The notes under the pieces are model-generated. The model was not told the origin of the DNA. It did not search any database and worked only from the letters and a program-made list of their open reading frames with translations. A DNA stretch of 64,000 nucleotides from Planctomycetota bacterium (GTDB taxonomy: Bacteria > Planctomycetota > UBA1135 > GCA-002686595). Position 1 is the first letter of the stretch, and each line of letters opens with the position of its first letter. This document shows, piece after piece, positions 1 to 64,000 of the stretch. Both the position numbers and the translations under genes were made by a program. Where the stretch lies: contig JBBDIB010000061.1 of assembly GCA_040880665.1 (NCBI GenBank), forward strand, positions 24,688 through 88,687. The letters are read 5' to 3'.

Positions 1-579
1 CAGCTTCCAACAGACCCATTCGCCTATACTCATTGTCAAGCCAAGCCGGGTGGAGCGGTCCAAGGGTTGGTCAAGGAGTAGAACCTGTCGGTCGGGATGA
101 TCCGGCCAAGCAGCCGATTGCCGGTGCCGCTTCGCTTGGCGCTCGAATTCTGAAACCCCAAATACAAAATCGCACGCTGGACACCGAGCTGTCGGCCACG
201 CATCGCATGAGGCAGCGGCTGGAACCGCATCGTGTGCAGTGCGGCAGCGCGGACAGGCCAACCCACCCTTAGAACGATGCGACGTCACGCTTCTAAATCA
301 CAGCCTGGCGAAGAGTTTGGCACGTTTAGCGTCTCGCGACGGGGCGCGGTGGTGGAATGGTCACGCGTGGTGGGAGGCATGGATGCACTCGATGCGATTT
401 GGCTGATGGTGAGCACCGGATAAGAAGGAGCCTATGCGTTTGGCGTTGATGCGTCAACGTTGGGAATGTCGAGAAAGTTCAGAGCTACGAACGACTAAAC
501 CGGATCGGCAAGCCGGTGCCGGGCCCTGGCGAACCAAGCAAGTCTTGCGAACGGTTCGACTCGTCGGCGCCGCACCCCG

Positions 580-1971
580 TCAATTACGCCGCCAGAACGG
601 CACGACCTCACCGATGCCGTCCTCCACCAGGCACAACGCCAGCACCCTCGAGTCGCTCAGCCGCAGCACACACGCCCCGTGCCACCTGTCGTCCCACAGC
701 ACGGGGACGTCCAGCGCGTGGCGCTCGGTTAGCGGAAGCAGGCTCGCCGCGTCCACAGCCACCGGCGGGCGATCGGGGGGGCCGATCAGGAGGCAGGCGC
801 CGGGCGTCGCGCTCGGCGGTTGGCTCGGGACGGGCCACGGGGCCTCCGGCGGCGTGGCCAGGGTGATCTCGGCCAAACCGTCGGCGATCCAAAGCACGTC
901 GACGGGCGTCGCGACTTGGCTGTCGATCTCGAGCGTCGGGTCGCGGGCGTCCTCGGGCGTGATCAGGATGTCGGCCGGCCCGACGACACCGGTCGCGGTC
1001 GGGAACAGCCAGCCCCGTCGGGTTTGCTTGCGGCGGAACAAGCCTTGGCGCCAGGTGCGCTCGGCGCGCAGGAGCTTGGGCATCGGGACGTCGTCGCGGG
1101 TGCCCAGGGCCAGGGCGGGGCGGGCGTCGGCGAACTTGGGGTCGGGCTTGGGGTGGAGGACGAAGCGCGTGCCCGGGGCGGCGATGGGGCCCGGCTCGTT
1201 GGCTAGGGCTAGCGCGATGCCGCCGACGAGCAGGGTGCGGAGCGAAGTCAGGTCGACTTGCAGTCCTCCGAAGAGGCCCGCGTTGAACTCGATTCCGCCG
1301 ACTTCGTGAAAGCGCGTGCGCTCGCGGACGAGCTCGCGATAGCGCGGGTCGACCCAGGCGCGGATCTCGACCAGGGTGGCGTCGGGGGTCAGGTCGACTT
1401 CGAGCACCTGGCCGACCTCGACGCCGCGGTACAGCAGGGGGGCGCCGGCGACCAGACCGTGGCGCTCGCGCGCTTCGAGGAAGAACTCGAGACCGCCGGG
1501 CGCGTCGGGCTCGGGGTTCGGCGGCTCGGCCAGCATGACGAAGTCCGTGCGACGTTTGGCGTCGGGGGCTCCCGGCCGCACGCCGATGCGGCGACCGCCC
1601 AGAATGGTGTCGAGTCCTTGAATCCCGTCCAGGGAGAGCCGCGGGCGCTCGACCCAAAAAAGGCTGCCCTCGCGCGCCAAGCCGTTGGCCTCGCGCCGGA
1701 GTCGCGCGTGGACGAAGAGCTCGTCCAAGCTGGGCGCCAGCTCGATCTCGCGCACCTCGCCGACGCGCGCGCCGCGATACACGATGGCGTCGCCGACCGC
1801 GAGACCGTGGCCTTCGGAGGCGCGCAGCAAGAGCGCCGTGCCGCGTTCGCTCCAGGCCGACCAGACCAACGCCGCGACCAAGAGAGCGACGACGAAGGGC
1901 ACGAACGTGACGAGACCGATGCGGCTCGAGCGCTCGACCGTGGCGATGGGGAGGTCTTCGATCTGAGTCAT
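580..1971 (-). CDS. pqiB: PqiB/MlaD-family (MCE domain) intermembrane transport protein
   Basis: ORF 580..2082 trimmed to the ATG at 1971 (MTQIEDLPIA). N-terminal TM helix (IGLVTFVPFVVALLVAALVW) followed by repeated MCE-like segments (GDAIVYRGARVGEVREIEL; GAPLLYRGVEVGQVLEVDL). ATGA overlap with the stop of the upstream pqiA-like gene. Confidence 0.75.
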   Translation of the reverse strand: MTQIEDLPIATVERSSRIGLVTFVPFVVALLVAALVWSAWSERGTALLLRASEGHGLAVGDAIVYRGARVGEVREIELAPSLDELFVHARLRREANGLAREGSLFWVERPRLSLDGIQGLDTILGGRRIGVRPGAPDAKRRTDFVMLAEPPNPEPDAPGGLEFFLEARERHGLVAGAPLLYRGVEVGQVLEVDLTPDATLVEIRAWVDPRYRELVRERTRFHEVGGIEFNAGLFGGLQVDLTSLRTLLVGGIALALANEPGPIAAPGTRFVLHPKPDPKFADARPALALGTRDDVPMPKLLRAERTWRQGLFRRKQTRRGWLFPTATGVVGPADILITPEDARDPTLEIDSQVATPVDVLWIADGLAEITLATPPEAPWPVPSQPPSATPGACLLIGPPDRPPVAVDAASLLPLTERHALDVPVLWDDRWHGACVLRLSDSRVLALCLVEDGIGEVVPFWRRN

Positions 1972-2609
1972 GAAGTGGCTCGACGTAGGTCTCGGCGGGC
2001 GGGGGACGCGGCCCAGAAATCGTGGGGATCGAACGCGGCGCTGGCCAAGAGCGAGAGCGCGACCAACAGGCAAAAGGCCCACGCGCCCGGGCCCGGCGTG
2101 ACCTCGACCAAGTCGCCCAGCTTGAGCGCGGCGACCAAAGCCGCGATCAAGAACACGTCCAGCATGCCCCAGCGTCCGGCGACCTCGACCGCGTGATGCA
2201 AACGCGCACGCCGGGCTTCCGAGCGCGGCAGCCCAAAGGCCAGCGCGGCGATCGAAGCCAGCTTGGTCACCGGCAACAGCACCGACGTGAACAACACGAC
2301 GCCGCCGACGACGTACTCACCATGCGCCAAGAGGCCGAGCGTGCCGCCGAGGACGCTCGAGCTAGAGGTCGCGCCGAACTGCTCGAACTCGGCGATCGGC
2401 AGCGAGATCGCGACGGGAAACAGGATCAAGCCGCCGAGCGCCCAGGCCAGCGCGTGCGAGCGCGAGCGGCGCCGGCGGTCGGGATCGAGGACGACGGCCT
2501 GGCAACGCGGACACCGAGCGCGGTGCCCTTGGGCGACGAAGGGCACCCGCTGCAAAAGCCCGCATGCGGGACACCCGGCGACGTCGGGCTGGGGGAGGGG
2601 CGCACTCAT
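1968..2609 (-). CDS. pqiA: PqiA-family integral membrane protein (single repeat)
   Basis: 213 aa. N-terminal zinc-ribbon-like CPACG...CPRCQ followed by several hydrophobic helices (LAWALGGLILFPVAISLPI, VVGGVVLFTSVLLPV, LDVFLIAALVAAL, AWAFCLLVALSLLASAAF). Translationally coupled to the MCE protein downstream. Confidence 0.7.
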   Translation of the reverse strand: MSAPLPQPDVAGCPACGLLQRVPFVAQGHRARCPRCQAVVLDPDRRRRSRSHALAWALGGLILFPVAISLPIAEFEQFGATSSSSVLGGTLGLLAHGEYVVGGVVLFTSVLLPVTKLASIAALAFGLPRSEARRARLHHAVEVAGRWGMLDVFLIAALVAALKLGDLVEVTPGPGAWAFCLLVALSLLASAAFDPHDFWAASPARRDLRRATS

Positions 2610-2818
2610 GGGCTAGACGGTACGTTTCCGGGCTGCAAGGGGGGAACGGGGGAGGGTCACCCGAGGGCGCCGATCTCGTAATCCGCCACAAGCGTCGCGC
2701 ATTCCGCCTCGTGCCGTGCCATCAAGCCGCGCGTGGGTGCAGCGACCACGTTTCTCGTCCGAAGCGAGCATTCATGCTGTTCGCGTAACGCGCTGCATGC
2801 CGTTGTTTATCGCTCCTC

Positions 2819-5800
2819 TCATGCCGTCGCCCATTCCGAGGAGAGGAGCGCGGCTTGTTCCAACACCGTCTGCGTCGCCTTCTCTTGCTTGTCGGGAGGA
2901 TAGCCGTGCTTGCGCAGGATGCGTTTGACGAGCACGCGGAGCTGGGCTTGCACGTTCTCGCGCAGGGTCCAATCGATGGTCACGTTGTTGCGCACGGTGT
3001 CGACCAACTCGCGCGCGATACCGCGCAGCGTCTCGTCGCCGAGCACCTTCACGGCGCTGTCGCTCGTTTCGAGGGCGTCGTAGAACGCGAGCTCGTCTTC
3101 GCTGAGGCCGAGCTCTTGGCCGCGCGCACCGGCTTCACGTAGTTCCTTCGCGAGCTGGATCAGCTCCTCGATCACCTGCGCCGCCTCGATGGCGCGGTTC
3201 TGATACCTGCGAATCGTCTGCTCCAGCATCTCGGCGAACGAGCGTGCCTGCACGACGTTCTTCCGTCGGCGCGTCTTCAGCTCGCCTTTGAGCAGCTTCT
3301 GCAGCAGTTCCACCGCGAGGTTGCGCTGCGGCATGCCCCGCACCTCGGCGAGGAACTCATCCGAGAGGATCGAGATGTCCGGCTTCTCGAGCCCCGCCGC
3401 AGCGAAGATGTCCACCACACTTTCCGGGGCCACGGCACGCGAGATGATCTGGCGGACGGCGTGATCGAGATCTTCCTCCGGCCGTGCGTCGGCCGGGGCG
3501 CGCTTGGCGAGGACTGCCTGCACTGCCTGGAAGAAGGCCACGTCGTCGCGGATGCGAAGCGCCTCTTCGTGCGGCACCGAGAGCGCGAACGCCTGCGAGA
3601 GCTCGCGGACCGCGCGGATACAGCGGTCTTTGCCGTTCTCCTGGGCGAGGATGTGCTCCTGCGCAGCCGGCAATAGGCCGAGGCGTTCCTGCGGCGTGCC
3701 GGTCGTCCACTTCGAGCGATCGAAGCCTTGCTGCATCTCTTGGTTCGGGCGGATGAACGGCCCGAACAGCCCGCAGCAGACCTCGTACTTCTCTAGCATC
3801 ACCGCAACGGCCTCGTCCTGGTCCAGCGCCGTCCGTCCGGTTCCGCCGCTCTCGGTGTAGGTGGCGAGCGCCTTCTTCAGCTCGTGGGCCAGACCGAGGT
3901 AGTCGACGACGACGCCGCCCGGCTTGTCCTTGAAGACGCGGTTCACGCGCGCGATTGCCTGCATCAGGCCATGACCGCGCATTGGCTTGTCCACGTACAT
4001 GGTGTGCAGGCTGGGCGCGTCGAAGCCGGTCAGCCACATGTCGCGCACGAGCACCATGCGCAGCGGGTCGGCGGGGTCGCGGAAGCGGTTGGCCAGCGCC
4101 TCGCGCCGCGGCTTGTTGCGGACGTGTTGCTGCCACTCGGCCGGATCTGAGGCCGAGCCGGTCATGACGACCTTGATCTCGCCTTGGTCGTCTTCCTGGC
4201 CCGTCCACCCCGGCCGCAGCTTCACGATTTCGGCGTACAGCTCGACACAGATGCGCCGACTCATGCAGACCACCATGGCTTTGCCGTCCAGGGCTTCGAG
4301 GCGCTGCTCGAAGTGCTCGACGATGTCCTTCGCCACCACCTTCAGCCGCTTGTCGGAGCCCACCACGGCTTCAAGTTGAGCCCACTTGGTCTTGAGCTTC
4401 TCCTTGCGCTCGACTTCCTCGCCCTCGGTCGCCTCCTCGAACTCGGGGTCGATCTTTGGCCGCTCCGCGTCATCGAGCGCCAGCTTGGCCAGGCGGCTTT
4501 CGTAGTAGATCGGCACGGTGGCTCCGTCCGCGACCGCGCGCTGGATGTCGTAGACGCTGATGTAGTCGCCGAACACAGCGCGGGTGCTGGCGTCCTGTAA
4601 CTCGATGGGCGTGCCGGTGAAGCCGATGAATGAAGCATACGGCAGGGCGTCGCGCATGTGCCGCGCGTAGCCATCGACGAAGTCGTATTGGCTGCGGTGC
4701 GCCTCGTCGGCGATCACCACGATGTTGCGTCGCTCGGAGAGCGTCGGGTACCGGTCGCCCTTCGACCCATCGTCTGAAGAAGGGGGGAAGAACTTGTGGA
4801 TGGTGGTGAACACCACCCCGCCCGAGGCGACTGACAGGAGCTCCCGCAGGTGCGTGCGGCTCTCGGCCTGCACCGGCGGCTGGCGCAGTAGGTCCGCGCA
4901 GCGCGAGAAGGTCCCGAAGAGCTGGTCGTCGAGGTCGTTGCGGTCGGTCAGCACGACGAGCGTCGGGTTCTCCATCGCCGGCTCGCGAACGATTCGCCCG
5001 GCGTAGAACGCCATCGTCAGGCTCTTGCCCGAGCCCTGGGTGTGCCACACGACGCCCACGCGACGATCGCCGGGCTTGCCGCCGGGCCGCCGGCCCGACT
5101 CGTAACGCCCGCCGCCCTCGGCCACGTGGTCCGCGCGTGCCAACTCGGCGGCACGGAGCGTCTCGCCCACCGCGACCTGCACGGCGTGGAACTGGTGGTA
5201 GCCCGCCATCTTCTTGAAGAGCCGCCCGCTACCCTCGTCCTCGAACACGATGAAGTCGCGCACCAGATCGAGAAAGCGCCGAGGCGCGAGGAGCCCCTCG
5301 ATCACGACCTGGAGCTCGGGCATGTGAGTGTCGGCCACCGCCTCGCCCGAGATCGTGCGCCAGGGTTTGAACCACTCCCCGCCGGCGGTGAGCGTCCCGG
5401 TGCGTGCGTCGACGCCGTCGGAGATGACCAGCGCGGCGTTGGTCGCAAAAAGGGCGGGCACCTCGGCCTTGTAGGTCTGGAGCTGCTGGAAGGCGGACCA
5501 GATCGTGGCGTCCTCGTTGGCCGCGTTCTTCAGTTCGAGCACCGCGAGCGGCAGCCCGTTGGCGAACAGCACGACGTCGGGCCGGCGGGTGTGTTTGTTC
5601 TCGACGACCGTGAACTGGTTCACTGCCAGCCAGTCGTTGCTTCCGGGGTCGTCGAAGTCGATCACCCGCGCCTGGGCGCCGCGGATGGCGCCCTCGGCGT
5701 TGCGATACTCGACTGTCACGCCGTCCACGAGCAGCCGGTGCAGCGCGCGGTTGCGCTGGATCAGGTCCGCACCTTCGGGCCGCGTAAGTTTGCGAAGCGC

Positions 5801-6007
5801 GTCCTCGAGCGCTTCGGCGGGCAGGGCGGGGTTGAGCCGCGCGAGAGCGTCGCGCAGGCGCTGGGCAAGCACCACCTCGCCGTAGTCCGCCCGCTCGGCG
5901 GCGGGCGTGTCCGGGGCGATGTCAGGACCGTGCGCGATCTGCCAGCCAGTGCTCTCCAGCCAGGCGAGGGCGGCTTCCTCGACGACGGATTCAGAAAAGC
6001 GCGTCAT
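2819..6007 (-). CDS. hsdR: Type I restriction enzyme R subunit (HsdR)
   Basis: About 1060 aa with a typical HsdR N-terminus ([19 protein letters not shown]), helicase motif I ([11 protein letters not shown]), DEAH box ([11 protein letters not shown]) and a C-terminal helical domain. The ATG at 6007 overlaps the abiEii stop (ATGA). Confidence 0.93.
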
Positions 6008-6879
6008 CGGCCACCCGCCTCTCCGACTGCTCGCCAAGTCCCTGCGATCTCACCGCGGATATCCGCCACGACCTGTTCCAGGCGCGGCGCCTTGAGACGG
6101 TTCTTGGCGAGGAAGGCTTTCCACTGTGCCTGCTTCGATGGCTCACGCGCGAACGCGTCGGTGAGTCCAACAGGCACGCCACTCGGCACTGCCGTGCCGC
6201 GACGTTCGAAGGTTGCCGCGATCGCTCGTTCCAGTTGACCCAGGCTGACAGCACCCTGGCACAGCAGGCCGTGCAGATCGAAGTAGTCCTTCATTCGACT
6301 GTTGGCGGCTCCGAGGACGACCACGGCGTGCAGCTTCTCGGCCATTACGGACTCTCGTGAGTAGGCGCGCAGGCGAGGCCGCGGGAGATCGAGCAGTCCG
6401 GGATAGTGTAACCAGGCTGTCTCGGGCGTTACGACATCGCCAATACCGACGTCGACTTGAACCCGCAGACGGGCTGCCCCGAGCCTGGACTCGATCGTCA
6501 CTCGATACCCGCCGTCGTCGCTGCCCACGCGGATCGTAACAACGCTGACGGTGTCGGCCAGAAAGGTCATCGCATCGGGCTCGACGTCGATCTCGCAGAC
6601 CTCGACGAAGATCCGCGCCAGCGCCGCTACGGACAGGTCGCCGAAGCTCAGAAGGTCGGCATCGCGAGTGGGGCGTAGCGCTTCGCCCAGCCAGGCCAGC
6701 AAAAGGAGGCCACCTTTGAGTGCGAACTGCTCCACGTGCGGCGATTCCGAGAGCCGGTAAAGGAGCCTCTCCAAGGCGTAGCGCGTGAGGACCAGATTCG
6801 GATCCACGCCGAGTCCCTTCGCGTGCTGCACGAGCCGCACCTGGATCGAACGAGCGAGGCCGTCGGGAGCCCCGCTCAT
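6004..6879 (-). CDS. abiEii: AbiEii/AbiGii-family nucleotidyltransferase toxin (type IV TA)
   Basis: 291 aa. N-terminus [35 protein letters not shown], then FALKGGLLL and RPTRDADLL motifs characteristic of AbiEii NTases. 4-nt overlap with the upstream abiEi gene. Confidence 0.85.
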
Positions 6880-7484
6880 GACGCGAGCGCCTCGAGATAG
6901 GGCCGCATCACGCGCTGGACTCGGCAGAGGCGTGCGTAGCGGTCCAGCTCGTCCATGGTGAAGCGGCGCGCTCGCCAGGCCTCGCGCAGCGCCTCCAGCC
7001 CAACGTCGAGTCCGATCTTGTTGCGGTACTTGAAGCAGTCGGCCAGGGTCTTGGCGACGCCGTAGATGCGCACCGTCCGCCCCTCGAGCCGGTGCGACTC
7101 GACGCCCTCGGTCAGTGCCGGGCCCGAGCTACGCACGATGCGTAGCGGCGGATACTGCAACCTGGGACGTCGCGCCCGTCGGTCGATAGCGATCCAGACC
7201 TCGGACGGAAGCTCTGTGCCGATCCCGTGGAACTGCAAGGCGGACAAGAGGCACACCACACCGTGCGGCACAGCCGCGCTCGCGACGGCCAGTCCGTGAC
7301 TCTCCGTGATCGCCTGCCCGGCAAGGCGATACATGCCGCGAGCGATTCGTTCGATCTCCCCCGCCGCAACGAGTCGGGTTAGCACCTGGCGATGAATTCC
7401 CGCCGCCCGGATCTCCCGCGTAGTCACCCCTTGGGGGCGCCTTGCGAGCTTCAGGACCCTGTTGCGGTCAGTGGTGGGCGGCAT
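6876..7484 (-). CDS. abiEi: AbiEi-family antitoxin/transcriptional regulator (type IV TA)
   Basis: N-terminal winged-HTH segment GVTTREIRAAGIHRQVLTRLVAAGEIERIARGMYRL typical of AbiEi_4, with a C-terminal AbiEi_3-like region. The start is ambiguous: ATG at 7484 or the upstream ATG at 7532. Confidence 0.8.
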   Translation of the reverse strand: MPPTTDRNRVLKLARRPQGVTTREIRAAGIHRQVLTRLVAAGEIERIARGMYRLAGQAITESHGLAVASAAVPHGVVCLLSALQFHGIGTELPSEVWIAIDRRARRPRLQYPPLRIVRSSGPALTEGVESHRLEGRTVRIYGVAKTLADCFKYRNKIGLDVGLEALREAWRARRFTMDELDRYARLCRVQRVMRPYLEALAS

Positions 7485-7515
7485 GTGTCGAACTGTAGGC
7501 AAAAGGGGATATCTG

Positions 7516-7806
7516 TCAACACTTTGCCACACGACGCCCGCACCGCTCGCCGACTTCGCGACACGCGGTGGTCGCGTGAAAGGTCGGCGTCCAGGCGAGC
7601 AGCCCCACCGCCCGCTCGATCTCGCCGAGCCCCCGCTCGGCCAGGCGCCGGTCGTGCTTGGTGACGACCGAGCGCTCCCGCCCGAACAGCTCGGCCATTT
7701 GTGCCTGGCTCAGCCAGACCGTCTCCCGCTCCAGCCGCACGTCGACGCGGTCGGGGGCCTCGTAGAGGATGACCTCGCCGCGATTCGTGTCCTGTTTTTC
7801 GCTCAT
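7516..7806 (-). pseudogene. Truncated RhuM-family (virulence/Fic-associated) gene remnant
   Basis: The ATG at 7806 gives MSEKQDTNRGEVILYEAPDRVDVRLERETVWLSQAQMAELFGRERSVVTKH. This matches the conserved N-terminus of RhuM-family proteins, which often sit inside Type I R-M loci. The reading frame ends after about 96 aa (full-length RhuM is about 330 aa from memory) and runs into the abiEi upstream region. Confidence 0.6.
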
Positions 7807-7936
7807 GGGGCTCACCCTCGCACGAGCCCCGGCGGCTCCAATCCCGTGCGCTCGAAGAGATCGGGCGTGACGACATCGCCCCTCACGAGCCCATCGCGCA
7901 GCCGGTGCGCCAACGCGACCTGGCTCGGGCGCATGC

Positions 7937-9043
7937 TCATCGACTAGTCTTGCCAATCTTGTCGCCACGCGCCTTGAGAACGGCCAAGACCTTTTCGCCG
8001 GCGAGCCTCGCGTACAACGGTGGAACGGCGTTGCCGATCAAGCCGCACACGGCGTCCATCTGGTCCGTCATGAATCGGTAGCTCGCTGGAAAAGTCTGGA
8101 GGAGGGCAGCTTCACGGACGGAGATGGTGTAGCGGCGCTTGTCCGGGTGTCCGAACCTCCCCTTGCACGGAGTCGTGCAGCCGCTCGTGACGGTGGGCGA
8201 CGCTTGGTCCCAAGCCATCCTGCCGTAGACGTTCGTGAAACCCTTGTACCCGTTCCGATGACATGCGGGGCGCACCGACTCGTCCACTTCCAGCCATGTC
8301 CGGCCGGGTTCCGCCGCCTTGAGGCGCTGCTTGGTTTGCGACTGAAGGTCTCGCACCACGTGCCAGTCATGCGACTGCGGACCGCCGTCCTTCTGCGCGG
8401 CCTTCAACGTGACGGGAGCCTCCATGTGTCCTATGGCCTCTCGTACCGTGACCCACGGAACCAACTCAGAGGTCCCCTTGGGAGAGCGCACGTGCGACGG
8501 CTGCGGGAACGCGACGCTGAAGCCTCGGCCGGCAAGTAGCACCAAGCGCCGCCGAGACTGGGGAACTCCGAAGTCGGCCATCTGGTCAACACGCCATTCG
8601 TGCCAGTATCCAAGGCGCGTAAGGACATCCAGGAACTTCTTGAAGATCGGTTTACCGCGACCGGCGAGTCCCGGGACGTTCTCCATCATGATCGCCTCCG
8701 GCTGAACCCCCTCGATGAGTTCCGCCATCGTGAGGAGCAACTCGTTTCGGGGGTCGTCGCGTTCGTGTTTGGCGGTCAGCGAGCAAAATCCTTGGCACGG
8801 CGCGCATCCCGCGAGGAGCGAGACGTGATTCGTCCCGGCCGCTCGAAGGAGCTCCTCGGCAGACACGTTGCGGATATTCCTTTCGATCAACTCTGTTCGC
8901 CGGTTGTTCCAACGGTACGTGCGCGCGGCGATCGGATCGACCTCCACGGCAGCCGCGACGTGAAAGCCGGCGTCGCGGAGACCACGCGTCAAGCCGCCAC
9001 AACCGGCGAACAGGTCGATTGCGATGGGTTTCGCGTCGCTCAC
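7937..9043 (-). CDS. dcm: DNA (cytosine-5)-methyltransferase
   Basis: 368 aa with C5-MTase motifs I ([12 protein letters not shown]), IV (APCQGFC), VI (ENVPGL), VIII ([11 protein letters not shown]) and X (GNAVPPLYA). The GTG start overlaps the stop of the upstream GHKL-nuclease ORF (GTGA). Confidence 0.92.
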
Positions 9044-11108
9044 TTTCTTCGCGCCTTCTTCTTGTGGATCGGAACTTTGACTTTGGGCTTTCTCGCGCCG
9101 TCGGCGCCCCCTGGACCGGGCGTTTCCTCCTCCATCGGGGACACGTCCACTTCCGTTGCTCGCTTATGGAGAATCTCACGGAATTGAATGTGGCCTTGTT
9201 TTGCGCGTTCGATTAGGTCATCCCATGTGGTGAGAAAAACCCAACCTTTATCAGCGTAGGCTTCCTTCATGCTTTGCGCGTCGTTGTGCAACTGGGCCGC
9301 AATCAAGTGACTTTGCACATAGGCGTACTTGATCGCCTTTGGGTCCGTGAGCTCACCAAATCGCTTCAATACATGTTCACGGTACCTGTTTGCTTGAGAG
9401 ATGTCCTTCTCCCGCGCAGCATGTGCTCCGCGTTTTATCTCCACGATGTGAAGTGTGCCACCAACGGCTACGCAGAAGAAGTCAGCGCGGTCATCGTCTC
9501 CCTTCGCCTTTCCGCTCTTCTTTGCAGTGCCAGACACGGATCTAATCCAGGTCTCGACGCGTGCCTCCGCTTTGTTGAGCATCCATGTAGGATCAATTAG
9601 CCACGGGTTCCTTTCCAAGTGCTTGGAAATGACGCCCCGTTCCCTCGCGTCCTGATGGTGCATTCGCTCCAAGGCCTCAATGGCCGCCAGGTTGCTGTCG
9701 ATGATCTGGAGAAGCGTCACCGCAGTTCGCACTTCCATCGTCGAAAGAAGGCCGTCGAGCTGCTGAAGGTCCGTGATGTCGGTCTCGCGCAGTTTCTGAA
9801 GGATGCTGCGAAGCGTGGCGTTCTCCAGCGCGCCGAGGAACCAAGACAGAATGTTTTCAAATTCCGTCGGCTCCATCTCCACCGACTTGAACTTCTGCAC
9901 AAATTGGAGGGCCGCGTCCCTGTACGCCGGGGCGAGCTTCTCCATTCGGGCCTGGATCTCCGGACTGACCTCCTCGATGTGCTTCTCACGAAGCGAGGCT
10001 CTGAACTTGGCCCATTCGGAAAGGCATCTTCTAAGGAGCTTCTGACCCCACTCCTTGAGAGCCACTCCTTCCGGGCTCTCCCATGCGATGGAGTCCCTCG
10101 GGGTAGCGATGTGGTCGGCGGAATCTACTCCCGCGTCCAGCCATTCGGCCTTCACCATGCCCACCATGTATCGAAGGCCGTGCTGACCCGTAACCCCCCC
10201 GCTTATCTCAAAGAAGGTCTCCTCCTGGGAAATTTTGCCTCGGGTGTAGATGAGCAGGCCGCTCAGTTCTCCCTCGTTCTGTTTGCGGGGATGCTCGGTA
10301 AAGCCGAGCCAATACTTCACCGGCCCGCAGCCCGTGACTTCATCCGTTGCCCAACCCTTCTTCGGCTCGCGCCACTGTAACGTAATGTCCTCTTCGCGAA
10401 GGTCCTCTGCATTTATGCGGACGCGGAACTTCGGACCGATGAGCAGGAAGCGCTGCGCCATGCTGTGATGGAAGTTGTCCGCGTTTCGTGCCTTGCGTTC
10501 GTGCAGGTGGCGCAGAATTACGCTGGTGCCCTTAGTCTTCCTCGCTCCACTTGGGGCCTTACTGATTGGTCCGGCATAGACCACGTCAACCGGAGCCGGG
10601 CCTTGCTCGACCTTCGTCAGGTCAGCCAGGTCGAGTTTGAACCAAACAAGCGTCTGCTCCTTCAGGCCCGAATCCTTGTTCTTGTGGACGGTCTGCACTT
10701 CGAGCGTGTCCGCGATCCCAAATCCAGCGAGTTTACCGACGCCCTTTCGTCCTTGGAGTCGGCGGCCACCGGGTGACTTGTCCGTCTGCTCCGCTTTTCG
10801 CTTATCACGTCCAACGTTCAGGTAGCCATCACGGACCATTTCCCAGGTCATCCCGTTGCCATTGTCCGACACGGTGATGATCTGTTCGTCATTGTCCGGT
10901 TCCCATGCTTCATCGAGGGGAAGTCTGACCTCAACCTGCGTGGCGTCGGCGTCCCAGGCGTTTGAGATCAACTCCGCTATCGCGGGAACGGGCCGCCCGG
11001 CGTACATCTGCACGCCGAGGTGCTTGACGATGTTGCCGGCAACGGTTAGGACGAGCTCCTGAGGATCTCGACCAGGTAGGAGAACCGGCGAACTGTTGTT
11101 GGTAGGGG

Positions 11109-11112
<4 letters not shown>
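9040..11112 (-). CDS. GHKL (HATPase_c_3 / MORC-like) ATPase fused to a C-terminal PD-(D/E)xK (Shedu/DUF4263-like) nuclease domain
   Basis: 690 aa. Bergerat-fold motifs are N-box ELISNAWDA (aa 47-55), G1 DNGNGM (aa 83-88) and G2 [12 protein letters not shown] (aa 121-132). The C-terminus (aa about 495-650) has NPWLIDP, RADFFCV (D544), HIVEIKR (E558/K560) and a QxxxY (SQANRY). The protein ends in a Lys-rich tail. The GTG start overlaps the hsdS stop (GTGA). Confidence 0.75.
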
Positions 11113-13896
<2,784 letters not shown>

Positions 13897-14403
13897 TGCC
13901 TACCTCACTCGATCGTTGCAGTGCGGCGGTGTCATTGTGCGTCTAACTCGACTTCGACGGACCTGCGTAGCACGGTGTCCTGGAGTTGGGCGGGGCTGTG
14001 TTGCGCGGGCGCTCACACCTGCAGGGCGCTCTTCCGGCGTGGCGAAAGCAGGATTCATGCGCGAGTTTACCGGGGACCTCTTCCTTGGGACAGATCGGTC
14101 TCGTGCTTTCGATGCCCTGCCGTCAACTTCGGAGACTGTCTCAGGGTCGTCCCGACGCGTCACCGGACTCGGGACGGCGGGCGGCATCGCACCTCCGGAC
14201 CGTCAGCGCCGCGCGACGCAATACCGCCTTCACGTCCTCCCGTAGGAAGAGCGGGTTGTCGAAGCGCACGCCCTCCAGCCCCTGCCGGAGCAGCACGCGC
14301 TGTGCGAGGGGTCGAGCAGGCGCTCGGGGCACGGACTCGCCGGTACGTTCTCCGGCCGCAACGGGGGGAACACGGGAAGCCTCGGCTGCTAGAGTCACGG
14401 GTC

Positions 14404-16053
14404 ATGCGCGTGCTCTTCCTCTACCCGAACCTCTACACGCAGATGGGGTTCAACCACGGCTTGGCTTCGCTCTCGGCGGTCCTGAAAGCGGCAGGGCACG
14501 AGACGAGTCTCTTGAACCTGAACGAGCGGCTGCCGCCCGTGCCGTCGCGGGGCGAGATCTACGAGCGCGTGCTGGGCTCGGGCTTGGTCGGGTTCTCGTG
14601 CCTCTCGATGCAGTACCAAGAGGCGCGCGCGATCGCTACGGACTTGCGCGAGCGCGCGGCGCGGGACGGCGCGCAGTTGCCGCCGCTCGTCGTCGGCGGC
14701 ATCCATCCGACGATGGTGCCCGAGGAGGTCATGGCGGACGGCGTCTGGGACTACGTCGGCGTCGGGGAGTGCGAGCACGCGCTGGCGGAGTTGGTGCGGC
14801 GCGTCGAGGAGGGCGAGCGGCCCGACGACGTGCCGAACATGCTGGCGTGGAAGGGCGGCGTGCGGCCGAACGCGGGCACGCCGAGCGACTGGGTGCGGAA
14901 CGCGGTGGGGGAGTTCCCCGACGTGAACGCGCTGCCCGTCGCCGACTACGAGCTGTTCGACACGCAACGCATCGTCGATCAGAAGAGCGGCTGGTTCGGG
15001 ATCCTGACCGGGCGCGGGTGTCCGTACCGCTGCACGTACTGCTTGAACCACAAAGTCGTCGACTTGTATCGCGAGGACCTCGGGCGCTCGACCAGCGGCA
15101 TCGGCTTCCTGCGCTATCGCGATCCGGCGCGGGTGGTGGAAGAGCTGCGCTTCGTGCTCGAGCGCTATCGGAACGTGGGGACGTTCATCCTCGACGACGA
15201 TCTCTTCACGATGAACAGCGAGCACGCGATCGCGTTCGCCGAGGCGTATCGCGCGGCGGGGCTCGAGACGCCGTGGGTCGTGAACAGCCACGTCGAGCGG
15301 CTCGATCCGCGCGTGGCGGAAGCGCTCGCCGGAGCGCGCTGCCGCATCCTGAAGCTGGGCATCGAAGCCGGCTCGGAACGCGTGCGCAAGACGATCCTGA
15401 AACGCTTCATGACCGACGACGACATCCTGGAAACCGTCGGCGTGGCGGAGGCGGCGGGGTTGCACACGTCGGGCTTCGTGATGGTCGGGCTGCCCGGCGA
15501 GACGGTCGACGAACGTTGGGCCACCGTGGACTTGTTGGCGCGCTTGGGGATCGGCCGCTTTCGGACGTCGATGTTCTATCCCTTCCCCGGCACGGAGAGC
15601 CACGCGTATGCGATCGCGGGCGGTTGGGTCTCGGAAGAAGCGGCGGGGACGTTGACGGACTTCACCTCGACCAGCGCGCTCGACTTCGGGCCCGAGGAGA
15701 ACCTCTTGGTCGCGAAGCTCGCCGCCGCGATGCCGTGGTTCGTCAACGCGCGCCTCGACGGTCCGGCGGCGGCGCGCTACGCGGGCGAAGCCGAACGCGT
15801 GCTGGCCATGGACCGCGCGGAGTGGGAAGCGTTCGAGCCCGAGCTCCGCGCGCGCGACGCCGAACTCTCGGCGGCGGCGACCGCGGCCGGCGAGCTGCAC
15901 TACGCGATTCGCTACAACGCCTTCATGGGCGTGCGCTCGGACTACTTCCTGGCCGAGGAAGCGGGGCTCGAGTGGACGACGGCGGCGGCGAAGCCCGTGC
16001 CCGCGGCGCTGACGTCGCGTGCCTTGGCGGCCGCGGCGGGCGAAGCTTGCTGA
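14404..16053 (+). CDS. B12-binding domain-containing radical SAM protein
   Basis: ATG at 14404 (MRVLFLYPNLYTQMGFNHGLASL). N-terminal Rossmann-like B12-binding region, then a CxxxCxxC cluster motif (GRGCPYRCTYC) and TIM-barrel-like radical SAM core. The long ORF 13609..16053 is an upstream extension with non-protein-like composition. Confidence 0.85.
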   Translation: MRVLFLYPNLYTQMGFNHGLASLSAVLKAAGHETSLLNLNERLPPVPSRGEIYERVLGSGLVGFSCLSMQYQEARAIATDLRERAARDGAQLPPLVVGGIHPTMVPEEVMADGVWDYVGVGECEHALAELVRRVEEGERPDDVPNMLAWKGGVRPNAGTPSDWVRNAVGEFPDVNALPVADYELFDTQRIVDQKSGWFGILTGRGCPYRCTYCLNHKVVDLYREDLGRSTSGIGFLRYRDPARVVEELRFVLERYRNVGTFILDDDLFTMNSEHAIAFAEAYRAAGLETPWVVNSHVERLDPRVAEALAGARCRILKLGIEAGSERVRKTILKRFMTDDDILETVGVAEAAGLHTSGFVMVGLPGETVDERWATVDLLARLGIGRFRTSMFYPFPGTESHAYAIAGGWVSEEAAGTLTDFTSTSALDFGPEENLLVAKLAAAMPWFVNARLDGPAAARYAGEAERVLAMDRAEWEAFEPELRARDAELSAAATAAGELHYAIRYNAFMGVRSDYFLAEEAGLEWTTAAAKPVPAALTSRALAAAAGEAC

Positions 16054-16148
16054 ACAGCGCTGTGCACGCTGAAATCCCGGGCCCGCGCTCGAAGGTTCGT
16101 GGACCCATGGCGTAGAACGGGGCTCCACCCGCTTCCCGGAATCCTTCC

Positions 16149-16376
16149 ATGCCGTCCTTCCGCCCGTCGCTGTTTCCGGCCCTCACCCTCGCGCCGCTCC
16201 TCGCCCTCGCGGGGTGCTTCAACTCGAACCACGAGTCGATTGACCTTGGGTCCGTCTCGGTCGGGCAGCAGTTGATCGACCTGCAGCGGGCGCTCGAAGC
16301 GGGCGCGATCGATGTCGAGGAGTACGCTCGGCTCAAGGATGCGATCGTCGAGCTGGCGGACGAAACCGCCGACTGA
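16149..16376 (+). CDS. Small lipoprotein with SHOCT-like C-terminal domain
   Basis: 75 aa. Signal peptide ending in the lipobox LLALAGC. The C-terminus (LIDLQRALEAGAIDVEEYARLKDAIVEL) matches the SHOCT short oligomerisation motif pattern. Confidence 0.55.
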   Translation: MPSFRPSLFPALTLAPLLALAGCFNSNHESIDLGSVSVGQQLIDLQRALEAGAIDVEEYARLKDAIVELADETAD

Positions 16377-16477
16377 CGGCACGGAAGTCCCGTTCGCGGG
16401 ACGTGATCGGGGTCCCTTGACCCGTCTCTAGGGGATCCGCGTTGCACGGGCTAGAATGAGCGACCGGCTCGAGCCCC

Positions 16478-17509
16478 ATGCTGACACCCAACGTCGTTCC
16501 CGACTTCACCGCTCTGCGCGTCGCCGTCGTTGGCGATCCGATCGCCGACCACTACCTGTACGCGCGCCCGACGCGACTGTCGCGCGAGGCGCCGGTGATG
16601 GTGATGCGACATACGGGCGAGGAGTTCAGTCCGGGTGGCGCGGCCAACGTGGCGCGCAACCTGTGGACGTTCGGGGCGCGCACGCGGCTCTTCGGAGCGG
16701 TCGGTCGGGACGCGACCGGGCGCGAACTGATCGCCCGCTTGCAGAGCGACGCGATCGACGTCGAGGGGGTGGCGACCGTTCCGGGTTGGGCCACTCCCAC
16801 GAAGACGCGCATCATGGGCGCCGAGCAGGGCCGACGGCTGCAGCAGGTGCTGCGCATCGATCGCGAGCCCGACTCGCCCGTGCCCATCGAAGCGCTCGAG
16901 CGCGTCGCCAGTGCCGTCCAGGGACTCGCCGGCGAGGTCGACGCGGTGCTCGTCTCCGATTACGGCTACGGCGTGGCGCGTGGGCCGGTCAAGGACGCCA
17001 TCCTCGAGCTGGCGCGCTCGGGCGTGCGCGTCGTCGTCGACGCCCGCGACGGCTATCGCCACTTCGGCGGGGTCGCGGCCATGACGCCCAATCTGGGCGA
17101 GCTGGCGCACGAGCTGCGCATTCCCTTCGACGAGCTCGAACGACCCGAGGACCTGGCCCGTGCGGCGGCGCGCTTCCGCGAGGAATTTGGTCCGCGCGCG
17201 CTGCTCGTCACGCGCGGGAACGAAGGCATGAGCTGGTTCGACGACGAGCATCCCGGCGGCCTGTTCGTCGGGCCCAGCGGCTCGGCGACCGTCGTCGACG
17301 TGTCCGGAGCGGGGGACACCGCGGCCGGCGCTCTAACGCTGGCGCTCGCGGCCGGCCTCGGCGGTCCGCGCGCGATGCGGCTCGCCAACGCGGCGGCCGG
17401 CGTCGTCGTCATGGAATCCGGGGCGACTGTCTGTTCGCTGTCGAAGCTACGCTCCGCGCTACCGAACTCGCCGCAGCCCCAAGTGTTGTCGACGACCGTC
17501 GAAGCGTGA
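16478..17509 (+). CDS. PfkB-family sugar kinase, RfaE/HldE domain I-like (D-glycero-beta-D-manno-heptose-7-phosphate kinase)
   Basis: 343 aa. N-terminus VAVVGDPIADHYLYARPTRLSREAPVMV is typical of RfaE kinase domains. PfkB signature DVSGAGDTAAGAL near the C-terminus. No fused adenylyltransferase domain. Confidence 0.75.
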   Translation: MLTPNVVPDFTALRVAVVGDPIADHYLYARPTRLSREAPVMVMRHTGEEFSPGGAANVARNLWTFGARTRLFGAVGRDATGRELIARLQSDAIDVEGVATVPGWATPTKTRIMGAEQGRRLQQVLRIDREPDSPVPIEALERVASAVQGLAGEVDAVLVSDYGYGVARGPVKDAILELARSGVRVVVDARDGYRHFGGVAAMTPNLGELAHELRIPFDELERPEDLARAAARFREEFGPRALLVTRGNEGMSWFDDEHPGGLFVGPSGSATVVDVSGAGDTAAGALTLALAAGLGGPRAMRLANAAAGVVVMESGATVCSLSKLRSALPNSPQPQVLSTTVEA

Positions 17510-18354
17510 CCGAATTCACGGGCCAAGCCCAACGAACACGGTCGGTCGTGACGCGCGCCTGGACGCTGGGCTTGCCGGCGCTCGGAACCTTGATCGGCTG
17601 CCTGGGCGCCGTTTGCGGCATCGGCGGCGGACTGTTCGCGACGCCGCTCTTGAACCTCGGGGTCGGGCTCGTCCTGACCACGGCGATCGCGACATCGCTC
17701 GTGATGGTGTTCGCGACGGCGCTCGCGGCGACGGTCGCCGAAGCGCTCTCGGGCGAGTCGCACCTCGTCTGGCCGCTCGTCTTCGCACTCGCCGCCGGTG
17801 CCTTCCTCGGAACGCGCGCGGGCTATCGCTTCGTGCAGCGCCTGGGCGTTGGGCGCTTGGTCTGGATCTTCGGGGGCTTTCTCTTGTTCGCCGGCGTGCG
17901 GCTGATCCTGCCGGGATCGACGCCGATCGAGCCGACGGCGCTGGACCTCGACGCCCGGTCGCTGACGACCGCGTTCGTCATCGGCCTCCTGGGCGGCGCG
18001 ATCGCGCCGATGCTCGGGATCGGCGGCGGCATCGTCATGGTGCCCGGCCTGGCGCTCTTCGTGGACGGCCTCGGCTTCGAGGGCGCGCGCGCCTGTGCAC
18101 TGGCGGCAGCGACGGTGGGAGCCTCGCGCTCGGCGCTGCTCTATGCGCGACGCGGTCGCGTGCAGTGGCGCTACGGCTTCTTGCTGGCGGGCGGCGCGGT
18201 CGTCGGCGCGGCGATCGGCGTGCAGCTCACGCACTTCGCCGGTGCCGGCGAGTTCGGCAAACGCTTCTTGGGCGTGCTGGTGATCTTCGTCTCCTTGCGC
18301 TACCTCATCGGCGCCTGGCGCGCGCAGCGGAGGCGCGGCGCGCGTCAGGCGTAG
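17506..18354 (+). CDS. TauE/SafE-family sulfite/anion exporter membrane protein
   Basis: Polytopic membrane protein with two GIGGG motifs (CGIGGGLFATPLL and MLGIGGGIVMVPGL). The GTG at 17506 overlaps the kinase stop, so the start is uncertain. Confidence 0.75.
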   Translation: MTEFTGQAQRTRSVVTRAWTLGLPALGTLIGCLGAVCGIGGGLFATPLLNLGVGLVLTTAIATSLVMVFATALAATVAEALSGESHLVWPLVFALAAGAFLGTRAGYRFVQRLGVGRLVWIFGGFLLFAGVRLILPGSTPIEPTALDLDARSLTTAFVIGLLGGAIAPMLGIGGGIVMVPGLALFVDGLGFEGARACALAAATVGASRSALLYARRGRVQWRYGFLLAGGAVVGAAIGVQLTHFAGAGEFGKRFLGVLVIFVSLRYLIGAWRAQRRRGARQA

Positions 18355-19655
18355 ATGCCGCGCAGCTTGTCGGCGGCGGCCACGCGCTCGACGGCCAGCA
18401 TGTTGGCCGCCATGCGGAGGCGCACGCCGTGGCGCAACTGCACCTCGCTGACCGCGCTCCACGCCTCGGTCATGAAGCGCCGGATGCGCTTCAGGATCAC
18501 CGGGTCGATCCACGAGAGGCCTTGGCGGTTCTGGACCCACTCGAAGTAGTCGACGACGACGCCGCCCGCGTTGGCGAGGATGTCGGGGACGACCGGAACT
18601 CCGTTGTCGTGCAGGATGCGATCGGCGAGCGCCGAGACGGGGCCGTGGGCTCCTTCGACGATCAGTTTCGCGCGCACGTCGGCGGCGGTGCGCGAGTGGA
18701 TCGCGTTGGCCGTCGCGCACGGGACCAGGACGTCGCAGGGCAGCGCCAACAGCTCCGCGTTCGTCAGCCGGGCGTGGTCGCCCGGCGCGTCTTCCAGCGT
18801 TCCGTGGGCGGCGCGGTACGCCATGATCGTCGGGATGTCGAGGCCCTCGAACTTGTAGAGCCCGCCCGACAGGTCGCTGATGCCGCAGACCTTGTGGCCG
18901 CCCGCGTGCAGGATGCGCGCGAGGTTGCCGCCGACCTGGCCGGCGCCCTGGATGATCACCTCGATCTGGCGGTCCTGGAAGCCGTAGCGCTCGACGCTCA
19001 ATTGCAGGATCGTCTGCAAGCCGATCGCGACCGATTGCTTGGAGAGGCGCGTGCCCGCCATGAAGAGCGGCTTGCCGGTGACGACGCCGTTCTCGGTGTG
19101 GCGTTCGTGGATCGAGACGGTGTCCATGACCCAGGCCATGACGGCTTCGTCGGTGCCCACGTCGGGTGTCAACACGTCACGGTCCGGGCCGATCACGTCG
19201 AGCAGCTCGGCCGTGTAGCGACGGACGGCGCGCTCGAGCTCGAGGCGGCTGCGCAACTTGGCGTTGATGCGGATGCCGCCGGCGGCACCGCCGAAGGGAA
19301 TGTTGAGGACGGCGCACTTCCACGTCATCCAAGCCGCGAGCGCGCGTAGCTCGTCGACCTTGAGCGTCGGCTCCAAGCGCATGGGGCCGATGAACGGACC
19401 CAGCCCCTGATGGTGTTGCACGCGATAGCCGTCGAAGACGTGCACCGTGCCGTCCTCGAGCATGACCGGCAGCGAGACCTTCAGCTCGGAGTCGGGCTTG
19501 CGCAAGACCGCGTAGTTGTTCGGATCGACGCCGACCAGATCGGCCGCCTCGTCGAACAGGCTCATCATCGTCGCGAACGGTGATTCGTCGTCCAGCGCCG
19601 GCGTCGCCGGGAGCGGGTCGTCTTCGAAGGCCGCGATCACTTTCGTCTTGCTCAT
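18345..19655 (-). CDS. Glu/Leu/Phe/Val dehydrogenase-family protein, divergent (two conserved active-site lysines absent)
   Basis: 436 aa from the ATG at 19655 (MSKTKVIAAF). Full-length homology to GDH, including the GxGxxG Rossmann motif (QGAGQVGG). It reads PFIGPMRL where GDHs have PxKGGxR, and FGGAAGG where GDHs have GGGKGG. Confidence 0.8.
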   Translation of the reverse strand: MSKTKVIAAFEDDPLPATPALDDESPFATMMSLFDEAADLVGVDPNNYAVLRKPDSELKVSLPVMLEDGTVHVFDGYRVQHHQGLGPFIGPMRLEPTLKVDELRALAAWMTWKCAVLNIPFGGAAGGIRINAKLRSRLELERAVRRYTAELLDVIGPDRDVLTPDVGTDEAVMAWVMDTVSIHERHTENGVVTGKPLFMAGTRLSKQSVAIGLQTILQLSVERYGFQDRQIEVIIQGAGQVGGNLARILHAGGHKVCGISDLSGGLYKFEGLDIPTIMAYRAAHGTLEDAPGDHARLTNAELLALPCDVLVPCATANAIHSRTAADVRAKLIVEGAHGPVSALADRILHDNGVPVVPDILANAGGVVVDYFEWVQNRQGLSWIDPVILKRIRRFMTEAWSAVSEVQLRHGVRLRMAANMLAVERVAAADKLRGIYA

Positions 19656-19660
19656 CGGGC

Positions 19661-20944
19661 TCAGGCGAAGATGCCGCGCATCTTGTAGACCGTGGCAACG
19701 CGGTCGATCGCGAGGATGTAGGCCGCGGTGCGCAGCGAGCACGAGTGCTTCTGCGACGTGCGATAGACCTCGTTGAAGGCCGTGACCATCGTCTCCTCGA
19801 GGCGTGCGTTGACGATCTCCTCGGTCCAGAAGTAGCCCATGCGATCCTGGACCCACTCGAAGTAGGAGACGGTCACGCCGCCCGCGTTGGCGAGGATGTC
19901 CGGCACCACGACGACGCCGCGCTCGGCCAACTTCACGTCCGCGGGCGCGGTCGTCGGGCCGTTCGCGCCCTCGACGATCAGTTGGGCCTTGATGCGATCG
20001 ACGTTCTTCGACGTGATCTGGTTCTCGGTCGCGGCCGGCACCAAGACCTCGCAGTCGAGGAACAGTTGCTCCGCGTTGGAGATGTGCTCGGCGTCGGGAT
20101 AGCCCGCCAGCCGCTTGTTCTTGGCCAGGTAGTTCAGGACGTCCGGAACGTCGAGTCCGCGGTCGTCGTGGATGGCACCCCACATGTCGGAGAGCGACAC
20201 GATGCGATAGCCCTCGCGGTGCAGGAGCTGCGCCCCGATGCCGCCGACGTTGCCCGAGCCCTGCACGACGACGCGCGCGTCCTGCGCGCGCAAGCCCATC
20301 GTTTTCAGCGCTTCGCGGCAGGTGATCATCACGCCGCGGCCCGTCGCTTCGCGGCGCCCGAGGCTGCCGCCGAGGTTCAAGGGCTTGCCCGTCACGACGG
20401 CGGTCGACGTGCGGCGCACGTGCATGGAGTACGTGTCCATGATCCACGCCATCGTCTGCTCGTTCGTGTTCATGTCCGGGGCGGGCACGTCGCGGTCCGG
20501 CCCCAGGATGTCCATGATGCTAACGGTGTAGCGCCGCGTGATGCGCTCGAGCTCGCCGTCCGACAGCTCGCGCGGGTTGCAGATCACTCCGCCCTTCCCG
20601 CCGCCGAAGGGGATGCCGACGACCGAACACTTCCAGGTCATCCAGGCCGCGAGAGCGCGCACCTCGTCCAGGTGTACGTCGGGCGCGAAGCGAATCCCGC
20701 CCTTGCACGGCCCGCGCAGGAAGTTGTGCTGCACGCGATACCCCCGGAAGACGCGAATCGTCTTGTCGTCCATCAGGACGGGGATCGCGACGGTCAACTC
20801 GCGGTCGGGCGTGCGCAGCACCTCGCGCACTCCGGCCTCCAACCCGAGCACGTCGGCGGCGGCTTCGAACCGCTCGGCCATCGCGAGGAAGGGGTTGAAC
20901 TCGTTGATCTCGAGCTGGGTCTCGATCGCCGTCGTTTCGGCCAT
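19661..20944 (-). CDS. gdh: Glutamate dehydrogenase (canonical motifs)
   Basis: 427 aa from the ATG at 20944 (MAETTAIE). Motifs [24 protein letters not shown] and QGSGNVGG are all present. Confidence 0.88.
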
Positions 20945-20978
20945 CGGTGTCGCCAGGGGGGGTCTGGGGTTGGGTGGA

Positions 20979-21121
20979 GGTCCGGTCGACGTGGTCGAGC
21001 CGGCGACGCGTTGGGCGCCGCGAGGAGAAGTCGACATCTCAACCGGCGCTGCGTCCGGGGGGAACCCTTCGACATCGATTTCCTGCGCGTGACGCCTCGA
21101 GTCGAGGTCGAAGGCTTAGGA
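20979..21121. repeat. 143-bp direct repeat, copy 1 (R1)
   Basis: Aligns by eye without gaps to 24438..24580, roughly four-fifths identical. Long identical runs include ccggtcgacgtggtcgagccggcgacgc, cgacatctcaacc, gcgtccggggggaaccct and cgacatcgatttcctgcg. It lies between the gdh start and the stop of the psi-gene at 21130. Confidence 0.8.
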
Positions 21122-21129
21122 GGTCGGGC

Positions 21130-21710
21130 TCACTCGAGAACGCAGCGGACGACGAGTCGGGCGTTCGAGCCGGCGGGCTGGGACTCGGGTTCGAACCGAA
21201 CGCTCCGGCCGCCGAGTTCGACGGGCGCGATCCGAAATCAGAGATCCGTTGCGTCGCCCAAGTCGAGGAGCGCGTGACCCGAAGCGTCCGTGCGCGCGAC
21301 CGCGGAGCGCTCCGCGTGAAGCCCGTCGGTCGTGGATCTCAGCACTTGGATCGAGAGGTCGATGCCGCGCCCCCCTGCGGGCAGGTCCAGGAACTGGAGC
21401 GTCACCGGCGATCGCTGGCCGACGAACACGAGCTCGGGCTTTCCGTCCGTCGTTGGGCGCGGCCGAAACTCCGCGATTCCAAGCCCTTCGACGGCCACGA
21501 CGAGCCGCTCGAGGTCCGACGAGATCCAACCTTGCCAGTACGCACCGCGCACGCCGACGGGCGGATCGGCGGGATTCGGCGTGCGCAGCTCGAAGCCTCG
21601 CCCGGGTTGCCCGTCGTGCCGTCGAACACTTCCAGCGCGACGTTGAGCGGTTCGGGACCCTCGAGCGTCACGTGTCCGTTGTCCGTCAGCACGTGCTCGG
21701 ATCGTCGCTC
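21130..21710 (-). pseudogene. 3-prime remnant of a paralogue of the 29671..32043 exported protein (frameshift plus in-frame stop)
   Basis: The pieces SEHVLTDNGHVTLEGPEPLNVALEVFDGTTG, FELRTPNPADPPVGVRGAYWQGWISSDLERL...LLDLGDATDL and, after a stop, FRIAPVELGG...VVRCVLE match the last ~190 aa of the 801-aa ORF product (DLWIKIAPIELGG...IVRCVVE). They are spread over two frames, with TGA replacing the Trp codon. Homology stops abruptly at about 21710, where the GC content drops. Confidence 0.8.
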
Positions 21711-21842
21711 TCAGAGAAACCACGCACACATCTTGACTTTGGCTCGATGCTGTTTCTAGTATGCGAAACCGCGCGGTGCTCATGGGCCGCACCTTGTGTC
21801 GTCTTCTGTGTGCCACTTCCAACCTACTACTCAAACATCACG

Positions 21843-22277
21843 ATGAGCTTCGTTCGACTCTCCATTTCCGCAATTGTGCTTTTGGTCGGAACTGCAATGC
21901 TGGGCTCTACACCGCTTGCTGCGCAAGCACAGATTTCTCCCGAGTGGGACTCGGAGTACTGCTGGACACAGTCTAGTCCCTCTGGGCCCGCACCCGCGAT
22001 CGTCGTCTTTGAGAAAAAGAAGGCCCCGGGAATTGGCGTCTACGACTACACGTGGTCGATGTACGCAAAAGACCCTGAAACCGGCGAACGCGGAGCACTG
22101 TTGCGTGCCGGGGACTTGGCTCCGACTATCGATCCGGACAAGTGGTACTACACAGAGGAGGACGCGAACGGGACTGTCATTAACGGCGGCCTCATAGAAG
22201 CGCAGCACGAGAGTAACAAGAAGTGGAGCTGGGCTCAGAACCAGGGCGGGACTGCTTCGGGTGAGCTAGCTTTATGA
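21843..22277 (+). CDS. Small secreted protein of unknown function
   Basis: 144 aa from the ATG at 21843. Signal peptide MSFVRLSISAIVLLVGTAMLGSTPLAAQAQ. Trp/Tyr-rich mature part. No family recognised. Confidence 0.5.
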   Translation: MSFVRLSISAIVLLVGTAMLGSTPLAAQAQISPEWDSEYCWTQSSPSGPAPAIVVFEKKKAPGIGVYDYTWSMYAKDPETGERGALLRAGDLAPTIDPDKWYYTEEDANGTVINGGLIEAQHESNKKWSWAQNQGGTASGELAL

Positions 22278-22365
22278 TGTATCGGCCTCTCCATGCGTTA
22301 TATTGGCTGGATGTGATCGTCGATGCATCTGGCAGGGTGCTGTCCACGATCTTTTCTGAGCTCAA

Positions 22366-24408
22366 GTGAAGTCTCTGCGCGTTGCTTGTGGCCTGTTTAT
22401 TGCGCTCCTTGCACTCGTGTGCTGGTTCGCTGCAGACACCGATCTGGTGCTTTCGCGACGCATTGGTGGCTCGAACGAATTTGAAGCGAATCCAGGTCGC
22501 GCTCATCAGTCAAATGCGAATGCGGTTCAATCCACGCTCATGGAGTCGCGGGAGATGGTGCGCGTGGACCGCTCGCCAGAAGATATTCCTGACGGGCTCA
22601 GCATTTTGGTGCGCATTGAAGGTGACCCTTCCTTGGTCAACTGCGTGCTGCCGCTGGAATTGACGCTGGGCCAAGAAGCATCAACGGAGCGCGAAGCGGT
22701 CTTTCACACGAAGCTTACCAGTCCGTCCGAAGCTGCTCGTCTATCGGGCTGTGCTGGACAGGTACTCAGGTACACCGCGACGAGCGTGTCGAGCAGTTTC
22801 GAGCAATCAGGCCTCGTGCAGACTTCGGCCGATGGGCGCGGGACGATAACGATCATAGTCAGCGTAGTCAAAGTCGGTGTAAGATTCGTTCGAACTCACG
22901 GAGATGCAGGTCAAGCCCTTTGGAGGAGTTGCGACGGCATCGAACTGTTTCCCCACCAATACTCGCCGCAACTCTTTGGGTTCGAGATCGGCGCGTTGGA
23001 GCGCGGAGGAGCCTTCATCTCGAGTGATCTAGGGGTTGCCTACTATGACCCACCCGCGGTGGCAAACCACCCGCAGGAGGCCGATCGGGTCGAGTGGCTG
23101 GCAGGAGCTGATGTCCGCTTCGTTTCAACCGTGAGTGACCTCAACTCGTTGCCGGTTGCAGCAGAATTTCTATTGCCCGCGTCTCCTCGTCCGTTCCGTG
23201 TAGCAACGATCCTGGAGGGCACCCGGTCTGGCTACCTGCAAGGTTTACCGGCGCATCGTTGTATCCGGGTGACGGCAGGGTCACCCCCAGTTAAGTCGTG
23301 GTACTTAAGGTTAAATGCGAACGAAGTTTACGAGTTATTCGTAGGGTCAATTGCTGGCTGCCCCGTCAAGTTCGCCGTGACTGATGGTCAGTCACAGCCA
23401 GTGCCTGGGGTGCTGCTTTTCATTCGCCCGGTCTCTGATGTGTCTGAAGCGTGCATTCACGATGACGCACTCAGATCGTTAGGCCAAGAATCCGTTAGGC
23501 GAGTCGCAACGGATGAGGGAGGAATAGCCAGTATTGAAGGTCTGTCCGAAGGGCGCTGGTCCGTCGGTTCCAGGCATGGAGAGGGCAGCGCGTTTGTTGC
23601 CCCTACAGAATTCGAGGCCGACGCAAAAGGAGTTCACCTTCATCTCGTTACTCAGGCAGGCCCGGGCTTGGTTGGCCGCATCGTGGGACCGAGTCAAGAA
23701 GGCCTGCCGAACTTCGAAGTCTTGCTTCGTGCGCACGACTCGACAACTAGCGTCCATGCAATCAGCGCGGCCGCGGGACGCTTCAGCTTTCCAGGGTTGG
23801 CTCCCGGCGAATACCAATTGATGGCCAGGTCCGCAGGGAGTCGATCCTACGCCGTCTGGGAAACGGTGATCGCGCCCGATCCAGATCTCCTAATCATCGT
23901 CGAAGCCAGGGCAGCCCTTCGCGGGCGAGTCATTGGAGCAGAATCGCTGCCTGAAGGAGAGACCTTCCTGACGTTGTACACGCGGGAGACGAGCGGTCGC
24001 TACCTGCAGGTGTCTCCCCACGTGGAAGTCGACCCGGCGTACGAACTCGTCCTCGATGTCCCGCCGCGGAAAGACATTTGTCTTACCTTTTCCTCCACGC
24101 GCGGCCTTCGGTCCGCCGTGTCGGTCGTCACGGCCCCGCCGGGCTCCGAGTCCACCTTCGAGATTAACCTCGCGAGTCCCTCGTTTGTCAAATTGACAGG
24201 TCATCCCCGGCGCCCAGCCAGCTACCAGCTCGTCCATGAGCAACTTGGTCTCGTCGCCACGGGCCAATTGATGCCCAAGGCGACTTCGGAGTTGCGAGTG
24301 CCCCGCGGCGCGTATATGTTCCACTCTAGCTCTTGGGGCAGCGAGGGGGCGTGGACGCAGTTTCCTTTCATCGCAACTGACGCCGTTGTGATCAAGGTGG
24401 GCGAATAG
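22366..24408 (+). CDS. Large exported protein with carboxypeptidase-regulatory-like (Ig-like beta-sandwich) repeats
   Basis: 680 aa with an N-terminal hydrophobic anchor (LRVACGLFIALLALVCWFAA). Segments such as GRIVGPSQEGLPNFEVLLRAHDS...AAGRFSFPGLAPGEYQLMARS fit the CarboxypepD_reg pattern. Lower-GC codon usage. Confidence 0.6.
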   Translation: MKSLRVACGLFIALLALVCWFAADTDLVLSRRIGGSNEFEANPGRAHQSNANAVQSTLMESREMVRVDRSPEDIPDGLSILVRIEGDPSLVNCVLPLELTLGQEASTEREAVFHTKLTSPSEAARLSGCAGQVLRYTATSVSSSFEQSGLVQTSADGRGTITIIVSVVKVGVRFVRTHGDAGQALWRSCDGIELFPHQYSPQLFGFEIGALERGGAFISSDLGVAYYDPPAVANHPQEADRVEWLAGADVRFVSTVSDLNSLPVAAEFLLPASPRPFRVATILEGTRSGYLQGLPAHRCIRVTAGSPPVKSWYLRLNANEVYELFVGSIAGCPVKFAVTDGQSQPVPGVLLFIRPVSDVSEACIHDDALRSLGQESVRRVATDEGGIASIEGLSEGRWSVGSRHGEGSAFVAPTEFEADAKGVHLHLVTQAGPGLVGRIVGPSQEGLPNFEVLLRAHDSTTSVHAISAAAGRFSFPGLAPGEYQLMARSAGSRSYAVWETVIAPDPDLLIIVEARAALRGRVIGAESLPEGETFLTLYTRETSGRYLQVSPHVEVDPAYELVLDVPPRKDICLTFSSTRGLRSAVSVVTAPPGSESTFEINLASPSFVKLTGHPRRPASYQLVHEQLGLVATGQLMPKATSELRVPRGAYMFHSSSWGSEGAWTQFPFIATDAVVIKVGE

Positions 24409-24437
24409 CCCTTTGCTCGACGTAATGCAAGGGAGAA

Positions 24438-24574
24438 GGACCGGTCGACGTGGTCGAGCCGGCGACGCACGTGGCGCCGCGAATGGAAGGCGACATCTCA
24501 ACCCGCGCGGCGTCCGGGGGGAACCCTGCGACATCGATTTCCTGCGGCGCGAGGTGCGAGTCGAGGCGAACGGC

Positions 24575-24580
<6 letters not shown>
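24438..24580. repeat. 143-bp direct repeat, copy 2 (R2)
   Basis: Counterpart of 20979..21121. It occupies the whole convergent intergenic space between the 680-aa ORF stop (24408) and the acr3 stop (24575), and includes the last two acr3 codons plus the stop (ggcttagga). Confidence 0.8.
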
Positions 24581-25591
<1,011 letters not shown>

Positions 25592-25651
25592 GACGTCGAG
25601 CGCGGTAGGAGAGTGGCGAGCGCCGCGTGGGACGGCGCGGTACGGGGTGGG

Positions 25652-26488
25652 TTAGCGATTCGGGATCATCAGCACGGGTCGGCCCGCTCTCTTGCTGAGG
25701 GCGCGCGCCGTGTGCCCCATGCCGGAATCGCCGCGACCGGCCTTGCCGACGACCAGCAGCGATGCGTCGCGCTCGCCGGCGAGACGCAGGATCTCTTCGC
25801 TCGCCTCACCTTCGACGACGAACGCCTCGCCCGTTCCTCCGCCCTGCGTGATGCGCGAGTGGACTTCGCCGAGGGCCGCCCGGGCCATGGTGGGCCAATC
25901 GGCAAAGCGTGCTCGGTCGTCCGCCGACGTCACGTGCATCACATCGACCCGTCCGCCGAGGCTTGCGAGTTCGATGGCTGCCTCGTGTACGGGCCGCGCC
26001 GCTGCCGTCAGGTCCGAGGCGACCAGGACGTGACGTAACGTGTTGCCGCAGGTCAACTGGCACCGGTCCCCAACGCCGTCGAGCGGCTCGATCCACTCGA
26101 TCAAGACGGGTACGGAGGAGCGACGTAGAACCTTGCGCGCGACGCTGCCCAGAAAGAGTCGTTCGAGGACGTTCTGGCTGCGGTTGCCGACGACGAGCAG
26201 GTCGACGCCGACCTCGGCCGCGCGCGCCGCGATCGAGGCGCCCACATCGCCGGCGGTTGCGACGTGGATATCGACGATCGTGCCGCGCGCTCGCAGCGGC
26301 TCCGCGAGCGCTTGAAGCCGTTCTCGCTGTCGCTCCTCCTCTCCGAAGGCGGGACCTTGTGCGTAGCCGACCTTCGCGAAGTAGACGAGCGACACGCGTA
26401 CGACCCCCCAGGTGGCGAGGTCGGGCGCGCACTCGAGCAACGGGACGTCGGAGTCGAGGTCGACGGCGATCAAGGCGTGTTGGAACAC
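25652..26488 (-). CDS. Universal stress protein (tandem Usp domains)
   Basis: 278 aa with two UspA-like halves (ALIAVDLDS...LLVVGNRS and VLVASDLT...[10 protein letters not shown]...PVLMIP). Confidence 0.75.
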
Positions 26489-28287
26489 GAGGACTCCTGG
26501 GGTACGTGGGGATGGTCGGGTTGCACGAGGCTCCGGAGTGCTGCGACGCCCGTCGGCTCGTCGGCCGACCAGGGCACGAGGAACACGCGCTCAGCGTGCT
26601 TCGCTTTCACCGCGCGGATCTCGGGCAGCTCGGCCGCGGCTCTGGCGCGAAGCAACGGATCGGTGGTGCCCGTCGCCGCGAGGCTGCGGTTGATGACCCA
26701 GCCATAGGGCTCGATCGCGGCGCGGCGCAGGTCCTCCTGCAGGTGCGCGGCTTCCTGGACGGGCGTCGTCTCCGCCAAGGTGACGATCACGACGCGCGTC
26801 TCGGCGGCGTCCTGGAGCCGCATGAGCGGTGTCCCCAGTCGACTGCCGGCGCCGGCCTGCCGCAGCGTCTCGCGGTGGTACGAACCCGCCGCGTCGAGCA
26901 GCAGCAACGTGTGTCCGGTGGGCGCCGTATCCATCACCACGATCTCGCGCTTCGACGAGAAGACGGCGCGCGAGAAGGCGTGGAAGACCGCGACCTCCTC
27001 GGTGCACGGCGAGCGCAGGTCTTCCTCGAGGAGCGCCAGCGCATCGTCGTCGAGCGTCGCGCGCGATCGCGCGAGGATCCGCTCGCGATAGGCTTCGGTC
27101 TCGGCCAGGGGATCGATGCGGCTGACGCGCAGGTGGGGCACCTCTTCCGCCAGCGTGCCCTCGAGGTGCGCGGCGGGGTCGGTGGTCGTCAGGTGGACGG
27201 GCAAACCGCGGCTCGCCAACTCGACCGCGACGGCGGCGGCCATGGTCGTCTTCCCGACGCCGCCCTTGCCCATGAACATGACGAGCCCGTGTCCGGCGGC
27301 GGCGACCTCGTCGACGAGCGACGAGAGCGGCGCGACGTTTTCCAGCACGTCGGCGGAGGCGACGCGCGGCTCGCTCAGGCCGTGGAACGGTGCTTGGTCG
27401 AAGAACGAAGCCAGCGCGTCGAGACCCACGAGGTTGTGCGGCTTCAGCGGCACTTCGAAGGAGGGCAGCGCCGCGAGGCCCCGAGGCATCGCCGCGAGCG
27501 CGGCTTGCCCGAGGGCCTCGAGCCGCAGCGCCAGGGCGTCGTCGCGATCGCTCGCGTGGAAGACGCCGTTGATCAACAGGAACTGGTTCGTGACGCCCAG
27601 CTTCTCCAGCTCGACGCGCGTTCGCTCGGCCTCGCTCAGCGCGCTGCGCTCGGCGCGCGTGACCAGGACGAGCGTCGTCTCGGAGGCGTCGCTCAACGCG
27701 GCGAGCGACCGCGCGTAGCGCTCTTGGCTGTTCTTCAAGCCCGACAGCGGCCCCAAGCACGAGGCACCGCGCTCGTTCGTCTCGAGGAAGCTCGTCCAAG
27801 CGGCGGGTAGCTGCAAGAGGCGCAGCGTGTGACCGGTGGGCGCCGTGTCGAAGACGATGTGGTCGAACTCGCGGGCGGTCGCGTCGCCGCTCATCAAGCC
27901 GGTGAACTCGTCGAAGGCGGCGACCTCGACGGTGCAAGCGCCGGAGAGCTGTTCCTCGATCGAAGCCACGGCGCTCGCGGGCAAGACGTCTCGAACCGGG
28001 CCGATGACGCGCTCGCGATAGGCGCGCGCGGCGGCCTCGGGATCGATGTTCAGCCCGAAGAGGTTCGGCTCGCCGGTGATCGGCGTCGGCGTCGCCAACA
28101 GCTCGGTCGCGAGCACCGCGTCGAGGTTCGATGCGGGATCCGTGCTGACGATCAGCACGCGCTTTCCGGCGCGCGCCAAGCCGAGCGCCGTCGCCGAGGC
28201 GGCCGAGGTCTTGCCGACGCCGCCCTTGCCCGTGAAGAACAAGAACGGCGTCGGCTGCGTGAGTCGCAGCAGTGTGTCGGTGCTCAT
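26470..28287 (-). CDS. arsA: Arsenical pump-driving ATPase ArsA
   Basis: Two homologous halves, each with a P-loop (FFTGKGGVGKTS; MFMGKGGVGKTT) and a DTAPTGHTLRLL/LLLL signature. The ATG at 28287 overlaps the arsD stop. Confidence 0.92.
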   Translation of the reverse strand: MSTDTLLRLTQPTPFLFFTGKGGVGKTSAASATALGLARAGKRVLIVSTDPASNLDAVLATELLATPTPITGEPNLFGLNIDPEAAARAYRERVIGPVRDVLPASAVASIEEQLSGACTVEVAAFDEFTGLMSGDATAREFDHIVFDTAPTGHTLRLLQLPAAWTSFLETNERGASCLGPLSGLKNSQERYARSLAALSDASETTLVLVTRAERSALSEAERTRVELEKLGVTNQFLLINGVFHASDRDDALALRLEALGQAALAAMPRGLAALPSFEVPLKPHNLVGLDALASFFDQAPFHGLSEPRVASADVLENVAPLSSLVDEVAAAGHGLVMFMGKGGVGKTTMAAAVAVELASRGLPVHLTTTDPAAHLEGTLAEEVPHLRVSRIDPLAETEAYRERILARSRATLDDDALALLEEDLRSPCTEEVAVFHAFSRAVFSSKREIVVMDTAPTGHTLLLLDAAGSYHRETLRQAGAGSRLGTPLMRLQDAAETRVVIVTLAETTPVQEAAHLQEDLRRAAIEPYGWVINRSLAATGTTDPLLRARAAAELPEIRAVKAKHAERVFLVPWSADEPTGVAALRSLVQPDHPHVPQESSCSNTP

Positions 28288-28661
28288 CAGCAGCACCGCG
28301 GTTGCTTGGCGACGGGCGCAGCTTCGTCGGCGCAGCATCCGCTCGCGGCGGACGCGACGCCGGCCCAGGTCGCGAGTTGGACCCGGGAAGGATACACGCC
28401 GCTGCTGACGACGACGTCATCCGCCTTGATCAGGGGCAACGCCGACGCCCCCCGATGCTCGAGCGCAGCCTGCGCGTCGGCGTCCCCGACGAACGCCCCC
28501 GGCTCCTGCGCGAGGTTGAAGCGCCGGACCGCGACGCCCTGGGCGGCGAGCCACTCCAAGTCGGCGGAGAAGCGCGCCAGGTCGGGATCGACCTCGGGTC
28601 CACAGACTCCGGTCGAGCAGCACATGGCGGGATCGTAGACGGTGATGTTCTTCGTGTTCAT
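28287..28661 (-). CDS. arsD: Arsenic metallochaperone/repressor ArsD
   Basis: 124 aa from the ATG at 28661. N-terminus MNTKNITVYDPAMCCSTGVCG carries the Cys12-Cys13-Cys18 triad. Cys-rich C-terminus. Confidence 0.88.
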   Translation of the reverse strand: MNTKNITVYDPAMCCSTGVCGPEVDPDLARFSADLEWLAAQGVAVRRFNLAQEPGAFVGDADAQAALEHRGASALPLIKADDVVVSSGVYPSRVQLATWAGVASAASGCCADEAAPVAKQPRCC

Positions 28662-28771
28662 CGGTGCCCCCTTGTAGCGGCCTTCGCCGCCTGTTGCTTG
28701 GGATGGTATCGGTAATCGTCGAAAGACGATGGCTGGGTCGTCGAGACGGCAGCTCACTTTGGAATGCGGTC

Positions 28772-29212
28772 TTAGGCCGGGAATTCCTCGACGTCGCCAT
28801 CGGACCGCACGACGCGCAGCGTGCCCTCGAGCTCGCACGCGCTCGCCAGCGTGTTGGTGATCGTGCCGAACAGACGCACGTTCTTGTGGAGCAGTGCGCA
28901 GCGCGAGGCGGGCTCGTCGCTCGCGACCTCGAGGACGTAATGCGCGCGAACGATCGCAGGTGGCGAATCGCGGCGCTCGAGCTCGATCTCCGCCTTCGCG
29001 CTCGAGTAGCTGAAGGGCAGGATGTGGCGGAAGCGTTCCACGTTCTTCAGCAGGCAGGCTGCGAGCGAGCCCGCCAAGAGGTGCGCGGGTCCCGGGACGG
29101 AGTCGCCCATGCCCCGACTCCCGTCGAAGGCGATCGTGGCTTCCAGCGTCTCGATCTTGGCCGTGCCATCCGGGACGTTGAAGCCCTTGGCTCGGTAGAT
29201 GCTCGTACTCAT
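28772..29212 (-). CDS. OsmC/Ohr-family protein
   Basis: 146 aa. PAHLLAGSLAACLLKNV and RCALLHKNV segments resemble the two conserved Cys regions of OsmC-like peroxiredoxins. Confidence 0.65.
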   Translation of the reverse strand: MSTSIYRAKGFNVPDGTAKIETLEATIAFDGSRGMGDSVPGPAHLLAGSLAACLLKNVERFRHILPFSYSSAKAEIELERRDSPPAIVRAHYVLEVASDEPASRCALLHKNVRLFGTITNTLASACELEGTLRVVRSDGDVEEFPA

Positions 29213-29228
29213 CGTGCGCCTCCCGACG

Positions 29229-29567
29229 TCATTTCAGCTCCTCGATCAGCGCGCAAAACAGGCCGATCGCACCCGGTTCGACGCAGTAGCAGACGCGCGG
29301 TCCCTCGACCTCGCCCCGGATGAGGCCCGCTTCCTTCAATTGCTTCAGGTGCTGCGACACCGTCGACTGCGCGAGCGGCAACTCGTCCACGATCTCACCG
29401 CACACGCACGTGTCGCGCCGCAGGAGCAACCGCAGGATCGCCACCCTGGCCGGGTGCCCCAGCGCCTTCGCGAGCCGCGCAAGCTGCTCGTTGGCATCTC
29501 TTTCTCGCTTCGGCACCACCAGCTTCGGCGAAGCCGGCGGGCAGCGGGTGAGGGTCTTCTTCGGCAT
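29229..29567 (-). CDS. arsR: ArsR/SmtB-family metalloregulator
   Basis: 112 aa. Metal-site CVCGEIV immediately before the HTH ([19 protein letters not shown]). First gene of the ars cluster. Confidence 0.88.
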
Positions 29568-29590
29568 GGGGGACTCGTTCTCGAGCGTTC

Positions 29591-29606
29591 ATCGTAGATG
29601 TACGAT
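29591..29606. promoter_or_regulatory. Candidate ArsR operator (perfect 6-4-6 palindrome ATCGTA-GATG-TACGAT)
   Basis: Perfect inverted repeat 24-39 bp upstream of the arsR start codon. ArsR/SmtB repressors bind dyad sites overlapping their own promoters. No experimental or consensus support is available here. Confidence 0.3.
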
Positions 29607-29670
29607 CTTCGCGGCGTAGGTCAAGTAGGAAAATCATCTGCGCGACTCGCACGAGCGCACCGCGGAACGC

Positions 29671-32043
29671 TCACTCGACGACACACCGAACGATGAGGGA
29701 GCCCTCCGACCCAACGGCCAGCAGCTCCGGCTCGAACCGAAGGCGCCGGCCTCCGAGCTCGATGGGCGCGATCTTGATCCAGAGGTCGGTGGCATCCCCG
29801 AGGTCGAGCAGAGCGCGACCCGACTCGTCCGCACGCACGACGGCGGATCGCTCCCCGTGCAGGCCGTGCAAGCCGTGCAGGCCGTTCGCCTTGGAGCTCA
29901 TGACGCCGATCGAGAGGTCGACGCCGCGCGCGGCTACGGGCAAGTCCCGGAACACGAGCTCGACCTGCTGGCGGTGCCCCACGACCACTCGCTGTGGGCT
30001 TCCGTCCGGCGTGCGGCGCGGCAGGAAGGCTTCCGTTCCAAGACCTTCGACCGCCGCCGTGAGCTGCTCGAGGTCGGAAGAGATCCATCCTTGCCAGTAC
30101 GCCCCACGCACGGCGACGGGCGGAGCGGCGGGATCATGGGTGCGCAGCTCGAAGGCACGCACGGGTTCGCCCGTCGTGCCGTCGATCACTTCCAGCGACA
30201 CGTTGAGCGGTTCGGGAGCTTCGAGCGTGACGCGACCGCCGTCGGTCAGCACGTGTCGAGAGGCAACGATCGGGTAGGCGGAACGCAGGTAGGGGTCCGT
30301 CGCGAGCTCCGGTGCCAAGGCGACCTCCACCTCGGCCGGCCCCGCGGCGAGACCGCGCGCGACGAAGTCCCCGGCTGAGTTCGTCGTGCCCGCGAGCGAG
30401 CGTCGCGTCGCGCCGATCATCCCAGGTTCGGAGATCGGGGCGAGCGCGCCGCGCGGCGACTCAGGCCAGATCCGGACGGACATCCCCGGCAGCGGGCGTC
30501 CGCTCCGCGAGCGTACGGAGAACGTCGTGTCGATGGACTCGACCAGAACGACGTGCAAGGCCTCCGCCGCTCCCGTCATGGAGAGCGCACGGTTGCGGCT
30601 GACGGCGACAGGCGAGTAGCCCGGCGCCGCGACTTCGAACGAGCCGATGTCGAGCGCCAGCGGTAGCCGGATGTGCCCTGTCGCGTCCGCCGCGAAGACT
30701 CCGCTCGAAGTCGCGGCGCGCGCCGCCGTGATGGGGGATCCACCCAAGTCGACGACGCGCACGAGTTGGTGCTCCGCCGACCGCAGCGCGAGCGTCGCGC
30801 GCACGTCGCGCTCGTTCGCGGCAACCTCGGCCTCGTCGAACGCGCCGCACGAGTTGTGCGCTCGAAGCCAGATCTTCCGCTCGCTGGGCAGTTCGAGGGT
30901 GACGGGCGAGCCCGCGGTGAGAGCGATCTGGTGGCGAGCGAGCGACGGCTCGAGCTCCGTGCCAAGTGGCGCTTCCTCGACGCCGAGCACGAGCGTGGCG
31001 CCTTGGGAGCAACCGGTGACATCCTCGCACGTGATCGTCGCCGACCGTCGCCCCGGCAACGCGACCGCGTCACCGGCTACTTGCGACAAGCGCAGGACGC
31101 CGGGAAACGTCGTCGGTGAGGTCACGAGCAACGGCTCGTCGTTTTGCACCCACGACGGCACGACCAGCGACGCGGAATCCGGCGCCGCGCGAGCGATCTC
31201 GTACCCGTCTGGCGACGCGAGAATGACGCCGTTCACCGGCGTGATCGCATCCATTTTGGTGAAGTACAGACTGCGTCCCGCCGCGATCGAGCGCAGGACG
31301 ACATGCACCGTTTCCTTTGGCGGGCCACACAGGGAAAGTTCTGCGCGCGCGAACTGCGGGTGCAGAAGGACGGCGGTCCCGTTCTCACACGGACAGGAAG
31401 TGAACTCCGCGAGGCCGTTCGCGTCGGACATCACGGTCAACTCCGGTGCTGCAGCCACCGTCCCCTCGGCGCGGCGAGGCAGCCAATGAGCTCGAGCACC
31501 TTCGATCGGATTGCCGCCGGCGTCGCTCACCCAGAAGCACCTGGAGGTCAACCTTTGCACCCAGAGGACGAGCTCCTCGCCGCGGAGAACTTCGAAGCTC
31601 GATTCGACCGCCATCCAGGCATCGTCCGTCGAGCGCAGGCTCCAGCGCCCCGGAGCGACTCGCAGAACTCCGTTTGCGTCGGCTGTCGACGCGCTCTCAC
31701 CCGCGACGCCCGAGAGTACCCAACGCGATCCAGCCGCCGGTCGCATGTCTCCAGATGAGAGCAGTTGCACGTTACCACTGCCAGAGTCGCTCGCTGGCAC
31801 GCCCTGCACCCGCGCGACGACCGGTTCGCGGCCCCGCAGTCGTGTTCCGGCAGCTTGCGTCGCGCCGCTGCGCGCATCCTCGCCGGACACATCTCTCGAT
31901 CGAGTTGCTCCAGTGAGCTCGACCTCGTGTCCTCGCCGCGCGACGGTCAACGCGGTCCAGGCCACCAACCCGCCGAACACCGCGACGGCTACCAGCCACC
32001 GCAACGCACGTGAGCCGCGAAGGAACCGCTGCCCGGAAGTCAT
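29671..32043 (-). CDS. Large exported/membrane-anchored protein with carboxypeptidase-regulatory-like repeats
   Basis: About 790 aa (ATG at 32043; TTG at 32076 is possible). N-terminal anchor ALRWLVAVAVFGGLVAWTALTV. Repeated beta-sandwich-like modules. Its C-terminal ~190 aa are paralogous to the psi-gene at 21130..21710. A 9-bp x3 microsatellite (29855..29885) encodes GLHGLHGLHG. Confidence 0.65.
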   Translation of the reverse strand: MTSGQRFLRGSRALRWLVAVAVFGGLVAWTALTVARRGHEVELTGATRSRDVSGEDARSGATQAAGTRLRGREPVVARVQGVPASDSGSGNVQLLSSGDMRPAAGSRWVLSGVAGESASTADANGVLRVAPGRWSLRSTDDAWMAVESSFEVLRGEELVLWVQRLTSRCFWVSDAGGNPIEGARAHWLPRRAEGTVAAAPELTVMSDANGLAEFTSCPCENGTAVLLHPQFARAELSLCGPPKETVHVVLRSIAAGRSLYFTKMDAITPVNGVILASPDGYEIARAAPDSASLVVPSWVQNDEPLLVTSPTTFPGVLRLSQVAGDAVALPGRRSATITCEDVTGCSQGATLVLGVEEAPLGTELEPSLARHQIALTAGSPVTLELPSERKIWLRAHNSCGAFDEAEVAANERDVRATLALRSAEHQLVRVVDLGGSPITAARAATSSGVFAADATGHIRLPLALDIGSFEVAAPGYSPVAVSRNRALSMTGAAEALHVVLVESIDTTFSVRSRSGRPLPGMSVRIWPESPRGALAPISEPGMIGATRRSLAGTTNSAGDFVARGLAAGPAEVEVALAPELATDPYLRSAYPIVASRHVLTDGGRVTLEAPEPLNVSLEVIDGTTGEPVRAFELRTHDPAAPPVAVRGAYWQGWISSDLEQLTAAVEGLGTEAFLPRRTPDGSPQRVVVGHRQQVELVFRDLPVAARGVDLSIGVMSSKANGLHGLHGLHGERSAVVRADESGRALLDLGDATDLWIKIAPIELGGRRLRFEPELLAVGSEGSLIVRCVVE

Positions 32044-32231
32044 GGCCGCCCGTCGGTCCACCCCGTGATCTTGCAAGCTGCTGGTTCAGCGCAAGCGCCG
32101 AGGCCAGCGATCCCAACGCGCCGCGCCCGATGACGACTTTCGCTACCCATGCACACGATCGTAGAGCTTCTGGGGTCTCCCGAGGCATCGTCGAGTGGTC
32201 ACTTGGTGAACTCCTACCGCGCGTCTGGATG

Positions 32232-32545
32232 CTGAGGGGCGGCAGGCTGCGTAGGATTCGGGATTGCATGAATGCTCGGCGACACACAGGACGTGCCACG
32301 GACGCTTTGCGCCATCTCTGGGTGCGGGCGCCCAACTGGGTCGGGGATCTCGTGATGGCGACGCCGGTGCTGGAGGCCTTGGTGGGGAGTTCGCGCTTCG
32401 AGCGCGTCTCGATCGGTTGCGCGCGCACTTGACCGGCGTGCTCGACCGGCTGCCGTGGGTGGATCGCGTGGTGACGTTCAAGGGTGCACGCGACGAGGTT
32501 GCGGCGCTCGGACGCGCGGCGCCGGATGGGATCTTGCGCATGGGG
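32232..32545 (+). pseudogene. Duplicated 5-prime fragment of the GT9 heptosyltransferase gene (frameshifted, truncated)
   Basis: MNARRHTGRATDALRHLWVRAPNWVGDLVMATPVLEALVGSSRFERVSIG matches the N-terminus of the intact gene at 35631. A stretch of about 115 bp is nearly identical at DNA level (32311..32425 versus 35673..35788). A 1-nt deletion follows, and homology (LPWVDRVVTFKGARDEVAALGRAAPDG) continues in another frame. The fragment ends where the low-GC DNA begins. Confidence 0.8.
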
Positions 32546-32765
32546 GCCTCTGGGAGGGATCTAGCGCGTCATCGCAGTTTTCACTGAAGGAGCCTCGCCA
32601 GGTAAAAGTTCTGTATCGAAGTGCAACCGGTTCGGCGGCTTCGCCTAGCTTAGGCTGAGATCTACTGGAACTGTGCTCGCCGTGGGCGCCAGGGCAAGTG
32701 GCTCGCTGGGTTCTTGTGTACGCTAAAATAGGTTTCGTCCTCAGTTCACCCTTTTCGGGGTTCGC

Positions 32766-34349
32766 ATGTTGGGAAGGATTTTCCACCTAGCTCAATTGTT
32801 CGCAGTGAATCGGTACGCATGTGTTGTGTGCGCCGGATTTGCCATATCGCAGCCATCGTGCGCCCAGCTTTTTCAGTTGCGCGAGCTCAACTTCGGAAAC
32901 CCTGGGCCGGTGTATATAGATGGTGAGCTGGGCCTCGTGTATAAAAAACCACACTATCATGAGGATATATCAACTCCATTAGACTCCTGGGTTGACGTTT
33001 TCCCTATGGATGATGTTAACGATGGGAAGGATGCGAGTGTGCCCATGGTGTATGGGCCAGGAGAACGCCCAATCCCCGTGTTCGTGGAGTTCTACGCGTT
33101 CAGCCCTGACCCTTTAGAGGTCTACCATGTCTTGGTCCGGGATTTGCAGCTCAACAATACTTTCGAGGGTGTCTTGGCTCCAGGACCCTGCGCGGGGCTA
33201 GTGGGCATCCCTGCTGTGTGCTATCGTGGCACGCTCACGGAATGTGAATACGTGCAAAATTTCCCTGAGGGTATCAAGTTCTACCCTAACTACGAGTTTG
33301 TTATCGAAGTGCATACGGGGGACCTGCAGCAAGATCCAAGCCCGTGCCCCGTCTATGACACTCCTGTAGCCAACACTGGAATGAGCACAAACAAAGTCTA
33401 TGTGCTAAGAACGGGAACAACAGCCGAGCAGCAGGTGCCGTGGGAGTCTGTTTGTGAGCTGTCATGCATTGCTGCGGATGATGATAACAAGCGTGATGAG
33501 ATCCTGTTCTCGCTCAAAGAATATTTCGAAACAGCACAGATCAATCGCAAGTCCCGAGATGGTCGATGGAAGCCTGATGGGTTGAGGCTTGGCTACTGGA
33601 CTGATGGTTACGAAAGCCAGTGGCTTGCTCGCATCTCTGATCCGAGTCAAGATGGGTTGTTGCAAACGGACACTGGTAGCGGGACTTGCGGAGCGTGGGC
33701 TTTCCTGTTTTTTGCATGCGCGAGGGTTCAGGGGCTTGCTTTGGAGCCCATCGATTTTAGCGCGCCTAGCGGGAATGGGGACATTTTTGGCGGTCTATTG
33801 ACATATCCGTATCCAGTACATGGTATTCCGGGGACTCATCCAGCCAACAGATTTTTTGTGGAAAATGTTGTGATTGGAAACACAACTCCCCCTGGAGATC
33901 CAAATCAGCCACATAACCCACCCTGGAACCTAGCCTTGTATGGCGGTCCGGGAATGCCCAACCCTCCAGGCTCAAACCCAAACGTCGGGCTAACATACGA
34001 TGACGGGATTGCTGGTCAAAACACTGCAAACCCCGAGAGGCAGATGTTTTCAAATCATTGCCAGGTATTTTTTAGCGCAAGAAATGCCGGAGCCGCGAAA
34101 ACGCTCGTGCTGCTAGATCCGTCATACCAAAAATCCGTTGTGGCCCAAACTCCCTCCTATGATCACTCTACGCAACTTGCCATTTTGTGGCAGATGCATC
34201 TCAGTTTTCAAAACGCTTGGATTCCGGCCTTGGCGTGGATCAATACGTCCGGGTCGAGTGATGCGAGCCTTGCCGCTTCTAGGGCCACGCTGGATCCATC
34301 GCACCCGCTGTGCTATGTTGGGTCTACGTTTCCAGCGGCGAATCAATAA
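32766..34349 (+). CDS. Exported protein with possible transglutaminase/papain-like Cys-His-Asp core
   Basis: 527 aa with a signal-like N-terminus. GSGTCGAWAFLFFACARVQGL resembles the transglutaminase-core GxCxxFAxLFxxLxRxxGI motif. Downstream, NHCQVFF and LVLLDPSY could supply the His and Asp. The Cys-to-His spacing is longer than in typical members. Confidence 0.45.
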   Translation: MLGRIFHLAQLFAVNRYACVVCAGFAISQPSCAQLFQLRELNFGNPGPVYIDGELGLVYKKPHYHEDISTPLDSWVDVFPMDDVNDGKDASVPMVYGPGERPIPVFVEFYAFSPDPLEVYHVLVRDLQLNNTFEGVLAPGPCAGLVGIPAVCYRGTLTECEYVQNFPEGIKFYPNYEFVIEVHTGDLQQDPSPCPVYDTPVANTGMSTNKVYVLRTGTTAEQQVPWESVCELSCIAADDDNKRDEILFSLKEYFETAQINRKSRDGRWKPDGLRLGYWTDGYESQWLARISDPSQDGLLQTDTGSGTCGAWAFLFFACARVQGLALEPIDFSAPSGNGDIFGGLLTYPYPVHGIPGTHPANRFFVENVVIGNTTPPGDPNQPHNPPWNLALYGGPGMPNPPGSNPNVGLTYDDGIAGQNTANPERQMFSNHCQVFFSARNAGAAKTLVLLDPSYQKSVVAQTPSYDHSTQLAILWQMHLSFQNAWIPALAWINTSGSSDASLAASRATLDPSHPLCYVGSTFPAANQ

Positions 34350-34358
34350 GGAGACGCC

Positions 34359-35456
34359 ATGATAAGGATAGCTTATGGGCTTTGTGGCTTCGCCTCCGTA
34401 CTTTTTTGCTTGCTCTCTCTCTATGCTGAGTCGAGATGTGCTTTGCCGCAGAACGAGCCCGCCACTGGCAAGGAAGCATTTGCCTGGGAGGGTGATCGTG
34501 CGCTAAGCATAAGGATCGTATCGGACGAGCTGGACGTTTGCTTAGGGCAGATGATAACGATCAATGGAGAGCCGCTCGGCTTGCGTCCATCTCAGCAGCT
34601 AAGCCAGGAACGTGATTGCGAATGGGGAGCTCGTCACTACCTTTCTTTGTCTTCGTGTTACAGCAGTCAAAGAGACGAAGCATTTGTGGCCACGCTCTCC
34701 GGCGAAGGCTTCATACGAGATATGGAAGTTGTCGCATTGGGGCATGACAGCGCCGGCGAATGGAGTGAACGGCGAAGGTGGGGGCTAGACACAATATTCA
34801 ATAGCGCTGGTATGCCGACTCAGCCGACAAGACTCCAGGTCCTAACGGATGAATACGGCAATCCAATGCTCTTGTATGCATGCTCAACGGCCTCAATTGG
34901 GCTGCTAGATCTGTCGGAGGAGGAAAATCGTGTAAGCCATGGGGTAGAAGGCTTTCCGCGTAGCACGAGGAGGGCCTTGTGGACAACGGAAAGTTACGGC
35001 CTAGGCGTTGCTTGCTCGACCGGAATGCATGGTCTAGCGATACTTTGCAATGCCCGTGATATCTTAAGTTTACACCTCTTGCTGGGCTCCCCTAGTCTCG
35101 GATGGAGAGAGGCGAGGCTTGCCGGCGCGAATATTGACAACTTGCCCGCCAATCAAGAATCCATGAGCGCGGATGACAGTCATGTGTACTGGGTCGGATC
35201 CCGGGGGGATGCCACCGTTCAAATCATGCGCGCATCTTTGAACGTTGAGGCCGGTATTCTGTTCGGCGAGCCTCATTATGATCATTCAGTCGTTCTCCAC
35301 GAGGTGGAGTCGCTGTCGCTAGCTGCGCCAGGCACACTGCCCTCAGACTACTGGTTGGCAAGTACTTCAAGCGGAGTCCAATTGCTGACGAGAGATGGTG
35401 GCGTAGATCTGCACCTTCCTGGGAATGATGATGCTTGGGAGGTGTTGAGCGACTGA
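34359..35456 (+). CDS. Exported hypothetical protein
   Basis: 365 aa with signal peptide MIRIAYGLCGFASVLFCLLSLYA. It begins 10 bp after the preceding ORF. No family recognised. Confidence 0.45.
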   Translation: MIRIAYGLCGFASVLFCLLSLYAESRCALPQNEPATGKEAFAWEGDRALSIRIVSDELDVCLGQMITINGEPLGLRPSQQLSQERDCEWGARHYLSLSSCYSSQRDEAFVATLSGEGFIRDMEVVALGHDSAGEWSERRRWGLDTIFNSAGMPTQPTRLQVLTDEYGNPMLLYACSTASIGLLDLSEEENRVSHGVEGFPRSTRRALWTTESYGLGVACSTGMHGLAILCNARDILSLHLLLGSPSLGWREARLAGANIDNLPANQESMSADDSHVYWVGSRGDATVQIMRASLNVEAGILFGEPHYDHSVVLHEVESLSLAAPGTLPSDYWLASTSSGVQLLTRDGGVDLHLPGNDDAWEVLSD

Positions 35457-35630
35457 GCGCTTGACACCCAGACCGCCGAGGTTTGGGCGTTGAGCCTGAG
35501 GCTCCCCCCAAGTTCGGTCCAGCAGTTCCTGCGATGACGCGAGGGCGTTCGCAGCGTTCGGGTCCTTGGTGCCTTCGAAGTCGTCTCTGACATGTTGGCT
35601 ACAGGCCGACTGCGTACCATCCAGGGTCGA

Positions 35631-36683
35631 ATGAACGCCGCTCGCCATGGAAGACGTCCCGCGCACGAGTTGCGCCATCTCTGGGTGCGGGCGCCCAACT
35701 GGGTCGGGGATCTCGTCATGGCGACGCCGGTGCTGGAGGCCTTGGTGGGGAGTTCGCGCTTCGAGCGCGTCTCGATCGGGCTGCGCTCGCACTTGGCGGG
35801 CGTCGTCGAGGGGTTGCCGTGGGCCGATCGCGTGGTGACGTTCAAGGGAGCGCGCGACGAGATGGCGGCGCTCGCGCGGGCGGCGCCGGATGGGGCGCTG
35901 TTGTTGACGAACTCGTTCTCGGCGGCGCTGCGGGTCTGGCGGGCGGGCGTGCCGCTGCGTGCGGGGACGGCGCTCGGTGGACGCGGCATGTTGCTGACGC
36001 ATCGGCTGGTGCCGCCCTCGCGAGAAGGGCGCCGGGTGCCGATTCCGACGGCGCACTTGCTGGCGGATCTCGCGGGCTTGGTGGGGGTGACGGTGCCGGA
36101 TCTGGCGCCGCGGCTCGCGGCGGACGCCGGTGTGCGTGCGCGCGCGCGAGCGGTGTTGGTGGAGCACGGCGCCGCCGCCGATGCGCGCTTCGTCCTGTGC
36201 GCTCCCGGCGCCGCCTTCGGCGCGGCGAAACTGTGGCCGCCGGAGCGCTTCGCCGCCGTGCTCGATCGACTCTTCGACGAACAGGGCTGGATCGGCGTCG
36301 TGACCGGCGCGCCCAGCGAAGGACCCCAGATCGCGGCCGTCGTCGATGCGTGTCGCCATCCGGTGGTCTCGTTGGCGAAGGCCGAGCGCGACCTCGCGCT
36401 GTTGCGCGGGCTCGTCAGCGAGTGCGAGCTGCTCGTCGTCGGCGATTCCGGACCGCGTTGGTTCGCGGCGGCGTTCGACGTGCCGTGCGTCAGCATCATG
36501 GGCCCGAACTTCCCCGAGCTGACCGCCACGTCGCTCGAGCGCGCGCGCATCGTGCGGCGCGACGATCTCGAGTGCTCGCCGTGCCTGCGGCGCGTCTGCC
36601 CGCTCGAGCATCACGCCTGCATGCGCGAGATCGGCGTCGACGAGGTCGTCGCCGCGGCGCTCGACGTCGTGGGGACCCGCTGA
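35631..36683 (+). CDS. Glycosyltransferase family 9 (LPS heptosyltransferase, WaaF/WaaC-like)
   Basis: N-terminus LWVRAPNWVGDLVMATPVLEAL is the typical GT9 start. The C-terminus has a GDSGPRWFAAAFDVPCVSIMGP motif. The ATG at 35631 is supported by the duplicated copy; the ATG at 35592 is also possible. Confidence 0.85.
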   Translation: MNAARHGRRPAHELRHLWVRAPNWVGDLVMATPVLEALVGSSRFERVSIGLRSHLAGVVEGLPWADRVVTFKGARDEMAALARAAPDGALLLTNSFSAALRVWRAGVPLRAGTALGGRGMLLTHRLVPPSREGRRVPIPTAHLLADLAGLVGVTVPDLAPRLAADAGVRARARAVLVEHGAAADARFVLCAPGAAFGAAKLWPPERFAAVLDRLFDEQGWIGVVTGAPSEGPQIAAVVDACRHPVVSLAKAERDLALLRGLVSECELLVVGDSGPRWFAAAFDVPCVSIMGPNFPELTATSLERARIVRRDDLECSPCLRRVCPLEHHACMREIGVDEVVAAALDVVGTR

Positions 36684-37708
36684 TGTTGGGTAGTGCGTTG
36701 CCGCGCGGCGCGCGCGTCGTCGTCTCACTGCCGCGTTGGATCGGCGACGCGCTCGAGGTCGAGCCGGCCGTCGCGGCGTTGGTCGAGCACGGCGCCGCGC
36801 TGACGCTCGACGCCGACGGCGGCGTGCGGCAGCTCTATCGAGCGCGCTTTCCCGAGCTGGCGTTCGGCGAACCCGACGGAGCGCGGCACGACGTCGCGGT
36901 GCTGTTCCGCGGCTCGTTCCGAAGCGCGTGGCGGGCCTGGCGCGCCGGCGTGCCGCGGCGCGCCGGGCTCGAGTCCGACGCGCGCGGCTGGCTCTTGACC
37001 GACGGCGCGCGGCCCGCGCTGGAACGCGGCGCCGTGCCGCTGGGCCTGGGACGCGCACGCGCTTGGCCGCGGCGCCTGCCGCGCTCGGTCGCCGCCGAAG
37101 CGGTCGAGCTCGTCGGCTGGCTCGGCGTCACGGTGCGTCGGCGCCGCCCGCGCTTCGAAGCGTCGCCCGCCGCGCGCGCGGCCGCGGAGGCCCACCGCGG
37201 CGCGACGCTCGTCAACCTGGGCTCGCGCGCGGGTTCGGCGAAGGGCTTCCCGCCGGAGTTCGCAGGCCGCCTCGTCGACGCGCTGGTCGCGCGCGGACAC
37301 CGCGTCGTCGCCGTGTGCGCGCCGCAAGAGCACGGCGTCGCCGCGGCCGCGCTGGCCCGAGCAACGACGCCGGTGCCGCTGGTCGAGCCCGACCTCGTCG
37401 GCCTCTTGGCGCTCTTCGAGGTCGCGCGGGTCGTCGTGACGCCGGACGGCGGCGCGCGTCACATGGCGGCGATCGCCGGCGCGCCGCGCGTCGTCGCGTT
37501 CGCGCCCACGGACCCGCGGCACTCGGTGCCCGCCGGCGGCGCGCTCGAGCGCGCGTTCACGGCTGACATCGCCTGCTCGCCCTGCCACGCCGAACGCTGT
37601 CCACTCGACGGCGCCGAGCACCTCGCCTGCTGGAGCACGCTCGACCCCGAGAACCTCGCCGATGCCGCCGATTCCCGCGCTAGCTTGCGGCCTTGTCCAC
37701 CCGCTTAG
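36683..37708 (+). CDS. Glycosyltransferase family 9 (second heptosyltransferase-like)
   Basis: The ATG at 36683 overlaps the previous stop (ATGA). VVVSLPRWIGDALEVEPAVAAL and VVTPDGGARHMAAIAGAPRVVAFAPTDP match GT9 N- and C-terminal motifs. Confidence 0.75.
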   Translation: MLGSALPRGARVVVSLPRWIGDALEVEPAVAALVEHGAALTLDADGGVRQLYRARFPELAFGEPDGARHDVAVLFRGSFRSAWRAWRAGVPRRAGLESDARGWLLTDGARPALERGAVPLGLGRARAWPRRLPRSVAAEAVELVGWLGVTVRRRRPRFEASPAARAAAEAHRGATLVNLGSRAGSAKGFPPEFAGRLVDALVARGHRVVAVCAPQEHGVAAAALARATTPVPLVEPDLVGLLALFEVARVVVTPDGGARHMAAIAGAPRVVAFAPTDPRHSVPAGGALERAFTADIACSPCHAERCPLDGAEHLACWSTLDPENLADAADSRASLRPCPPA

Positions 37709-38478
37709 AGGCGGTCCAGCGTGAAACCGGCTGCCTCCAACTCCATTTCTCTTCGTGCCTGGATGGCGCTCCGAGCCTCCATGAGCGAGTCGTAGCGAGC
37801 ATCGATGCCTGGCGCCAATGAATAGTCGAGCTTATAGCCTTCGAAATATAAGAGCGTGAAGGGAATCGAAGGCAGGTCAGTGGCCTCGTCCGGGTGCCTG
37901 GGGCGGTAGCGTTCCTGCTCCACGATCTTTTGTCTGACGACGAGCGAAGCGTCGACCAGCTCTTCCAGGATGGCATCAAGCTCTTCCGTGTAGGCGGAAT
38001 CGATGGCTTGGAGCTTGGAGAAGTCGTCGGGATGCGCAGCGTCAATCACTGCGGGGAAGGCTAAGTCCTTCCTGCATAAGTCGAAGTACTCCTGGTACGA
38101 GGCACACATGCCCGTGCCGATACACCAATCGAAGTAGGGCTTGACGAGGTCCCAACTCGGACGTTCTCCGGAAAAGTGCAGGCGCTTCTCCAAAGGAAAG
38201 TCAGGTGGCCTCACGAACATCCCTGCCCAGGGAGCAGGGTCCGCACTTGGGTCTGTTTCGCCTGCTGCCAACTCGCCTTCCGGCGCGAGGTCGGCGAGCT
38301 CCGTCCGCTCGACCCGCGTGGTTGGCAACGACAGGTCACCCTTGGCTTCAGGCTCTTCTTTACGACCAACGATTCGATCCTCCGCACGCCACGCTTCACG
38401 CTCGTGTGAAACCAGGATGTACGCCAGAACGGCCAACGCAGCCGACGACACCGCGATCAGAACGTCTCTCTTTGCCAC
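37705..38478 (-). CDS. Membrane-anchored hypothetical protein
   Basis: 257 aa with an N-terminal TM helix (VLIAVSSAALAVLAYILV) and an acidic linker. No family recognised. Lower-GC codon usage. Confidence 0.45.
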   Translation of the reverse strand: MAKRDVLIAVSSAALAVLAYILVSHEREAWRAEDRIVGRKEEPEAKGDLSLPTTRVERTELADLAPEGELAAGETDPSADPAPWAGMFVRPPDFPLEKRLHFSGERPSWDLVKPYFDWCIGTGMCASYQEYFDLCRKDLAFPAVIDAAHPDDFSKLQAIDSAYTEELDAILEELVDASLVVRQKIVEQERYRPRHPDEATDLPSIPFTLLYFEGYKLDYSLAPGIDARYDSLMEARSAIQARREMELEAAGFTLDRL

Positions 38479-38579
38479 ATGACCTCCCTTGACTGGAAAA
38501 CGTGTAAGTTAGTGGTTGCAGCTCAGTAATTCTCTCGCGGCTTGATCTGAATGAAGTGCAAGATCACTTCAGAGTCGCG

Positions 38580-39104
38580 TTAGTCTGCGCAAACCCCACA
38601 TTGGAGACGTATGGATACGCAGTCGCCAGAAGGCGCAATAAGGGCAAGCGTAGAGGCTGCGTCGCATGCCACGCCCAACTTAAGCTCTATAGGCTGATCG
38701 CTAGCTGCCAAAGCCTCAAGAGTTACCCCACCGTTACCGTGTTGAAGGTGTAGGATGGCAGCCCAGTGGCACCCAAACTGTTGATATGCTATGCTAATAT
38801 CAAACTTGCAGGGAACGCACTGAATGCAATCGTATGATAGTTCATGAACGGGAACCCAATTACATATACCACCTGCCATTCCCTGGGCCGTGATGGAAAT
38901 GACCGGAGATGCACAACCGGGCCCGTGTGCGGCCGCATAGGCTGCTGCGGCCTCGCACCCGCTCCCCGCACCAGTACCCGGGTCTGAGACGCTTGAGAGA
39001 CAGCTTCCACAGATGTCTACGCATTGTGCGTAAGGCGTCCTTGCGGTTACCAAGCCCATGATGGTGGCGGCCATCAGCAATGCGAGGAAATTCTTCATGT
39101 TCAT
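38580..39104 (-). CDS. Secreted cysteine-rich protein (14 Cys)
   Basis: 174 aa with signal peptide MNMKNFLALLMAATIMGLVTA. The mature part has clustered cysteines (QCVDICGSC, YDCIQCVPC, LQCGVCAD). No family recognised. Confidence 0.5.
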   Translation of the reverse strand: MNMKNFLALLMAATIMGLVTARTPYAQCVDICGSCLSSVSDPGTGAGSGCEAAAAYAAAHGPGCASPVISITAQGMAGGICNWVPVHELSYDCIQCVPCKFDISIAYQQFGCHWAAILHLQHGNGGVTLEALAASDQPIELKLGVACDAASTLALIAPSGDCVSIRLQCGVCAD

Positions 39105-39170
39105 GTTCAGCTTGTGGCGGCAGGATGGAATCGAGCAACTACGGCTCGGCTCCGGGGGGCGATTCTAGCA

Positions 39171-39229
39171 TCCAGGCCCAGATCCAGGCCCAGATCCAGG
39201 CCCAGATCCAGGCCCAGATCCAGGCCCAT
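39171..39229. repeat. 12-bp tandem repeat (tccaggcccaga), 4 perfect copies plus one 11/12 copy
   Basis: Read directly from the sequence. It lies 67-125 bp upstream of the Cys-rich protein start (minus strand). It is immediately followed on that strand by a TAGAAT hexamer (complement of attcta at 39162..39167). Confidence 0.9.
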
Positions 39230-39364
39230 CAGCCGTAAGGTGGCCTCGGACCGTAGGTTACGGACGTGTCGATTCTCAAGTTTGCAGGTTGCCCACCGTG
39301 CTGCGGCTGCCGCGCATGCTTCGACTCCTTGCTTCCAGGTGCCGGCCACTGGCCGCGCTCAGGC

Positions 39365-40135
39365 CTACAGGCGCTCGATCGACGTTCGGTACTTGTCCGT
39401 TCGAGCCGCGTCGAGCTCGAAGGTGACGAGCTTGCCGCTCGGGACGTTGGATGCATCGACGAGCAAGCTGCCGGCGCCATCCTCGATCGTGACCACGGCT
39501 TGGCCCCAGGCGCCGTCGAGCTTGACACCGCCGCCTTCGGACTTCGCTTCGACGACGACCTCGCCGTTGTAGCTCGTGTCGAGCGCGCCCGTGACGTCGA
39601 CCACTTGGACGGCGACTTCGGCCGCGTACGGAGGAAGGTGTGTCAGGTTGCCGGGGTCGATGACGGCCGTGTTGAAGGCAGTGGGGGCAAGAAGGGTGAC
39701 GTATTCCTTGCCGTAGGTCATGTCGTAGCAAGCCGTCAGCGTGTTGCTGCACTTGCCCTCGAGCGCCGACTGTTTGAACTGAATCGTGAAGGAAGCGCCC
39801 TGCGCCGCACCCGCGAAGTCGGTAGGCAAGAGCTGCTGGTCTTCGCCTGCGCAAACGACTGTGATGGAATCGAGGGTGCCGCCTACGCGAGGAGCGAGCG
39901 GGGGATCGATCTTGCCCTGGTACGAGACGGACGGAACCGTGCCGCCGGAGGGGAAGGGCGTGGTTCCCAACGTGCCTCCGCTCGTCACCTTCCACGTACT
40001 CGTCGATGTGGCGGGCATGCCGGCCGTCGCGCTCGGCACGACGGCGAGTGCGGTCAGCACGACGGCGAGTGCGGTCAGCACGACGGAGGCCGTCGCGATG
40101 GCGACGGCAACGAACGGGACAGTGAAAAGTCGCAT
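39365..40135 (-). CDS. Secreted hypothetical protein
   Basis: 256 aa from the ATG at 40135 (MRLFTVPFVAVAIATASVV). High-GC codon usage. The signal region contains a 21-bp tandem duplication (40041..40082) encoding VVLTALA twice. The rest of ORF 39365..41086 is antisense to the crotonase gene. Confidence 0.55.
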   Translation of the reverse strand: MRLFTVPFVAVAIATASVVLTALAVVLTALAVVPSATAGMPATSTSTWKVTSGGTLGTTPFPSGGTVPSVSYQGKIDPPLAPRVGGTLDSITVVCAGEDQQLLPTDFAGAAQGASFTIQFKQSALEGKCSNTLTACYDMTYGKEYVTLLAPTAFNTAVIDPGNLTHLPPYAAEVAVQVVDVTGALDTSYNGEVVVEAKSEGGGVKLDGAWGQAVVTIEDGAGSLLVDASNVPSGKLVTFELDAARTDKYRTSIERL

Positions 40136-40366
40136 GAAAGTGTCTCCTCTTACAGGCTCTGCGTCTTCGAATTGCGGATGTCCACCGCGGTGCGTTCGTC
40201 CGCGGTGAAGGATGGAGGCTACCAGGTCGAACCGAGATCTGGGAAAGCGTTGGTTCGAGGCGGAGTTTCGAGCTCGCCCCCGTGGCGCCGGGTGCTTGCC
40301 CGCGCGTGACGGTTCGCCGGCCGAACGGTCGCAACCCTTCCGCTCGGCGGTAGCATCCCGGGCCTC

Positions 40367-41185
40367 ATGAGCATCGCCAACGACTTCCCCGCCGACGTCC
40401 CCGACCAGCCTGAACTCGTCACCTTCGAGCGCGAAGGAGATCTGGGGTGGATCACGCTGCAACGACCGGAGGTGATGAACTGCCTCTCGTTCCCGACGCT
40501 GCGGCGCTTTCGCACGCTCTTGGAGGAGCTGCGCGAGGACCTCTCGTTGCGCGCGCTCCTGATCACCGGAGCGGGGGAGAAGGCGTTCTGCGCGGGCGCC
40601 GATCTGAAGGAGCGGCGGACGATGCCCGACGAGCGAGTGCCCGAGTTCGTGCGTCACATCCGCGGGTTGATGGACGACGTCGAAGCCATGCCGCAGCCGA
40701 CGATCGCCGTGATCAACGGCTTCGCGTTCGGCGGGGGGACCGAGCTGGCGCTGGCGTCGGACCTGCGCATCGTCGCCGAGCACGTGACGCTGGGCTTGAC
40801 CGAGGTGACGCTGGCGATCATTCCCGGCGCCGGTGGCACGCAGCGCTTGCCGCGGCTGATCGGGAAGTCGCGCGCGAAGGACTTGATCCTGACCGGGCGG
40901 CGCGTGGGCGCGGCCGAAGCCGAGGCGATCGGTCTCGCGAACCGCGTCGCGCCGGCCGCCGAGCTGCGCGCACGGGCGGCGGAACTCGGCGGCACGATCG
41001 CGGCCAACGGGCCGATCGCCGTGCGCGCCGCGAAGGACGCGATCGACCGGGGCGTCGAGCTGCCCATGGAAGCGGCGCTCGAGCACGAGGCTCGCTGCTA
41101 CCAGCGCGTGCTCGGCACCAGCGATCGCCTGGAGGCGCTCAAGGCCTTCGCCGAGAAGCGCAAGCCCGCGTTCCAGGGCGAGTAG
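40367..41185 (+). CDS. Enoyl-CoA hydratase/isomerase (crotonase) family protein
   Basis: 272 aa with FCAGADLKER and NGFAFGGGTELALASD oxyanion-hole motifs. Confidence 0.9.
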   Translation: MSIANDFPADVPDQPELVTFEREGDLGWITLQRPEVMNCLSFPTLRRFRTLLEELREDLSLRALLITGAGEKAFCAGADLKERRTMPDERVPEFVRHIRGLMDDVEAMPQPTIAVINGFAFGGGTELALASDLRIVAEHVTLGLTEVTLAIIPGAGGTQRLPRLIGKSRAKDLILTGRRVGAAEAEAIGLANRVAPAAELRARAAELGGTIAANGPIAVRAAKDAIDRGVELPMEAALEHEARCYQRVLGTSDRLEALKAFAEKRKPAFQGE

Positions 41186-41196
41186 CCCGCGGCCTC

Positions 41197-41865
41197 CTAC
41201 TCGACGAGTTCCAGCAGCTCGACGTCGAAGACCAAGGTCGCGCGCGGCGGAATCGCGCCCGGCCGGCCGCCTTCGCCGTAGGCCATGTCGAAGGGAATGA
41301 TCAGCTTGCGCTTCTCGCCGACCTGCATGTCGCCGACGCCGACGGTCCAGCCGCGGATGACGCCACTGAGCGGGAAGGTCGCGGGCTCGCCGCGGTCGTA
41401 GGAGCTGTCGAACTTGGTGCCGTCGACGAGGTAGCCGGCGTAGTGCACCTTGACCTCTGCGCTGGGACCAGCGGGCTTGGGTCCCTCGCCTTCACGCAGC
41501 GCGTAGTACGTGAGCCCGCCCTCGAGCTCCCGCGGTTCGCCTTCGACCGGCTCGCCGGGGAAGCGCGGGATGGTGCGCTTGGCATTGACGGTGCCGGCGG
41601 CCGAGATCTCGAGCTCGTAGACGTTGTCGGGCGTCGCGGTCCGGACGACCCAGGCGCCGTTCACGAGCCGCGCCTCGAAGGCGCGTCCGCTGGTGTCCTG
41701 GGCGGCGACGGCGACCGCGGCTTCGAGCGGTGTCGCCAGACCGGCGGCCGCGTAGCGCTCGGCCGGAGAGGGCGGCAACGTCTCGTAGTCACCGGGAACG
41801 AGCGTCGTGACGGCGAGCGCCGTCCCAGCGAGGCCGACGACTAGCGGAAGGGCTTTCAGGAGCAT
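41197..41865 (-). CDS. FKBP-type peptidyl-prolyl cis-trans isomerase (secreted/periplasmic)
   Basis: 222 aa from the ATG at 41865, with a signal peptide ([18 protein letters not shown]). C-terminal FKBP domain ([60 protein letters not shown]). Confidence 0.88.
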
Positions 41866-42097
41866 GGGATCACGTGGGATAGGTCGGAAGGGAGGTCCGC
41901 AGCGTAAGGACGTGAGCGCCGCCCGCGCTACCCTTAGAAGTGGCTTCGGCAGCAGGGAACCGAGGCATTGTGTCTCAAGCGCCGTGCCTTCTCCGTCGAT
42001 GCTCTCGGGCAGCACTCTTGGCGAGCGTCGCCCCGGCCAGCCCCGTGCCACGAATCCGTACTCGCCGGCTCGCCAGACGCTACTCTCACGCCAATCG

Positions 42098-43234
42098 ATG
42101 TCCGGTTTCCCGACAGCCAACTTCTCCGATTCCGCCCAAGGTCTCTTCACCGCGGACGAGATCCGCGGCTTGATGCGCGTCGAGTACGAACGCGCCGCGC
42201 GCTACCACTACCCGGTGGCGTTGATGATCATCGACGTCGACCGGATCGAGTACCTGCACGACCTCTATGGCTACGAGTCGAAGGAGGAGATCCTGCAGGC
42301 CGTGATCGGACTCCTGCGCGCGGTGACGCGCGCCAGCGACTTCTTGGGCTGCATGCACGAGGGTCGGCTGATGGCGCTGTTCCCGCACACCTCGCAAGCC
42401 GCGGCGGGCGCCCTGGCCGATCGCCTCCTGTCGGGCAGCCGGCGCCTCAAGTTCGAGAGTGGCAGCCGCACGCTGAGAACGACGTTGTCGATCGGACTGG
42501 CCGTCGCCGCCGAGGATCCGCATTTGTGGTTGGACTTCGTGCAGGCGGCGGACGACGCCCTGGCCTACGCGATCGAGGGCGGTGGCGACCGCTACGTCCA
42601 GCGCGAAGGAGCGGTGGAAATGCTGGGCCGCCTGCGGACCGACCTCGAGGCCGAGGAGCTGGCGCTCGAGCGTGAGCACACGCGCCTCGACGGGTTGCGC
42701 TCGGCGCTGCCGAGCCGCGACGCGGCGCCGAGTGCGCACACGATCACGCCACCGAGCGCGCGCGATCTCGCCCCAGGAATGGTGCCCGGCGCCCGGCCCG
42801 CTGGACAGGGCAACGTGCTCGACCCGCGGGATCGCGAGCGCTTCATGCAGCTCGTCGGCCCCGTGTTCCAGGAACTCGGCGAGCGGACGCCCAAGATCCG
42901 AGCGGCGATGGAGCGCGCGGTCGACCTCTTGATCAAGACCGTGGAGCGCACCCGCCGCGAGACGCTCGACAGCCAGGCCGCCAAGGGCGCGGACACGGTC
43001 GAACTGCTCGAGCGCCGGGTCGCGAAGCTCAAGGAAGCACTGACGGCGGCCGAAGCCGAGATCGGGCGCGTCGCCGCGCTCAAGGCGATGGATCCGGGCC
43101 TCGCGTCCGTCTATCGCTCGGTCCAGGGTCTCGACGAAGGCGCGCAGGACGTCTCGCGGAAGCGCGAGATGCTTGCGGTGTTGTTCGAGGCCAACGTCAA
43201 GCTCCGCGACGAAATCGACAAGCAGAAGCAGTAG
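42098..43234 (+). CDS. Degenerate GGDEF-domain protein with C-terminal coiled coil
   Basis: 378 aa from the ATG at 42098. GGDEF-fold signature [29 protein letters not shown]...[16 protein letters not shown]...SIGLAV...[17 protein letters not shown]. The GG(D/E)EF motif is replaced by MHEGR and the GHxxGD loop is also lost. The C-terminal ~200 aa are heptad-like and charged. Confidence 0.7.
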
Positions 43235-43267
43235 CCATCCTGGCTATCAATCCCCAACATCCCAGCG

Positions 43268-44329
43268 ATGAGCGAACAAGCATCAGCGGCGGAAGCCGCC
43301 AAGGAGCAGGGCGTCCTGTACCTCGGCATCGACCTCGGAACCTCGCGGACCTCGGTGTCCGCCTCGAACGGAGTCCGAGAGACCGTCGCTTCCTACGTGG
43401 GCTATCCGAAGGACGTCGTCAGTCGCAAGTTGCTCCAGAAGGACGTTCTGTTCGGTGAGGAGGCCGTCAAGCACCGCCTCTCGCTCAACTTCTACCGGCC
43501 GCTCGAGCACGGCGTGATCAAGGGCTCGGACGGCAGCGGGGACAAGGCCGAGAACGAGCGCGCGGCCCAGGACTTGATCGCCGAGATCATTCGCAAGGCG
43601 CGGCCGCGCAAGGACGAGCTGGTCTACGCGGTGATCGGCGCGCCGGCTCAGGCGTCGATCACGAACAAGGAGGCGATCCTGGAAGCCGCGCGTGAAACCG
43701 TCGACTCGGTGATGCTCTGTTCGGAGCCCTTCGCGGTCGCCTACGGGCTCGACATGCTCGACGACGTCCTGGTCATCGACATCGGCGCGGGCACCACCGA
43801 TCTCTGCCGGATGCACGGCACGATGCCCGAGGACTCCGACCAGATCACGATCACCTACGCGGGTGATCACGTGGACGCCGAGTTGGCGCGCAGCGTGCGC
43901 CGCAACTTTCCCGAAGCGCAGTTCAGCGACCAAATGATCAAGACGCTGAAGGAGCGCTACGCCTCGGTCTCCGACGGCATGGCCCGGGTCGACTTCGAGT
44001 TCCCCGTCAAGGGCAAGCCGACGAAGTTCGACGTGACGGACCCGTTGCGCGACAGTTGCCGCAGCATCATCGATCCGATCGTGGAAGGCCTGGGCGAGCT
44101 GATCTCGACCTTCGATCCCGAGTTCCAACAACGCCTGAAGGATCGCGTGTTGCTCGCCGGCGGCGGCTCGCAGATTCGCGAACTCGACAGCGAGATCGAG
44201 AAGCGCATGCACGCGCTGCTCGGCGGGGGCAAGGTCGTGCGCATCGAAGAGCCCATCTACGGCGGCTCGAACGGCGCCCTCAAGATCGCCCACGACATGC
44301 CCGCCGACTACTGGGAACGCCTTAAGTGA
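43268..44329 (+). CDS. MamK-family bacterial actin-like protein
   Basis: 353 aa. Actin-fold motifs LGIDLGTSRTS (phosphate 1), VGYPKDV, VIGAPAQAS, SEPFAVAYGL, IDIGAGTTDL (phosphate 2) and LAGGGSQIREL (adenosine). The C-terminal PADYWERL closely tracks MamK (recalled: LGIDLGTSHT, VGYPKDV, VIGVPA, SEPFMVGYG, VDIGAGTTD, PPQYWRQL). Confidence 0.8.
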   Translation: MSEQASAAEAAKEQGVLYLGIDLGTSRTSVSASNGVRETVASYVGYPKDVVSRKLLQKDVLFGEEAVKHRLSLNFYRPLEHGVIKGSDGSGDKAENERAAQDLIAEIIRKARPRKDELVYAVIGAPAQASITNKEAILEAARETVDSVMLCSEPFAVAYGLDMLDDVLVIDIGAGTTDLCRMHGTMPEDSDQITITYAGDHVDAELARSVRRNFPEAQFSDQMIKTLKERYASVSDGMARVDFEFPVKGKPTKFDVTDPLRDSCRSIIDPIVEGLGELISTFDPEFQQRLKDRVLLAGGGSQIRELDSEIEKRMHALLGGGKVVRIEEPIYGGSNGALKIAHDMPADYWERLK

Positions 44330-44340
44330 TGGCGCGCTAG

Positions 44341-45108
44341 ATGAACGAGCGCGTCACGCTGCGCGCCGAGTTCGCCGGTTCGCGCAACGCCACCTTGGCC
44401 GCCCGTTTGGATCTCCCGTCCGCGGACGCGCGGGCCTACGCGGTGTTCGCGCACTGCTTCACGTGCTCGAAGGACCTGCAGGCCGCTTCGCGGATCGCGC
44501 GCGGCCTCTCGGAGCGCGGGATCGGCGTGCTGCGCTTCGACTTCACGGGCCTTGGGCACTCCGGCGGGGAGTTCGCCAGCACGAACTTCTCCTCCAACGT
44601 GGAGGACCTCGTGGCTGCCTGCGACTGGTTGCGAAGCGAGCACGGGGCACCCAGCCTACTCGTCGGTCACAGTCTGGGCGGCGCGGCGGTCCTGGCCGGC
44701 GCGGCGAGCGTCCCCGAGGTGCGCGCGGTCGCGACGATCGGCGCGCCCGCGGATCCAGCGCACGTCGCGCACTTGATCGCGTCCGCGACCGAAGAGATCG
44801 AAGTTCGGGGCGAGGCGCGCGTCGCGATCGGCGGGCGCGAGTTCACGGTGCGGAAGCAGTTCTTGGACGACCTCACCGAACAACGGCATCGCGAACGCAT
44901 TCGCGACCTCGGGCGCGCGCTCTTGATCCTGCACTCGCCCGACGATCGCACGGTGCCGATCGAGGAGGCCGCACGAATCTACGGGGCGGCGCGCCATCCC
45001 AAATCGTTCGTGAGCCTCGATGGGGCCGATCACCTCCTGACGGCTGAACGCGACGCGGTCTTCGTGGCCGACCTCTTGGCGGTCTGGGCGTTGCGCTACG
45101 TGATCTGA
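44341..45108 (+). CDS. Alpha/beta hydrolase
   Basis: 255 aa with nucleophile elbow GHSLGG and C-terminal DGADHLL (His). It resembles the hydrolase half of bifunctional hydrolase/OsmC proteins. Confidence 0.75.
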   Translation: MNERVTLRAEFAGSRNATLAARLDLPSADARAYAVFAHCFTCSKDLQAASRIARGLSERGIGVLRFDFTGLGHSGGEFASTNFSSNVEDLVAACDWLRSEHGAPSLLVGHSLGGAAVLAGAASVPEVRAVATIGAPADPAHVAHLIASATEEIEVRGEARVAIGGREFTVRKQFLDDLTEQRHRERIRDLGRALLILHSPDDRTVPIEEAARIYGAARHPKSFVSLDGADHLLTAERDAVFVADLLAVWALRYVI

Positions 45109-45173
45109 GCCGCCACGGCGGTAGTTCGCGGTTCCGAGTCGCTTCCGTCGTCCCGCTGCGCTACGACACGCCG

Positions 45174-47039
45174 GTGGAGCCCAAGCGCACGGAACGATCG
45201 CTCGGACGCGGCTGGGGCCTCGTCGGGCTCGTCGCGCTGGTTCTCGCGTCGACAGCGTTTCGCGTGCAGCGCGCGTGGGCCGACCCCGCGTTCGAACGGT
45301 TCGCCAGCGCTCCCGCCGACACGCACCTCTGGAAGAGCGACCCCGCGTTGCTCGCGTACTTCGTCGAGCGCATCGCGGATGCGGGCGGCGGCGTGCCGGA
45401 CGACTGGCGCGCCGATCCGCGCGTCGGTCATCCGGCGGGCGCCGACGTTCCGGTGGAGTTCACCGTGGCGCAGGAGTGGCCCGTCGCATGGGCTTGGCTC
45501 GCCGTCGGACGTGACGTGCCGCTCGAGATCGTTGCGTTGATCACGTCGTCGCTGCTCGCGAGCCTCGCACTCTTGGGCGCGGCGTGGGCGGTGCTGACCT
45601 GGACGCGCTCATGGGGCTGGGCGCTGTTCGCGGCGGCGCTCTTCGTGCTGTTGCCGGCGAACCAGCGCACGTTGGGTTTTCTTTTGATGCGCGAGGACCT
45701 GGCGTGGCCGCTCTTTGCGTTGCACTTCGGCGCGTTGGCGGCGGCGCTCTCAACGCGCCGCGCGCGCGAAGCCATCGTGGCGGGCGTGTTGCTCGCCGGC
45801 GCGCTCGCGACCTGGCACGCGAGCCGTGGCTTCTGGGCGCTTGAGCTGGTCGTGTTGGCGGGCGTGTTCCTCGTGCGCGGCGCGCCTGCGCGCCGCGTGG
45901 CGTGGACGTTGGTCTTCGTGCCAGCGCTCTGGCTCGTACCGGCCCTGGCCGCGGGCGAGCGCGAGTGGGGCGCGCTGGTGGCGTCCGTCGCGCTGGCCCT
46001 GAGCGGCTTCGTCCCGGGTCTCGAGACGTGGCGCCGGCGTCTCGTCGCGCTGGTCGCCGTCGGCGCCTGCGTCGCGGCGGCTGCGGCCCTCGCCAGCTTC
46101 GGCGACGCGCCCGCCGGCGCATCGTTCGAGCACGTGAGCGCGGTGCTGCGCGCGAAGCTCGCGCACTTCGGCCAGCGTCCGAGCGACCCGGCGCTGGTTC
46201 CCTTCGAGGCGCGCTTGCTGTGGCAGGGACCGTTCGAGAGCGTGCCCCTCGGCGCGCTGGTCCGATCGCTGGGGCTCGCGGCGTCGCTGGCGCTCGTGGC
46301 CTTGGCCGCAAGGTGTTGGCGCCAGCGGTGCGCGCCGCGGCGCGATCTGGTGCTCGGTGCCGCGGTCCTTTTCGGCGCGCTCTTCACCGCACACCTGATC
46401 GGTCGCACGGTGCTCTTGGCGGCGTGGCTCGTGCCGGTGGCGACGACGATCCTGCTGGCGCGGAGCGGCGCACGACGTCGCGACGCGGCGGTGCTCCTCG
46501 GCGCCCAGGTCGTCGCGTTCGCGCTCTGGTCGCAAGGGCTCTTCCTGTCGTGGTACCTGCCCGCTGGGAAGCCGCTCGAGTACGCGCGCCTGTTCGAGTG
46601 GGTGGCGGCGAACGTGCCGCCGGACGCCGCCGTCGCTTCGGACTTCGTGAACGCGACCGCGCTGCTCCAGGCGACCGGGAACCCGATCGTCCTGCACCCG
46701 AAGTACGAGACCAAGAAGAGCCGCCGAGCCGCGGAGGAGTTCTTCCAGGCGTTCTACGCGGGCACGCCCGCCGAACTCGCCGTCTGGTGTCGCCGCCAGG
46801 GCGTCGAGCACCTCTGGATCGATCGCTACGTGCTGGGCTTCGTCGCGCCGTGGGTCGGCGGCGTGCCCGAGGGAGCGGCGTTCCCCCCCGAGAGCGCCGC
46901 GGCGCTCTTCCTGAGCCAGGACCAGCGCGTGCTCGAGAGCGTCGCGGGCTTCGAGCTCCTCTACCGCAGTCCGCCCTCGATCACCCAGCAAAACGGCGCG
47001 CCCTACGACCTCTTTCGCTGGTACCGCCTGACGCCGTGA
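45174..47039 (+). CDS. Polytopic membrane protein, possible GT-C fold glycosyltransferase (STT3/PMT-like topology)
   Basis: 621 aa with more than 10 predicted TM helices followed by a soluble C-terminal domain of about 170 aa. The first loop has an SDPALLAYF-like acidic motif. No WWDxG motif was seen. The assignment rests on architecture only. Confidence 0.4.
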   Translation: MEPKRTERSLGRGWGLVGLVALVLASTAFRVQRAWADPAFERFASAPADTHLWKSDPALLAYFVERIADAGGGVPDDWRADPRVGHPAGADVPVEFTVAQEWPVAWAWLAVGRDVPLEIVALITSSLLASLALLGAAWAVLTWTRSWGWALFAAALFVLLPANQRTLGFLLMREDLAWPLFALHFGALAAALSTRRAREAIVAGVLLAGALATWHASRGFWALELVVLAGVFLVRGAPARRVAWTLVFVPALWLVPALAAGEREWGALVASVALALSGFVPGLETWRRRLVALVAVGACVAAAAALASFGDAPAGASFEHVSAVLRAKLAHFGQRPSDPALVPFEARLLWQGPFESVPLGALVRSLGLAASLALVALAARCWRQRCAPRRDLVLGAAVLFGALFTAHLIGRTVLLAAWLVPVATTILLARSGARRRDAAVLLGAQVVAFALWSQGLFLSWYLPAGKPLEYARLFEWVAANVPPDAAVASDFVNATALLQATGNPIVLHPKYETKKSRRAAEEFFQAFYAGTPAELAVWCRRQGVEHLWIDRYVLGFVAPWVGGVPEGAAFPPESAAALFLSQDQRVLESVAGFELLYRSPPSITQQNGAPYDLFRWYRLTP

Positions 47040-47042
47040 GCT

Positions 47043-47480
47043 TCAGCCGCGCTGGTACCAGCGCTCGGTCTCTTCGGCGATGCGCTCGACCTCGTCGGCG
47101 GGCGTCAGCTCGCCCTGGCCGATGCCGGGGCAGCACTCCTGGACCGGGCCCTCCCAGGTGTCGCGGTCGAGGTTCTCCTCCCAGAAGGGCCAGGTCGCAC
47201 ACTGCTTCGGCCGGACGGGATAGATCGTGCAGCGCTTCTGTTCGTCGAGGAAGGGGCAGGTCTCGCCCTCGATCGCGAGGCTCGTCCAGCCGCCATCCTT
47301 GACGGTGTGTTGGCGCCGGAACTCGCGCTTGGTCAGGCCCAGGAAGTCGGCGATGTTCGTCACGTCCTGCTTGGAGAGATAGACGTAGGCGTACTCGCCG
47401 TGGTTCGTGCAGCAGCGGCCGCACTGGGTGCACGAGAAGCGCAGACCCTCGGCGTACCAGCGATCGTCGGGCAAGCTCAT
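47043..47480 (-). CDS. YkgJ-family (UPF0153) cysteine-cluster protein
   Basis: 145 aa from the ATG at 47480. It has CTQCGRCC plus CPFL...C...C...CC motifs characteristic of the family. Confidence 0.8.
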   Translation of the reverse strand: MSLPDDRWYAEGLRFSCTQCGRCCTNHGEYAYVYLSKQDVTNIADFLGLTKREFRRQHTVKDGGWTSLAIEGETCPFLDEQKRCTIYPVRPKQCATWPFWEENLDRDTWEGPVQECCPGIGQGELTPADEVERIAEETERWYQRG

Positions 47481-47587
47481 CCGGAACAGGATAGCCACCG
47501 TGGGGAGGCGCCCGTCGCGATCTTTCGCTAGGTGTGCGGAAATGCGCCGTTCGGTTCGGGCTACCCTCTGGCTGTGCGAAACCACAC

Positions 47588-49573
47588 ATGCCGCCCAAGA
47601 AAATCGTCGTCGTCGAGGACGGGGTCCGCCAGACCCTCGAGTTCGCAGCCCCTTTGATCAAGGTCGGGCGCGCCGTGGACAACCACGTGCAGCTCAGGAG
47701 CGCGCACTCGTCGCGCCACCACTGCCAGATCGAGGTGCAGGGCGAGGACGCTTGGGTCGTGGATCTCGACAGCGCCAACGGGACGCTCTGGAACGGCGAG
47801 CGCATCGTGCGTTCGCCGCTGGCGCGCGGGGACGTGCTGGCGATCGGCGAGGCGCGGATCGAGTGGCTGGGCGAGGCGCGCGGCAGCGCCGACGACGCGC
47901 TGCGCACGATCCAGGCCGAGGATGCGGCCGAACGCGACGAGGTGGTCGTCTTCGCTCGCATCGCGCGCGCCCTGCTCGAGGAGAACGAGCTCGACCCGCT
48001 CTTGCGCCTGATCGTCGACAGCGCCGTGCTGTTGGTCGGCGGCGAGCGCGGCTTCCTGCTGCTCTTCGACACCGACGCGGCTCCGAAGGAGGACCTCGGC
48101 CGCATCCGCGTCCGCGTCGCGCGCTCGTTCGACCGCACGGACATTCCGTTGCCGTCGTCGCGCCTCTCGATGGGCATCGCTCGGCAGGCGGTGCGCGAGC
48201 GGCAAGCGGTGCTCTCCGTCGACGCCGGTCGCGACGAACGCTTCGAGGGCATGGCCAGCGTCGAGGGTCTCAAGTTGCGCTCGGTCGTGTGCTTGCCGAT
48301 CGATCTCGACGGCAAGATCGCGGGCGTGCTGTACGTCGACAACCGTCTGCAAGAGGGCGTGTTCGGCGAGGAGGACCAGCGTCGCCTCGGACTCTTGGCC
48401 GATCTCGCCGCCAGCGCGATCCGCAACGCGCGCTGGGTCGCCGAGCTGCGCGAGAAGAACGAACGCTTGATCGGTTCCAGCCAGAAGATCCAACGCTTGA
48501 ACGAAGAGCTGGGGCGCAAGGTGCGCGACCAGGGCAGCGAGCTGGCGGTCGTGCGCGCCGAGCTGGGGCGCGAGCGGGGGCGTTACGACTACTCGCAGAT
48601 CGTTGGCTCGTCCGACGCGATGCGCAAGGTCTTCGCCGAGTTGGATCGCACCGTCGAGGCGGAACTGCCCGTCCTGATCCAGGGCGAGAGCGGCACGGGG
48701 AAGGAGCTGATCGCGCGCGCCATCCACTTCAACGGCTCGCGGAAGGCCAAACCGTTCGTCGCCGAGAACTGCGCGGCGTTGCCCGACACGTTGCTCGAGT
48801 CCGAGTTGTTCGGTCACGCCCGCGGGGCGTTCACCGGCGCCGATCGCGCGAAGAAGGGCCTGATCGAGCAAGCGACGGGCGGCACGTTGTTCTTGGACGA
48901 GATCGGCGACATGAGCTCCGCGATGCAGAAGAACCTCTTGCGCGTGCTACAGGAGGGCGAGCTGCGTCCCTTGGGTTCCAGCCAGCGCGTGCAGGTCGAC
49001 GTGCGCTTGGTCGCCGCGTCGAATCGCGACCTGGCCGAGATGGTCAAGCGCGGCGAGTTCCGCGAGGACCTCTACTATCGCATCAACGTCTTAACCCTGA
49101 AGCTGCCGCCGTTGCGCGAGCGTCGCGACGACGTGCCGCTGCTCGCCGAGGCGCTCTTGAACCGGGCCGCGCGCGACTCGGGGCGTCCGGCGCCGGCTTT
49201 GTCGCACGAGGTGCTTGCGCAGCTCGCGGAGTACGACTGGCCTGGCAACGTGCGCGAGTTGGAGAACGAAGCCCGGCGCCTGATCCTGGCCGCGGTCGAC
49301 GTCGTGCGACTCGAACATCTCTCCGAGCCGATCCGCCAGGCGGGCGCGGCGTCGACGTTGACCACGGCATCGCTGGCCCTCGTCGGCAGCCTGCCGGAGG
49401 CGGTGGCATCGTTCGAGCGGAAGGCGCTGCGCGACGCCTTGACCCAGAACGAAGGCAACAAGAGCCGTGCCGCGAAGGACCTCGGTATCAGCCGCTTCGC
49501 CCTGCAACGCAAGCTCGACAAGTACGAGATCGACGAGGAGGCTGCGCGCAACCCGGGCTCGAGCGGGCGGTAA
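47588..49573 (+). CDS. Sigma54-dependent transcriptional activator with N-terminal FHA and GAF domains
   Basis: 661 aa from the ATG at 47588. FHA (IKVGRAVDNHVQLRSAHSSRHHCQIEV...DLDSANGTLWNGERI), a GAF-like middle region, AAA+ (GESGTGKE, ELFGHARGAFTGA, FLDEIGD) and a C-terminal Fis-type HTH (NKSRAAKDLGISRFALQRKL). Confidence 0.9.
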   Translation: MPPKKIVVVEDGVRQTLEFAAPLIKVGRAVDNHVQLRSAHSSRHHCQIEVQGEDAWVVDLDSANGTLWNGERIVRSPLARGDVLAIGEARIEWLGEARGSADDALRTIQAEDAAERDEVVVFARIARALLEENELDPLLRLIVDSAVLLVGGERGFLLLFDTDAAPKEDLGRIRVRVARSFDRTDIPLPSSRLSMGIARQAVRERQAVLSVDAGRDERFEGMASVEGLKLRSVVCLPIDLDGKIAGVLYVDNRLQEGVFGEEDQRRLGLLADLAASAIRNARWVAELREKNERLIGSSQKIQRLNEELGRKVRDQGSELAVVRAELGRERGRYDYSQIVGSSDAMRKVFAELDRTVEAELPVLIQGESGTGKELIARAIHFNGSRKAKPFVAENCAALPDTLLESELFGHARGAFTGADRAKKGLIEQATGGTLFLDEIGDMSSAMQKNLLRVLQEGELRPLGSSQRVQVDVRLVAASNRDLAEMVKRGEFREDLYYRINVLTLKLPPLRERRDDVPLLAEALLNRAARDSGRPAPALSHEVLAQLAEYDWPGNVRELENEARRLILAAVDVVRLEHLSEPIRQAGAASTLTTASLALVGSLPEAVASFERKALRDALTQNEGNKSRAAKDLGISRFALQRKLDKYEIDEEAARNPGSSGR

Positions 49574-49657
49574 GCTCATCCCCTGGTGCGCGGCGTAGCG
49601 TCGCGGGCCCGCTTCGCCGAGACTAGCCAGCGCTCCTTCGACCCGCCTTTCTCTTCG

Positions 49658-51238
49658 ATGCGCCTCTTCGTCCTTCTTCTCGCCTGCTTGTTCCTCGTCG
49701 TCGGCTCCGCCTTCGCCGACATCCTCGTCCACAAGGACGGTCGTCGTATCGAGGGTCAGGTCGTTCGTCGAACGGCCAGCGAAGTCGTCTTCAAGACGAA
49801 GTTCGCGACGCTGACCTTTCCGGTCAAGGACGTGCTCGAGATCGTCGAGCAAAAGACGCGCGAACAGGAGCATGCCGAACGCCTCGCCGCCGCGCAGACG
49901 GCCGAGGACTTCTATCGACTGGCGCTCTGGTGCGAGGAGCACAAGTTCCGCCGCCGGACGCGCGAGTATCACGAACGCGCGCTCGAACTCGACCCCGACC
50001 ACGCCGGCGCGAACGTCGCCCTGGGCCGCGTGCAGTACAAGGGCGTTTGGATGACGCCCGCGGAGCGCGACGCACGACAGCTCGCCGAGCAAGAGGCCGA
50101 AATGCGTGAGCGCGGCCTGGTTCAGTACGAAGGGCGTTGGGTTACGCCGGAGGAGCGAGCCAAGCTCGAGCGCGGACTGGTCGAGCACCAAGGCCGCTGG
50201 GTCACGCTGGCGGAAGCGATGCGCTTGAAGGGGCTCGTCGAGTTCGAGGGCGGGTGGATACCGGCGGTCGAGGGTTACGCGCGTCGCGACCTCGCCGCGA
50301 TGAGCAAGTTGGCGGGCATCGAGCTCGGCGTTGCGTTCGGCACCGACGTGATGGTGGCGGGCGACGCCGACGTGCCGGCGCTGGAGGCGATCGCGCAGCG
50401 CGCCGATCGGGCGCGGCGGTGGTTCGGTGAGAAGTGGAGCGTCGAGCCGGGGCTCGAGCTGTTCGGTGGACGTCTCGCCGAGCTGTACGCGTTCGTGGAC
50501 GACGCGCTCTACGATCGGACGATCGCGCACACGGTCGAGCGCTCGCGCTGGATCCCGGAAGGCTGGGGCGCGGCCGTCGCCAAGCGCTACGGGTACACCT
50601 GGGTGGATCCCGTGCGGCTCAGCGGCGCGACGCTCCGCAACCGACCGGACAGCCACCTGGACGGGACGTGCTTCCACAACTTCGGCCACTTGATGGCGAT
50701 CAGCATCGGCTACGACGGGCGGAACCTGCCCGCCTGGTACGAGGAGGGCGTCGCGTGCCTGATCGAGTCGGTCGCGCACGGCCAGAACACGGTGTTCTGT
50801 CGGGCCACGTCCGCTACGGGCCTCGGCTCGAGCTCCGGCAGCAAGCATCGGCCCGTCTTCGACGACAAGGCGATGCGCGACGACGGCTGGCGCGCCCGGC
50901 TCGCGGCGGAACTCGCCCAGGGCGGCATCGAACCCTTCGACGCGCTCGCACGGCGCGAGTTCCACGAGCTCGCGTTGATCGACATCGCCACCTCGCGCGC
51001 GATCCTCGAGTGGCTGCTGAGCCGCGAGCCCGGCGCGCTGGCCAAGTTCCACGCCGTTCTGCGCCACCACGCACCGGCGCAGCCGGCGCGCGTGATCCTG
51101 GCCGGTCGCGATCGCCACGCTTGCTACGACGCAGCGTTCGGCGCCGCCGTCGGGATGAACCACCGCCGCGCCGATGCGGAGTGGCGACGCTGGTTCAGAG
51201 CGGAAGGACTCGCAGGAGGCGCCGCGACCGAGCGCTAG
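49658..51238 (+). CDS. Secreted protein with short GRWVT repeats and a DUF1570-like domain lacking the HExxH glutamate
   Basis: 526 aa from the ATG at 49658 with signal peptide MRLFVLLLACLFLVVGSAFA. Repeats are GLVQYEGRWVTPEE, GLVEHQGRWVTLAE and GLVEFEGGWIP. FHNFGHL...AWYEEGVACLIES resembles the HExxH...W.EG.A motif of MA-clan/DUF1570 peptidase-like proteins, with Asn in place of Glu. Confidence 0.55.
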   Translation: MRLFVLLLACLFLVVGSAFADILVHKDGRRIEGQVVRRTASEVVFKTKFATLTFPVKDVLEIVEQKTREQEHAERLAAAQTAEDFYRLALWCEEHKFRRRTREYHERALELDPDHAGANVALGRVQYKGVWMTPAERDARQLAEQEAEMRERGLVQYEGRWVTPEERAKLERGLVEHQGRWVTLAEAMRLKGLVEFEGGWIPAVEGYARRDLAAMSKLAGIELGVAFGTDVMVAGDADVPALEAIAQRADRARRWFGEKWSVEPGLELFGGRLAELYAFVDDALYDRTIAHTVERSRWIPEGWGAAVAKRYGYTWVDPVRLSGATLRNRPDSHLDGTCFHNFGHLMAISIGYDGRNLPAWYEEGVACLIESVAHGQNTVFCRATSATGLGSSSGSKHRPVFDDKAMRDDGWRARLAAELAQGGIEPFDALARREFHELALIDIATSRAILEWLLSREPGALAKFHAVLRHHAPAQPARVILAGRDRHACYDAAFGAAVGMNHRRADAEWRRWFRAEGLAGGAATER

Positions 51239-51240
51239 GC

Positions 51241-54200
51241 ATGAGCGTCCCCGACCCCGACCCCGTCCCCGAGCGCAGCCCCGAGCGCGGGCCCAAGCGC
51301 GCGGCCGAGCCGCCCAGTATCCCCGGGTACGAGGTCGATGCGGTCATCGGGCGGGGCGCCAGCGGCGTCGTCTATCGCGCGCGGCAGTTGGCGGTCGATC
51401 GAGAGGTGGCGCTGAAAGTGCTCCTGCCCGAGCTGTCGCGTTCGCCGCGCATCGTGCAGCGCCTCAAGCGCGAGGCTCGTACGACGGCCCGTCTCGCGCA
51501 CCCCAACGTGATCTCCGCGATCGACATGGGCGAAGTCGACGGGCGCTGGTGGTACGCGATGGAACTGGTCGAGGGCGGCACCCTGGCGCAGCTCGTCAAG
51601 CGCTCGGGCCGACTGGAGGAGCGGCAGGCGCTGGGGCTCTTCATTCCGCTCGTCGGCGCCCTCGCGCACCTCGCCGAGCACGGCGTCGTGCATCGCGACA
51701 TCAAGCCCGCGAACATCCTGATCGACGAGCGCACGGGGCTGGCGCGACTCGCGGATCTGGGGCTGGCGTTCGCCGACGACGATCCCGACAAGACGCGCAG
51801 CGGGACGCTCGGCACACCCGCGTTCATGGCGCCCGAGCAAGCGATCGATTCGGGCTCCGCGGACGTGCAGAGCGATCTGTGGTCGCTGGGCGCGACGATG
51901 TTCCACGCCGTGTGCGGTCGCCCGCCCTTCGGCGGTGCGAGCGCCGCCGAAGTCTTGACCGAGGTGTTGCACGCCGAGGTGCCCGATCCGTTGTCCTTCG
52001 CGCCGGATCTCTCGAACGGTTTCGCGCTGGTCCTGCGGAAGTGCCTGACGCGCGATCGGGATCAGCGCTATGGCTCCGCCGCCGAGCTGGCCGCCGACCT
52101 CGAGCGCGTGCGAGAGCGCCGCGCGCCGCACGTGCGGCGCTCTCAATTGGTGATGTCGCCGCGCGAGCGCGACCGACGTCGCGCGGTGCTGATCGCGCTC
52201 GCGTGCGTGGCGTTCTTCGTCGTCGGCGGCACCCTGCTGCGCGTCTTGACCCGCGCCGCGGCCGGAGGCGAGGAGGTCGCGACCCACGCCGACTACGTTC
52301 CCTTGATCTCGCTCGAAGAGCGCGTGGCGCGCGGCGACGCGTCGCTGCTGGCACAGCAACTGCGCGAGCTCGAGCGCTTGCGCGCCGAGGCGCCCGTCTC
52401 CAGCTCGGGCCAGCTGATTCGCGTTTCGACCGAGCTCTACCAGTCCCTGCGCGCCGAGGTCCACGCATTGCGGCGACAGACCGAGCACGCTGTCGACGCG
52501 GCGCTCGAGCGCAACGACTTCGTCGCGGCGCGCGCAGCCCTCGACGAGGTCGATACCAAGCTCGTGCGTCGGACGGGCTTCAAGCGCGAGGAGCTCGAAG
52601 CGCACTCCGTCTTGTTGCGGCTCTCGGCCGAGGAGCGCGATGTTCAACAGCGGCTGGAGGTCACACTGCGTGCGGTCGCGGGCGCGGCGCGCGCCTGGGT
52701 CGGCGAGGCGCGCCTCGACGCACAGCGCGCCTTCGAGCGTGAGGAATGGCGTGCGGCCTGGAAGCGCATCGACCTCTCCCGCGACGAGTTGCTGCGACTT
52801 CTGGGCTTCGCCGACTACCGCTTCCCGAAGGAGGCCTTGGACGACGTGCTGCTTCCGATCGAGGTCGAATTGCGCCTCGAGCGCCAGAAGCTGCGCGATC
52901 GCTGGACCAGCGTCGACCGCGGCTTGATCGCGGCGCTCGACGAGGCGACGGCCAAGCTCGAGCGCGATCTCGAGACGCACGTCGGTGGTGTGTTCGATGC
53001 GGCGAGCGACCTCGCGCGGAACTTCGAGCGCCTGCTCGTCGCGCGCAAGATCGCTCCGGAGGAGCTGCCGGAGGCATTCTCGTTCCGCGCCCCCGCGGAG
53101 TTGACCGAACGCATCGCGCGGCTGCGCGCTGCAGAGGAGCGCCGCCTCGAGAGCGACGTCGCAGCGCTGTTCCGGGACGTCGTCAGCATCGAGCGGCGGC
53201 GCTTCCAGCGCCGCGACTTCGCGTCGGTGGCCGAGACCTGGAGCGAGGTCGCGCGCGCCACCGAGCGCGAGTTGGGTCACCCCGAATCCGAGTGGCGCGC
53301 GCACCAACGGCGCCTCGCGCGCTCGCGCGCCCTCGGAGCCCGCCGACTCCAAGACCTGCTGGATCGCGCCGCGGAGCGCGTTCGGGCGCTGGACGGCCAG
53401 ACGATCGAACTGGCGCTGGGCGGGATTCCGCGCCGCGGAACGATCGTCGCCGGCGTCGATCCCCGGAAGGGCTTTCGCTTCGTGGACGAGCTGGGACAGG
53501 AGCGACGCTTCGAGCCGGCGACCCTGCCGCTGCGCGCGCTCGAGCGCTTGCTCGAATTGCGCCGGCCGAGCGAGCTGAACGCCGAGGAGCGGCTCGACTA
53601 CGCGTTGTTGCTGGCAGCCGACGCCGAGCACGAGCGCGCGGCCGAGGTGCTCGGTTCGGGTCCCGTGCCGCGCGAGGGCGCGCTGGGCGAGCTGTTCGCG
53701 GACCTCTCGGCGCGCGTCGAAGCCGCGCGGGAGCGCGGGCTCGATCGCGCGCGTAGCCGTGCCAGCGAGGCGGCGGAGCTGCTCGAGCGGGTCTTCGAGG
53801 ACCATCGCCACACGCATGCGCCCGCTTCCGTGCTGACCGAGGTCGAGGACCTCTTGGATCAGTACGGCGACATCCAAGGCGTGCGCGATCGGCGTAGCGA
53901 CCTCCTGCGGCTGCGCGACGAACTGCGCGGCGACGGCGGCCGTCCGGGGCAGGAGTCCTTCACGCGCGTCTATCCCGACGCCGTCGTCCGCTTTCCGCAG
54001 CCGCACCGCGCCGAGCTGAAGTTCGACCTGACGCGTGGGCGCTTGCCGCGCGCGTGGCGCGCCGGCGAATGGCGTTTCGATGGCATCGGCTGGAGCGATC
54101 CGAAGCCCGCCGCGGGATGGGAAGATCTCGCCACGTCGAACGGGCCGCGCGTCGTGCTGAGCGCTCCGCTCGCGTGGACCACCGAGGGCTTCCGCGTCGT

Positions 54201-54591
54201 GCTCGACCTCGCTCGCATCGGGAACGAGCCCGCGCAGTGCTGCATCGTGTCGATCGGCGGCTTCCACGTCGCGCTCGCCGAAGGCTTGTTGCCCGGCGCG
54301 GCCGAGTTTCGCCCACGCTGGCTCGTGACGGGCGGCGACCTCGCCGACCTGATCCGGCGACTCGGGACGGGCGAGGGCCGCCAGGTGCCCGAACTCTTCG
54401 GCGAGCGCGCCGCGTTCCAACTGGTCCTCGAGGGCTCGATCTCGGGCGGTTGGTTGACGCTCGAGCTCGACGGGCGCGAGTTGGGTAGCTCGCGCAATCT
54501 GCGTTCCGAGGCCGACCCGCCGTACGCGCTCGAGCTGCGCACCTGGGAGCCCATGCGCTTGATGGCGATGACCATCGAGGCGGGGCGTTGA
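51241..54591 (+). CDS. Serine/threonine protein kinase with a ~800-aa C-terminal extension
   Basis: 1116 aa from the ATG at 51241, 2 nt after the preceding stop. Hanks motifs GRGASGVVYRA, VALKVL, HRDIKPANIL, DLGLA and GTPAFMAPE. One TM helix (AVLIALACVAFFVVGGTLL) and a long helical extracytoplasmic region. Confidence 0.9.
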   Translation: MSVPDPDPVPERSPERGPKRAAEPPSIPGYEVDAVIGRGASGVVYRARQLAVDREVALKVLLPELSRSPRIVQRLKREARTTARLAHPNVISAIDMGEVDGRWWYAMELVEGGTLAQLVKRSGRLEERQALGLFIPLVGALAHLAEHGVVHRDIKPANILIDERTGLARLADLGLAFADDDPDKTRSGTLGTPAFMAPEQAIDSGSADVQSDLWSLGATMFHAVCGRPPFGGASAAEVLTEVLHAEVPDPLSFAPDLSNGFALVLRKCLTRDRDQRYGSAAELAADLERVRERRAPHVRRSQLVMSPRERDRRRAVLIALACVAFFVVGGTLLRVLTRAAAGGEEVATHADYVPLISLEERVARGDASLLAQQLRELERLRAEAPVSSSGQLIRVSTELYQSLRAEVHALRRQTEHAVDAALERNDFVAARAALDEVDTKLVRRTGFKREELEAHSVLLRLSAEERDVQQRLEVTLRAVAGAARAWVGEARLDAQRAFEREEWRAAWKRIDLSRDELLRLLGFADYRFPKEALDDVLLPIEVELRLERQKLRDRWTSVDRGLIAALDEATAKLERDLETHVGGVFDAASDLARNFERLLVARKIAPEELPEAFSFRAPAELTERIARLRAAEERRLESDVAALFRDVVSIERRRFQRRDFASVAETWSEVARATERELGHPESEWRAHQRRLARSRALGARRLQDLLDRAAERVRALDGQTIELALGGIPRRGTIVAGVDPRKGFRFVDELGQERRFEPATLPLRALERLLELRRPSELNAEERLDYALLLAADAEHERAAEVLGSGPVPREGALGELFADLSARVEAARERGLDRARSRASEAAELLERVFEDHRHTHAPASVLTEVEDLLDQYGDIQGVRDRRSDLLRLRDELRGDGGRPGQESFTRVYPDAVVRFPQPHRAELKFDLTRGRLPRAWRAGEWRFDGIGWSDPKPAAGWEDLATSNGPRVVLSAPLAWTTEGFRVVLDLARIGNEPAQCCIVSIGGFHVALAEGLLPGAAEFRPRWLVTGGDLADLIRRLGTGEGRQVPELFGERAAFQLVLEGSISGGWLTLELDGRELGSSRNLRSEADPPYALELRTWEPMRLMAMTIEAGR

Positions 54592-54610
54592 GCGACGTCA
54601 CGACGGGCCG

Positions 54611-55696
54611 ATGACGGATCGAGCGCGCCTCGCCGCCTACGTCTATCCCGGCTGGCACCCGACCACCGAGCGCGACGCGAACTTCCACCCCGGCTTCACG
54701 GAGTGGGAGCTGGTCGAGGCCACGCGCCCCCGCTTTCAGGATCACTGGCAGCCGCGCGTGCCGCTGCTCGGTACGTACGACGATCGCGACCCCGTCGCGG
54801 TAGGGCAGCGCATCGCGCTCGCGCGCGGCCACGGCGTCGACGCCTTCGTGTACGGGTTCTTCTGGTGCCGGGGGAAGCGCGTCTTCGAAGACGCTCTCGA
54901 CCTCGGCTTCCTGGGCTCGGAACTCGGCCGCGAGACGCCCTTCGCCGTGCTGTGGGCGAATCGCATGCCGCGCCGCATCCTGCCGGTGCGTCGCGCCGAC
55001 CTGCCCGTCATCGATCCCGCGCGCGAGGTCCCGAGCGACGTCGAGGACTTCGTCGACCTGGTGCGAACGTTGGCCGTGAACTACTTCGGGCGGTCCAACT
55101 ACCTGTTGGTGGAGGGGCGGGCCTACTTCGCGATCTACGACTCGACCTTCTTCCTGCGCGAGCTCGGCTTGGAGCGCGCCAAGCGCGCGATCTCGCGCGC
55201 GCGCCGTTGGCTGGCACGCGAGGGCTACCCGGATCTGCACCTGGCGGCGATCGAGCCGAACGCCGAGGCGCTGGGGCACGTCGAGGCTGTCGGCTTCGAC
55301 AGCGTGACGCACTACGTGTTCCTGCCCGACTGGAAAGGTCCGCTGGAGCAGGACTATCGGACGTACGCCGAGCTGCGCGCGAGTCAGTGGGCGAGCTTCG
55401 CCCAGCGCTCCGGGCTGCGCTACATGCCGGCCGTCGCGCCGGGGTGGGACGCGACACCGCGCGCCGCCGACTTCGGTAGCGAGCGGCCCGGCAAGTACCC
55501 GTGGTCGCCGGTCGTGACGGGCTCGCATCCCGAGCTGTTCCACGAGGCGGTCGTGCGCGCGCGCCGCTACGCGCATCGAAACCTCGGGCCGGAGGATCTC
55601 GTGCTCGTCGCCTCGCTCAACGAATGGAGCGAAGGGCACTACCTGGAGCCGGACCGACGATTCCGTTACGGCTGGCTCGAGGCCCTGGCCGACTGA
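54611..55696 (+). CDS. WbsX-like glycosyl hydrolase/transferase family protein (GH99-like)
   Basis: 361 aa. YVYPGWHPTTERDANFHPGFTEWELV and GVDAFVYGFFW match the Glyco_tran_WbsX pattern. Confidence 0.7.
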   Translation: MTDRARLAAYVYPGWHPTTERDANFHPGFTEWELVEATRPRFQDHWQPRVPLLGTYDDRDPVAVGQRIALARGHGVDAFVYGFFWCRGKRVFEDALDLGFLGSELGRETPFAVLWANRMPRRILPVRRADLPVIDPAREVPSDVEDFVDLVRTLAVNYFGRSNYLLVEGRAYFAIYDSTFFLRELGLERAKRAISRARRWLAREGYPDLHLAAIEPNAEALGHVEAVGFDSVTHYVFLPDWKGPLEQDYRTYAELRASQWASFAQRSGLRYMPAVAPGWDATPRAADFGSERPGKYPWSPVVTGSHPELFHEAVVRARRYAHRNLGPEDLVLVASLNEWSEGHYLEPDRRFRYGWLEALAD

Positions 55697-55790
55697 TGCG
55701 GCGTTCCGCCGATCGAAGGCTTCCATTGGCGCGCGAGGACGGCCACGAGAGTGTGAGGGCCGCGCTCTGGAGGCGCGCGGCGCGCACAGC

Positions 55791-56723
55791 ATGGGGCGAC
55801 GACTCGACTACAACGCGACCTTGGTTCGGCGGATCGATCTGGCGGAACGACTCCGCATCTTTCGCTTCCGCTCGGACTTCGAGCTGCCCGCGGCGCCCTG
55901 GTTCGTGCCGGGCCAGTCCGTCGTGTTGGGCCTCAACAACGAGGCCTGGCCGGAGCACGGCAGCACCAAGCGCGCCATGTCGATCGCGTCCTCCGCCGAG
56001 AACCGCGAGGAGGTCGAGTTCTACGTGCGCTTCGTCGACGAGCCGGTTTCGAAGAGCCCGCTGACGCACCTCCTCTGGCAGCTCGTCGAGGGCGACCGCG
56101 CCTTCGTTCGACCGGCTCCGAAGGGGCGCTTCACCGTTCCCGATTTGCTGGCGCCGGACGATGCGCGGCTACGGCTGTTCGTGGCCGCGGGCACCGGGCT
56201 CGCGCCCTTCGTCTCGATCGTCCGGACCTTCCGCGACCAGTGGCCGGGCGCCTCGCTGGAGCGCTTCGCGATCGTGCACGGCGCGAGCTATTCCGAGGAG
56301 CTGGGCTACCGAGCGGAACTCGAGCACTTGGCCGCCGAGGCCGGCCTGCGCTACGTCCCGACGATCAGTCGGGCAGCCGAGCGCCCGGGCTGGACCGGTG
56401 CGGCGGGCCGCGCCGAGGATCTCCTCCGCAGCGAGCGCTTGGCGGAGCTGGAACGGGGGCTGGCGCTCGCGCCCGGCGAGTTGCGCCCGGAGCGCGTCGC
56501 CGTCTTCGTCTGCGGTCTGCGCGGCACGATCGCCCGGAGCATCGAGCGGCTGACCCTGCGCGGCTTCGTCCCCGACCACGGCGGGGTGCGCCGCGCGCTG
56601 GGCCTCTCCGACGACATCCCGCCCAGCCTCTTCTTCGAGCAGTACGACACCGAGCCCGTCATCGACCTTCGCGACGCGGTCCTGTGCGAGCGCCTCGGGC
56701 GCCAACTGCGCGGCGCGCTGTAA
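55791..56723 (+). CDS. Ferredoxin-NADP+ reductase-type oxidoreductase (FAD/NAD(P)-binding)
   Basis: 310 aa with an FAD-binding RAMSIASS (RxYS-type) motif and an NAD(P)-binding AAGTGLAPF motif. Confidence 0.8.
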   Translation: MGRRLDYNATLVRRIDLAERLRIFRFRSDFELPAAPWFVPGQSVVLGLNNEAWPEHGSTKRAMSIASSAENREEVEFYVRFVDEPVSKSPLTHLLWQLVEGDRAFVRPAPKGRFTVPDLLAPDDARLRLFVAAGTGLAPFVSIVRTFRDQWPGASLERFAIVHGASYSEELGYRAELEHLAAEAGLRYVPTISRAAERPGWTGAAGRAEDLLRSERLAELERGLALAPGELRPERVAVFVCGLRGTIARSIERLTLRGFVPDHGGVRRALGLSDDIPPSLFFEQYDTEPVIDLRDAVLCERLGRQLRGAL

Positions 56724-56897
56724 GACAGCCGCGCGCTTGGAAGCCCAGCGGGCGGCGAGGCCGGTCGGGTGAGAGGGAGCCGCTTCCCCTCCGGGGCTCC
56801 TCAGGAGGAAACTGGCCCCAAGCGGCTCCCGCTCAGCAGCCAGACGAACGGCGCGCGACGGGTTGCGCGCAAGGCGCGAAAACTGCCGGCCCCCGGG

Positions 56898-57488
56898 TCA
56901 GTCCAAGAGGAAGCGGCGGCCGATGGCGCGCAGGGCTTCGTGCTTCTCGGCGGGGGCCAGGGCCAGCCCGCGCTCCAGCGCCCCTTGGATCTCGTCCGGA
57001 GCGACGCCGGCGCGTTGGGCGCCGCGGACGTGGCTGGCGAGCTGGCGGGGTAGGTTCAAGGCGGCCAGGCAGGCCACGGCCAGGGTCTCGCGCTCGCCCA
57101 GCGACAGGCCGGGGCGCGCCAGGACGCGTCCATAGGCGAACTCGCGGATCCAGCGCGCGAAGAGGGGATGGAAGTCGACGAGGCTCGTGTGGACCGCCTC
57201 CGCGCCTCGGCCGTAGACCTCGGCGAAACATGCCGCGCCCGCTGCGTCCGGATCGTCGGCTTCGAGCAGCTCGTCCCCGTCCGGGGCGCCCAGCCCGCCG
57301 GCCGCCGAGACGTGGCCCCAGGCCGCGACCACGCGCGGAATGCCCGCGAACAGCGCCGTCTGCAGCAGCGTCTCGCGCCAGCGGCGATCGGGTCGGCCGG
57401 CGGCGACGAGCCGTTCGAGCGCCGGCCGATCGCCGGCGAGCGTCGCGAGCGCGAGCTCCAGCAGCTCGGGGGCGGCGCCCGCGCTCAC
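56898..57488 (-). CDS. Carboxymuconolactone decarboxylase (AhpD-like) family protein
   Basis: 196 aa. FAYGRVLARPGLSLGERETLAVACLAALNLPRQLASHVRGAQRAGV is typical of the CMD family. The start overlaps the psd stop (ATGA). Confidence 0.7.
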   Translation of the reverse strand: MSAGAAPELLELALATLAGDRPALERLVAAGRPDRRWRETLLQTALFAGIPRVVAAWGHVSAAGGLGAPDGDELLEADDPDAAGAACFAEVYGRGAEAVHTSLVDFHPLFARWIREFAYGRVLARPGLSLGERETLAVACLAALNLPRQLASHVRGAQRAGVAPDEIQGALERGLALAPAEKHEALRAIGRRFLLD

Positions 57489-58309
57489 CGTGTCTCCTCG
57501 GAAGGCCCGTCGGAAGCCTTTTCGAAGCGGCCGATGGGACGCCCGAGGCGCACCTGCGTCTCCGGTACGAGCCCCTCGATCGGCGTCGCGACGCCCGGCG
57601 GCAGCAGCAGCACCACGGTCGAGCCCAATTCGAAGCGACCCAGCTCGCTACCGCGCGGTCGGTCGAGCGGCGCCGCGGGCGTCGTTCCGTGCTCCACGCC
57701 GACCACGCGGATGCGGCCGACGTTGAGCGCGCCGACCAGGACCAGGTACGCGTGGCCGAACTCGGTGCCGAGCCGCAGCACCGCCCGCTCGTTGATCGAG
57801 AGCACCTTGAGGCGTTTGGCCAGCACCTTGGGCTGGACCGAATAGCGCGCACCGGGCAGCCAGCGCACGTGCTCCAGGCGCGCGTCGAAGGGCGTGTGCA
57901 CGCGGTGGTAGTCGCGGGGCCCCAGGTAGATCGTCCAGGCGACGCCGCCCTCGAGCTCGGGCACCGGCTCGCCGAGGATCTCGTCGACGGTGTACGGGCG
58001 ACCCTTGGCCTGCAGGATCACGCCGCGCTCGATCTTCGTGACGGCTTGGATCTTGCCGTCGCAGGGCGAGACGAGCGCGCGGCCGTCCGCGTCGAGCGGG
58101 CGCGCGCCTTCCTTCAAGCGGCGCACGAAGAACGCTGAGACGCTGGAGTAGCCCTTGGCGTCCAGCGCCGCTTCGCTCGCGTCAGCCCCCGTGAAGCGCG
58201 CGAAGGTGCCCAGCACGAAGGGCCGCAGCGTCGTCGGGATGCGTCGGTCGGCCAGCCAGCCGATGAAGAGCGACAGCCCGCGCAGGAAAGGAGTGGAGGT
58301 CTGGGACAC
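57485..58309 (-). CDS. psd: Phosphatidylserine decarboxylase proenzyme
   Basis: Psd motifs SPCDGKI, YHRVHTP and the LGSTV self-cleavage site (FELGSTVVLL). The GTG at 58309 was chosen as start (uncertain). The upstream part of ORF 57485..58663 is Ser/Ala-rich and not protein-like. Confidence 0.82.
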   Translation of the reverse strand: MSQTSTPFLRGLSLFIGWLADRRIPTTLRPFVLGTFARFTGADASEAALDAKGYSSVSAFFVRRLKEGARPLDADGRALVSPCDGKIQAVTKIERGVILQAKGRPYTVDEILGEPVPELEGGVAWTIYLGPRDYHRVHTPFDARLEHVRWLPGARYSVQPKVLAKRLKVLSINERAVLRLGTEFGHAYLVLVGALNVGRIRVVGVEHGTTPAAPLDRPRGSELGRFELGSTVVLLLPPGVATPIEGLVPETQVRLGRPIGRFEKASDGPSEETR

Positions 58310-58346
58310 GCGGGGAGAGGATACCGATTCGGAGGAGCCGGAACAG

Positions 58347-58793
58347 ATGACACGCGAAGTGGCGGAGACGCTCGAGGCCGCGCTGGCGGCGATGACTCTC
58401 GGCGTCGAGCCGGGACGCTTCGCCTTGATCGGAACGGCCAGTCGGTTGCCGTTGGCGCTGCTGGCCGACCTGGCGGCGGCCGACCTGCCAGAACCCTGGC
58501 AACTGGTGCGCGAGAGCGGCGAGACGACCGTACTCGTCACCGAAGCGCTGGCCGACAGGCTGCTCGTAGGCCTCGACGACGCGCGCGTCGAGCGCGACTT
58601 GGTCTGGATTCGCTTCGAGGCCGCCATGGGCTGGGAGGTCGTCGGCTTCCTGGCCCACGTCACGTCCGCGTTGGCCGCAGCCGGCGTGCCGCTGGGCGCG
58701 ATCTCGGGCTTCAGCCGCGATCACCTGTTCGTCGCGGCGCGCTACGAGGCGCTCGCGCTCGAGGTTCTCGGCCGAGTCGTCGGGCGTCGTTGA
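58347..58793 (+). CDS. ACT-domain (ACT_7/CASTOR-like) small-molecule-binding protein
   Basis: 148 aa from the ATG at 58347. WIRFEAAMGWEVVGFLAHVTSALAAAGVPLGAISGFSRDHLFV fits the ACT_7 pattern. Confidence 0.5.
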   Translation: MTREVAETLEAALAAMTLGVEPGRFALIGTASRLPLALLADLAAADLPEPWQLVRESGETTVLVTEALADRLLVGLDDARVERDLVWIRFEAAMGWEVVGFLAHVTSALAAAGVPLGAISGFSRDHLFVAARYEALALEVLGRVVGRR

Positions 58794-58876
58794 CCTCGCT
58801 GGCCAAGGCACGTACGTTCCCCAGCGCTCCCCGTTCGCCCCGCCTTCGTGCGGAGGCCCTTCCACGCAGGTAATCC

Positions 58877-60145
58877 ATGCAGAGCGCCGGAACCGTCGTC
58901 GTCTTGGCTGCAGGCCAGGGCACCCGCATGCGTTCGGCCCTGCCGAAGGTGCTGCACGAAGTCTGCGGCCGGCCGCTCCTCGGTTGGGTGCTCGACCAAG
59001 CGCGGGCGCTCGATCCCGAGCGCATCGTCGTCGTCACCGGGCACGCGGAGGCCGCGGTGCGCGAGTACGTCGAGCAATTCGAGAGCGATCCGCGCATCAC
59101 GTTCGCGCACCAATCCGTGCAGTACGGTACCGGACACGCGGTCGAGGTCGCGCTGGCGAACTTTCGCGGCGTCGGCGGATCGTGCGTCGTGCTCTACGGC
59201 GACATGCCGCTGGTGCGCGCCGAGTCGTTGGTGCGGCTGGTGGGACAACTGAAGGCCGCGCGCGCCGCGGCGACGACCGCGATCGTCGATCAGCCGCGCG
59301 GCTTCGGCCGCATCCTGCGCTCGGACGACGGAGCGTTCCGCGGCATCGTCGAGGAGCGCGACGCGTCGCCCAAGCAGCGCTCGATCCGCGAGGTCAACGT
59401 CGGCGTCTACGCGTTCCTGGTCGAGGACCTCGAGCTGCTCCTGCCCGAGCTCGAGCGCAACAACGCGCAGGGCGAGCTGTACCTGACGGATGTCCTGACG
59501 CGCATCGCCGAGCGCGGCGACACGATCGCCACGGTGGAGTTGGAGGATCCGAGCGACGCGATCGGGATCAACACGCTCGCGCATCTCGCCGAAGCGCGCA
59601 CGGCGATCCAGATGCGCATCCTCGAGCAGCATCTCGAGAACGGCGTCAAGATCATCGATCCCGCGACGACGTACATCGACCACGGCGTCACGATCGGCGC
59701 CGGCACCGAGATCCTGCCCTGCACCGTGATTCGCGGCGACGTCGTGATCGGCGAGCGCTGCGAGGTCGGCCCGTTCACGCATCTGCGCGCGGGGACGCGC
59801 CTCGCGGACGGCGCCGAGATCGGCAACTTCTGCGAAGCCAAGAAAGCCGTCGTCGGTCCGGGGACGAAGGCCAAGCACCTGACGTACCTCGGCGACGTGA
59901 CGATCGGCGCCAAGGCCAACATCGGCGCGGGCACGATCGTCGCCAACTACGACGGCACGCACAAACACCTGACGACGATCGGCGACCGCGCGTTCGTCGG
60001 TTCGGGCTCGGTGCTGATCGCCCCCTGCGCGGTGGGGGACGACGCTCTGACCGGTGGCGGCGCGGTCGTCACCCGCAATGCGTCGATCCCGCCCGGCGAG
60101 GCCTGGGTCGGGGTGCCCGCGCGCCCGCTGCCGAAGAAGCGCTGA
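58877..60145 (+). CDS. glmU: Bifunctional UDP-N-acetylglucosamine pyrophosphorylase / glucosamine-1-phosphate N-acetyltransferase
   Basis: 422 aa with LAAGQGTRMRSALPKVLH at the N-terminus and a C-terminal left-handed beta-helix hexapeptide region (IGAKANIGAGTIVANYDG). Confidence 0.92.
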   Translation: MQSAGTVVVLAAGQGTRMRSALPKVLHEVCGRPLLGWVLDQARALDPERIVVVTGHAEAAVREYVEQFESDPRITFAHQSVQYGTGHAVEVALANFRGVGGSCVVLYGDMPLVRAESLVRLVGQLKAARAAATTAIVDQPRGFGRILRSDDGAFRGIVEERDASPKQRSIREVNVGVYAFLVEDLELLLPELERNNAQGELYLTDVLTRIAERGDTIATVELEDPSDAIGINTLAHLAEARTAIQMRILEQHLENGVKIIDPATTYIDHGVTIGAGTEILPCTVIRGDVVIGERCEVGPFTHLRAGTRLADGAEIGNFCEAKKAVVGPGTKAKHLTYLGDVTIGAKANIGAGTIVANYDGTHKHLTTIGDRAFVGSGSVLIAPCAVGDDALTGGGAVVTRNASIPPGEAWVGVPARPLPKKR

Positions 60146-60252
60146 GCGCCCCGCTCGAGCCGCTCTCGGTCGACCGACTTCACGCAAAGAGCAAGCGGCG
60201 CGTCGCGCCGGCCCCCCCCCCGAACTTCCTCCCGGCCCCGACGAGCCCCCCC

Positions 60253-61221
60253 GTGACGAGCCCCTACTTCTCCGACGACGTCCGCCTGATCGCGGGTTCC
60301 GCGCACCCGGTGCTGGCGCAGCGCATCGCCGATTGCCTCGAGATGGAGCTGGGGGACTGCCACGTGGGCCGCTTTCCGGACGGCGAGATCGACATCAAGA
60401 TCAACGACGACCTGCGCGGCGCCGACTGCTTCGTGCTGCAGCCGTTGTGCCCGCCGGTCAACGAGAACTGGATCGAGCTGTTGCTGCTGCTCGACACGCT
60501 GCGGCGCGCGTCGGCCGGCCGCATCACGGCGGTCATGCCGTACTACGGCTACGCCAGGAAGGACCGCAAGGACGAGGGCCGCGTCCCGATCAGCGCCAAG
60601 GTCGTGGCGAACACGCTGACCCACGGGGGCGCCGATCGCCTCCTGACGATCGACATGCACGCGGCGCAGATCCAGGGCTTCTACGACATCCCCGTGGATC
60701 ACCTCTACGCGAAGCCGGTGCTCTTGAACCGCATTCGCGAGCTGGCGATCGAAAAGCCGGTGATCGTCTCGCCGGACGTGGGTGGCATCAAGATGGCCCG
60801 CAGCTATGCGAAGGTTCTGGGGGCCGATCTGGCGATCGTCGACAAGCGGCGGATCTCGGGCTCCGAGATCGCGGTCGAGCACGTCATCGGCCGCGTCGAG
60901 GGCTCCAACGTGATCATCGTCGACGACATGATCTCGACCGGCGGCTCGATCTCCGAAGCGGCCAAGGTCTGTCGGCTCCACGGCGCCAAGCAGATCGTCC
61001 TGGCGGTCTCGCACGCGGTGCTGTGCGGCCCGGCGGTAGAGCGGCTGGATTCCTGCCCGGCGGACAAGATCCTGGTCACGGACACCATCCCCCGGCGCGG
61101 CAGCATCCCCAAGCACCTCGAGGAGGTCTCCATCGCCCCGTTGCTCGCGCGGGCGGTGAAGCACCTACACGAATCGAAGTCCCTCTCGGTTCTGTTCGAC
61201 CATTTCGACGGCGCCGTGTAG
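60253..61221 (+). CDS. prs: Ribose-phosphate pyrophosphokinase
   Basis: The GTG at 60253 is a tentative start. Motifs VMPYYGYARKDRK, DMHAAQIQGFYDIPVDHL and the PRPP loop IIVDDMISTGGS. Confidence 0.92.
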   Translation: MTSPYFSDDVRLIAGSAHPVLAQRIADCLEMELGDCHVGRFPDGEIDIKINDDLRGADCFVLQPLCPPVNENWIELLLLLDTLRRASAGRITAVMPYYGYARKDRKDEGRVPISAKVVANTLTHGGADRLLTIDMHAAQIQGFYDIPVDHLYAKPVLLNRIRELAIEKPVIVSPDVGGIKMARSYAKVLGADLAIVDKRRISGSEIAVEHVIGRVEGSNVIIVDDMISTGGSISEAAKVCRLHGAKQIVLAVSHAVLCGPAVERLDSCPADKILVTDTIPRRGSIPKHLEEVSIAPLLARAVKHLHESKSLSVLFDHFDGAV

Positions 61222-61313
61222 GCTCTTCGCCCTCTTGTCGGCCGGACGCCGCGCTCCTCGGCGCCCGCGCCTTCGTTCCCCTGTCGTTTCCAACCATCCA
61301 GGGACACCACTCC

Positions 61314-61913
61314 ATGAGCGCTACTCTCCAAGCCATCGTCCGTGAAAAGCTCGGCACGCGTGCCGCGCGCAAGCTGCGCCTGCGAGGCCGCGTCCCGATC
61401 AGCCTCCAGTCCAAGCTGCACGAACCGCTGCACCTGTCCATCGACGAGGACCAGCTCCTGACTGCGCGCCGCGCGCACGAGCACCTCTTCGACCTCGAGT
61501 ACGACGGGAAGAGCGAGGCCGCTCTAATCAACGAACTGCACTGGGACACGTTCTCCGGGCAGATCCTCCACGTGGAGTTCCGGCACGTCGTCCGCGGCGA
61601 GAAGACCGAGGCCGAGGTCGAGCTGACCTTCACCGGAATGGTGCGCGGCGGCGTGCTGAACCACCTCGTCGCCCACATCACCATCGAGGCCGTGCCGTCC
61701 GAGATTCCGGACGGCGTCGAGGTCTCCGTGGACGGCATGGAGGTCGGCTCCGTGCTGCACGCCAAGGACCTCGTGCTGCCGCCCGGCGTCGAGCTGGCGA
61801 TGGATCCCGAGACGACCATCGCGATCGTGTCGACCGTGCGCGAGGAAGCCACGGATGACGAGGACGAGGACGACGACGAGACTGAAGTCGTCAAGCCGAG
61901 CCCCGAAGCCTAG
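61314..61913 (+). CDS. rplY: 50S ribosomal protein L25 / general stress protein Ctc
   Basis: 199 aa. The N-terminal L25 fold (REKLGTRAARKLRLRGRVP) and the Ctc-type C-terminal domain are followed by an acidic tail (DDEDEDDDE). Conserved position between prs and pth. Confidence 0.85.
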   Translation: MSATLQAIVREKLGTRAARKLRLRGRVPISLQSKLHEPLHLSIDEDQLLTARRAHEHLFDLEYDGKSEAALINELHWDTFSGQILHVEFRHVVRGEKTEAEVELTFTGMVRGGVLNHLVAHITIEAVPSEIPDGVEVSVDGMEVGSVLHAKDLVLPPGVELAMDPETTIAIVSTVREEATDDEDEDDDETEVVKPSPEA

Positions 61914-62063
61914 CTTTTCGCTCCCGGCCAGCGCCTCGGGTGCCAGCCCGCCCCGCGGGGGCTTGCGCCCTGCGGCCCAGGCTCTATTCTGTTCGGCCCT
62001 CGTCTCGGACGTTCCGGATCCCCGGAAGGTCAGGGCGAGGGCTTCCCTTCGATCTTTACCTCG

Positions 62064-62678
62064 ATGCCCCGCCGCACGGAACGTCTCGTGGTGGGTCTCG
62101 GCAATCCAGGACCCGAGTACGTCGACACCCGCCACAACGTCGGGTTCGCCGTGGTCGAGGAACTGGGGCGAGCGAAGGGTTTGCTCTTTGGGCGCGGACG
62201 CGCTCTCGACGGATATGTCGGCCCCCAGGCCTTTCGATGTGCGCGCTCGGAGACTCCCAGCGCGCTGCTCGTCAAGCCCGAGACCTTCATGAACCTGTCG
62301 GGAACCGTCGTCGCTCCTCTCGCGCGTTGGGCCGCCGGAACCGAAGCACTCGATCCCGGACGGATCCTGGTCGTCTACGACGACCTCGATCTCGAACCCG
62401 CGCAACTGCGCATCCGGCCCCACGGGGGGGCGGGTGGCCAGAAGGGGATGCGCTCGATCATCGAATGTTTGGGCTCCGACCGTTTTCCACGACTCCGCGT
62501 AGGAATCGGGCGGTCGGGAACCGACGCGGCGCGACACGTCCTGGGACGGTTCGACGAACGCGAGTCGGTCGAGATGGCGATCTCCGTGCGCGAAGCGGCG
62601 GAGGCGATTCTCTTCTGGCTCGAGACCGGCGATCTCGACGAGTGCATGTCGCGGTTCCACAGCCGCTGGAAGGAGTGA
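62064..62678 (+). CDS. pth: Peptidyl-tRNA hydrolase
   Basis: 204 aa with LVVGLGNPGPEYVDTRHNVGF and FMNLSG motifs. Confidence 0.93.
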   Translation: MPRRTERLVVGLGNPGPEYVDTRHNVGFAVVEELGRAKGLLFGRGRALDGYVGPQAFRCARSETPSALLVKPETFMNLSGTVVAPLARWAAGTEALDPGRILVVYDDLDLEPAQLRIRPHGGAGGQKGMRSIIECLGSDRFPRLRVGIGRSGTDAARHVLGRFDERESVEMAISVREAAEAILFWLETGDLDECMSRFHSRWKE

Positions 62679-62741
62679 CACCCGAGTGGTGACACCGAAG
62701 CAGTTTCCCCAGCCGGGGGCGGCCACAACTACGAAGAATCC

Positions 62742-63287
62742 ATGAACACCTACGAAGGAATGTTCCTGATCGACAACGACGTCGTCCGGTCCGGTTGGGA
62801 CCGTGCGAAGGCGTCTGTCGTCGGGCTGATCGAGAAGCACGGGGGGTCGCTCGTGACCGCCCGCCGTTGGGACGAGCGCCGGCTCGCCTACACGATCAAG
62901 AAGAAGAACCGGGCGACCTACCTCCTGAGCTTCTTCAAGCTGCCGCACGACGCGCACGCTGCGCTGAACCGGGATCTCGAGATCCAAGAGTTCTGCCTGC
63001 GGCACCTCATCCTGCGCCACGAGGGCGAAGTGCCCGAAGTGGAGCTCAAGGCCTCCGAGATCGAGAACGAGGGCACCTTCGAGGTGCCCGAGCCGCCCGA
63101 CGACGCCTACGACGAAGCCGACGAGCCGCGCGAGTCCTCGGACGACGACGACGACGGCAGCGACGATTTCGGCGACGACGAGCCGCGCAACGACGGCTTC
63201 AAGAGCGGACGGCCGCTCCCGGGCGCCGTTCGCAAGCCTGCGGAACCGAAACAACCCACCGAAACCGCAACCACCACGGAGGCTTAG
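62742..63287 (+). CDS. rpsF: 30S ribosomal protein S6 (with a long acidic C-terminal extension)
   Basis: MNTYEGMFLIDN...RRWDERRLAYTIKKKNRATY is the canonical S6 core. About 80 extra residues are rich in Asp/Glu (SSDDDDDGSDDFGDDE). Confidence 0.9.
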   Translation: MNTYEGMFLIDNDVVRSGWDRAKASVVGLIEKHGGSLVTARRWDERRLAYTIKKKNRATYLLSFFKLPHDAHAALNRDLEIQEFCLRHLILRHEGEVPEVELKASEIENEGTFEVPEPPDDAYDEADEPRESSDDDDDGSDDFGDDEPRNDGFKSGRPLPGAVRKPAEPKQPTETATTTEA

Positions 63288-63290
63288 GCC

Positions 63291-63500
63291 ATGGCCTTCG
63301 AACGCAAGAAGCCCGTCCTCGAGATCCGGAAGGACATCGAGATCGACTACAAGGACCTCGAGCTGCTCGAAAAGTGCATCAGCCCGCAGGGCGAGATGCT
63401 CTCGCGCCGCCGCACGGGCTTGAACGCCCAAGGTCAGCGAGACCTGAAGCGCGCCATCAAGCGCGCGCGCCACCTCGGCCTACTGCCCTTCGTGGTCTAG
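63291..63500 (+). CDS. rpsR: 30S ribosomal protein S18
   Basis: 69 aa. [50 protein letters not shown] is canonical S18. Confidence 0.93.
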
Positions 63501-63515
63501 GAGGAAACAAGAACC

Positions 63516-63968
63516 ATGGCAAACATGAAAGTCCTGCTGCGCGAGTCCGTGCCGAACCTGGGCATCGTCGGCGACGTCGTCGACGTGGCCCCCGGCTACG
63601 CGCGTAACTACCTCCTCCCGCGCCGGATCGCCACCGAGGCGACGCCCGAGAACGTCCGCTCCTACGCCAAGAAGCGCGAGCGCTATCACGCCGAGATGGC
63701 CGCGCAGCAAGCCGACATCGAGCGGCGTGTCGAGGCGTTCGGCAACCTACGCCTCTTGACCGCGGAGAAGTGCGACGAGGGCGGCAGCCTGTACGGGTCG
63801 GTTTCGGTGGCCAAGATCGTCGAGATGCTGGCGACCGCCGGGCATCCCGTCGACGAGAAGGACGTGCGCCTTGCCGAGCCGATCAAGAAGCTCGGCGAGC
63901 ACGAGGTCGCGATCCACGTCCACGGCGAGCACTTCGCCAGCGTCACCATCATGGTCGAGGCTTCCTAG
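63516..63968 (+). CDS. rplI: 50S ribosomal protein L9
   Basis: 150 aa. MKVLLRESVPNLGIVGDVVDVAPGYARNYLLPR is the canonical L9 N-terminus. Confidence 0.93.
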   Translation: MANMKVLLRESVPNLGIVGDVVDVAPGYARNYLLPRRIATEATPENVRSYAKKRERYHAEMAAQQADIERRVEAFGNLRLLTAEKCDEGGSLYGSVSVAKIVEMLATAGHPVDEKDVRLAEPIKKLGEHEVAIHVHGEHFASVTIMVEAS

Positions 63969-64000
63969 CGACGGCCCAGCGACGGGTTCGGAATGGGTCC

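Follow-up and report, generated by a model that had tools for sequence, protein, structure and literature searches.

The window (the whole stretch of 64,000 nucleotides of Planctomycetota DNA analysed here) carries, inside a Type I restriction-modification (R-M) operon, a gene for a 690-aa fusion of a GHKL ATPase and a nuclease (R gene, R protein) next to a gene for a C5 cytosine DNA methyltransferase (dcm, or M gene), raising the questions of what this pair does and whether it represents a new kind of system. Domain identities, catalytic-residue conservation, collinearity with HgiDII/BbrUII and linkage to C5 methylase and Vsr genes, all read from sequence, suggest that the R protein and the C5 methyltransferase probably constitute a Type II-like R-M module that was acquired horizontally into the Type I operon.

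Pfam searches placed the R gene and dcm between the hsdS and hsdR genes of an apparently intact Type I system, and all listed genes from hsdM through hsdR are on the minus strand (Table 1). The four-gene hsdM-hsdS-R-dcm layout described in the first-pass annotation was confirmed, each gene overlapping the next, with GTGA overlaps joining the hsdS stop to the GTG start of the R gene and the R-gene stop to the GTG start of dcm. The operon runs on past dcm through genes unmentioned in that annotation, namely a RhuM-like fragment, abiEi, abiEii and hsdR, with the abiEii stop overlapping the probable hsdR ATG (ATGA at 6004-6007). The presence of the RhuM-like fragment and the AbiEi/AbiEii genes indicates that the inserted cargo exceeds two genes. 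The RhuM-like fragment, which is probably a gene remnant, showed 46% identity over 48 aa (tblastn, 7642-7776) to the RhuM of the related locus L033 and occupies the slot where close relatives have vsr; no vsr gene was found within the window. No convincing internal terminators were seen in the operon, which, together with the codon overlaps, is consistent with read-through.

Table 1. Genes of the operon and parts of the R protein, with positions in the window
Feature	Position	Strand	Evidence
hsdM, Type I N6-adenine methylase	12301..13896	-	Pfam N6_Mtase (E = 6e-106) and HsdM_N
hsdS, Type I specificity subunit	11109..12317	-	Pfam Methylase_S
R gene (start GTG, stop TGA), 690-aa fusion of GHKL ATPase and nuclease (paraMORC3 / HgiDII-like / Shedu type I-D)	9040..11112	-	Pfam HATPase_c_3; NCBIfam NF050001; PADLOC REase_II; AF2 model
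GHKL (Bergerat) ATPase domain, ~aa 20-205	10498..11055	-	Motifs, conservation, profile matches
Middle (S5/transducer-like) domain, ~aa 206-345	10078..10497	-	Foldseek, conservation
Helical region, ~aa 346-490	9643..10077	-	AF2 secondary structure
C-terminal PD-(D/E)xK nuclease domain, NucS/EndoMS/Shedu type, ~aa 491-655	9148..9642	-	Conservation, profile, Foldseek
Basic C-terminal tail, ~aa 656-690, predicted disordered	9043..9147	-	pLDDT, sequence
M gene (dcm), 368-aa C5 cytosine DNA methyltransferase	7937..9043	-	Pfam DNA_methylase; NCBIfam dcm; PADLOC MTase_II / DruM
RhuM-like N-terminal fragment	7516..7809	-	PADLOC PDC-S05, profile positions ~4-61 only
abiEi, antitoxin/regulator of the AbiE toxin-antitoxin pair	6876..7532	-	Pfam AbiEi_4; PADLOC AbiEi (E = 7e-85)
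abiEii, nucleotidyltransferase toxin	6004..6879	-	Pfam AbiEii (E = 6e-43); PADLOC (E = 9e-87)
hsdR, Type I restriction subunit, apparently intact	2819..6037	-	Pfam HSDR_N, SWI2_SNF2/ResIII, T1R_D3-like, T1RH-like_C

The R gene is low in GC content (57.6%, GC3 69%) compared with hsdM (67.7%, GC3 94%) and the whole window (67.1%), consistent with horizontal acquisition. The earlier observation that both inserted genes are less GC-rich clearly holds for the R gene relative to hsdM, but dcm (63.3% GC, GC3 77%) resembles hsdS (62.8% GC, GC3 77%). As for the nesting itself, the order hsdS-R-dcm-hsdR was found in only ~4 of the 82 related loci, with different extra cargo in each, demonstrating that nesting inside Type I operons recurs yet is optional, and reflects opportunity, not an inherent trait of the system. 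The position within the Type I operon stands, between hsdS and hsdR, but the two-layered co-regulation once proposed for it is not supported as a general feature.

The N-terminal part of the R protein matched Pfam HATPase_c_3 (E = 9.5e-19), which is beyond chance, and every R-protein motif quoted in the first-pass annotation was recovered in its place. These include the N-box ELISNAWDA at residue 47 (E47/N51/D54), DNGNGM at 83 (G1, D83xGxG87) and the G2 stretch at 121 (K123-G124-x-G126-K127), followed by G195-T196. E47, N51, D54, D83, G87, K123, G124, G126 and K127 were invariant among 69 relatives, and the ATPase motif residues were invariant or >95% conserved across sets of 69-116 relatives. 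In a PDB search, the ATPase-domain profile matched chains from MutL (the best in sequence), Hsp90 and MORC proteins. The full-length AF2 model had a pLDDT of 87.9, and Foldseek aligned its N-terminal and middle domains over ~400-450 columns with the ATPase modules of TRAP1/Hsp90 and MORC2/3/4 (E ~1e-14 to 1e-12), suggesting, from fold-level alignment rather than residue-by-residue topology, that the R protein has an S5-type middle domain. Conserved residues of this domain are G285, K293, F301, Y315, G318, D326, D333, R339 and W344. The helical region, with long predicted helices at 347-382 and 449-486, is the least conserved stretch of the protein (18-24% identity to clade-B relatives), and residues 663-690, at the Lys-rich C-terminus, had pLDDT <50.

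Towards the C-terminus, before the basic tail, lies a PD-(D/E)xK nuclease domain of the NucS/EndoMS/Shedu type. Its key residues are E491, P503-W504 (NPWLIDP at 502), D544 (RADFFCV at 542), E558-x-K560 (HIVEIKR at 555) and Q573..Y577 (SQANRY at 572), and among relatives ~30% identical to the R protein conservation reached 93% for E491 and D544, 94-100% for E558, 71% for K560 and 92-100% for Y577. The nuclease-domain profile matched NucS (2vld, E = 7.8e-7) and EndoMS (5gke, E = 9e-6) with the D, ExK and Q..Y residues aligned, in an alignment spanning only NucS residues 152-222, inside the NucS C-terminal nuclease domain. A Foldseek search with the domain model also placed NucS and EndoMS best, at moderate levels (E ~2e-3, TM 0.33-0.43), ahead of weaker matches to MspJI and FokI. 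Among the C-terminal domains of 45 aligned relatives, 16 matched Pfam SduA_C (PF14082; best E = 6e-8) and 14 matched NucS_C; the corresponding domain of the window R protein had no SduA_C match up to E = 10. Profiles and Foldseek thus bear out the earlier reading of the protein as a GHKL ATPase, a helical middle and a Shedu/NucS-type nuclease, the last with a nuclease fold and conserved catalytic residues.

This architecture has already been listed as paraMORC3, the R.HgiDII subfamily, NF050001, PADLOC REase_II and Shedu type I-D, and the module belongs to a known enzyme family as a divergent member. PADLOC called the pair as REase_II (R protein) and MTase_II (dcm). The R protein matched NCBIfam NF050001, 'BbrUII/HgiDII family restriction enzyme', with 271.3 bits (E = 1.8e-80), below the curated cut-off of 550 bits for this equivalog model, indicating a homologue from a different subfamily rather than a BbrUII/HgiDII equivalog. 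The match was collinear, with aa 22-242, 265-489 and 494-647 aligned to positions 3-207, 255-481 and 485-644 of 659, each third of the protein scoring separately (E = 4e-41, 1e-21 and 5e-11), and all 69 diverse relatives matched the same model (best E = 3e-122). R.HgiDII, which gives its name to a REBASE subfamily, bears an N-terminal GHKL domain, and its C-terminal domain was left unassigned in 2008 (PMC2441816); the collinearity suggests that this is the same PD-(D/E)xK domain. Regarding the cognate methylases, M.HgiDII has been characterised as an m5C methylase acting on GTCGAC (PMC5867850), while published accounts of M.BbrUII conflict between m5C and m6A (PMC5867850 and another). GTCGAC was not depleted in the window (63 observed vs 68 expected), and the recognition site of the window module is probably not GTCGAC, as this sequence is not avoided there. 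To our knowledge, no role for ATP has ever been demonstrated for HgiDII or BbrUII.

The dcm product is a complete C5 methyltransferase, as first annotated, matching Pfam DNA_methylase over nearly its full length (E = 5.7e-52, profile positions 4-321 of 324). A survey of 80 species-level related loci from bacteria and archaea revealed a C5 methylase within 700 bp of the R homologue in 63 (79%), 58 of them co-oriented, and the R-Dcm pair was conserved as neighbours across bacteria and archaea while other neighbours varied. Moreover, Vsr adjoins the pair in 44 of 82 related loci, implying that m5C is genuinely present in host DNA. The conserved C5 methylase linkage, together with Vsr, provides strong comparative support for the R-M reading that had been put forward, with Dcm as self-protection. 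The R-M-Vsr triad was also found to be widespread among the related loci.

In the favoured reading, the R gene and dcm would have been gained horizontally, along with the AbiE pair and the RhuM remnant, into the gap between hsdS and hsdR, and would be co-transcribed with the Type I genes by read-through. Dcm would methylate cytosines of the host chromosome in a particular sequence context, and ATP binding may cause the R protein to dimerise via its GHKL ATPase heads and to clamp DNA, presumably in an ATP-driven manner, through the Hsp90/MORC-type middle domain and the long helices. The NucS/Shedu-type PD-(D/E)xK domain (E491, D544, E558, K560) would then cut DNA without the methyl mark, whereas m5C would block cleavage.

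Methylase and nuclease genes have been repeatedly shuffled between deep clades, which sits awkwardly with a strict one-site, one-enzyme model. Near-identical Dcm genes were found paired with R proteins only ~30% identical, and R proteins ~70% identical with unrelated methylases, as would be explained if the GHKL-nuclease were an ATP-driven clamp rather than a sequence reader, with the partner C5 methylase, or the marks it makes, permitting or preventing the cut. Such a clamp, which would set these modules apart from Type II as an ATP-dependent R-M class of their own, in which a GHKL motor replaces the helicase, appears unlikely. It is similarly doubtful, and decidedly so, that the R protein lacks sequence specificity of its own and is either targeted by the C5 methylase (compare Mod/Res of Type III) or, as a scanning clamp, generally switched off by m5C, so that any sufficiently frequent C5 methylation protects the host and the module belongs to a separate, ATP-dependent class outside Type II. 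In line with this possibility, methylases with target-recognition domains (TRDs) 61-79% identical to that of the window Dcm stand beside R proteins of a different deep clade, whose nuclease domain and helical region share only 23-26% and 18-22% identity, respectively, with those of the window R protein. Locus L013 retains ~77% DNA identity to the window over hsdM, the entire dcm and portions of hsdS, with the R body replaced. In the reverse case, R proteins 68-74% identical adjoin methylases with only ~20% TRD identity, with no local hypervariable stretch seen on comparison of these R proteins, and no separate DNA-recognition domain was found in the R protein by domain searches or in its AF2 model. 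On the other side, the shuffling is explicable as isoschizomer exchange. Non-orthologous restriction enzymes are commonly swapped beside conserved methylases in Type II systems. Furthermore, the methylases in the reverse case may be replacements that accompanied a change of specificity through few residues, HgiDII and BbrUII are catalogued among the ordinary Type II enzymes, with GTCGAC as their specific site, and a Vibrio cholerae relative, VcSduA, is active without a methylase (PMC12137116).

VcSduA, described in 2025, is a single-gene GHKL-DUF4263 protein that provides non-abortive phage defence, which is abolished by E27A (ATPase) and K557A (nuclease) (PMC12137116), and the earlier statement that GHKL ATPases of this kind are essentially uncharacterised is thus outdated. 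Sharing its architecture, the R protein could act alone as an immune nuclease of Shedu type I-D, triggered when its GHKL/middle module senses a sign of infection, for example a phage protein or free DNA ends, with Dcm acting independently. Stand-alone paraMORC3 genes are known (PMC2292703), Shedu genes often lie within R-M loci (602 of 5,499; bioRxiv 10.1101/2023.08.10.552793), and 13 of the 80 related loci had no C5 methylase in the fetched flanks, which, together with the single-gene VcSduA, indicates that a methylase is dispensable for some members of the family. This explanation is nevertheless quite improbable here, given the close and mostly co-oriented C5 methylase in 79% of loci, the codon overlap in the window, the survival of the methylase linkage across the span from bacteria to archaea despite changing neighbours, and the end-to-end homology to named restriction enzymes with cognate methylases.

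There is very little likelihood that the R protein is a repair factor, in which a MutL-like ATPase and a NucS/EndoMS-like nuclease act on T:G mismatches from deaminated Dcm m5C. The nearest relatives of its nuclease domain and the best PDB matches of its ATPase profile fit this role, the Vsr present in the closest relatives is missing from the window, and occasional recruitment of paraMORC3 to repair has been raised (PMC2292703). However, a dedicated Vsr already stands beside the pair in more than half of the loci, the surrounding AbiE and Type I R-M genes mark a defence island, relatives of the R protein are named restriction enzymes while VcSduA blocks phage, and the mismatch-binding N-terminal domain of NucS is missing. 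Least credible is the first-pass suggestion of m5C as the signal of a modification-dependent (Type IV-like) effector, for which PD-(D/E)xK enzymes that read m5C, such as the weaker Foldseek match MspJI, offer only a general precedent, as the coupled and conserved C5 methylase would turn the host into its own target and domain searches detected no m5C-reading domain, SRA and EVE included.

As an annotation, the module matters little, since the family is listed by REBASE, NCBIfam and PADLOC, its architecture dates from 2008 and its phage defence from 2025. Its value lies rather in the natural R/M swaps (L013; L029/L032), which are ready material for studying specificity and, with the R-M-Vsr triad, bear on the role of the GHKL ATPase in restriction and on self/non-self discrimination in methylase-linked (HgiDII-like) versus methylase-free (VcSduA-like) members.

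Compared with known systems, the closest description is that of paraMORC3, defined in 2008 by an N-terminal GHKL domain, an S5-type middle and a C-terminal restriction-endonuclease fold with E-D-ExK, in neighbourhoods of DNA (mostly cytosine) methylases and Vsr (PMC2292703). The R protein of the window has the GHKL domain, the middle domain and the E-D-ExK residues, with no architectural difference, and the neighbourhood is likewise found across the related loci, although the window itself has the methylase without Vsr. ParaMORC3 was reported chiefly from Proteobacteria and Bacteroidetes, with a nuclease termed RecB-like (PMC2292703), whereas the window copy is planctomycetal, identical to a protein of a Planctomycetota MAG, and its nuclease is placed more precisely with NucS/EndoMS/Shedu. 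ParaMORCs are without the sequence motif that defines true MORCs (PMC2292703), and the likeness of the R protein to MORC proper is at the fold level only. Its N-terminal and middle fold is shared with MORC and Hsp90/TRAP1 at a sequence identity of ~14-16%, and the CW, coiled-coil-hinge and chaperone client domains of those proteins are absent. By both sequence profile and structure, the nuclease domain matches NucS/EndoMS best, but the N-terminal DNA-binding domain of NucS is absent from the R protein, whose context is defence, not repair. Shedu type I-D combines a GHKL (HATPase_c_3) domain, an Hsp90/MORC-like middle and a DUF4263/SduA_C nuclease (bioRxiv 10.1101/2023.08.10.552793), and the R protein falls in this type by domain architecture, its own C-terminus being without an SduA_C match. 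E47 and K560 of the R protein occupy positions similar to E27 and K557 of VcSduA, a likeness drawn from the published description and not from a sequence alignment; VcSduA is encoded by a single gene, whereas translation of the R gene is coupled to that of a C5 methylase gene. In having such a partner, the R protein resembles R.HgiDII with M.HgiDII, and the R gene and dcm lie adjacent, as the endonuclease and methyltransferase genes of a Type II R-M system do.

The 690-aa ORF, hereafter R, was described by the first-pass annotation as a GHKL ATPase fused to a PD-(D/E)xK nuclease, and this domain reading is borne out by Pfam, conservation, profile and fold matches, with every quoted motif present at its residue. 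The Bergerat ATPase extends to about residue 205, and alignment with 69 relatives (24-47% identical to R) revealed that E47, N51, D54, D83, G87, K123, G124, G126, and K127 are invariant. A single-sequence PDB search with R gave weak Hsp90 and MORC matches at most. The AlphaFold2 model of the full protein, built on the 69-relative alignment, was confident (mean pLDDT 87.9), and in Foldseek its first 400-450 residues aligned, at E about 1e-14 to 1e-12, with the combined N-terminal and middle domains of TRAP1/Hsp90 and of MORC2/3/4, indicating that the ATPase is followed by a predicted transducer-type middle domain, whose conserved block comprises G285, K293, F301, Y315, G318, D326, D333, and R339. 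Long helices with weak conservation make up the helical region (about aa 346-490), and the last 28 residues or so form a basic tail predicted to be disordered.

For the C-terminal 158 aa, a direct Pfam search returned HSDR_N_2 at E = 0.04, a spurious FliS match, and nothing else, after which the nuclease domain (residues about 491-655) was assigned through relatives and profiles. When the C-terminal domains of 45 relatives were searched against Pfam, 16 hit SduA_C (the Shedu nuclease), 14 NucS_C, and 11 HSDR_N_2. The profile of the domain matched NucS 2vld (E = 7.8e-7) and EndoMS 5gke (E = 9e-6), with the D, ExK, and Q..Y motifs in register. Across 116 cluster representatives, E491, P503-W504, D544, E558, and Y577 were 91-100% conserved and K560 71%. 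Since the top 50 Foldseek matches of the full-length model were Hsp90 and MORC alone, with no nuclease among them, the domain was modelled (pLDDT 87.4) and searched separately; NucS and EndoMS then ranked first, followed by further PD-(D/E)xK nucleases including MspJI, FokI, BspD6I, and Cap4, and no Shedu structure appeared in the top 50. Sequence and model thus offer strong evidence for a predicted nuclease domain in the C-terminal part of R.

R lies within a minus-strand array in the order hsdM, hsdS, R, dcm (the C5 methyltransferase gene), a RhuM-like ORF, abiEi, abiEii, and hsdR. The GTGA overlaps proposed on both sides of R, joining the hsdS stop to its start and its stop to the dcm start, were confirmed in the sequence, and an ATGA overlap at 6004-6007 joins the abiEii stop to the probable hsdR ATG. 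Scanning of the 12-kb region for promoters and terminators found nothing beyond chance level, and the codon overlaps together with the lack of convincing terminators make co-transcription of the Type I genes and R-dcm plausible in the window. The lone sigma-70-like match, TTGACA-16-TACAGT (7492-7519, minus strand), lies just upstream of the start of AbiEi homology and might be an abiE promoter; a single match, however, equals chance expectation, and this consensus may not apply in the organism. R has the lowest GC content of the region (57.6%, GC3 69%), compared with 67.7% (GC3 94%) for hsdM and 67.1% for the whole window; dcm, hsdS, and the abiE genes fall between R and hsdM. The suggestion that both inserted genes are less GC-rich therefore holds for R and fails for dcm, which is not less GC-rich than hsdS.

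Coordinates of the R-dcm region in the window and of vsr genes and cargo in related loci (L handles, loci from other genomes carrying R homologues)
Feature	Position	Strand	Remarks
hsdM	12301-13896	minus	Pfam N6_Mtase and HsdM_N
hsdS	11109-12317	minus	Pfam Methylase_S
R, 690-aa ORF	9040-11112	minus	Pfam HATPase_c_3 on aa 43-148
dcm, 368-aa C5 methyltransferase	7937-9043	minus	Pfam DNA_methylase, near full-length
Interval at the vsr position	7516-7937	minus	RhuM-like homology at 7642-7776
Short RhuM-like ORF	about 7516-7809	minus	sole homology to the N-terminus of RhuM-like proteins
abiEi	6876-7532	minus	Pfam AbiEi
abiEii	6004-6879	minus	Pfam AbiEii
hsdR	2819-6037	minus	full HsdR domain set (Pfam)
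vsr, L001	11158-11592		beside R-M pair
vsr, L003	11149-11586		beside R-M pair
vsr, L013	6377-6865		beside R-M pair
vsr, L033	6645-7076		beside R-M pair
Cargo, L002	11271-13174		AAA_15/AAA_21 ATPase and 214-aa protein without Pfam match
Cargo, L017	1988-7835		Schlafen/AlbA_2-HATPase_c_4, Mrr_cat, and UvrD-like genes
Cargo, L033	7338-9165		RhuM and Zeta-toxin-like ATPase

The AbiEi/AbiEii toxin-antitoxin (abortive infection) pair between dcm and hsdR is complete (6004-7532), so the hsdS-hsdR cargo of the window comprises at least three defence-related units. Three related loci share the hsdM-hsdS-R-dcm-...-hsdR layout, and the additional cargo differs between them, namely an AAA_15/AAA_21 ATPase pair in L002 (R 72% identical to that of the window), Vsr and then a helicase-type gene in L013, and Vsr, RhuM, and a Zeta-toxin-like gene in L033 (R about 28% identical). 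In L017, a 79%-identical hsdR lies upstream and is separated from the pair by Schlafen/AlbA_2, Mrr, and UvrD-like genes. The cargo of L002, L017, and L033 is typical of defence-island neighbours. Most related loci have no Type I genes close by, suggesting that the hsdS-hsdR gap is a landing site for defence cargo; the R-dcm module is not defined by its Type I nesting.

The partnership with a C5 methylase is widely conserved. Among 80 loci from species-representative genomes of many bacterial phyla and several archaea, 63 carried a C5-methyltransferase homologue no more than 700 bp away from the gene for the ATPase-nuclease, substantiating the co-occurrence that the first-pass annotation proposed to survey; 58 of these 63 methylases were co-oriented with R (31 upstream and 27 downstream), and 13 loci, some on incomplete contigs, had none. 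Comparison of the methylase target-recognition domains (TRDs) in 64 R/M pairs revealed that, where TRDs were at least 55% identical, the R partners had either co-diverged (50-84% identical) or belonged to another deep clade (22-33%). The window and L013 share 79% identity in the Dcm TRD, and their R proteins are 31% identical overall (window 9031-10949 against L013 3377-5286), 26% over the nuclease domain and 20% over the helical region. In nucleotide sequence, identity between these loci is about 77% across hsdM, the conserved stretches of hsdS, roughly the first 100 nt of R, and dcm in full, and the body of the R gene shows no similarity, implying that R was replaced in place beside a conserved methylase. 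The reverse case was also found: R proteins of L029, L024, and L034 are 68-74% identical to that of L032, with methylase TRDs about 20% identical, and inclusion of the window clade against L004 gave 60-74% for R and about 20% for the target-recognition regions. Divergence in the L029, L024, and L034 comparison was even along R, with no local hypervariable segment. This shuffling may reflect isoschizomers being exchanged in the ordinary way. An R that does not itself read the site of its methylase could also account for it, a model that we regard as unlikely.

Palindrome avoidance in the window was examined for hints of the recognition site. CAGCTG is strongly avoided (2 observed against about 22 expected, z about -4.3); this avoidance is not peculiar to loci whose Dcm is closely related, and it is therefore not attributed to the R-dcm module. 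No depletion is seen for GTCGAC, the site of HgiDII and BbrUII (63 observed against 68 expected).

A Vsr gene adjoins the R-M pair in 44 of 82 loci, including L001 and L003, the closest relatives of the window, where it lies directly 3' of dcm. This conservation implies that m5C is truly present in host DNA, a requirement of R-M systems, and leaves no need for the GHKL-nuclease itself to act in repair; the repair-enzyme reading of R was rejected. An m5C-dependent (Type IV) reading was also rejected, since a conserved, coupled C5 methylase would turn the host into its own target. In the window, no vsr gene or remnant was found next to dcm, and a weak match at 56.7 kb (E = 0.002) has no credible ORF. 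DNA similarity to L003 ends with dcm and gives way to an N-terminal RhuM-like fragment that fills the vsr position; in L033 an intact RhuM follows vsr. The window has either lost vsr or never had it.

The R-M-like interpretation of the module is well supported by these comparative data on methylase and Vsr linkage. At the level of sequence, the comparisons demonstrate an intact predicted ATPase and PD-(D/E)xK site, homology to named restriction enzymes, and conserved association with C5 methylase and Vsr genes. By analogy with known GHKL behaviour (MutL, Hsp90, MORC, and gyrase B) and the VcSduA dimer model (PMC12137116), ATP would drive dimerisation of the N-terminal heads of R, the middle and helical regions would form a closed clamp around DNA, and clamp closure would control the C-terminal nuclease, while, following R-M logic, m5C laid by Dcm would block cutting. 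We consider it probable that R-dcm acts as such an R-M module, with an ATP-clamp nuclease blocked by m5C.

A claim of novelty for R-dcm does not hold, as the architecture, the cytosine-methylase link, and the defence role are already published and annotation resources recognise R. R is matched at E = 1.8e-80 by NCBIfam NF050001 ('BbrUII/HgiDII family restriction enzyme'), a 659-position model with which successive thirds of R align collinearly, nuclease domain included, and all 69 diverse relatives match as well. The score of 271 bits is under the curated cut-off of 550, marking R as a homologue of BbrUII/HgiDII and not an equivalog. The REBASE-derived PADLOC 'REase_II' models also match R, and an exhaustive search found 388 proteins at E <= 1e-30 (50%-identity representatives), many aligning end to end with R at about 30% identity. 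A Planctomycetota MAG protein identical to R is on record. R.HgiDII was described with an N-terminal GHKL domain and a then unassigned C-terminal domain, alongside four further GHKL-containing REase subfamilies, one with a PD-(D/E)xK C-terminus (Orlowski and Bujnicki, PMC2441816). ParaMORC3 was defined by a GHKL domain, an S5 domain, and a C-terminal domain of RE fold bearing E-D-ExK; its genes were found near those for cytosine methylases and Vsr, and some stand alone (Iyer, Abhiman and Aravind, PMC2292703). GHKL-DUF4263 proteins have been assigned to Shedu type 1D, and 602 Shedu genes are embedded in R-M loci, Type I loci among them (Gu et al., bioRxiv 10.1101/2023.08.10.552793). One GHKL-DUF4263 protein, VcSduA, confers non-abortive defence against T1-like phages, and its E27A and K557A mutants lose phage protection (Adams et al., PMC12137116). 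M.BbrUII is given as an m5C methylase in one paper and an N6-adenine (m6A) methylase in the other (PMC5867850 vs PMC5829577). In summary, R adds a divergent new member to a catalogued family, in a Planctomycetota-type genome and without the usual Vsr, and its remaining interest lies in R/M shuffling and in the role of ATP in restriction enzymes of the BbrUII/HgiDII type.

Follow-up and report, generated by a model that had tools for sequence, protein, structure and literature searches.

Islet A, a stretch of low-GC DNA bracketed by two diverged copies of a direct repeat in a Planctomycetota genome, is on balance probably the scar of two diverged versions of the region between a gdh and a heptosyltransferase gene, which were spliced by one illegitimate and one homologous junction, either by homology-facilitated illegitimate recombination (HFIR) or by a Campbell-type event. 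It is an ordinary type of scar and calls for no new mechanism. All positions refer to the window, i.e., the whole 64,000-nucleotide stretch that was analyzed, which belongs to a draft genome of 3.65 Mb (G000; 106 contigs, 84.8% complete). A Campbell-type or HFIR origin without a recombinase had been proposed in a sequence-only reading of this DNA; the proposal survives, and three more loci have the same geometry, but the anatomy on which it was built was incomplete, since the true repeat extends over approximately 730 bp, its right copy is split by an ars operon, and two scars are present.

The short form of the repeat is a 157-bp unit when gaps are allowed (BLAST, 85% identity, E 1e-39 to 1e-41), with a non-coding left copy, U_L, at 20972-21128 and a right copy, U_R, at 24431-24587. 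The gap-free 143-bp pair within it, which had been judged by eye to be about four-fifths identical with perfect runs of 13-28 nt, was confirmed by counting: 118 of 143 positions (82.5%) are the same between 20979-21121 and 24438-24580, with perfect runs of 28, 18, 18, 13, 10, and 10 nt, as compared to 28% ± 4.5% identity (maximum 47%) for random in-register 143-mers from the window. The mismatches are spread along the whole unit and its longest exact run, 28 nt, is what chance predicts at such divergence (E ~0.1). U_L is placed directly 3′ of the stop codon of a dead gene copy, psi-X, and 28 nt upstream of the gdh2 ATG. U_R begins 22 nt after the stop codon of the cargo gene P0002 and provides the stop codon of acr3 (TAA, 24575-24577, minus strand), and an identical triplet is found in the left copy at 21116-21118. 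In the draft genome U has two copies (a few may be unassembled), the next-best match reaching only E 0.02 over 22 nt, and it is absent from 60 relatives, all of other genera. The REP/MITE-like alternative raised earlier, or any dispersed intergenic repeat, is thus rejected, and the reading of U as an insertion footprint stands, since U is not a multi-copy sequence. A riboswitch or another curated RNA is likewise not supported, since a cmscan search of 20500-25000 against Rfam (both strands, E ≤ 5) returned no match.

Alignment to the neighboring gene X showed that U is only a part of what was duplicated. X (29671-32076, minus strand) is intact and encodes an exported protein of 801 aa, to which Ig-like and CarboxypepD_reg give weak matches, and psi-X (21130-21697, minus strand) is a dead copy of its last ~190 codons (65% amino acid identity, ~75-78% nucleotide identity) that carries a 1-bp deletion near 21608, a TGG>TGA change at 21238-21240 and an 18-bp deletion. 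The truncated gene had been noticed previously as lying between the repeats; it does exist, but it is a part of the duplicated block and is continuous with U_L. U_L together with psi-X (20972-21697) is one uninterrupted block that duplicates U_R and the 190 terminal codons of X: up to 21128 it resembles U_R, and from exactly that point on it resembles X, beginning with its stop region (29669). The true repeat is therefore U plus the 3′ 570 bp of X, i.e., ~730 bp, the right copy of which is split by the 5.1-kb ars operon. It follows that U is the natural 3′ flank of X and not, as was previously thought, of acr3, although U_R does hold the acr3 stop codon. The ars block (24588-29668, minus strand) has host-like composition, comprises arsR (29229-29567), an OsmC-like gene, arsD, arsA (26470-28338), a Usp gene (25652-26488), and acr3 (24575-25591), and fits exactly between U_R and the X stop codon; the left copy lacks it, U_L and psi-X being directly adjacent there. 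In the left copy, the insertion point of the ars operon can be seen as an "empty site". The duplicated block has two different edges, one being the edge of a gene unit just past a conserved hairpin and the other a break in the middle of a gene, where in-register alignment shows that ~85% identity drops to background within 5 nt at 21695-21700 (inferred junction, 21696-21700). The repeats are copies of resident chromosomal sequence, U_L and psi-X being continuous with gdh2 and U_R and X forming the second copy.

The DNA between psi-X and U_R is foreign in composition. This cargo (cargo A, 21701-24430, plus strand, 2.73 kb) has a GC content of 0.580, compared with 0.690 ± 0.019 for random 2.7-kb host segments, and its tetranucleotide correlation with the genome is 0.70, compared with 0.90 ± 0.03 (minimum 0.72) for 300 random segments; the lower-GC stretch of about 2.7 kb suspected from the letters is hereby formally supported. 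A sigma-70-like promoter match (21733-21762) precedes two plus-strand genes. P0001 (21843-22277) is a single-copy 144-aa orphan with a signal-peptide-like N-terminus and no Pfam or PHROGs match, and P0002 (22366-24408) encodes a 680-aa orphan exported protein with CarboxypepD_reg/prealbumin-like repeats at residues ~330-660, for which no full-length homologue was found. The statement that integrase, transposase, tRNA, and terminal inverted repeats are lacking also withstood dedicated searches: no recombinase was matched in Pfam or PHROGs at islet A, no tRNA is present in 15000-36000, and the only inverted repeats are weak (14-30 nt, 70-88% complementarity), none of them placed at the boundaries. 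An att site, integrative island or prophage remnant was rejected (no recombinase, no short identical core, no tRNA), and so was a transposon, IS or MITE (no boundary inverted repeats, and a direct repeat made of 157-730 bp of host-like DNA).

Both scars lie within a block that is itself accessory. Its conserved core flanks are gdh2 (19661-20944, minus strand; glutamate dehydrogenase family, Pfam ELFV_dehydrog 1e-79) on the left and Y (35641-36683, plus strand; an intact GT9 heptosyltransferase gene, Pfam Glyco_transf_9) on the right. Synteny places gdh2 and Y only 0.9-1.2 kb apart in two other genera of the family (G018 and G006), therefore the whole 14.6 kb between them, which holds islet A and the adjacent islet B, is lineage-specific accessory DNA. 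None of the 60 relatives, all from other genera, carries the islet. No congener was found in any collection searched, where the best metagenome gdh2 match is 75% and X and P0002 match only themselves; hence neither version was observed alone and the donor was not found.

These observations can be brought together if version 1 of the region was gdh2-U-X, of which only U_L and psi-X would be left, and version 2 was low-GC genes-U-ars operon-X, the latter coming presumably from a diverged relative. The illegitimate junction would then be that between psi-X and the cargo at about 21697. If the homologous exchange took place outside the duplicated stretch, the event would be HFIR, with a related strain supplying a linear fragment; if it took place inside, it would be a Campbell-type single crossover of a circularized fragment. 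We also infer which way the DNA moved and which enzymes took part: host RecA and an end-joining or microhomology step would have done the work, and a dedicated recombinase would not be needed. The genome encodes two Ku genes and ComEC.

The layout of islet A, i.e., a gene-end copy, low-GC orphan genes and the intact gene, recurs at three other loci: islet B and two loci on other contigs (C19 and C2), so that 4 of the 26 low-GC islets of the genome are bracketed by gene-end repeats. The four cargos share no sequence, their ORFs encode no recombinase matched in Pfam or PHROGs, and the targets are four different genes (X, GT9, DcuC, and DPP-IV) affected at either the 5′ or the 3′ end. At A, B, and C19 the cargo ends coincide with the repeat edges, and each has one homology-free junction with an abrupt break inside a gene. 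Islet B (32278-35905) is composed of psi-Y (32278-32541, plus strand), which alignment identifies as a dead copy of the opening ~88 codons of Y that has lost 1 bp and which forms the left repeat, cargo B (32545-35640, plus strand; 3.1 kb, GC 0.54, two orphan genes at 32766-34349 and 34359-35456) and the start of Y; its homology ends abruptly at 32530-32545. The C19 repeat is the 3′ 790 bp of a DcuC transporter gene, with homology running from the exact stop codon to a sharp end at 27952. The repeats contain long exact runs, of 62 nt at islet B and 383 nt at C19. The C19 pair is the youngest of the loci: in the 147 codons beside the junction dS is 0.017, and in the 116 codons beside the stop codon it is 0.387 with omega 0.13. 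Such a pattern cannot arise in place in a dead fragment, hence a diverged functional allele was imported. The C19 cargo also holds a 5′ gene fragment, the 31 differences of which are distributed 21/6/4 by codon position. The C2 locus, a DPP-IV gene pair, has omega 0.25-0.33 with no stop in 356 codons and identities of 95, 87, and 71% in its different parts. At C19 and in the DPP-IV pair, the copies had thus diverged while functional before they were joined. C2 nonetheless has the appearance of a complete tandem pair in which low-GC DNA has replaced an internal part of one copy, and a tandem-paralogue history fits this locus at least as well.

The same history could be extended to all four loci, in that an old tandem duplication of [U-X], and likewise of Y, DcuC, and DPP-IV, would have left two long-functional copies, of which the redundant one, or the spacer, later received low-GC DNA and lost a part. 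On such an account the association of repeats with cargo would arise only because redundant copies tolerate insertions. C2, where both ends of the second DPP-IV copy are kept around the low-GC segment, speaks for it, as do tandem paralogues of 84% identity without cargo on two contigs of the same genome (C74 and C88) and the fact that GT9 genes are tandem paralogues in the family. At islet A the psi-X/X pair shows omega 0.40 ± ~0.08 at dS 0.52, and differences by codon position are 0.16/0.21/0.34. This omega lies below 0.5, the floor for decay in place, and there is no AT drift in psi-X (GC3 0.824 vs. 0.819), both of which favor the scar; but omega is within about 1.2 SE of 0.5, and with the codon-position figures it leaves duplication in place followed by decay formally compatible. 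However, islets A and B together would demand a triplication and two replacements, each ending exactly at a duplication junction, and a single age is contradicted by dS of 0.017 and 0.387 within one C19 repeat and by the three identity levels within C2. Near-identical tandem duplicates are moreover quickly lost via RecA, and transfer is reportedly the source of most bacterial paralogues (Treangen and Rocha, 2011), both of which count against a tandem origin; we consider it unlikely. A metagenome assembly artefact, in which the shared repeat would have let the assembly merge two strain variants, or a free circular element, into a single contig, is barely conceivable for islet A. The genome is a 106-contig MAG, and the long exact runs at islet B and C19 would allow an assembler to switch; however, an independent Logan contig (L022, 4780 bp, SRR27977663) is 100% identical to window positions 19859-24638 and runs from gdh2 through U_L, psi-X, the cargo and U_R into acr3. 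This k = 31 path is unambiguous, since U_L and U_R share no 31-mer, and the psi-X/cargo and cargo/U_R junctions, which contain no repeated sequence, must exist in the reads.

Two further readings place the repeat itself at the center. U might be a functional element present at two sites, such as a structured RNA, terminator cassette, operator or REP/MITE-like unit, that brackets the islet only incidentally. With 12% mismatches plus indels it has diverged less than the synonymous sites beside it (pS 0.38), it contains a perfectly conserved 22-nt hairpin near the end of U_L (CCGGTCGACGTGGTCGAGCCGG, 20982-21003) and two internal CGACATC motifs with parallel changes, and a consensus fold, drawn from two sequences only, has three compensatory pairs. 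Yet the presence of only two genomic copies, the absence from 60 relatives, the lack of any Rfam match at E ≤ 5, and fold z-scores against shuffles of −2.16 and −0.20 (minus strand) and about zero (−0.03 and −0.60, plus strand) speak against such an element, and the left copy runs on into another 570 bp of duplicated coding sequence, not expected of a self-contained element; we consider this reading very unlikely. The higher conservation of U is not predicted by the recombination-scar model. U is the conserved non-coding 3′ flank of the accessory gene X and probably represents its 3′ UTR plus terminator hairpin; constraint on a terminator of X would fit the scar as well. Site-specific integration offers the other reading. 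Elements such as e14 and phage 21 at icd regenerate their target gene by means of an integrase and a defined att core, and a degenerate element of this type, whose replacement gene end restored the target and whose integrase was later lost, would leave the very same geometry: an intact gene with a substituted end, then cargo, and at the far junction the native end, displaced and left as a pseudo-fragment, with repeats that are similar and not identical. Neither an integrase nor an att core was found at islet A, though: no integrase, excisionase or phage-like gene is encoded in any of the four mutually unrelated cargos, the four targets are hit at 5′ and 3′ ends without a common core sequence, and U contains no identical core (longest run 28 nt, E ~0.1). 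A lost integrative element is accordingly judged highly improbable.

The splicing of two versions has precedents among known systems (PMC5361080; PMC2935791). HFIR, as relayed in PMC5361080 and PMC2884548 (de Vries and Wackernagel, 2002; Prudhomme et al., 2002; Meier and Wackernagel, 2003), shares with islet A the one-sided homology, a RecA-made junction opposite an illegitimate one, the lack of an element-encoded recombinase, and an illegitimate end inside the recipient's anchor gene that leaves a truncated resident copy beside the newcomer. HFIR, however, was established by experiments with naturally transformable species, in which a deletion usually accompanies it, whereas at islet A it is deduced from the scar, in a planctomycete whose only sign of competence is ComEC. 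Campbell-type integration of a non-replicating circle also gives the order flank-H-cargo-H-flank with direct H copies and one truncated gene copy; the textbook event leaves identical repeats, unlike the 75-85% identity seen here, the longest perfect match available to a crossover in U would have been just 28 nt, and the circle is hypothetical. C-terminal displacement in rhs genes (Jackson et al., 2009; PMC2935791) and T6SS effector-immunity arrays (Kirchberger et al., 2017; PMC5361080) resemble islet A in that dissociated fragments, each with a piece of the conserved gene, come after an intact gene, with distinct GC of conserved and incoming parts and no recombinase, and homologous recombination via a circular [gene fragment + cargo], or HFIR, was proposed for them (PMC2935791; PMC5361080). 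These arrays concern toxin and immunity genes, with a variable tip within the protein and a selective logic of displacement, in contrast to the unrelated housekeeping or accessory targets, separate orphan-gene cargo and absence of any toxin or immunity sign found here.

One may ask if low-GC accessory genes travel routinely in this planctomycete lineage as recombinase-free [gene-end + cargo] units, which would be excised by RecA as circles, taken up by relatives and re-inserted by homology at the same gene. We regard this as doubtful; if it were true, the circle model of rhs tips would extend to ordinary genes, islet A would be one old case in a class that spans the genome and takes in at least 4 of its 26 low-GC islets, and U would persist both as a terminator and as a recombination handle. 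Under the two-version splice favored above, one genome shows how strain-specific foreign genes can enter the chromosome without mobile-element machinery. Since the scar recurs in 4 of 26 islets, one-sided homologous recombination may be a common and under-reported route of gene gain in lineages which, like Planctomycetota, have few plasmids and few known integrative elements. Its mark can be recognized by a dead gene end that faces a regenerated gene across the islet, and awareness of this pattern guards against misreading such repeats as att sites, MITEs or riboswitches.

Islet A, in which a low-GC cargo (cargo A) is bracketed by a left and a right copy of a short repeat unit, is probably a further example of an already known type of recombination scar. 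The direct repeat described in the sequence-only reading was confirmed, since an ungapped alignment of its two 143-bp stretches has 118 identical positions (82.5%) and exact-match runs of 28, 18, 18, 13, 10 and 10 nt, against a background identity of 28% ± 4.5% for random 143-mers drawn from the window; in BLAST the alignment grows to 157 bp (20972-21128 with 24431-24587), with 85% identity and an E-value of about 1e-40. The suggestion that the unit might be a generic repeat dispersed over many loci had to be given up, as it occurs in two copies in the surveyed genome (3.65 Mb in 106 contigs, 84.8% complete, with the window on contig C61) and no further copy was found there or in 60 relatives, all of other genera. 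The compositional shift noted before holds in formal analysis: the stretch 21701-24430 has a GC content of 0.580 vs. 0.690 ± 0.019 in same-size random host segments, and its tetranucleotide-usage correlation with the genome (0.70 vs. 0.90 ± 0.03) lies under that of all 300 random segments. This foreign cargo is accompanied by no element-encoded machinery, and as had been noticed before, neither a tRNA, nor a meaningful inverted repeat, nor a recombinase-like protein was found in the islet.

The two proteins encoded by cargo A, P0001 (144 aa) and P0002 (680 aa), each start with a signal-like hydrophobic segment, and residues ~330-660 of P0002 form CarboxypepD_reg/prealbumin-like repeats. A deep profile-free search among 1.8 billion representatives revealed no full-length relatives of P0002, only domain-level Ig-repeat matches. 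Weak matches to the CarboxypepD_reg/prealbumin-like fold were also obtained for X, an exported-protein gene located further to the right; these features, together with the adjoining heptosyltransferases, suggest that the region around islet A is a variable cell-envelope region.

The truncated pseudogene reported earlier between the two units does exist, but it is not separate from the repeat. This pseudogene, psi-X, is a homologue of the last ~190 codons of X (29671-32076, minus strand, 801 aa, intact), with 65% protein and about 75-78% nucleotide identity, and its lesions are two deletions, of 1 bp and 18 bp, and a stop created by TGG>TGA. In the left copy, position 21128 is both the end of the similarity to the right unit and the start of that to the X stop region, thus the left unit and psi-X constitute one contiguous 730-bp block. 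The second copy of this block consists of the right unit and the 3′ end of X, parted by exactly 24588-29668, i.e., by the ars operon (arsR, OsmC-like gene, arsD, arsA, tandem-Usp gene and acr3), the composition of which is host-like (tetranucleotide r 0.94). Such a split-block anatomy implies that the unit is the native 3′ flank of X and that acr3 merely runs into it, so that the right copy, although it includes the acr3 stop codon as originally stated, is not the native flank of acr3. The TAA on which acr3 terminates belongs to the unit and is unused in the left copy, where the arrangement without ars is preserved.

The gene-distal end of the unit is formed by a 22-nt hairpin, CCGGTCGACGTGGTCGAGCCGG, perfectly conserved at 20982-21003 and 24441-24462, and two internal (T/G)CGACATC motifs (21031/21069 and 24490/24528) show, in parallel, the same T>G change between the units. 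The unit, with 12% mismatches, has diverged less than the synonymous sites in the gene next to it (pS 0.38), which could be explained by constraint on it as the terminator or 3′ UTR of X and perhaps also as the promoter region of gdh2, the left core flank; later conversion could be an alternative cause. The Rfam scan of the region gave zero matches. Single-sequence and two-sequence folding of the unit yielded no consistent structure. A small conserved ORF was rejected, since the sole shared ATG frames contain ~2 synonymous vs. 8 non-synonymous changes.

In genomes G018 and G006, which represent two other genera of this organism's family, tandem gdh genes are followed by a GC-rich spacer of 0.9-1.2 kb and then by a homologue of Y, the GT9 heptosyltransferase gene which starts at 35641 in the window. 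The closeness of gdh and Y in these genera indicates that 20950-35600 (14.6 kb) is lineage-specific, the order within this block being left unit, psi-X, cargo A, right unit, ars operon, X, a dead 5′ fragment of Y (psi-Y) and cargo B, followed by intact Y. The gdh2-Y spacer in other genera showed no similarity to the unit. In the search for congeners suitable for an empty-site comparison, the best match of a metagenome scan with gdh2 was 75%, exact-protein look-ups with acr3 and gdh2 gave no match, and homologue searches with P0002 and the X C-terminus returned self-matches only. The gdh-family tandem pair itself (18345-20944), adjoined by a TauE-like gene, is kept together in two other genera of the family, where the identities are 75-78% and 46%. 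On the far side, ARAGORN called a tRNA-Gly(CCC) at 37004-37084 (minus strand) within the coding region of a second GT9 heptosyltransferase, probably a spurious call in GC-rich sequence.

Whole-genome self-BLAST and a search for low-GC islets no shorter than 1.2 kb together revealed 26 such islets, four of which (A, B and one each on contigs C19 and C2) lie between sizeable direct repeats of host genes; two weaker cases, with repeats of 54-68 bp, lie on C17 and C29. The adjacent islet B (32278-35905) has the same geometry as islet A: psi-Y (32278-32541), which carries a 1-bp deletion, comes first, then cargo B (32545-35640, 3.1 kb, GC 0.54, two orphan genes), then intact Y, and the exact runs of 60 and 47 nt within the repeat (expected number 2e-3) suggest a conversion or crossover tract. 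In the C19 scar (G000:C19:27161-37029) the 790 bp at the 3′ end of a DcuC transporter gene are repeated at 95% identity around a 7.7-kb cargo of GC 0.56, and in the C2 scar (G000:C2:11874-17316) 1.3-1.5 kb of a DPP-IV peptidase gene are repeated at 82% identity around a 1.8-kb cargo. The cargos gave no recombinase match in Pfam or PHROGs, and blastn and tblastx found no sequence similarity among the four of them; the similar repeat spacings across loci (3459, 3363 and 3364 bp) are left as a coincidence. The cargos hold no traces of the lost portions of X, Y or DcuC; such traces were found only for DPP-IV, where a near-complete second copy (aa 17-561 and 670-717, no stops) adjoins the intact gene, with its middle swapped for ~1.5 kb of low-GC DNA. 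Two pieces of the gene left of the C19 scar (29337-29598 and 35346-35460) lie in the C19 cargo, and a 5′ fragment of the neighboring gene in this cargo shows 31 differences, distributed 21/6/4 by codon position. Direct repeats of ~1 kb at 84% identity, 2.1-2.3 kb apart, were also seen at C74:1-3112 and C88:27029-30347; these are tandem paralogues with host-like GC between them and without low-GC cargo.

At A, B and C19 the duplicate ends on one side at a gene-unit boundary (the hairpin end at the far side of the unit in A, the Y start-codon region in B, the exact DcuC stop codon in C19) and on the other in an abrupt mid-gene break against the cargo. This is the pattern expected if two versions of a locus with different neighbors were joined by one in-register, homologous junction and one out-of-register, illegitimate junction, whereas a duplication with a later, unrelated insertion would yield it only through coincidences. 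Furthermore, for a dead fragment diverging in place the neutral expectation is a pairwise dN/dS of at least about 0.5 and no concentration of differences at third positions. The DcuC pair has a dN/dS of 0.146 (dS 0.16; differences 10/3/32 by codon position), the DPP-IV pair 0.25-0.33 (dS 0.5-0.6; no stop in 356 codons), the X pair 0.40 (dS 0.52; codon-position differences 0.16/0.21/0.34) and the Y pair 0.66 (dS 0.21; 87 codons). Within the DcuC repeat, which is mosaic, 147 codons by the mid-gene junction have a dS of 0.017 and 116 codons by the stop a dS of 0.387 (omega 0.13), with a perfect run of 383 nt (expected number 8e-9), and this shows a recent join of the resident allele with a diverged, functional gene-end allele. 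Polarized amino-acid changes in DPP-IV (19 in the fragment vs. 5 in the intact gene) show that some relaxed evolution came afterwards. The statistics of islet A are weaker, its omega of 0.40 being only about 1.2 SE under 0.5; psi-X, however, shows no AT drift (GC3 0.824 vs. 0.819), and the dS of its halves is 0.32 and 0.65. The C19 scar is the youngest; islet A is, in our reading, an older instance of what is still fresh there.

Duplication in place with later insertion is the better reading of C2, whose low-GC segment is still flanked by the two ends of the second DPP-IV copy. However, applied to A and B, with the order unit, psi-X / cargo A / unit, ars, X, psi-Y / cargo B / Y, it needs a triplication and two replacements each ending exactly at a duplication junction, and we consider it rather unlikely. 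A self-standing functional element is improbable, being contradicted by the copy number and by the continuity of the unit with psi-X, and slightly less probable still is a degenerate integrase-type element of the e14/icd kind, with which the geometry is shared but for which no supporting gene or core was found. An assembly artefact is very unlikely: a 4780-bp contig of an independent Logan assembly (run SRR27977663) matches 19859-24638 of the window at every position, and, since the units have no 31-mer in common (longest common run 28), the k=31 path through both is unambiguous.

The Campbell-type or homology-facilitated illegitimate recombination (HFIR) proposed for islet A in the sequence-only reading is partly supported, as the geometry recurs, but the anatomy it described was incomplete, lacking the continuity of psi-X with the left unit and the split by ars. 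In the favored account, a fragment from a diverged relative, carrying cargo A, the unit, ars and X, would have arrived and recombined with a resident gdh2-unit-X locus (in the mirror image, the gdh side may have been the incoming one). One junction would be homologous and the second illegitimate, inside X at about 21697, so that the resident unit and X 3′ end would stay as a dead duplicate. Alternatively, a circularised unit-psi-X-cargo A molecule may have entered by a Campbell-type single crossover within the unit, where at most 28 nt of perfect match are available; the product is the same, and the sequence cannot separate the two routes. The same logic, via HFIR, was described for T6SS effector-immunity arrays (PMC5361080), a circular intermediate of core fragment and tip, with distinct GC signatures, for rhs C-terminal displacement (PMC2935791), and HFIR was discussed as a source of dimorphic loci (PMC2884548). 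The genome encodes two tandem Ku-family genes (G000:C83:56657-57975) and ComEC (G000:C84:8780-9658), which makes non-homologous end joining and DNA uptake at least plausible.

Follow-up and report, generated by a model that had tools for sequence, protein, structure and literature searches.

In this uncultured planctomycete, 14.7 kb separate a glutamate dehydrogenase gene (gene X) from the family-9 glycosyltransferase gene GT9a, and in that space two diverged versions of a single ancestral interval lie interleaved. We think it somewhat probable that the feature is a recombination scar rather than a self-contained mobile element, left when sister-lineage DNA was integrated under the guidance of homology and without a recombinase. 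The two versions meet at two joints, both non-homologous (24430/24431 and 32530/32531), and the repeated segments follow one another across the locus in the order R1, R2, R1, R2, R3, R3. The features are given below, with positions counted in the window, the whole 64,000-nt stretch of DNA that was analysed.

19661..20944, minus strand: glutamate dehydrogenase gene X, which is conserved and anchors the locus on its left (PF00208 and PF02812)
20972..21128, no strand assigned: R1a, X-upstream region, copy 1 (self-BLAST: 157 nt, 81.5% identity to 24431-24587)
21128..21695, minus strand: R2a, pseudogene fragment of an 801-like gene (its final ~195 codons), directly abutting R1a
21696..24430, plus strand: islet A, low GC, two ORFs
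24431..24587, no strand assigned: R1b, X-upstream region, copy 2, overlapping the final codons of the ACR3/SBF gene
24588..29668, minus strand: native-GC block of arsenic-resistance-type genes with an unassigned 26.5-28.2 kb stretch (Pfam, Logan gene calls)
29671..32076, minus strand: 801-aa ORF, containing R2b (29669-30255)
32241..32530, plus strand: R3a, truncated, frameshifted GT9a 5' end (27 nt upstream and 88 codons)
32309..32415, plus strand: core, left copy (107 nt; partner 35672-35778)
32531..35603, plus strand: islet B, low GC
32766..34349, plus strand: 527-aa protein, predicted exported
34359..35456, plus strand: 365-aa protein with a hydrophobic N-terminus, no assigned function
35604..35894, plus strand: R3b, 5' end copy continuous with the working GT9a
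35631..36683, plus strand: GT9a, intact family-9 glycosyltransferase, heptosyltransferase-like (PF01075, E = 1.9e-24)
36683..37708, plus strand: GT9b, second GT9 gene, overlapping the GT9a stop codon at its start

The 5' end of GT9a is present twice in direct orientation (R3a and R3b; 291 aligned nt, 84.9% identity, one 1-nt gap; self-BLAST E = 8e-86). An initial annotation of this DNA had described such a duplication at 32232-32545 and 35597-35905; the duplication is real, and its measured bounds (32241-32530 and 35604-35894) lie slightly inside those, covering 27 nt before the ATG at 35631 and 88 GT9 codons. The left copy, described as frameshifted by a 1-nt deletion and truncated, is indeed out of frame, as a single G is missing at 32416, and its homology stops abruptly at 32530. 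The right copy starts just as abruptly at 35604 and runs on into the resident gene, which is intact as claimed: it encodes 350 aa from 35631, gives a full-length match to PF01075 (profile positions 8-245 of 247) and aligns over its full length with the GT9a of a related locus, L082 (71% identity, residues 5-338). The stub R3a, the two islet B genes and GT9a follow one another on the same strand. Within the repeat lies a nearly identical core (32309-32415 versus 35672-35778), previously put at ~115 bp and here measured at 107 nt with a single mismatch, and homology continues past it on both sides, for 68 nt 5' and 115 nt 3'. One synonymous difference was seen in the core against ~10 expected from its flanks (P = 6e-5), so that the core represents a recombination tract between already diverged copies and not conservation.

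Between the two R3 copies lies islet B, of 3,073 nt, whose GC of 0.537 compares with 0.695 ± 0.017 in core 3-kb windows (z = -9.4). Among 3-kb windows sampled every 100 nt, none is lower in GC, and the GC3 of its two ORFs is 0.54-0.56 versus 0.80-0.94 in neighbouring genes. These windowed statistics uphold the much lower GC (53.7%) claimed for the ~3-kb insert. The two exported proteins claimed for it correspond to ORFs of 527 and 365 aa, both with hydrophobic, signal-like N-termini by a hydropathy check rather than a dedicated signal-peptide predictor. The 527-aa protein combines an N-terminal beta-sandwich with a domain that is common to 26 remote homologues and contains conserved Cys308/His431/Asp451; it has one clear homologue (P0002, 44% identity), and its AF2 model (pLDDT 68.5) gave no significant PDB match. 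The 365-aa protein matched no family in Pfam, PHROGs or NCBIfam and shares 25% identity with the gene following P0002 at locus L081. L081 carries a homologous two-gene cassette at an unrelated locus, also in a low-GC islet, to which the trinucleotide signature of islet B is nearest. Flanking repeats, an integrase neighbour and islet A genes are all absent from the L081 cassette, and because it lacks flanking repeats, the duplications belong to the planctomycete locus and not to the cassette.

Islet B is not alone. A second islet, islet A (21696-24430), is likewise flanked by a split duplication, here of 724 nt (R1 plus R2). Its GC is 0.58, and its two ORFs (21843-22277, 144 aa; 22366-24408, 680 aa with a CarboxypepD_reg domain by Pfam) have GC3 values of 0.63-0.65 and hydrophobic N-termini; the 680-aa protein had no relative in JGI metagenomes. 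R2a and R2b align over 587 nt at 75% identity (self-BLAST), and homology at the islet A repeats ends at 21695 and resumes at 24431, both abruptly. Exchange inside R3 is shown by its 107-nt tract; R1 and R2 contain no such tract. An arsenic-type block is found between R1b and R2b and is missing between R1a and R2a; its GC is 0.685, its trinucleotide signature is core-like, and its genes include an SBF/ACR3-type transporter (24575-25591), Usp, ArsD, an OsmC-like protein and ArsR (29229-29567). The 801-aa ORF, which public annotations call at 545 or 647 aa, showed a weak CarboxypepD_reg match and no homologue among 5.8 billion proteins. The 8.1 kb separating islets A and B duplicates the entire inter-genic interval in diverged form, so that an islet inserted at a gene end is only half of the structure. 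The gene-end insertion proposed in the initial annotation stands in its partial duplication around low-GC DNA, but not in treating islet B as isolated, since islet A is flanked by an equally diverged duplication.

Comparison with related loci indicates how the interval is organized elsewhere. Gene X, whose start we set at 20944 (its first 150 residues have 87% protein identity to a contig-truncated L082 orthologue), lies upstream of and divergent from GT9a in 37 relatives, and the gap between the two genes is 0.2-1.3 kb in 35 of them, with a largest value of 3.5 kb. R1a has a motif in common with the L082 intergenic region, and the GT9a-GT9b pair is kept in all 80 genome-scan loci. Relatives had been named as the place where a tandem GT9 paralogue decaying in place might be seen; among the 82 related loci fetched, all distant (≤71% protein identity), none has a second, tandem GT9a 5' fragment. 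The nearest GT9a relative among the 5.8 billion proteins searched has 71% protein identity, too distant to display either version by itself; judging solely from such distant synteny, the site would have been empty before insertion.

Searches for mobility features agreed with the earlier statement that no recombinase, tRNA or inverted repeats are present, as profile scans, ARAGORN/Rfam and a repeat search all lacked a credible match. Large ORFs in the 21-40 kb region matched no recombinase family in Pfam, PHROGs or NCBIfam, and neither an integrase nor an excisionase was found there. The sole ARAGORN tRNA call sits within GT9b and has no Rfam support, flanking or terminal inverted repeats amounted to short matches at chance level, and there was no phage or plasmid match. 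A transposon or insertion sequence was considered separately and rejected: there is no transposase, terminal inverted repeat or short exact target duplication, and the repeats measure 157-587 nt with 75-85% identity.

Several other histories could produce parts of this anatomy, and the divergence between copies bears on two of them. Synonymous divergence is equal in both repeat pairs (dS 0.505 in R2; 0.49 in R3 outside the core), which is what an origin of one copy in a diverged relative would give. Their divergence has the look of having accumulated for the most part under selection: omega between copies is 0.39 (CI 0.27-0.56), and of the three indels in the 587 nt of R2a two are in-frame deletions. 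Decay of one copy in place is disfavoured. Such a duplication of gene ends, with redundant copies decaying and low-GC DNA acquired independently between them, strikes us as distinctly unlikely. It would explain the disabling mutations in the stubs, namely the R3a frameshift and, in R2a, a 1-nt frameshift plus one stop (TGG to TGA), and the interval of omega reaches 0.5, the minimum expected if one copy evolved neutrally (P = 0.10). An HMM of 119 GT9a orthologues scored the stub R3a at 89.4 bits versus 92.8 for the working copy; simulated stubs reached the observed score in 12.5% of cases with 9 neutral hits, but in 0.6% with 18. On the other hand, the R2a pseudogene shows no fall in GC3 (R2a and R2b both stand at 0.827), identical direct repeats of 290-724 nt placed 3 kb apart should collapse well before dS 0.5, foreign DNA would have to hit both duplication joints exactly, the interleaved repeat order is not the product of one tandem duplication, and the fetched relatives lack the second fragment. 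Slightly more credible, though still unlikely, is a single capture, in which a contiguous low-GC island A+B broke between its 680-aa and 527-aa genes and received the 8.1-kb homeologous fragment (24431-32530) by end joining or template switching, with later gene conversion making the core. One event would then account for the equal dS in both repeat pairs, the insertion itself needs no homologous exchange across diverged DNA, and neither joint shows homology or microhomology; the four islet genes also all lie on the plus strand upstream of GT9a, with a low-GC signature common to both islets. However, random capture would hardly pick out a fragment of this very locus without guidance by homology, the core demands a separate conversion event, A and B are contiguous in no sequence (L081 has the B cassette without the A genes), and the trinucleotide signature of islet A is no closer to islet B than to other islets.

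The remaining alternatives turn on the core and on the assembly across it. A Logan assembly of run SRR27977663 matches window positions 32387-35699 and 28212-32336 at 100% identity and reproduces the frameshift and both islet B junctions (32530/1 and 35603/4), R3a being recovered in contigs L083 and L084; this independent confirmation covers the islet B junctions and not those of islet A. The Logan k=31 contigs all stop 28-30 nt inside the 107-nt core, so the order across the core is known from the NCBI assembly alone, and the graph fits a 3,363-bp circle as well. We consider it improbable that islet B and a hybrid GT9a fragment exist only as such a separate circle, or only in a co-occurring strain, and were threaded into the assembly through the core, although a graph of the form U-core-V-core-W fits U-core-W plus a loop equally and an intact GT9a also results from the alternative phasing. 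Lacking a replication gene, a 3.4-kb circle could not be maintained, and islet A repeats the same architecture without a long identical run (longest seen ~28 nt, in the R1 alignment). Moreover, the joints of the R3a 3' end with islet B and of islet B with the R3b 5' end are read-supported and repeat-free, so that islet B is attached to GT9a-like ends on both sides regardless, and an insert present in only some cells would be population heterogeneity of the same integrated structure. Very improbable, in our estimate, is the remnant of a site-specific element that targeted the GT9a 5' end, brought a replacement end and later lost its integrase. The near-identical core in diverged flanks does resemble attL/attR, and the working GT9a 5' end comes from the islet side, but the large ORFs scanned at 21-40 kb include no integrase or excisionase, no credible tRNA or inverted repeats were found there, phage or plasmid matches are absent, and the L081 cassette lacks an integrase neighbour and repeats. 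The R1/R2 duplication also has no identical core, and homology extends to both sides of the R3 core where a replacement end requires one side only. The homology on both sides and the dS of ~0.5 between copies instead favour the Campbell-type homologous route that the initial annotation had offered as one possible explanation.

The integration of sister-lineage DNA that we prefer would proceed as follows. One version of the interval (24431-32530) comprises the X-upstream region, the arsenic-type block and the 801-aa gene in intact form, followed by the sequence upstream of GT9a and its codons 1-88. Of the other, reduced version there remain a short X-upstream piece with the 801 remnant (20972-21695), islets A and B and the working GT9a 5' end from 35604 on. 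A sister lineage with the other version would have supplied DNA that paired with the resident locus via the homologous gene ends and was joined by the host's own recombination. At islet B, homologous exchange in the GT9a 5' region would leave the 107-nt tract by crossover or conversion, and one further non-homologous joint would be needed at 32530/32531; the route could be Campbell-type single crossover of a circularised fragment or, with the same topology, a linear fragment integrated by homology on one side and illegitimately on the other. Islet A may have been joined likewise, at 24430/24431. The outcome would be an intact GT9a start from one version, with the start of the other left as a truncated, frameshifted stub. 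The incoming piece could be either the islet or the 8.1-kb segment, and the identity of the donor as a sister lineage, the order of events and a circular or linear intermediate are likewise proposed from the arrangement of the locus. Against this reading, homologous exchange at 75-85% identity is inefficient, with perfect runs of at most ~28 nt seen in R1, two rare events or one complex event are needed, and microhomology is not visible at either non-homologous joint (0-1 nt shared by eye, with boundaries uncertain by ~3 nt). A bolder variant, which we also hold to be improbable, is that islets A and B are recombinase-free mobile cassettes that use a piece of a host gene end as a homology handle, alternate between circle (3,363 bp for islet B) and integrated form via host RecA, and spread between related lineages. 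If so, the contigs ending in the core would reflect co-existing circular and integrated forms.

A mechanism of this kind is already known, and the present case is an instructive one. After conjugation in E. coli, single crossover of circularised DNA at lacZ produced locus duplications of 109-950 bp, in 56 of 60 events by PCR screen and with 14 sequence-confirmed (PMC3240628). As there, direct copies of the homology segment enclose the insert (R3 at islet B; R1/R2 at islet A), the repeats are in the same size range (290 and 724 nt), one copy is cut at the end of the incoming fragment while the other continues into an intact gene, and a dedicated recombinase is unneeded. Unlike at lacZ, the planctomycete copies are 15-25% different, making the exchange homeologous, and the event is natural, old enough for pseudogenisation and found twice, interleaved, with the circle never observed. 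Homology-facilitated illegitimate recombination is a second parallel, known from Streptococcus pneumoniae, Acinetobacter baylyi and Pseudomonas stutzeri (summarised in PMC3240628) and also proposed for T6SS effector-immunity arrays and Rhs orphan arrays (PMC5361080). It shares with our locus a conserved gene end as anchor, foreign DNA at a non-homologous junction, displaced old gene-end fragments that remain, and no involvement of an integrase. In contrast, recipient DNA is lost in classical events, which have microhomology of 3-10 bp, whereas the planctomycete locus keeps a duplicate and no microhomology is visible at its joints; its anchor is also a 5' gene end, not a constant 5' part with a variable 3' tip. 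Integrase elements that insert in a gene end and bring a replacement end, such as e14 or phage 21 at icd and the tRNA/tmRNA islands, likewise duplicate part of a gene, identical in a core and diverged beyond it, and the gene stays functional. The planctomycete locus differs from these in lacking an integrase or att-type structure, in having homology on both sides of the core and in its 5' rather than 3' target.

For annotators, a regenerated gene end alone does not imply an integrase-driven island, and because the repeat is longer than the assembly k-mer, integrated and excised states look alike in short-read graphs. We are aware of no description of the ways in which Planctomycetota take up flexible DNA. 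The locus offers a clean natural case in which foreign-looking, low-GC genes for predicted exported proteins would have become fixed beside essential envelope genes without a mobile-element enzyme. Diverged gene-end stubs of this kind would record incoming DNA from a related lineage with a different version of the locus, and they could serve genome-wide as markers of homeologous recombination.

The 5′ end of GT9a, one of a pair of family-9 glycosyltransferase genes (GT9a and GT9b), is present twice in direct orientation. Repeat finding, pairwise alignment and self-BLAST all recovered this repeat (R3; 32241-32530 and 35604-35894), with 84.9% identity over 291 aligned nt and a single 1-nt gap (E = 8e-86). 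It takes in the first 88 codons and the 27 nt preceding the start codon (35631). The left copy is frameshifted by the loss of one G at 32416, and its homology stops at 32530, while the right copy runs into an intact 350-aa protein matching PF01075 over almost the whole profile. The alignment and self-BLAST thus bear out the duplication proposed in the initial annotation, with a frameshifted, truncated left copy and an intact right one. Identity is uneven along R3, at ~70% over the first 68 nt, 106/107 in a central core and 84% over the last 115 nt. The core holds 1 synonymous difference where ~10 are expected (P = 6e-5), which marks it as a tract of crossover or gene conversion that formed after the copies had diverged, and not as mere conservation. 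An exact search of JGI metagenome contigs with a 30-mer of the core gave 0 hits.

Between the two copies of R3 lies islet B (32531-35603), 3,073 nt of 53.7% GC compared with 69.5 ± 1.7% in 3-kb windows of core DNA (z = -9.4), so the drop in GC seen initially is backed by windowed statistics. Third-position GC is 0.54-0.56 in the islet and 0.80-0.94 in neighboring genes. As the initial annotation had it, no mobility gene is visible: the large ORFs scanned in 21-40 kb matched no recombinase family in Pfam, PHROGs or NCBIfam, and no meaningful inverted repeats surround the islet. The lone ARAGORN call, a tRNA-Gly(CCC) at 37004-37084 (-) within the GT9b coding sequence, had no Rfam support and most likely reflects a spurious prediction in GC-rich coding DNA.

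A whole-window repeat search with self-BLAST identified two further direct repeat pairs, R1 and R2, together with a second low-GC islet (islet A).

Repeats, islet and motif of the interval between the GDH gene X (-) and GT9a (window positions unless stated)
20972-21128 and 24431-24587: R1, 157 nt, 81.5% identity, the region directly upstream of X
21128-21695 and 29669-30255: R2, 587 nt, 75% identity, the last ~195 codons of an 801-aa ORF (-)
21696-24430: islet A, 58% GC, two ORFs with signal-like N-termini, between left R2 and right R1
32309-32415 and 35672-35778: R3 core, 107 nt, 106/107 identical
21040-21090 and 24500-24550, and ~560-620 of contig L082: motif upstream of the GDH gene, GGGGGAACCCT ... 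GATTTC

The left copies of R1 and R2 adjoin each other; between the right copies there are 5.08 kb of native-GC DNA, which include the arsenic-resistance-type genes described below. Islet A is flanked by a split 724-nt duplication (R1 plus R2), whose dS matches that of the GT9a pair, and this changed our interpretation of the finding. The order in the window is X, left R1, left R2, islet A, right R1, an arsenic-resistance-type block, the 801-aa ORF (carrying right R2), the GT9a upstream region, left R3, islet B, and right R3 continuing into GT9a, with non-homologous junctions at 21695/6, 24430/1, 32530/1 and 35603/4. The left R2 is a pseudogene, disrupted by one frameshift and one TGG-to-TGA stop and shortened by two in-frame deletions. 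We conclude that the interval consists of two interleaved versions of one ancestral interval, one degraded and carrying the low-GC DNA, the other intact save for a truncated GT9a. The event has to be read at the level of the entire X-GT9a interval, not of islet B alone; of the proposed insertion of an islet at a gene end, the duplication around islet B stands, but islet B is only half of the structure.

The arsenic-resistance-type block (24575-29668) encodes an SBF/ACR3-type transporter, Usp, ArsD, an OsmC-like protein and ArsR. It sits exactly at the R1/R2 joint of one version, and the other holds ~13 nt resembling the last ACR3 codons; either one version lost the block or the other gained it. 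The GDH-upstream motif, present in both R1 copies and in L082 (a contig carrying a related locus), may be a regulatory element. The 680-aa protein of islet A had no relatives in JGI metagenomes, and no homologue of the 801-aa protein was found in a search of 5.8 billion proteins. The idea that these two proteins are paralogues was dropped, as they share no similarity.

We compared this arrangement with related loci. All relatives of the GT9 gene are Planctomycetota of the Rohdeia/Engelhardtia clade, with a best genome hit of 63% protein identity and a best match among 5.8 billion proteins (P0004) of 71%. In L082, the closest relative, the order is GDH gene X (-), a Kdo-kinase-family gene (PF06293; 718-1536) whose stop overlaps the GT9a start, GT9a, GT9b and enoyl-CoA hydratase. 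In 37 relatives that have all four anchors, X and GT9a lie 0.9-1.3 kb apart in 29 cases, 0.2-0.3 kb in 6, and 2.5 and 3.5 kb in the remaining two; in the window the distance is 14.7 kb. Most other relatives have a gap of a size that would fit the Kdo-kinase-family gene; the gene itself is absent from the whole 64-kb window. A tandem GT9 paralogue, which the initial annotation had set against an insertion, was looked for among related loci, and a second GT9a 5′ fragment was found in 0 of the 82 related loci fetched. By distant synteny, everything within 20.97-35.6 kb appears lineage-specific; the relatives are distant enough (71% protein identity at best) to make a nucleotide-level empty-site comparison impossible. 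Tandem GDH paralogues occupy 18345-19557 and 19661-20870 (61% nucleotide identity), and the X fragment of L082 matches both, at 87% and 49% protein identity. A higher-GC donor for GT9a and GT9b was considered and dropped, their GC excess over the flanks being 0.063 against a clade-typical 0.054 ± 0.016.

The window lies within a 99,828-bp NCBI record, and Logan contigs from run SRR27977663 provided an independent assembly. Two of these, identical to the window at 100% (L083, 32387-35699; L084, 28212-32336), confirmed the frameshift and the junctions at 32530/1 and 35603/4. All three contig ends at issue stop 28-30 nt into the 107-nt core, the behavior that a k=31 graph predicts, and the path across the core is consequently supported by the NCBI assembly only. 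Another path would give a chromosome with a hybrid, intact GT9a and a 3,363-bp loop. Lacking replication genes, such a circle could not maintain itself unaided, yet it is conceivable that occupied, empty and excised forms coexist at the islet B locus.

Next, we asked how the copies had diverged, using dN/dS with a bootstrap in place of codon-position counts, which were not decisive. By the Nei-Gojobori method, dS and omega were 0.505 and 0.40 in R2, and 0.49 and 0.36 in R3 outside the core. The matching dS values suggest that a single donor-recipient divergence or a single episode lies behind both pairs, within wide confidence intervals. Neutral in-place decay of one copy predicts omega of at least 0.5 and falling GC3. 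Pooled omega was 0.39 (bootstrap CI 0.27-0.56; P(omega ≥ 0.5) = 0.10), and the two R2 copies had the same GC3, 0.827. The frameshift-corrected GT9a stub scored 89.4 bits with an HMM built from 119 orthologues, vs 92.8 for the working copy; in simulations, random hits in the post-core part reached the observed score in 0.6% of cases at 18 hits and 12.5% at 9. Together these results favor, short of proof, that most of the divergence arose under purifying selection on both copies in separate lineages, with the disabling mutations coming later.

In-place duplication of the gene ends is disfavored by these selection tests and also by the repeat order (R1, R2, R1, R2, R3, R3); moreover, initially identical direct repeats would be unstable, which is hard to reconcile with the structure. 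A transposon origin was excluded. Site-specific integration is unlikely, given the lack of an integrase, homology on both sides of the core and a second repeat pair without a core. The remaining explanation would be host-mediated recombination with homeologous DNA of a sister lineage, for which the initial idea of a recombinase-free, homology-driven event proved broadly right: no integrase was found, exchange occurred within R3, and homology flanks the core.

Such recombination could have taken several forms. Two Campbell-type single crossovers could have integrated circularized fragments, one carrying R1′, R2′ and islet A and the other islet B and R3′; equivalently, two halves of one long donor molecule could have entered by one-sided homologous-plus-illegitimate integration. 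Alternatively, the 8.1-kb intact version (24431-32530) would have been inserted into a once-contiguous island of islets A and B. All three would yield the same product with two non-homologous joints each, and would differ in which version was resident and where the homologous exchanges took place. We lean slightly toward the two homology-guided forms, because they explain the same-locus origin of both versions and because the core shows exchange inside R3. The contiguous-island form seems improbable to us; trinucleotide signatures group all low-GC islets of the window, in one signature unlike that of core DNA, and do not establish that A and B ever adjoined each other.

Islet B encodes proteins of 527 and 365 aa, each with a hydrophobic, signal-like N-terminus. 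The 527-aa protein (32766-34349) has one clear homologue among 5.8 billion proteins (P0002, 44% identity), and a full HMMER scan yielded 26 remote homologues sharing a domain at about residues 200-460, which no Pfam family covers. Cys308 is invariant in this domain, and His431 and Asp451 are kept in at least 90% of sequences, resembling a cysteine-hydrolase triad, and this could be a secreted cysteine-hydrolase-like domain not yet described. Dockerin domains occur in 2 of the 26 remote homologues, on which Pfam scans were otherwise uninformative. An AlphaFold model (pLDDT 68.5) predicts an N-terminal beta-sandwich, and a fold search returned only generic beta-sandwich matches, none at E < 1e-3 and none significant in the PDB. 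No link of the cargo to phage, plasmid, PHROG or defense-type genes was found.

P0002 sits on contig L081, from the same sequencing run (SRR27977663), and the gene after it encodes a distant relative of the 365-aa protein (25% identity). This pair (L081:7000-10060) also forms a low-GC islet, of 49-58% GC within 70% GC DNA; the locus is unrelated, with a GH1 gene on one side and a KpsF-type SIS/CBS gene on the other. The pair may represent a second copy within the same genome, or lie in a co-occurring relative. There is no GT9a-like piece at this locus, and no flanking repeat was detected by blastn self-comparison; with tblastx, compositional noise dominated the self-comparison. For the first gene of the pair, the N-terminal portion matches in another reading frame (7381-7551), suggesting a frameshift or sequencing error.

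Further low-GC stretches occur in the window. One (37709-40300; 60.5% GC, minimum 52%), between GT9b and the enoyl-CoA hydratase gene, contains two ORFs (-) of 257 and 174 aa with hydrophobic N-termini, and showed no flanking duplication and no family hits. In relatives this gap is usually 20-110 nt and genes inserted there have native GC, and the notion of a clade-wide low-GC hotspot was accordingly dropped. Another, at 9-11 kb, encodes a 690-aa protein (9040-11112, -) matching the BbrUII/HgiDII restriction-enzyme family (E = 1.8e-80, under the curated cut-off), and this region is likely to be a mobile restriction-modification islet. That islets A and B are self-propagating cassettes carrying homology handles has little support, because the L081 cassette has no handle and the other islets of the window have no flanking duplications.

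Integrase-driven islands such as e14 or phage 21 at icd regenerate a gene end. The likeness to these is superficial, as their recombinase and one-sided homology are not found here. Among known systems, Campbell-type single-crossover integration and homology-facilitated illegitimate recombination come closest. The second of these has been put forward for both T6SS effector-immunity arrays and Rhs orphan arrays (PMC5361080), and experiments built to catch illegitimate events mostly gave single-crossover duplications of 109-950 bp (PMC3240628). The interleaved X-GT9a interval would add a natural case to an already known type of event.

Follow-up and report, generated by a model that had tools for sequence, protein, structure and literature searches.

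A protein with a conserved C-terminal module encoded directly upstream of saltatorellin, a candidate adaptor for a bacterial actin of Planctomycetota

Results

A gene pair and its surroundings

The window, the whole 64-kb stretch of Planctomycetota DNA analyzed here, carries on its forward strand a gene for a 378-aa protein, hereafter the partner (42098..43234, +), followed by a gene for a 353-aa MamK-like actin with intact ATPase motifs (43268..44329, +). Translation of the partner from the ATG at 42098 and an independent gene call gave the identical 378-aa product. The two co-oriented genes are separated by 33 bp (43235..43267, +) without a terminator, an operon-like junction, and both the lengths and the spacing agreed with an earlier annotation of this DNA (the original prediction). 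According to the gene calls, a 232-bp intergenic segment (41866..42097, +), presumably the promoter region of the two-gene cassette, separates the partner gene from a divergent FKBP gene (41197..41865, −). No sigma-70 consensus, no iterated centromere-like repeats and no Rfam match, riboswitch search included, were found in this segment, and the searches for promoters, terminators, riboswitches and centromere repeats around the cassette returned nothing above chance.

An alpha/beta hydrolase gene (44341..45108, +; Pfam) starts 11 bp after the actin gene and is followed by a gene for a Dpy19-like polytopic (GT-C-like) membrane protein (45174..47039, +; Pfam Dpy19, 33.7 bits, cut-off 27.2), both expected from the original prediction. 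Among 80 related loci, the hydrolase gene adjoined the actin gene only in the window contig (L001), and its sole other match, at L028, lay some 5 kb past the actin gene on the downstream side. The Dpy19-like gene was found elsewhere only in the closest subclade (L002, L003, L008, L011, L023, L030, L039 and L040). A wider operon including these two genes was therefore rejected: only the window has the hydrolase as a neighbor of the actin, and the gene for the Dpy19-like protein is confined to about eight close loci. Loci of the Saltatorellus ferox type carry flippase, UbiA and PMT_2 genes upstream and a DUF3810 gene downstream.

The actin belongs to the saltatorellin family

The 353-aa protein contained all the motifs that had been quoted for it (VGYPKDV, VIGAPAQAS, SEPFAVAYGL, IDIGAGTTDL and PADYWERL). 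Its ATPase motif residues are D22/G24/T25, E153, D171/G173/G175 and G298-G300, and the nucleotide-binding residues were invariant in 18 relatives. MamK was the best-matching family, with a score just above the cut-off of the NCBIfam model NF040964 (412.5 bits, cut-off 400), whereas the scores against the HMMs for BeeR (204 bits, cut-off 530), MreB (72 bits, cut-off 293, and 60 bits, cut-off 366) and ParM (21.8 bits, cut-off 417) all fell below the respective cut-offs. The best solved structure was also a MamK (5jyg, E = 2e-77). These scores and the structural match bear out the proposed kinship with MamK rather than with MreB or ParM, and BeeR is likewise more distant.

Identity to MamK of AMB-1 was 37–42% across the family, which formed a separate clade on a long branch. 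Over residues 2–353, the window actin was 71% identical to a protein of S. ferox Poly30 (NZ_CP036434.1, L066), and both fell within one tight clade of a neighbor-joining tree whose support was not assessed. The termini of the Poly30 protein, MTDITTD...YWEQLK, are those encoded by the cloning primers in the preprint that describes saltatorellin (Wiegand et al. 2019, bioRxiv 10.1101/817700). According to that work, the protein assembles into filaments when produced in E. coli or M. gryphiswaldense. Judged by its sequence, the window actin is a saltatorellin, of a family already described in shape-shifting Planctomycetota. The original prediction had presented it as an unrecognized “orphan MamK”; this part did not survive, since the protein is 71% identical to the filament-forming saltatorellin of Poly30 and belongs to a named family (10.1101/817700); relatives already carry the NCBI label “MamK family actin-like protein”. 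The window actin is a putative filament former, given the behavior of the Poly30 protein and its own intact ATPase and polymerization motifs.

An ordinary MamK paralogue acting on magnetosomes, with the magnetosome cluster encoded elsewhere in the genome, would also pass the NCBIfam MamK model and find its closest solved structure in MamK, and our inspection of this genome spanned 64 kb. However, the Pfam scan of 38 proteins of the window returned no mam-like domain, as had been anticipated, and the magnetosome gene cluster that accompanies a functional MamK was absent from the 64 kb. No recurrent neighbor at more than 80 related loci was recognizable as a mam gene, these neighbor clusters being without domain annotation. 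Of the 539 actin relatives detected in species genomes, the best 80 were labelled as Planctomycetota or as unclassified, save one mislabelled bin, and the MamK-like protein of cultured S. ferox was treated as non-magnetosome (10.1101/817700). Together with the long branch and the low identity to MamK of AMB-1, these observations make a magnetosome role extremely improbable.

The partner has a degenerate GGDEF domain with a retained inhibitory site

The partner consists of a degenerate GGDEF domain, a helix, a Pro-rich linker and a conserved C-terminal module. The GGDEF-fold domain (aa 19–168; 42152..42601, +) was recognized by Pfam (E = 4.9e-16, 59.4 bits against a cut-off of 23.8) and modeled by AlphaFold2 mostly at pLDDT >90, and Foldseek superimposed the predicted fold on the GGDEF domains of DosC, PleD and WspR with TM scores of 0.83–0.88. 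The signature GG(D/E)EF is replaced, as proposed, although the replacement is not MHEGR: alignment to 3ign, a c-di-GMP-bound GGDEF domain that served as reference, and the family column counts placed HEGRL (aa 87–91; 42356..42370, +) at this position. The family consensus there is x[DE]DR[LIV], with GG in 0 of 111 sequences, and the N, K and R residues that contact the substrate are also replaced in the window domain by the same alignment. With both its signature and its substrate contacts altered, the domain lacks the sequence hallmarks of an active diguanylate cyclase and, as far as sequence tells, is unable to make c-di-GMP, which upholds the earlier description of a catalytically dead GGDEF fold.

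In contrast to the active site, the primary inhibitory site is intact. An RxxD motif, R78-A-S-D81 (42329..42340, +), lies five residues before the degenerate signature and aligns with RQSD of 3ign, and R109 (42422..42424, +), 18 residues past the signature, is equivalent to the second arginine of this site, R390 in PleD. Partners fall into five types, A to E, that differ in their N-termini, the window protein being of type A. Among the 94 sequences outside type B, R78 and D81 were each kept in 93 and R109 in no fewer than 91, and R109 was invariant in 65 type-A relatives. In the 17 paralogous type-B partners the triad was largely lost as a whole: 11 had F for R78, only 4 kept D81, and 10 had E or A in place of R109. 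The window domain combines the RxxD motif with the second arginine, the sequence mark of degenerate GGDEF domains that act as c-di-GMP receptors. Because the R78/D81/R109 triad is kept, the domain is most likely a c-di-GMP receptor, a prediction that narrows the earlier proposal of a “c-di-GMP/GTP receptor” to its first half, the active-site residues required on the GTP side being lost. The original prediction made no mention of the intact RxxD site.

The C-terminal half of the partner had been described as a long charged coiled coil. It is helical in the AlphaFold2 model (helices 172–203, 243–258, 265–328, 334–342 and 352–377) but is not one continuous coiled coil. A Pro-rich linker of about 40 residues (aa 204–242; 42707..42823, +), disordered with pLDDT about 47–51 and devoid of secondary structure, interrupts it, and clean heptads, four in number, occur only at aa 301–328. 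When the predicted helices were each tested for heptads, none reached significance, and the “long coiled coil” was dropped in favor of a helical region with one zipper.

A conserved C-terminal module with exchangeable N-terminal domains

Conservation in 78 partners delimited a C-terminal module of about 75 residues (aa 299–373; 42992..43216, +) made of three parts: a four-heptad zipper, LERRVAKL..L..(T/A)E.E; a loop, D.G.AS.YR.VQGL, in which G.AS.YR.VQGL is invariant; and a terminal helix, K..M...FEAN. The loop was modeled with low confidence in the monomer (pLDDT about 61). The invariant residues reside in the loop rather than in the heptad core, an arrangement that would be typical of a binding motif. 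No Pfam family covers the module, and a Foldseek search of the PDB found no matching fold at E ≤ 10. A full HMM search detected the module in about 965 protein clusters at 50% identity, suggesting an unannotated protein family of roughly 800–1000 clusters; a word-index search with the module profile had returned mostly short fragments, and the length range could be obtained only by the full HMM search. Among the matches listed, the module was C-terminal in all but one (P0413) of 150 clusters. No fusion of the module to an actin was found, the longest module proteins and the tailed one (P0413, P0339 and P0355) having no actin part.

The region preceding the module varies while the module stays constant. 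It may be a dead GGDEF domain, a divergent GGDEF domain, a degenerate P-loop domain, an unknown helical domain, or nothing, the module-only partners being 154–160 aa long. Of the 106 representatives that were 230 aa or longer, Pfam assigned GGDEF to 39 and GGDEF_2 to 8, and the majority had no Pfam match. Types were assigned by HMM coordinates, which replaced a clustering of N-termini that had merged types through shared linker helices. Thus, the GGDEF domain, part of the adaptor proposed in the original prediction, is one interchangeable N-terminus, and the element conserved with the actin is the module. Partners of types B, C, D and E lack the inhibitory site, and control by c-di-GMP therefore cannot be a general function of the cassette.

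The partner might instead be a co-expressed scaffold or regulator that builds its own coiled-coil assembly or acts on another target, while the actin shares its pathway but does not touch it. Synteny alone cannot tell direct binding from a shared pathway, the first helix of the module is a zipper that could merely self-associate, and fusions that would tie the module physically to the actin were not seen. On the other side, the module remains invariant and keeps its place just 5′ to the actin gene in all five N-terminal architectures, down to proteins that consist of the module only, and its invariant residues lie outside the heptads through which it could self-associate. The simplest explanation for this constancy is a direct, actin-specific role of the module, and we consider an independent scaffold unlikely.

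Linkage of the partner and actin genes across genomes

At all 79 loci that could be tested, as well as in the window contig and at 3 further loci, the actin gene was immediately preceded by a co-oriented module gene, and no other neighbor was conserved across the cassette loci. The pairing that the original prediction depended on is thus conserved. Relative to the literature searched, the partner family is new, whereas the actin itself is already known. Actin and module distances were correlated (Mantel r = 0.48, reached in 0 of 2000 permutations). Any two tightly linked genes would be expected to show strict synteny and correlated distances, however, and neither proves binding. Identity between actin paralogues was 73–74% between partner types versus 75–77% within a type, the neighbor-joining actin tree, with support not assessed, followed the partner types only roughly, and no type-specific divergence of either actin or module was detectable; co-evolution of actin and module beyond their shared history is therefore unsupported. 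Genomes with two typed cassettes always carried two different partner types, with the A and B combination in 11 genomes.

An actin gene next to a small and fast-evolving partner recalls the ParM/ParR, AlfA/AlfB and Alp7A/Alp7R pairs and raises the possibility of a ParMRC-like cassette, in which the actin would push DNA and the upstream protein would be its centromere-binding adaptor. ParM/ParR and AlfA/AlfB are two-gene operons of a cytomotive actin and a small, dedicated, fast-evolving adaptor, and the cassette follows the same two-gene logic. Its gene order is reversed, however, with the partner gene preceding the actin gene instead of following it, Pfam detected neither an HTH nor an RHH domain in the partner family, and the segment upstream of the cassette is free of iterated repeats. 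The loci are chromosomal and lie in varied housekeeping contexts, the longest contig reaching 7.7 Mb, some genomes carry two cassettes with different N-terminal domains, and the ParM score of the actin is far below its cut-off. A role in DNA segregation is accordingly very improbable.

The neighbors also bear on a morphogenetic role resembling that of MreB, in which the cassette would position the envelope machinery for glycans or lipid-linked sugars rather than drive shape-shifting. GT-C-type membrane proteins recur beside the cassettes, as with the Dpy19-like gene downstream in the window subclade, and the S. ferox-type loci have the flippase, UbiA, PMT_2 and DUF3810 genes noted above. Nevertheless, none of these neighbors accompanies the cassette in all its types, the two GT-C proteins lack close homology to each other, and Saltatorellota encode a canonical MreB as well (10.1101/817700). 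Such a role would be compatible with the adaptor mechanism set out below, but we regard it as quite unlikely.

Discussion

The reading that we favor, and judge moderately likely, is that of a two-gene cassette in which a modular adaptor serves a saltatorellin filament, engaging it through the C-terminal module and sensing c-di-GMP with the GGDEF domain. Saltatorellin would be a MamK-like, ATP-hydrolyzing and filament-forming actin that works outside magnetosomes in the Saltatorellus/Planctomycetota lineage, and the product of the upstream gene would be an adaptor with a module of about 75 residues dedicated to this actin. The four-heptad zipper may dimerize the partner, and the G.AS.YR.VQGL loop and the FEAN end of the last helix may contact a saltatorellin monomer or the filament, so that filaments would be nucleated, bundled, capped or anchored. 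The N-terminal domain would be an exchangeable input or docking domain, and the GGDEF domain of the window partner would couple the c-di-GMP level to filament behavior. Binding of the partner to the actin, c-di-GMP binding and the existence of a cellular cargo are what we infer from the architecture. A broader reading, which we hold tentatively and think somewhat doubtful, is that the module represents an unrecognized bacterial actin-binding domain that plugs interchangeable sensor or docking domains (c-di-GMP-receptor GGDEF, degenerate P-loop and others) into saltatorellin filaments.

Saltatorellin is so far the sole candidate for the motor with which a walled bacterium changes shape and moves in an amoeba-like manner. 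The partner that is always encoded upstream provides the first experimental handle on it, through a short invariant module with exchangeable inputs. The type-B paralogue is a natural negative control for the predicted c-di-GMP switch, and the module-only proteins offer a further test set. If the c-di-GMP link is true, the main lifestyle messenger of bacteria would be tied directly to an actin filament system; in the literature searched, neither saltatorellin nor any MamK-like actin was connected with GGDEF or c-di-GMP. Should the module prove to be an actin-binding domain, wall-bearing and shape-shifting Planctomycetota would possess an actin cytoskeleton controlled by a second messenger, and the partners would parallel, in prokaryotes, the modular actin regulators that eukaryotes build around short binding motifs.

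PopA and PelD are degenerate-GGDEF receptors of c-di-GMP that keep the RxxD motif and the second inhibitory-site arginine. The window partner likewise has a dead GGDEF fold with the inhibitory site, its c-di-GMP binding being predicted; it differs in its output, a C-terminal actin-linked module instead of a receiver, membrane or GAF context. The cassette is set apart from ParM/ParR and AlfA/AlfB by the lack of a DNA-binding domain and of centromere repeats and by its chromosomal, housekeeping setting.

The window actin shares all the ATPase motifs with MamK of Magnetospirillum (5jyg, 5ljv and 5ljw), the catalytic glutamate E143 of MamK corresponding to E153, but at about 40% identity it belongs to a separate clade and lacks the magnetosome gene context. 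The known partners of MamK are MamJ and the Mad coiled-coil proteins (PMC12748827). BeeR of Verrucomicrobiota, which forms three-stranded tubular filaments (8r2n, PMC11929497), is also a MamK-related actin of the PVC group from non-magnetotactic bacteria. Its hallmark is an N-terminal domain of about 35 aa that is disordered, whereas in the window actin only about 14 residues precede the first phosphate loop, and no partner has been reported for BeeR, in contrast to the conserved upstream partner of the window actin.

The closest comparison is with saltatorellin of S. ferox, which is of the same family and length class as the window actin and has the same C-terminal Y-W-E-x-L-K ending. The preprint describing it makes no mention of a neighboring gene, GGDEF, c-di-GMP or a coiled coil (10.1101/817700). 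In S. ferox, too, a module-bearing gene immediately precedes that for the actin. The adjacent partner there is a short module-only protein, whereas that of the window carries a GGDEF domain with the inhibitory site kept; a type-A gene joining GGDEF to the module is located 5 kb downstream of the S. ferox actin gene.

The window encodes a saltatorellin-type actin

The gene encoding the GGDEF-like partner (42098..43234, plus strand, 378 aa) and the actin-like gene (43268..44329, plus strand, 353 aa) lie at exactly the originally predicted positions, 33 bp apart. This spacing is operon-like, and no terminator or RNA element was found between the two genes, which form one unit. When genes were called independently on another assembly of this contig, both products were unchanged and the divergent FKBP gene came out at 222 aa, excluding an overlap with the partner start. 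Every actin motif quoted in the original prediction was present in the 353-aa protein, and the phosphate-binding, catalytic (E153) and adenosine motifs were invariant in a comparison of 18 relatives.

Pfam recognized only the generic MreB_Mbl/Actin fold in this protein. The NCBIfam MamK model scored 412.5 bits against a cut-off of 400, compared with 204 bits for BeeR (cut-off 530), 60–72 bits for MreB (cut-offs 293–366) and 22 bits for ParM (cut-off 417). MamK 5jyg was the top solved structure (E = 2e-77), followed by 8r2n, which we take to be BeeR (E = 8e-36), and MreB (E = 5e-12). A search of 5.8 billion proteins revealed thousands of relatives; the best 120 showed 71–86% identity each, and the named ones among them came from Planctomycetota MAGs under the labels “MamK family actin-like protein” (NCBI) or “MreB” (JGI). 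Scanning one genome per species yielded 539 relatives, the best 80 of which belonged to Planctomycetota MAGs and the complete Saltatorellus ferox Poly30 chromosome, whose protein is 71% identical to the window actin. The S. ferox product starts with MTDITTD and ends with YWEQLK, matching the cloning primers for “saltatorellin” (bioRxiv 10.1101/817700). The name was coined by Wiegand et al. 2019 and used again in a 2024 paper; the former study placed this MamK-like actin beside MamK in a large tree of actins, observed filament formation both in E. coli and in M. gryphiswaldense deleted for mamK, and put the protein forward as the driver of shape-shifting (bioRxiv 10.1101/817700). In our NJ tree, a long branch separated the family, itself a tight clade, from MamK of AMB-1 (37–42% identity). 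This clade and the Poly30 match identified the presumed “orphan MamK-family actin” as a member of a family already described: the MamK-family assignment stood, the notion of an unrecognized orphan did not, and the window actin is, as judged by sequence, a saltatorellin. One 3.3-kb contig carrying the cassette (the partner gene plus the actin gene) came from a MAG labeled Candidatus Paceibacteria (L078, JBLIMI010000532.1); it is probably a mis-binned Planctomycetota contig, because its actin is 69% identical to that of the window.

A Pfam scan of 38 proteins across the 64-kb window detected no cation-efflux (MamB/M-like), LemA (MamQ-like) or trypsin/PDZ (MamE/O-like) protein, which upheld the claim that no mam gene is recognizable there. 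None of the recurrent neighbor clusters in related loci, which lack domain annotation, was recognizable as a mam gene. The window actin is MamK-family by the NCBI model, not by context, and, judged from the 64-kb window and the related loci, the cassette is not a magnetosome system.

The partner gene is strictly linked to the actin gene

Conservation of the predicted gene pair was assessed with a partner-family HMM run on six-frame ORFs of 80 genome loci. In 77 of them, a match on the actin strand directly preceded the actin gene. Two of the three apparent exceptions had the tail of the C-terminal module of the partner at a contig edge and the third had only ~20 nt of upstream sequence, leaving the partner directly upstream in 79/79 testable loci. 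No other conserved neighbor emerged from the neighbor clusters of related loci. The predicted downstream genes are present, the alpha/beta hydrolase adjoining the actin gene in this window only and the GT-C-like (Dpy19-like) protein recurring, together with a CxxCxxCC protein and a sigma-54 activator, only in ~8 of the closest loci. In these closest relatives (L002, L003, L008, L011, L023, L030, L039 and L040), the block at 40367-49573 of the window recurs in the order enoyl-CoA hydratase, FKBP, partner, actin, Dpy19-like, CxxCxxCC and sigma-54 activator with FHA and GAF domains; this activator could be a regulator of the cassette. Actin and module distances (the module being the conserved C-terminal part of the partner) were correlated (Mantel r = 0.48, reached by 0/2000 permutations), a correlation that linkage by itself would be expected to produce; no co-divergence of actin and module specific to partner type was detectable.

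An invariant C-terminal module carries exchangeable N-terminal domains

Partner HMM scores were tiered, with the lower tier matching the C-terminal part of the model only. When the C-terminal 150 residues of 78 partners were aligned, a shared core emerged, LERR(I/V).KL...L..TE.EL.R.A..K..D.G.AS.YR.VQGL.......K.EM...FEAN(L/V).L, which corresponds to about aa 299–373 of the window partner. It comprises four clean heptads (V301, L304, V308, L311, L315, A318, I322, V325), an invariant loop and a terminal helix, and was modeled by AlphaFold2 as a helix, a ~22-aa loop and a helix. The degenerate GGDEF domain of the original prediction was borne out and its long coiled coil was not, clean heptads being confined to aa 301–328. 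The module matched no Pfam family and no PDB fold. In a full HMM search covering 1.84 billion cluster representatives, the module was present in 965 (817 of them at E ≤ 1e-10). Among the 150 listed, in proteins of 90–507 aa, it formed the extreme C-terminus except in P0413, which has a Pro/Ala-rich tail. All named matches were from Planctomycetota except one bin labeled Candidatus Paceibacteria, probably mis-binned, and the longest module proteins included no actin-module fusion. It is this short, invariant module at the C-terminus of the partner that is tied to the actin gene.

The N-terminal domains are exchangeable. A degenerate GGDEF domain characterizes type A, that of the window (35 loci), and, in a more divergent form, type B (~20 loci). 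The N-terminal region of type C (12 loci) has no Pfam match, linker helices alone being in common. Type D (L037, L059 and L080) has a ParA/MinD-like domain with the Walker A lysine replaced in a degenerate P-loop, SAE.RAG(N/T)(T/S), and all three partners lie directly upstream of the actin gene; Pfam ParA matched one of two scanned proteins at 4e-5, below the cut-off. Besides GGDEF, this is a second degenerate nucleotide-binding domain recruited to the module. Type E consists of module-only proteins of 154–160 aa, and three module-only proteins on long contigs are directly upstream of an actin-like gene. Among representatives of at least 230 aa (n = 106), Pfam assigned GGDEF to 39 and GGDEF_2 to 8, the majority having no match. 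Two cassettes are found in many MAGs, and where both were typed the types always differed (A+B in 11 genomes, C+D in 1, C+A in 1).

In S. ferox, the saltatorellin gene is directly preceded by the gene of a short module-only partner, and a type-A GGDEF-module gene, beside no actin gene, lies ~5 kb downstream in the same locus. This locus (L066, NZ_CP036434.1 3642769-3659824) encodes a flippase, UbiA, PMT_2 (GT-C), the short partner and saltatorellin, then a DUF3810-like HExxH protein, a 1201-aa protein homologous to an L082 protein annotated DUF7133/HEAT/cytochrome c, and the type-A gene; in the L064 locus the genes are ordered likewise, the large protein being absent.

The GGDEF domain is degenerate with an intact inhibitory site

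The AlphaFold2 model of the window partner had a mean pLDDT of 83, exceeding 90 over most of aa 19–168, and Foldseek matched it to the GGDEF domains of DosC, V. cholerae and FimX (TM 0.83–0.88) as well as to PleD and WspR. Alignment to 3ign, a c-di-GMP-bound GGDEF structure, placed HEGRL at the GGEEF position, confirming the predicted loss of the active-site motif, and RASD at the RQSD inhibitory site. A 10-aa partner segment lay opposite DIDHFKPVND, indicating that other residues replace the substrate-contacting Lys and Asn. In 111 family members, the signature column is x[DE]DR[LIV] and GG occurs in none; on these residues, the partner-family GGDEF proteins cannot be cyclases, and the domain belongs to the fold, not to the enzymes.

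R78, D81 and R109, which we equate with R359, D362 and R390 of PleD, followed a pattern unlike that of the catalytic residues; R109 aligned to the Arg 18 residues past GGEEF in 3ign. In the 94 non-type-B sequences, R78 and D81 were each kept in 93 and R109 in at least 91. In type B (n = 17), R78 was changed to F in 11, D81 was kept in 4 and R109 was changed to E or A in 10, the three residues being lost together for the most part. Preservation as a set in one paralogue class, with loss as a set in the other, is expected of a working ligand site, and lends sequence-level support, not proof, to c-di-GMP binding. The GGDEF domain of the window partner is dead, and its inhibitory site is intact.

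A putative adaptor for saltatorellin filaments

In active cyclases, c-di-GMP at the inhibitory site cross-links GGDEF domains. The module may be the actin-directed part of the partner: its zipper would dimerize the protein, its loop and last helix would bind actin, and the N-terminal domain would provide input or docking. In the window partner, c-di-GMP at the inhibitory site might then alter how the dimer engages saltatorellin filaments. We lean slightly towards this adaptor model as a whole, hold a functional partnership of the two proteins with greater confidence, and regard direct binding to actin and c-di-GMP sensing more tentatively than the whole. GT-C-type membrane proteins recur near cassettes (Dpy19-like in the window; in S. 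ferox-type loci, PMT_2 alongside UbiA and a flippase); since they are not conserved across types, a link to envelope glycans is only a lead.

As a putative actin-plus-adaptor pair, the cassette resembles ParM/ParR and MamK with MamJ or Mad coiled-coil proteins (PMC12748827). A partition system was rejected, given no DNA-binding domain, no repeats and failure of the ParM HMM. By its sequence features, the window GGDEF domain fits with PopA, PelD and other inhibitory-site receptors. The partner gene is mentioned neither in the saltatorellin preprint (bioRxiv 10.1101/817700) nor in the BeeR paper, and our literature search returned nothing relevant on degenerate GGDEF proteins linked to bacterial actins. 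The original observation (ORFs, motifs, positions) held, and its interpretation did so in part: the actin family was already known, and the new, useful part is a strictly conserved modular partner with an unannotated C-terminal module.

Other features of the window

A defense-type island on the minus strand (2819-13896) encodes a type I restriction-modification system (HsdR 2819-6037, HsdS 11109-12317, HsdM 12301-13896) enclosing an AbiEii/AbiEi toxin-antitoxin pair (6004-7532), a C-5 cytosine (Dcm) methylase (7937-9043) and a 690-aa HATPase_c_3 protein (9040-11112); GC falls to 0.60 at 8–12 kb versus ~0.68 elsewhere. An arsenic-resistance-like cluster (24575-28338, minus strand) comprises an ACR3/SBF transporter, a tandem Usp protein and a two-domain ArsA ATPase. 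Low-GC stretches (0.57–0.58) at 32000-36000 and 22000-24000 may be acquired DNA; Pfam matched neither ORF 32766-34349 nor ORF 34359-35456, and CarboxypepD_reg is the sole Pfam domain of ORF 22366-24408. The window also encodes MlaD, a PfkB kinase, glutamate dehydrogenase, two GT9 heptosyltransferases, a WbsX glycosyltransferase, phosphatidylserine decarboxylase and a GlmU-like enzyme, in addition to the enoyl-CoA hydratase, FKBP and FHA/GAF sigma-54 activator of the recurrent block. Between two minus-strand ORFs lies a perfect tandem repeat of the 12-nt unit ATCCAGGCCCAG (39170-39228, 4.9 copies), and a 21-nt repeat (2.8 copies, 40029-40086) within an ORF codes for a repeated hydrophobic segment. 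A 550-aa protein with no Pfam match (49586-51238, plus strand) is followed by a large Ser/Thr kinase of ~1130 aa with a long non-kinase C-terminal region (51190-54591, plus strand).
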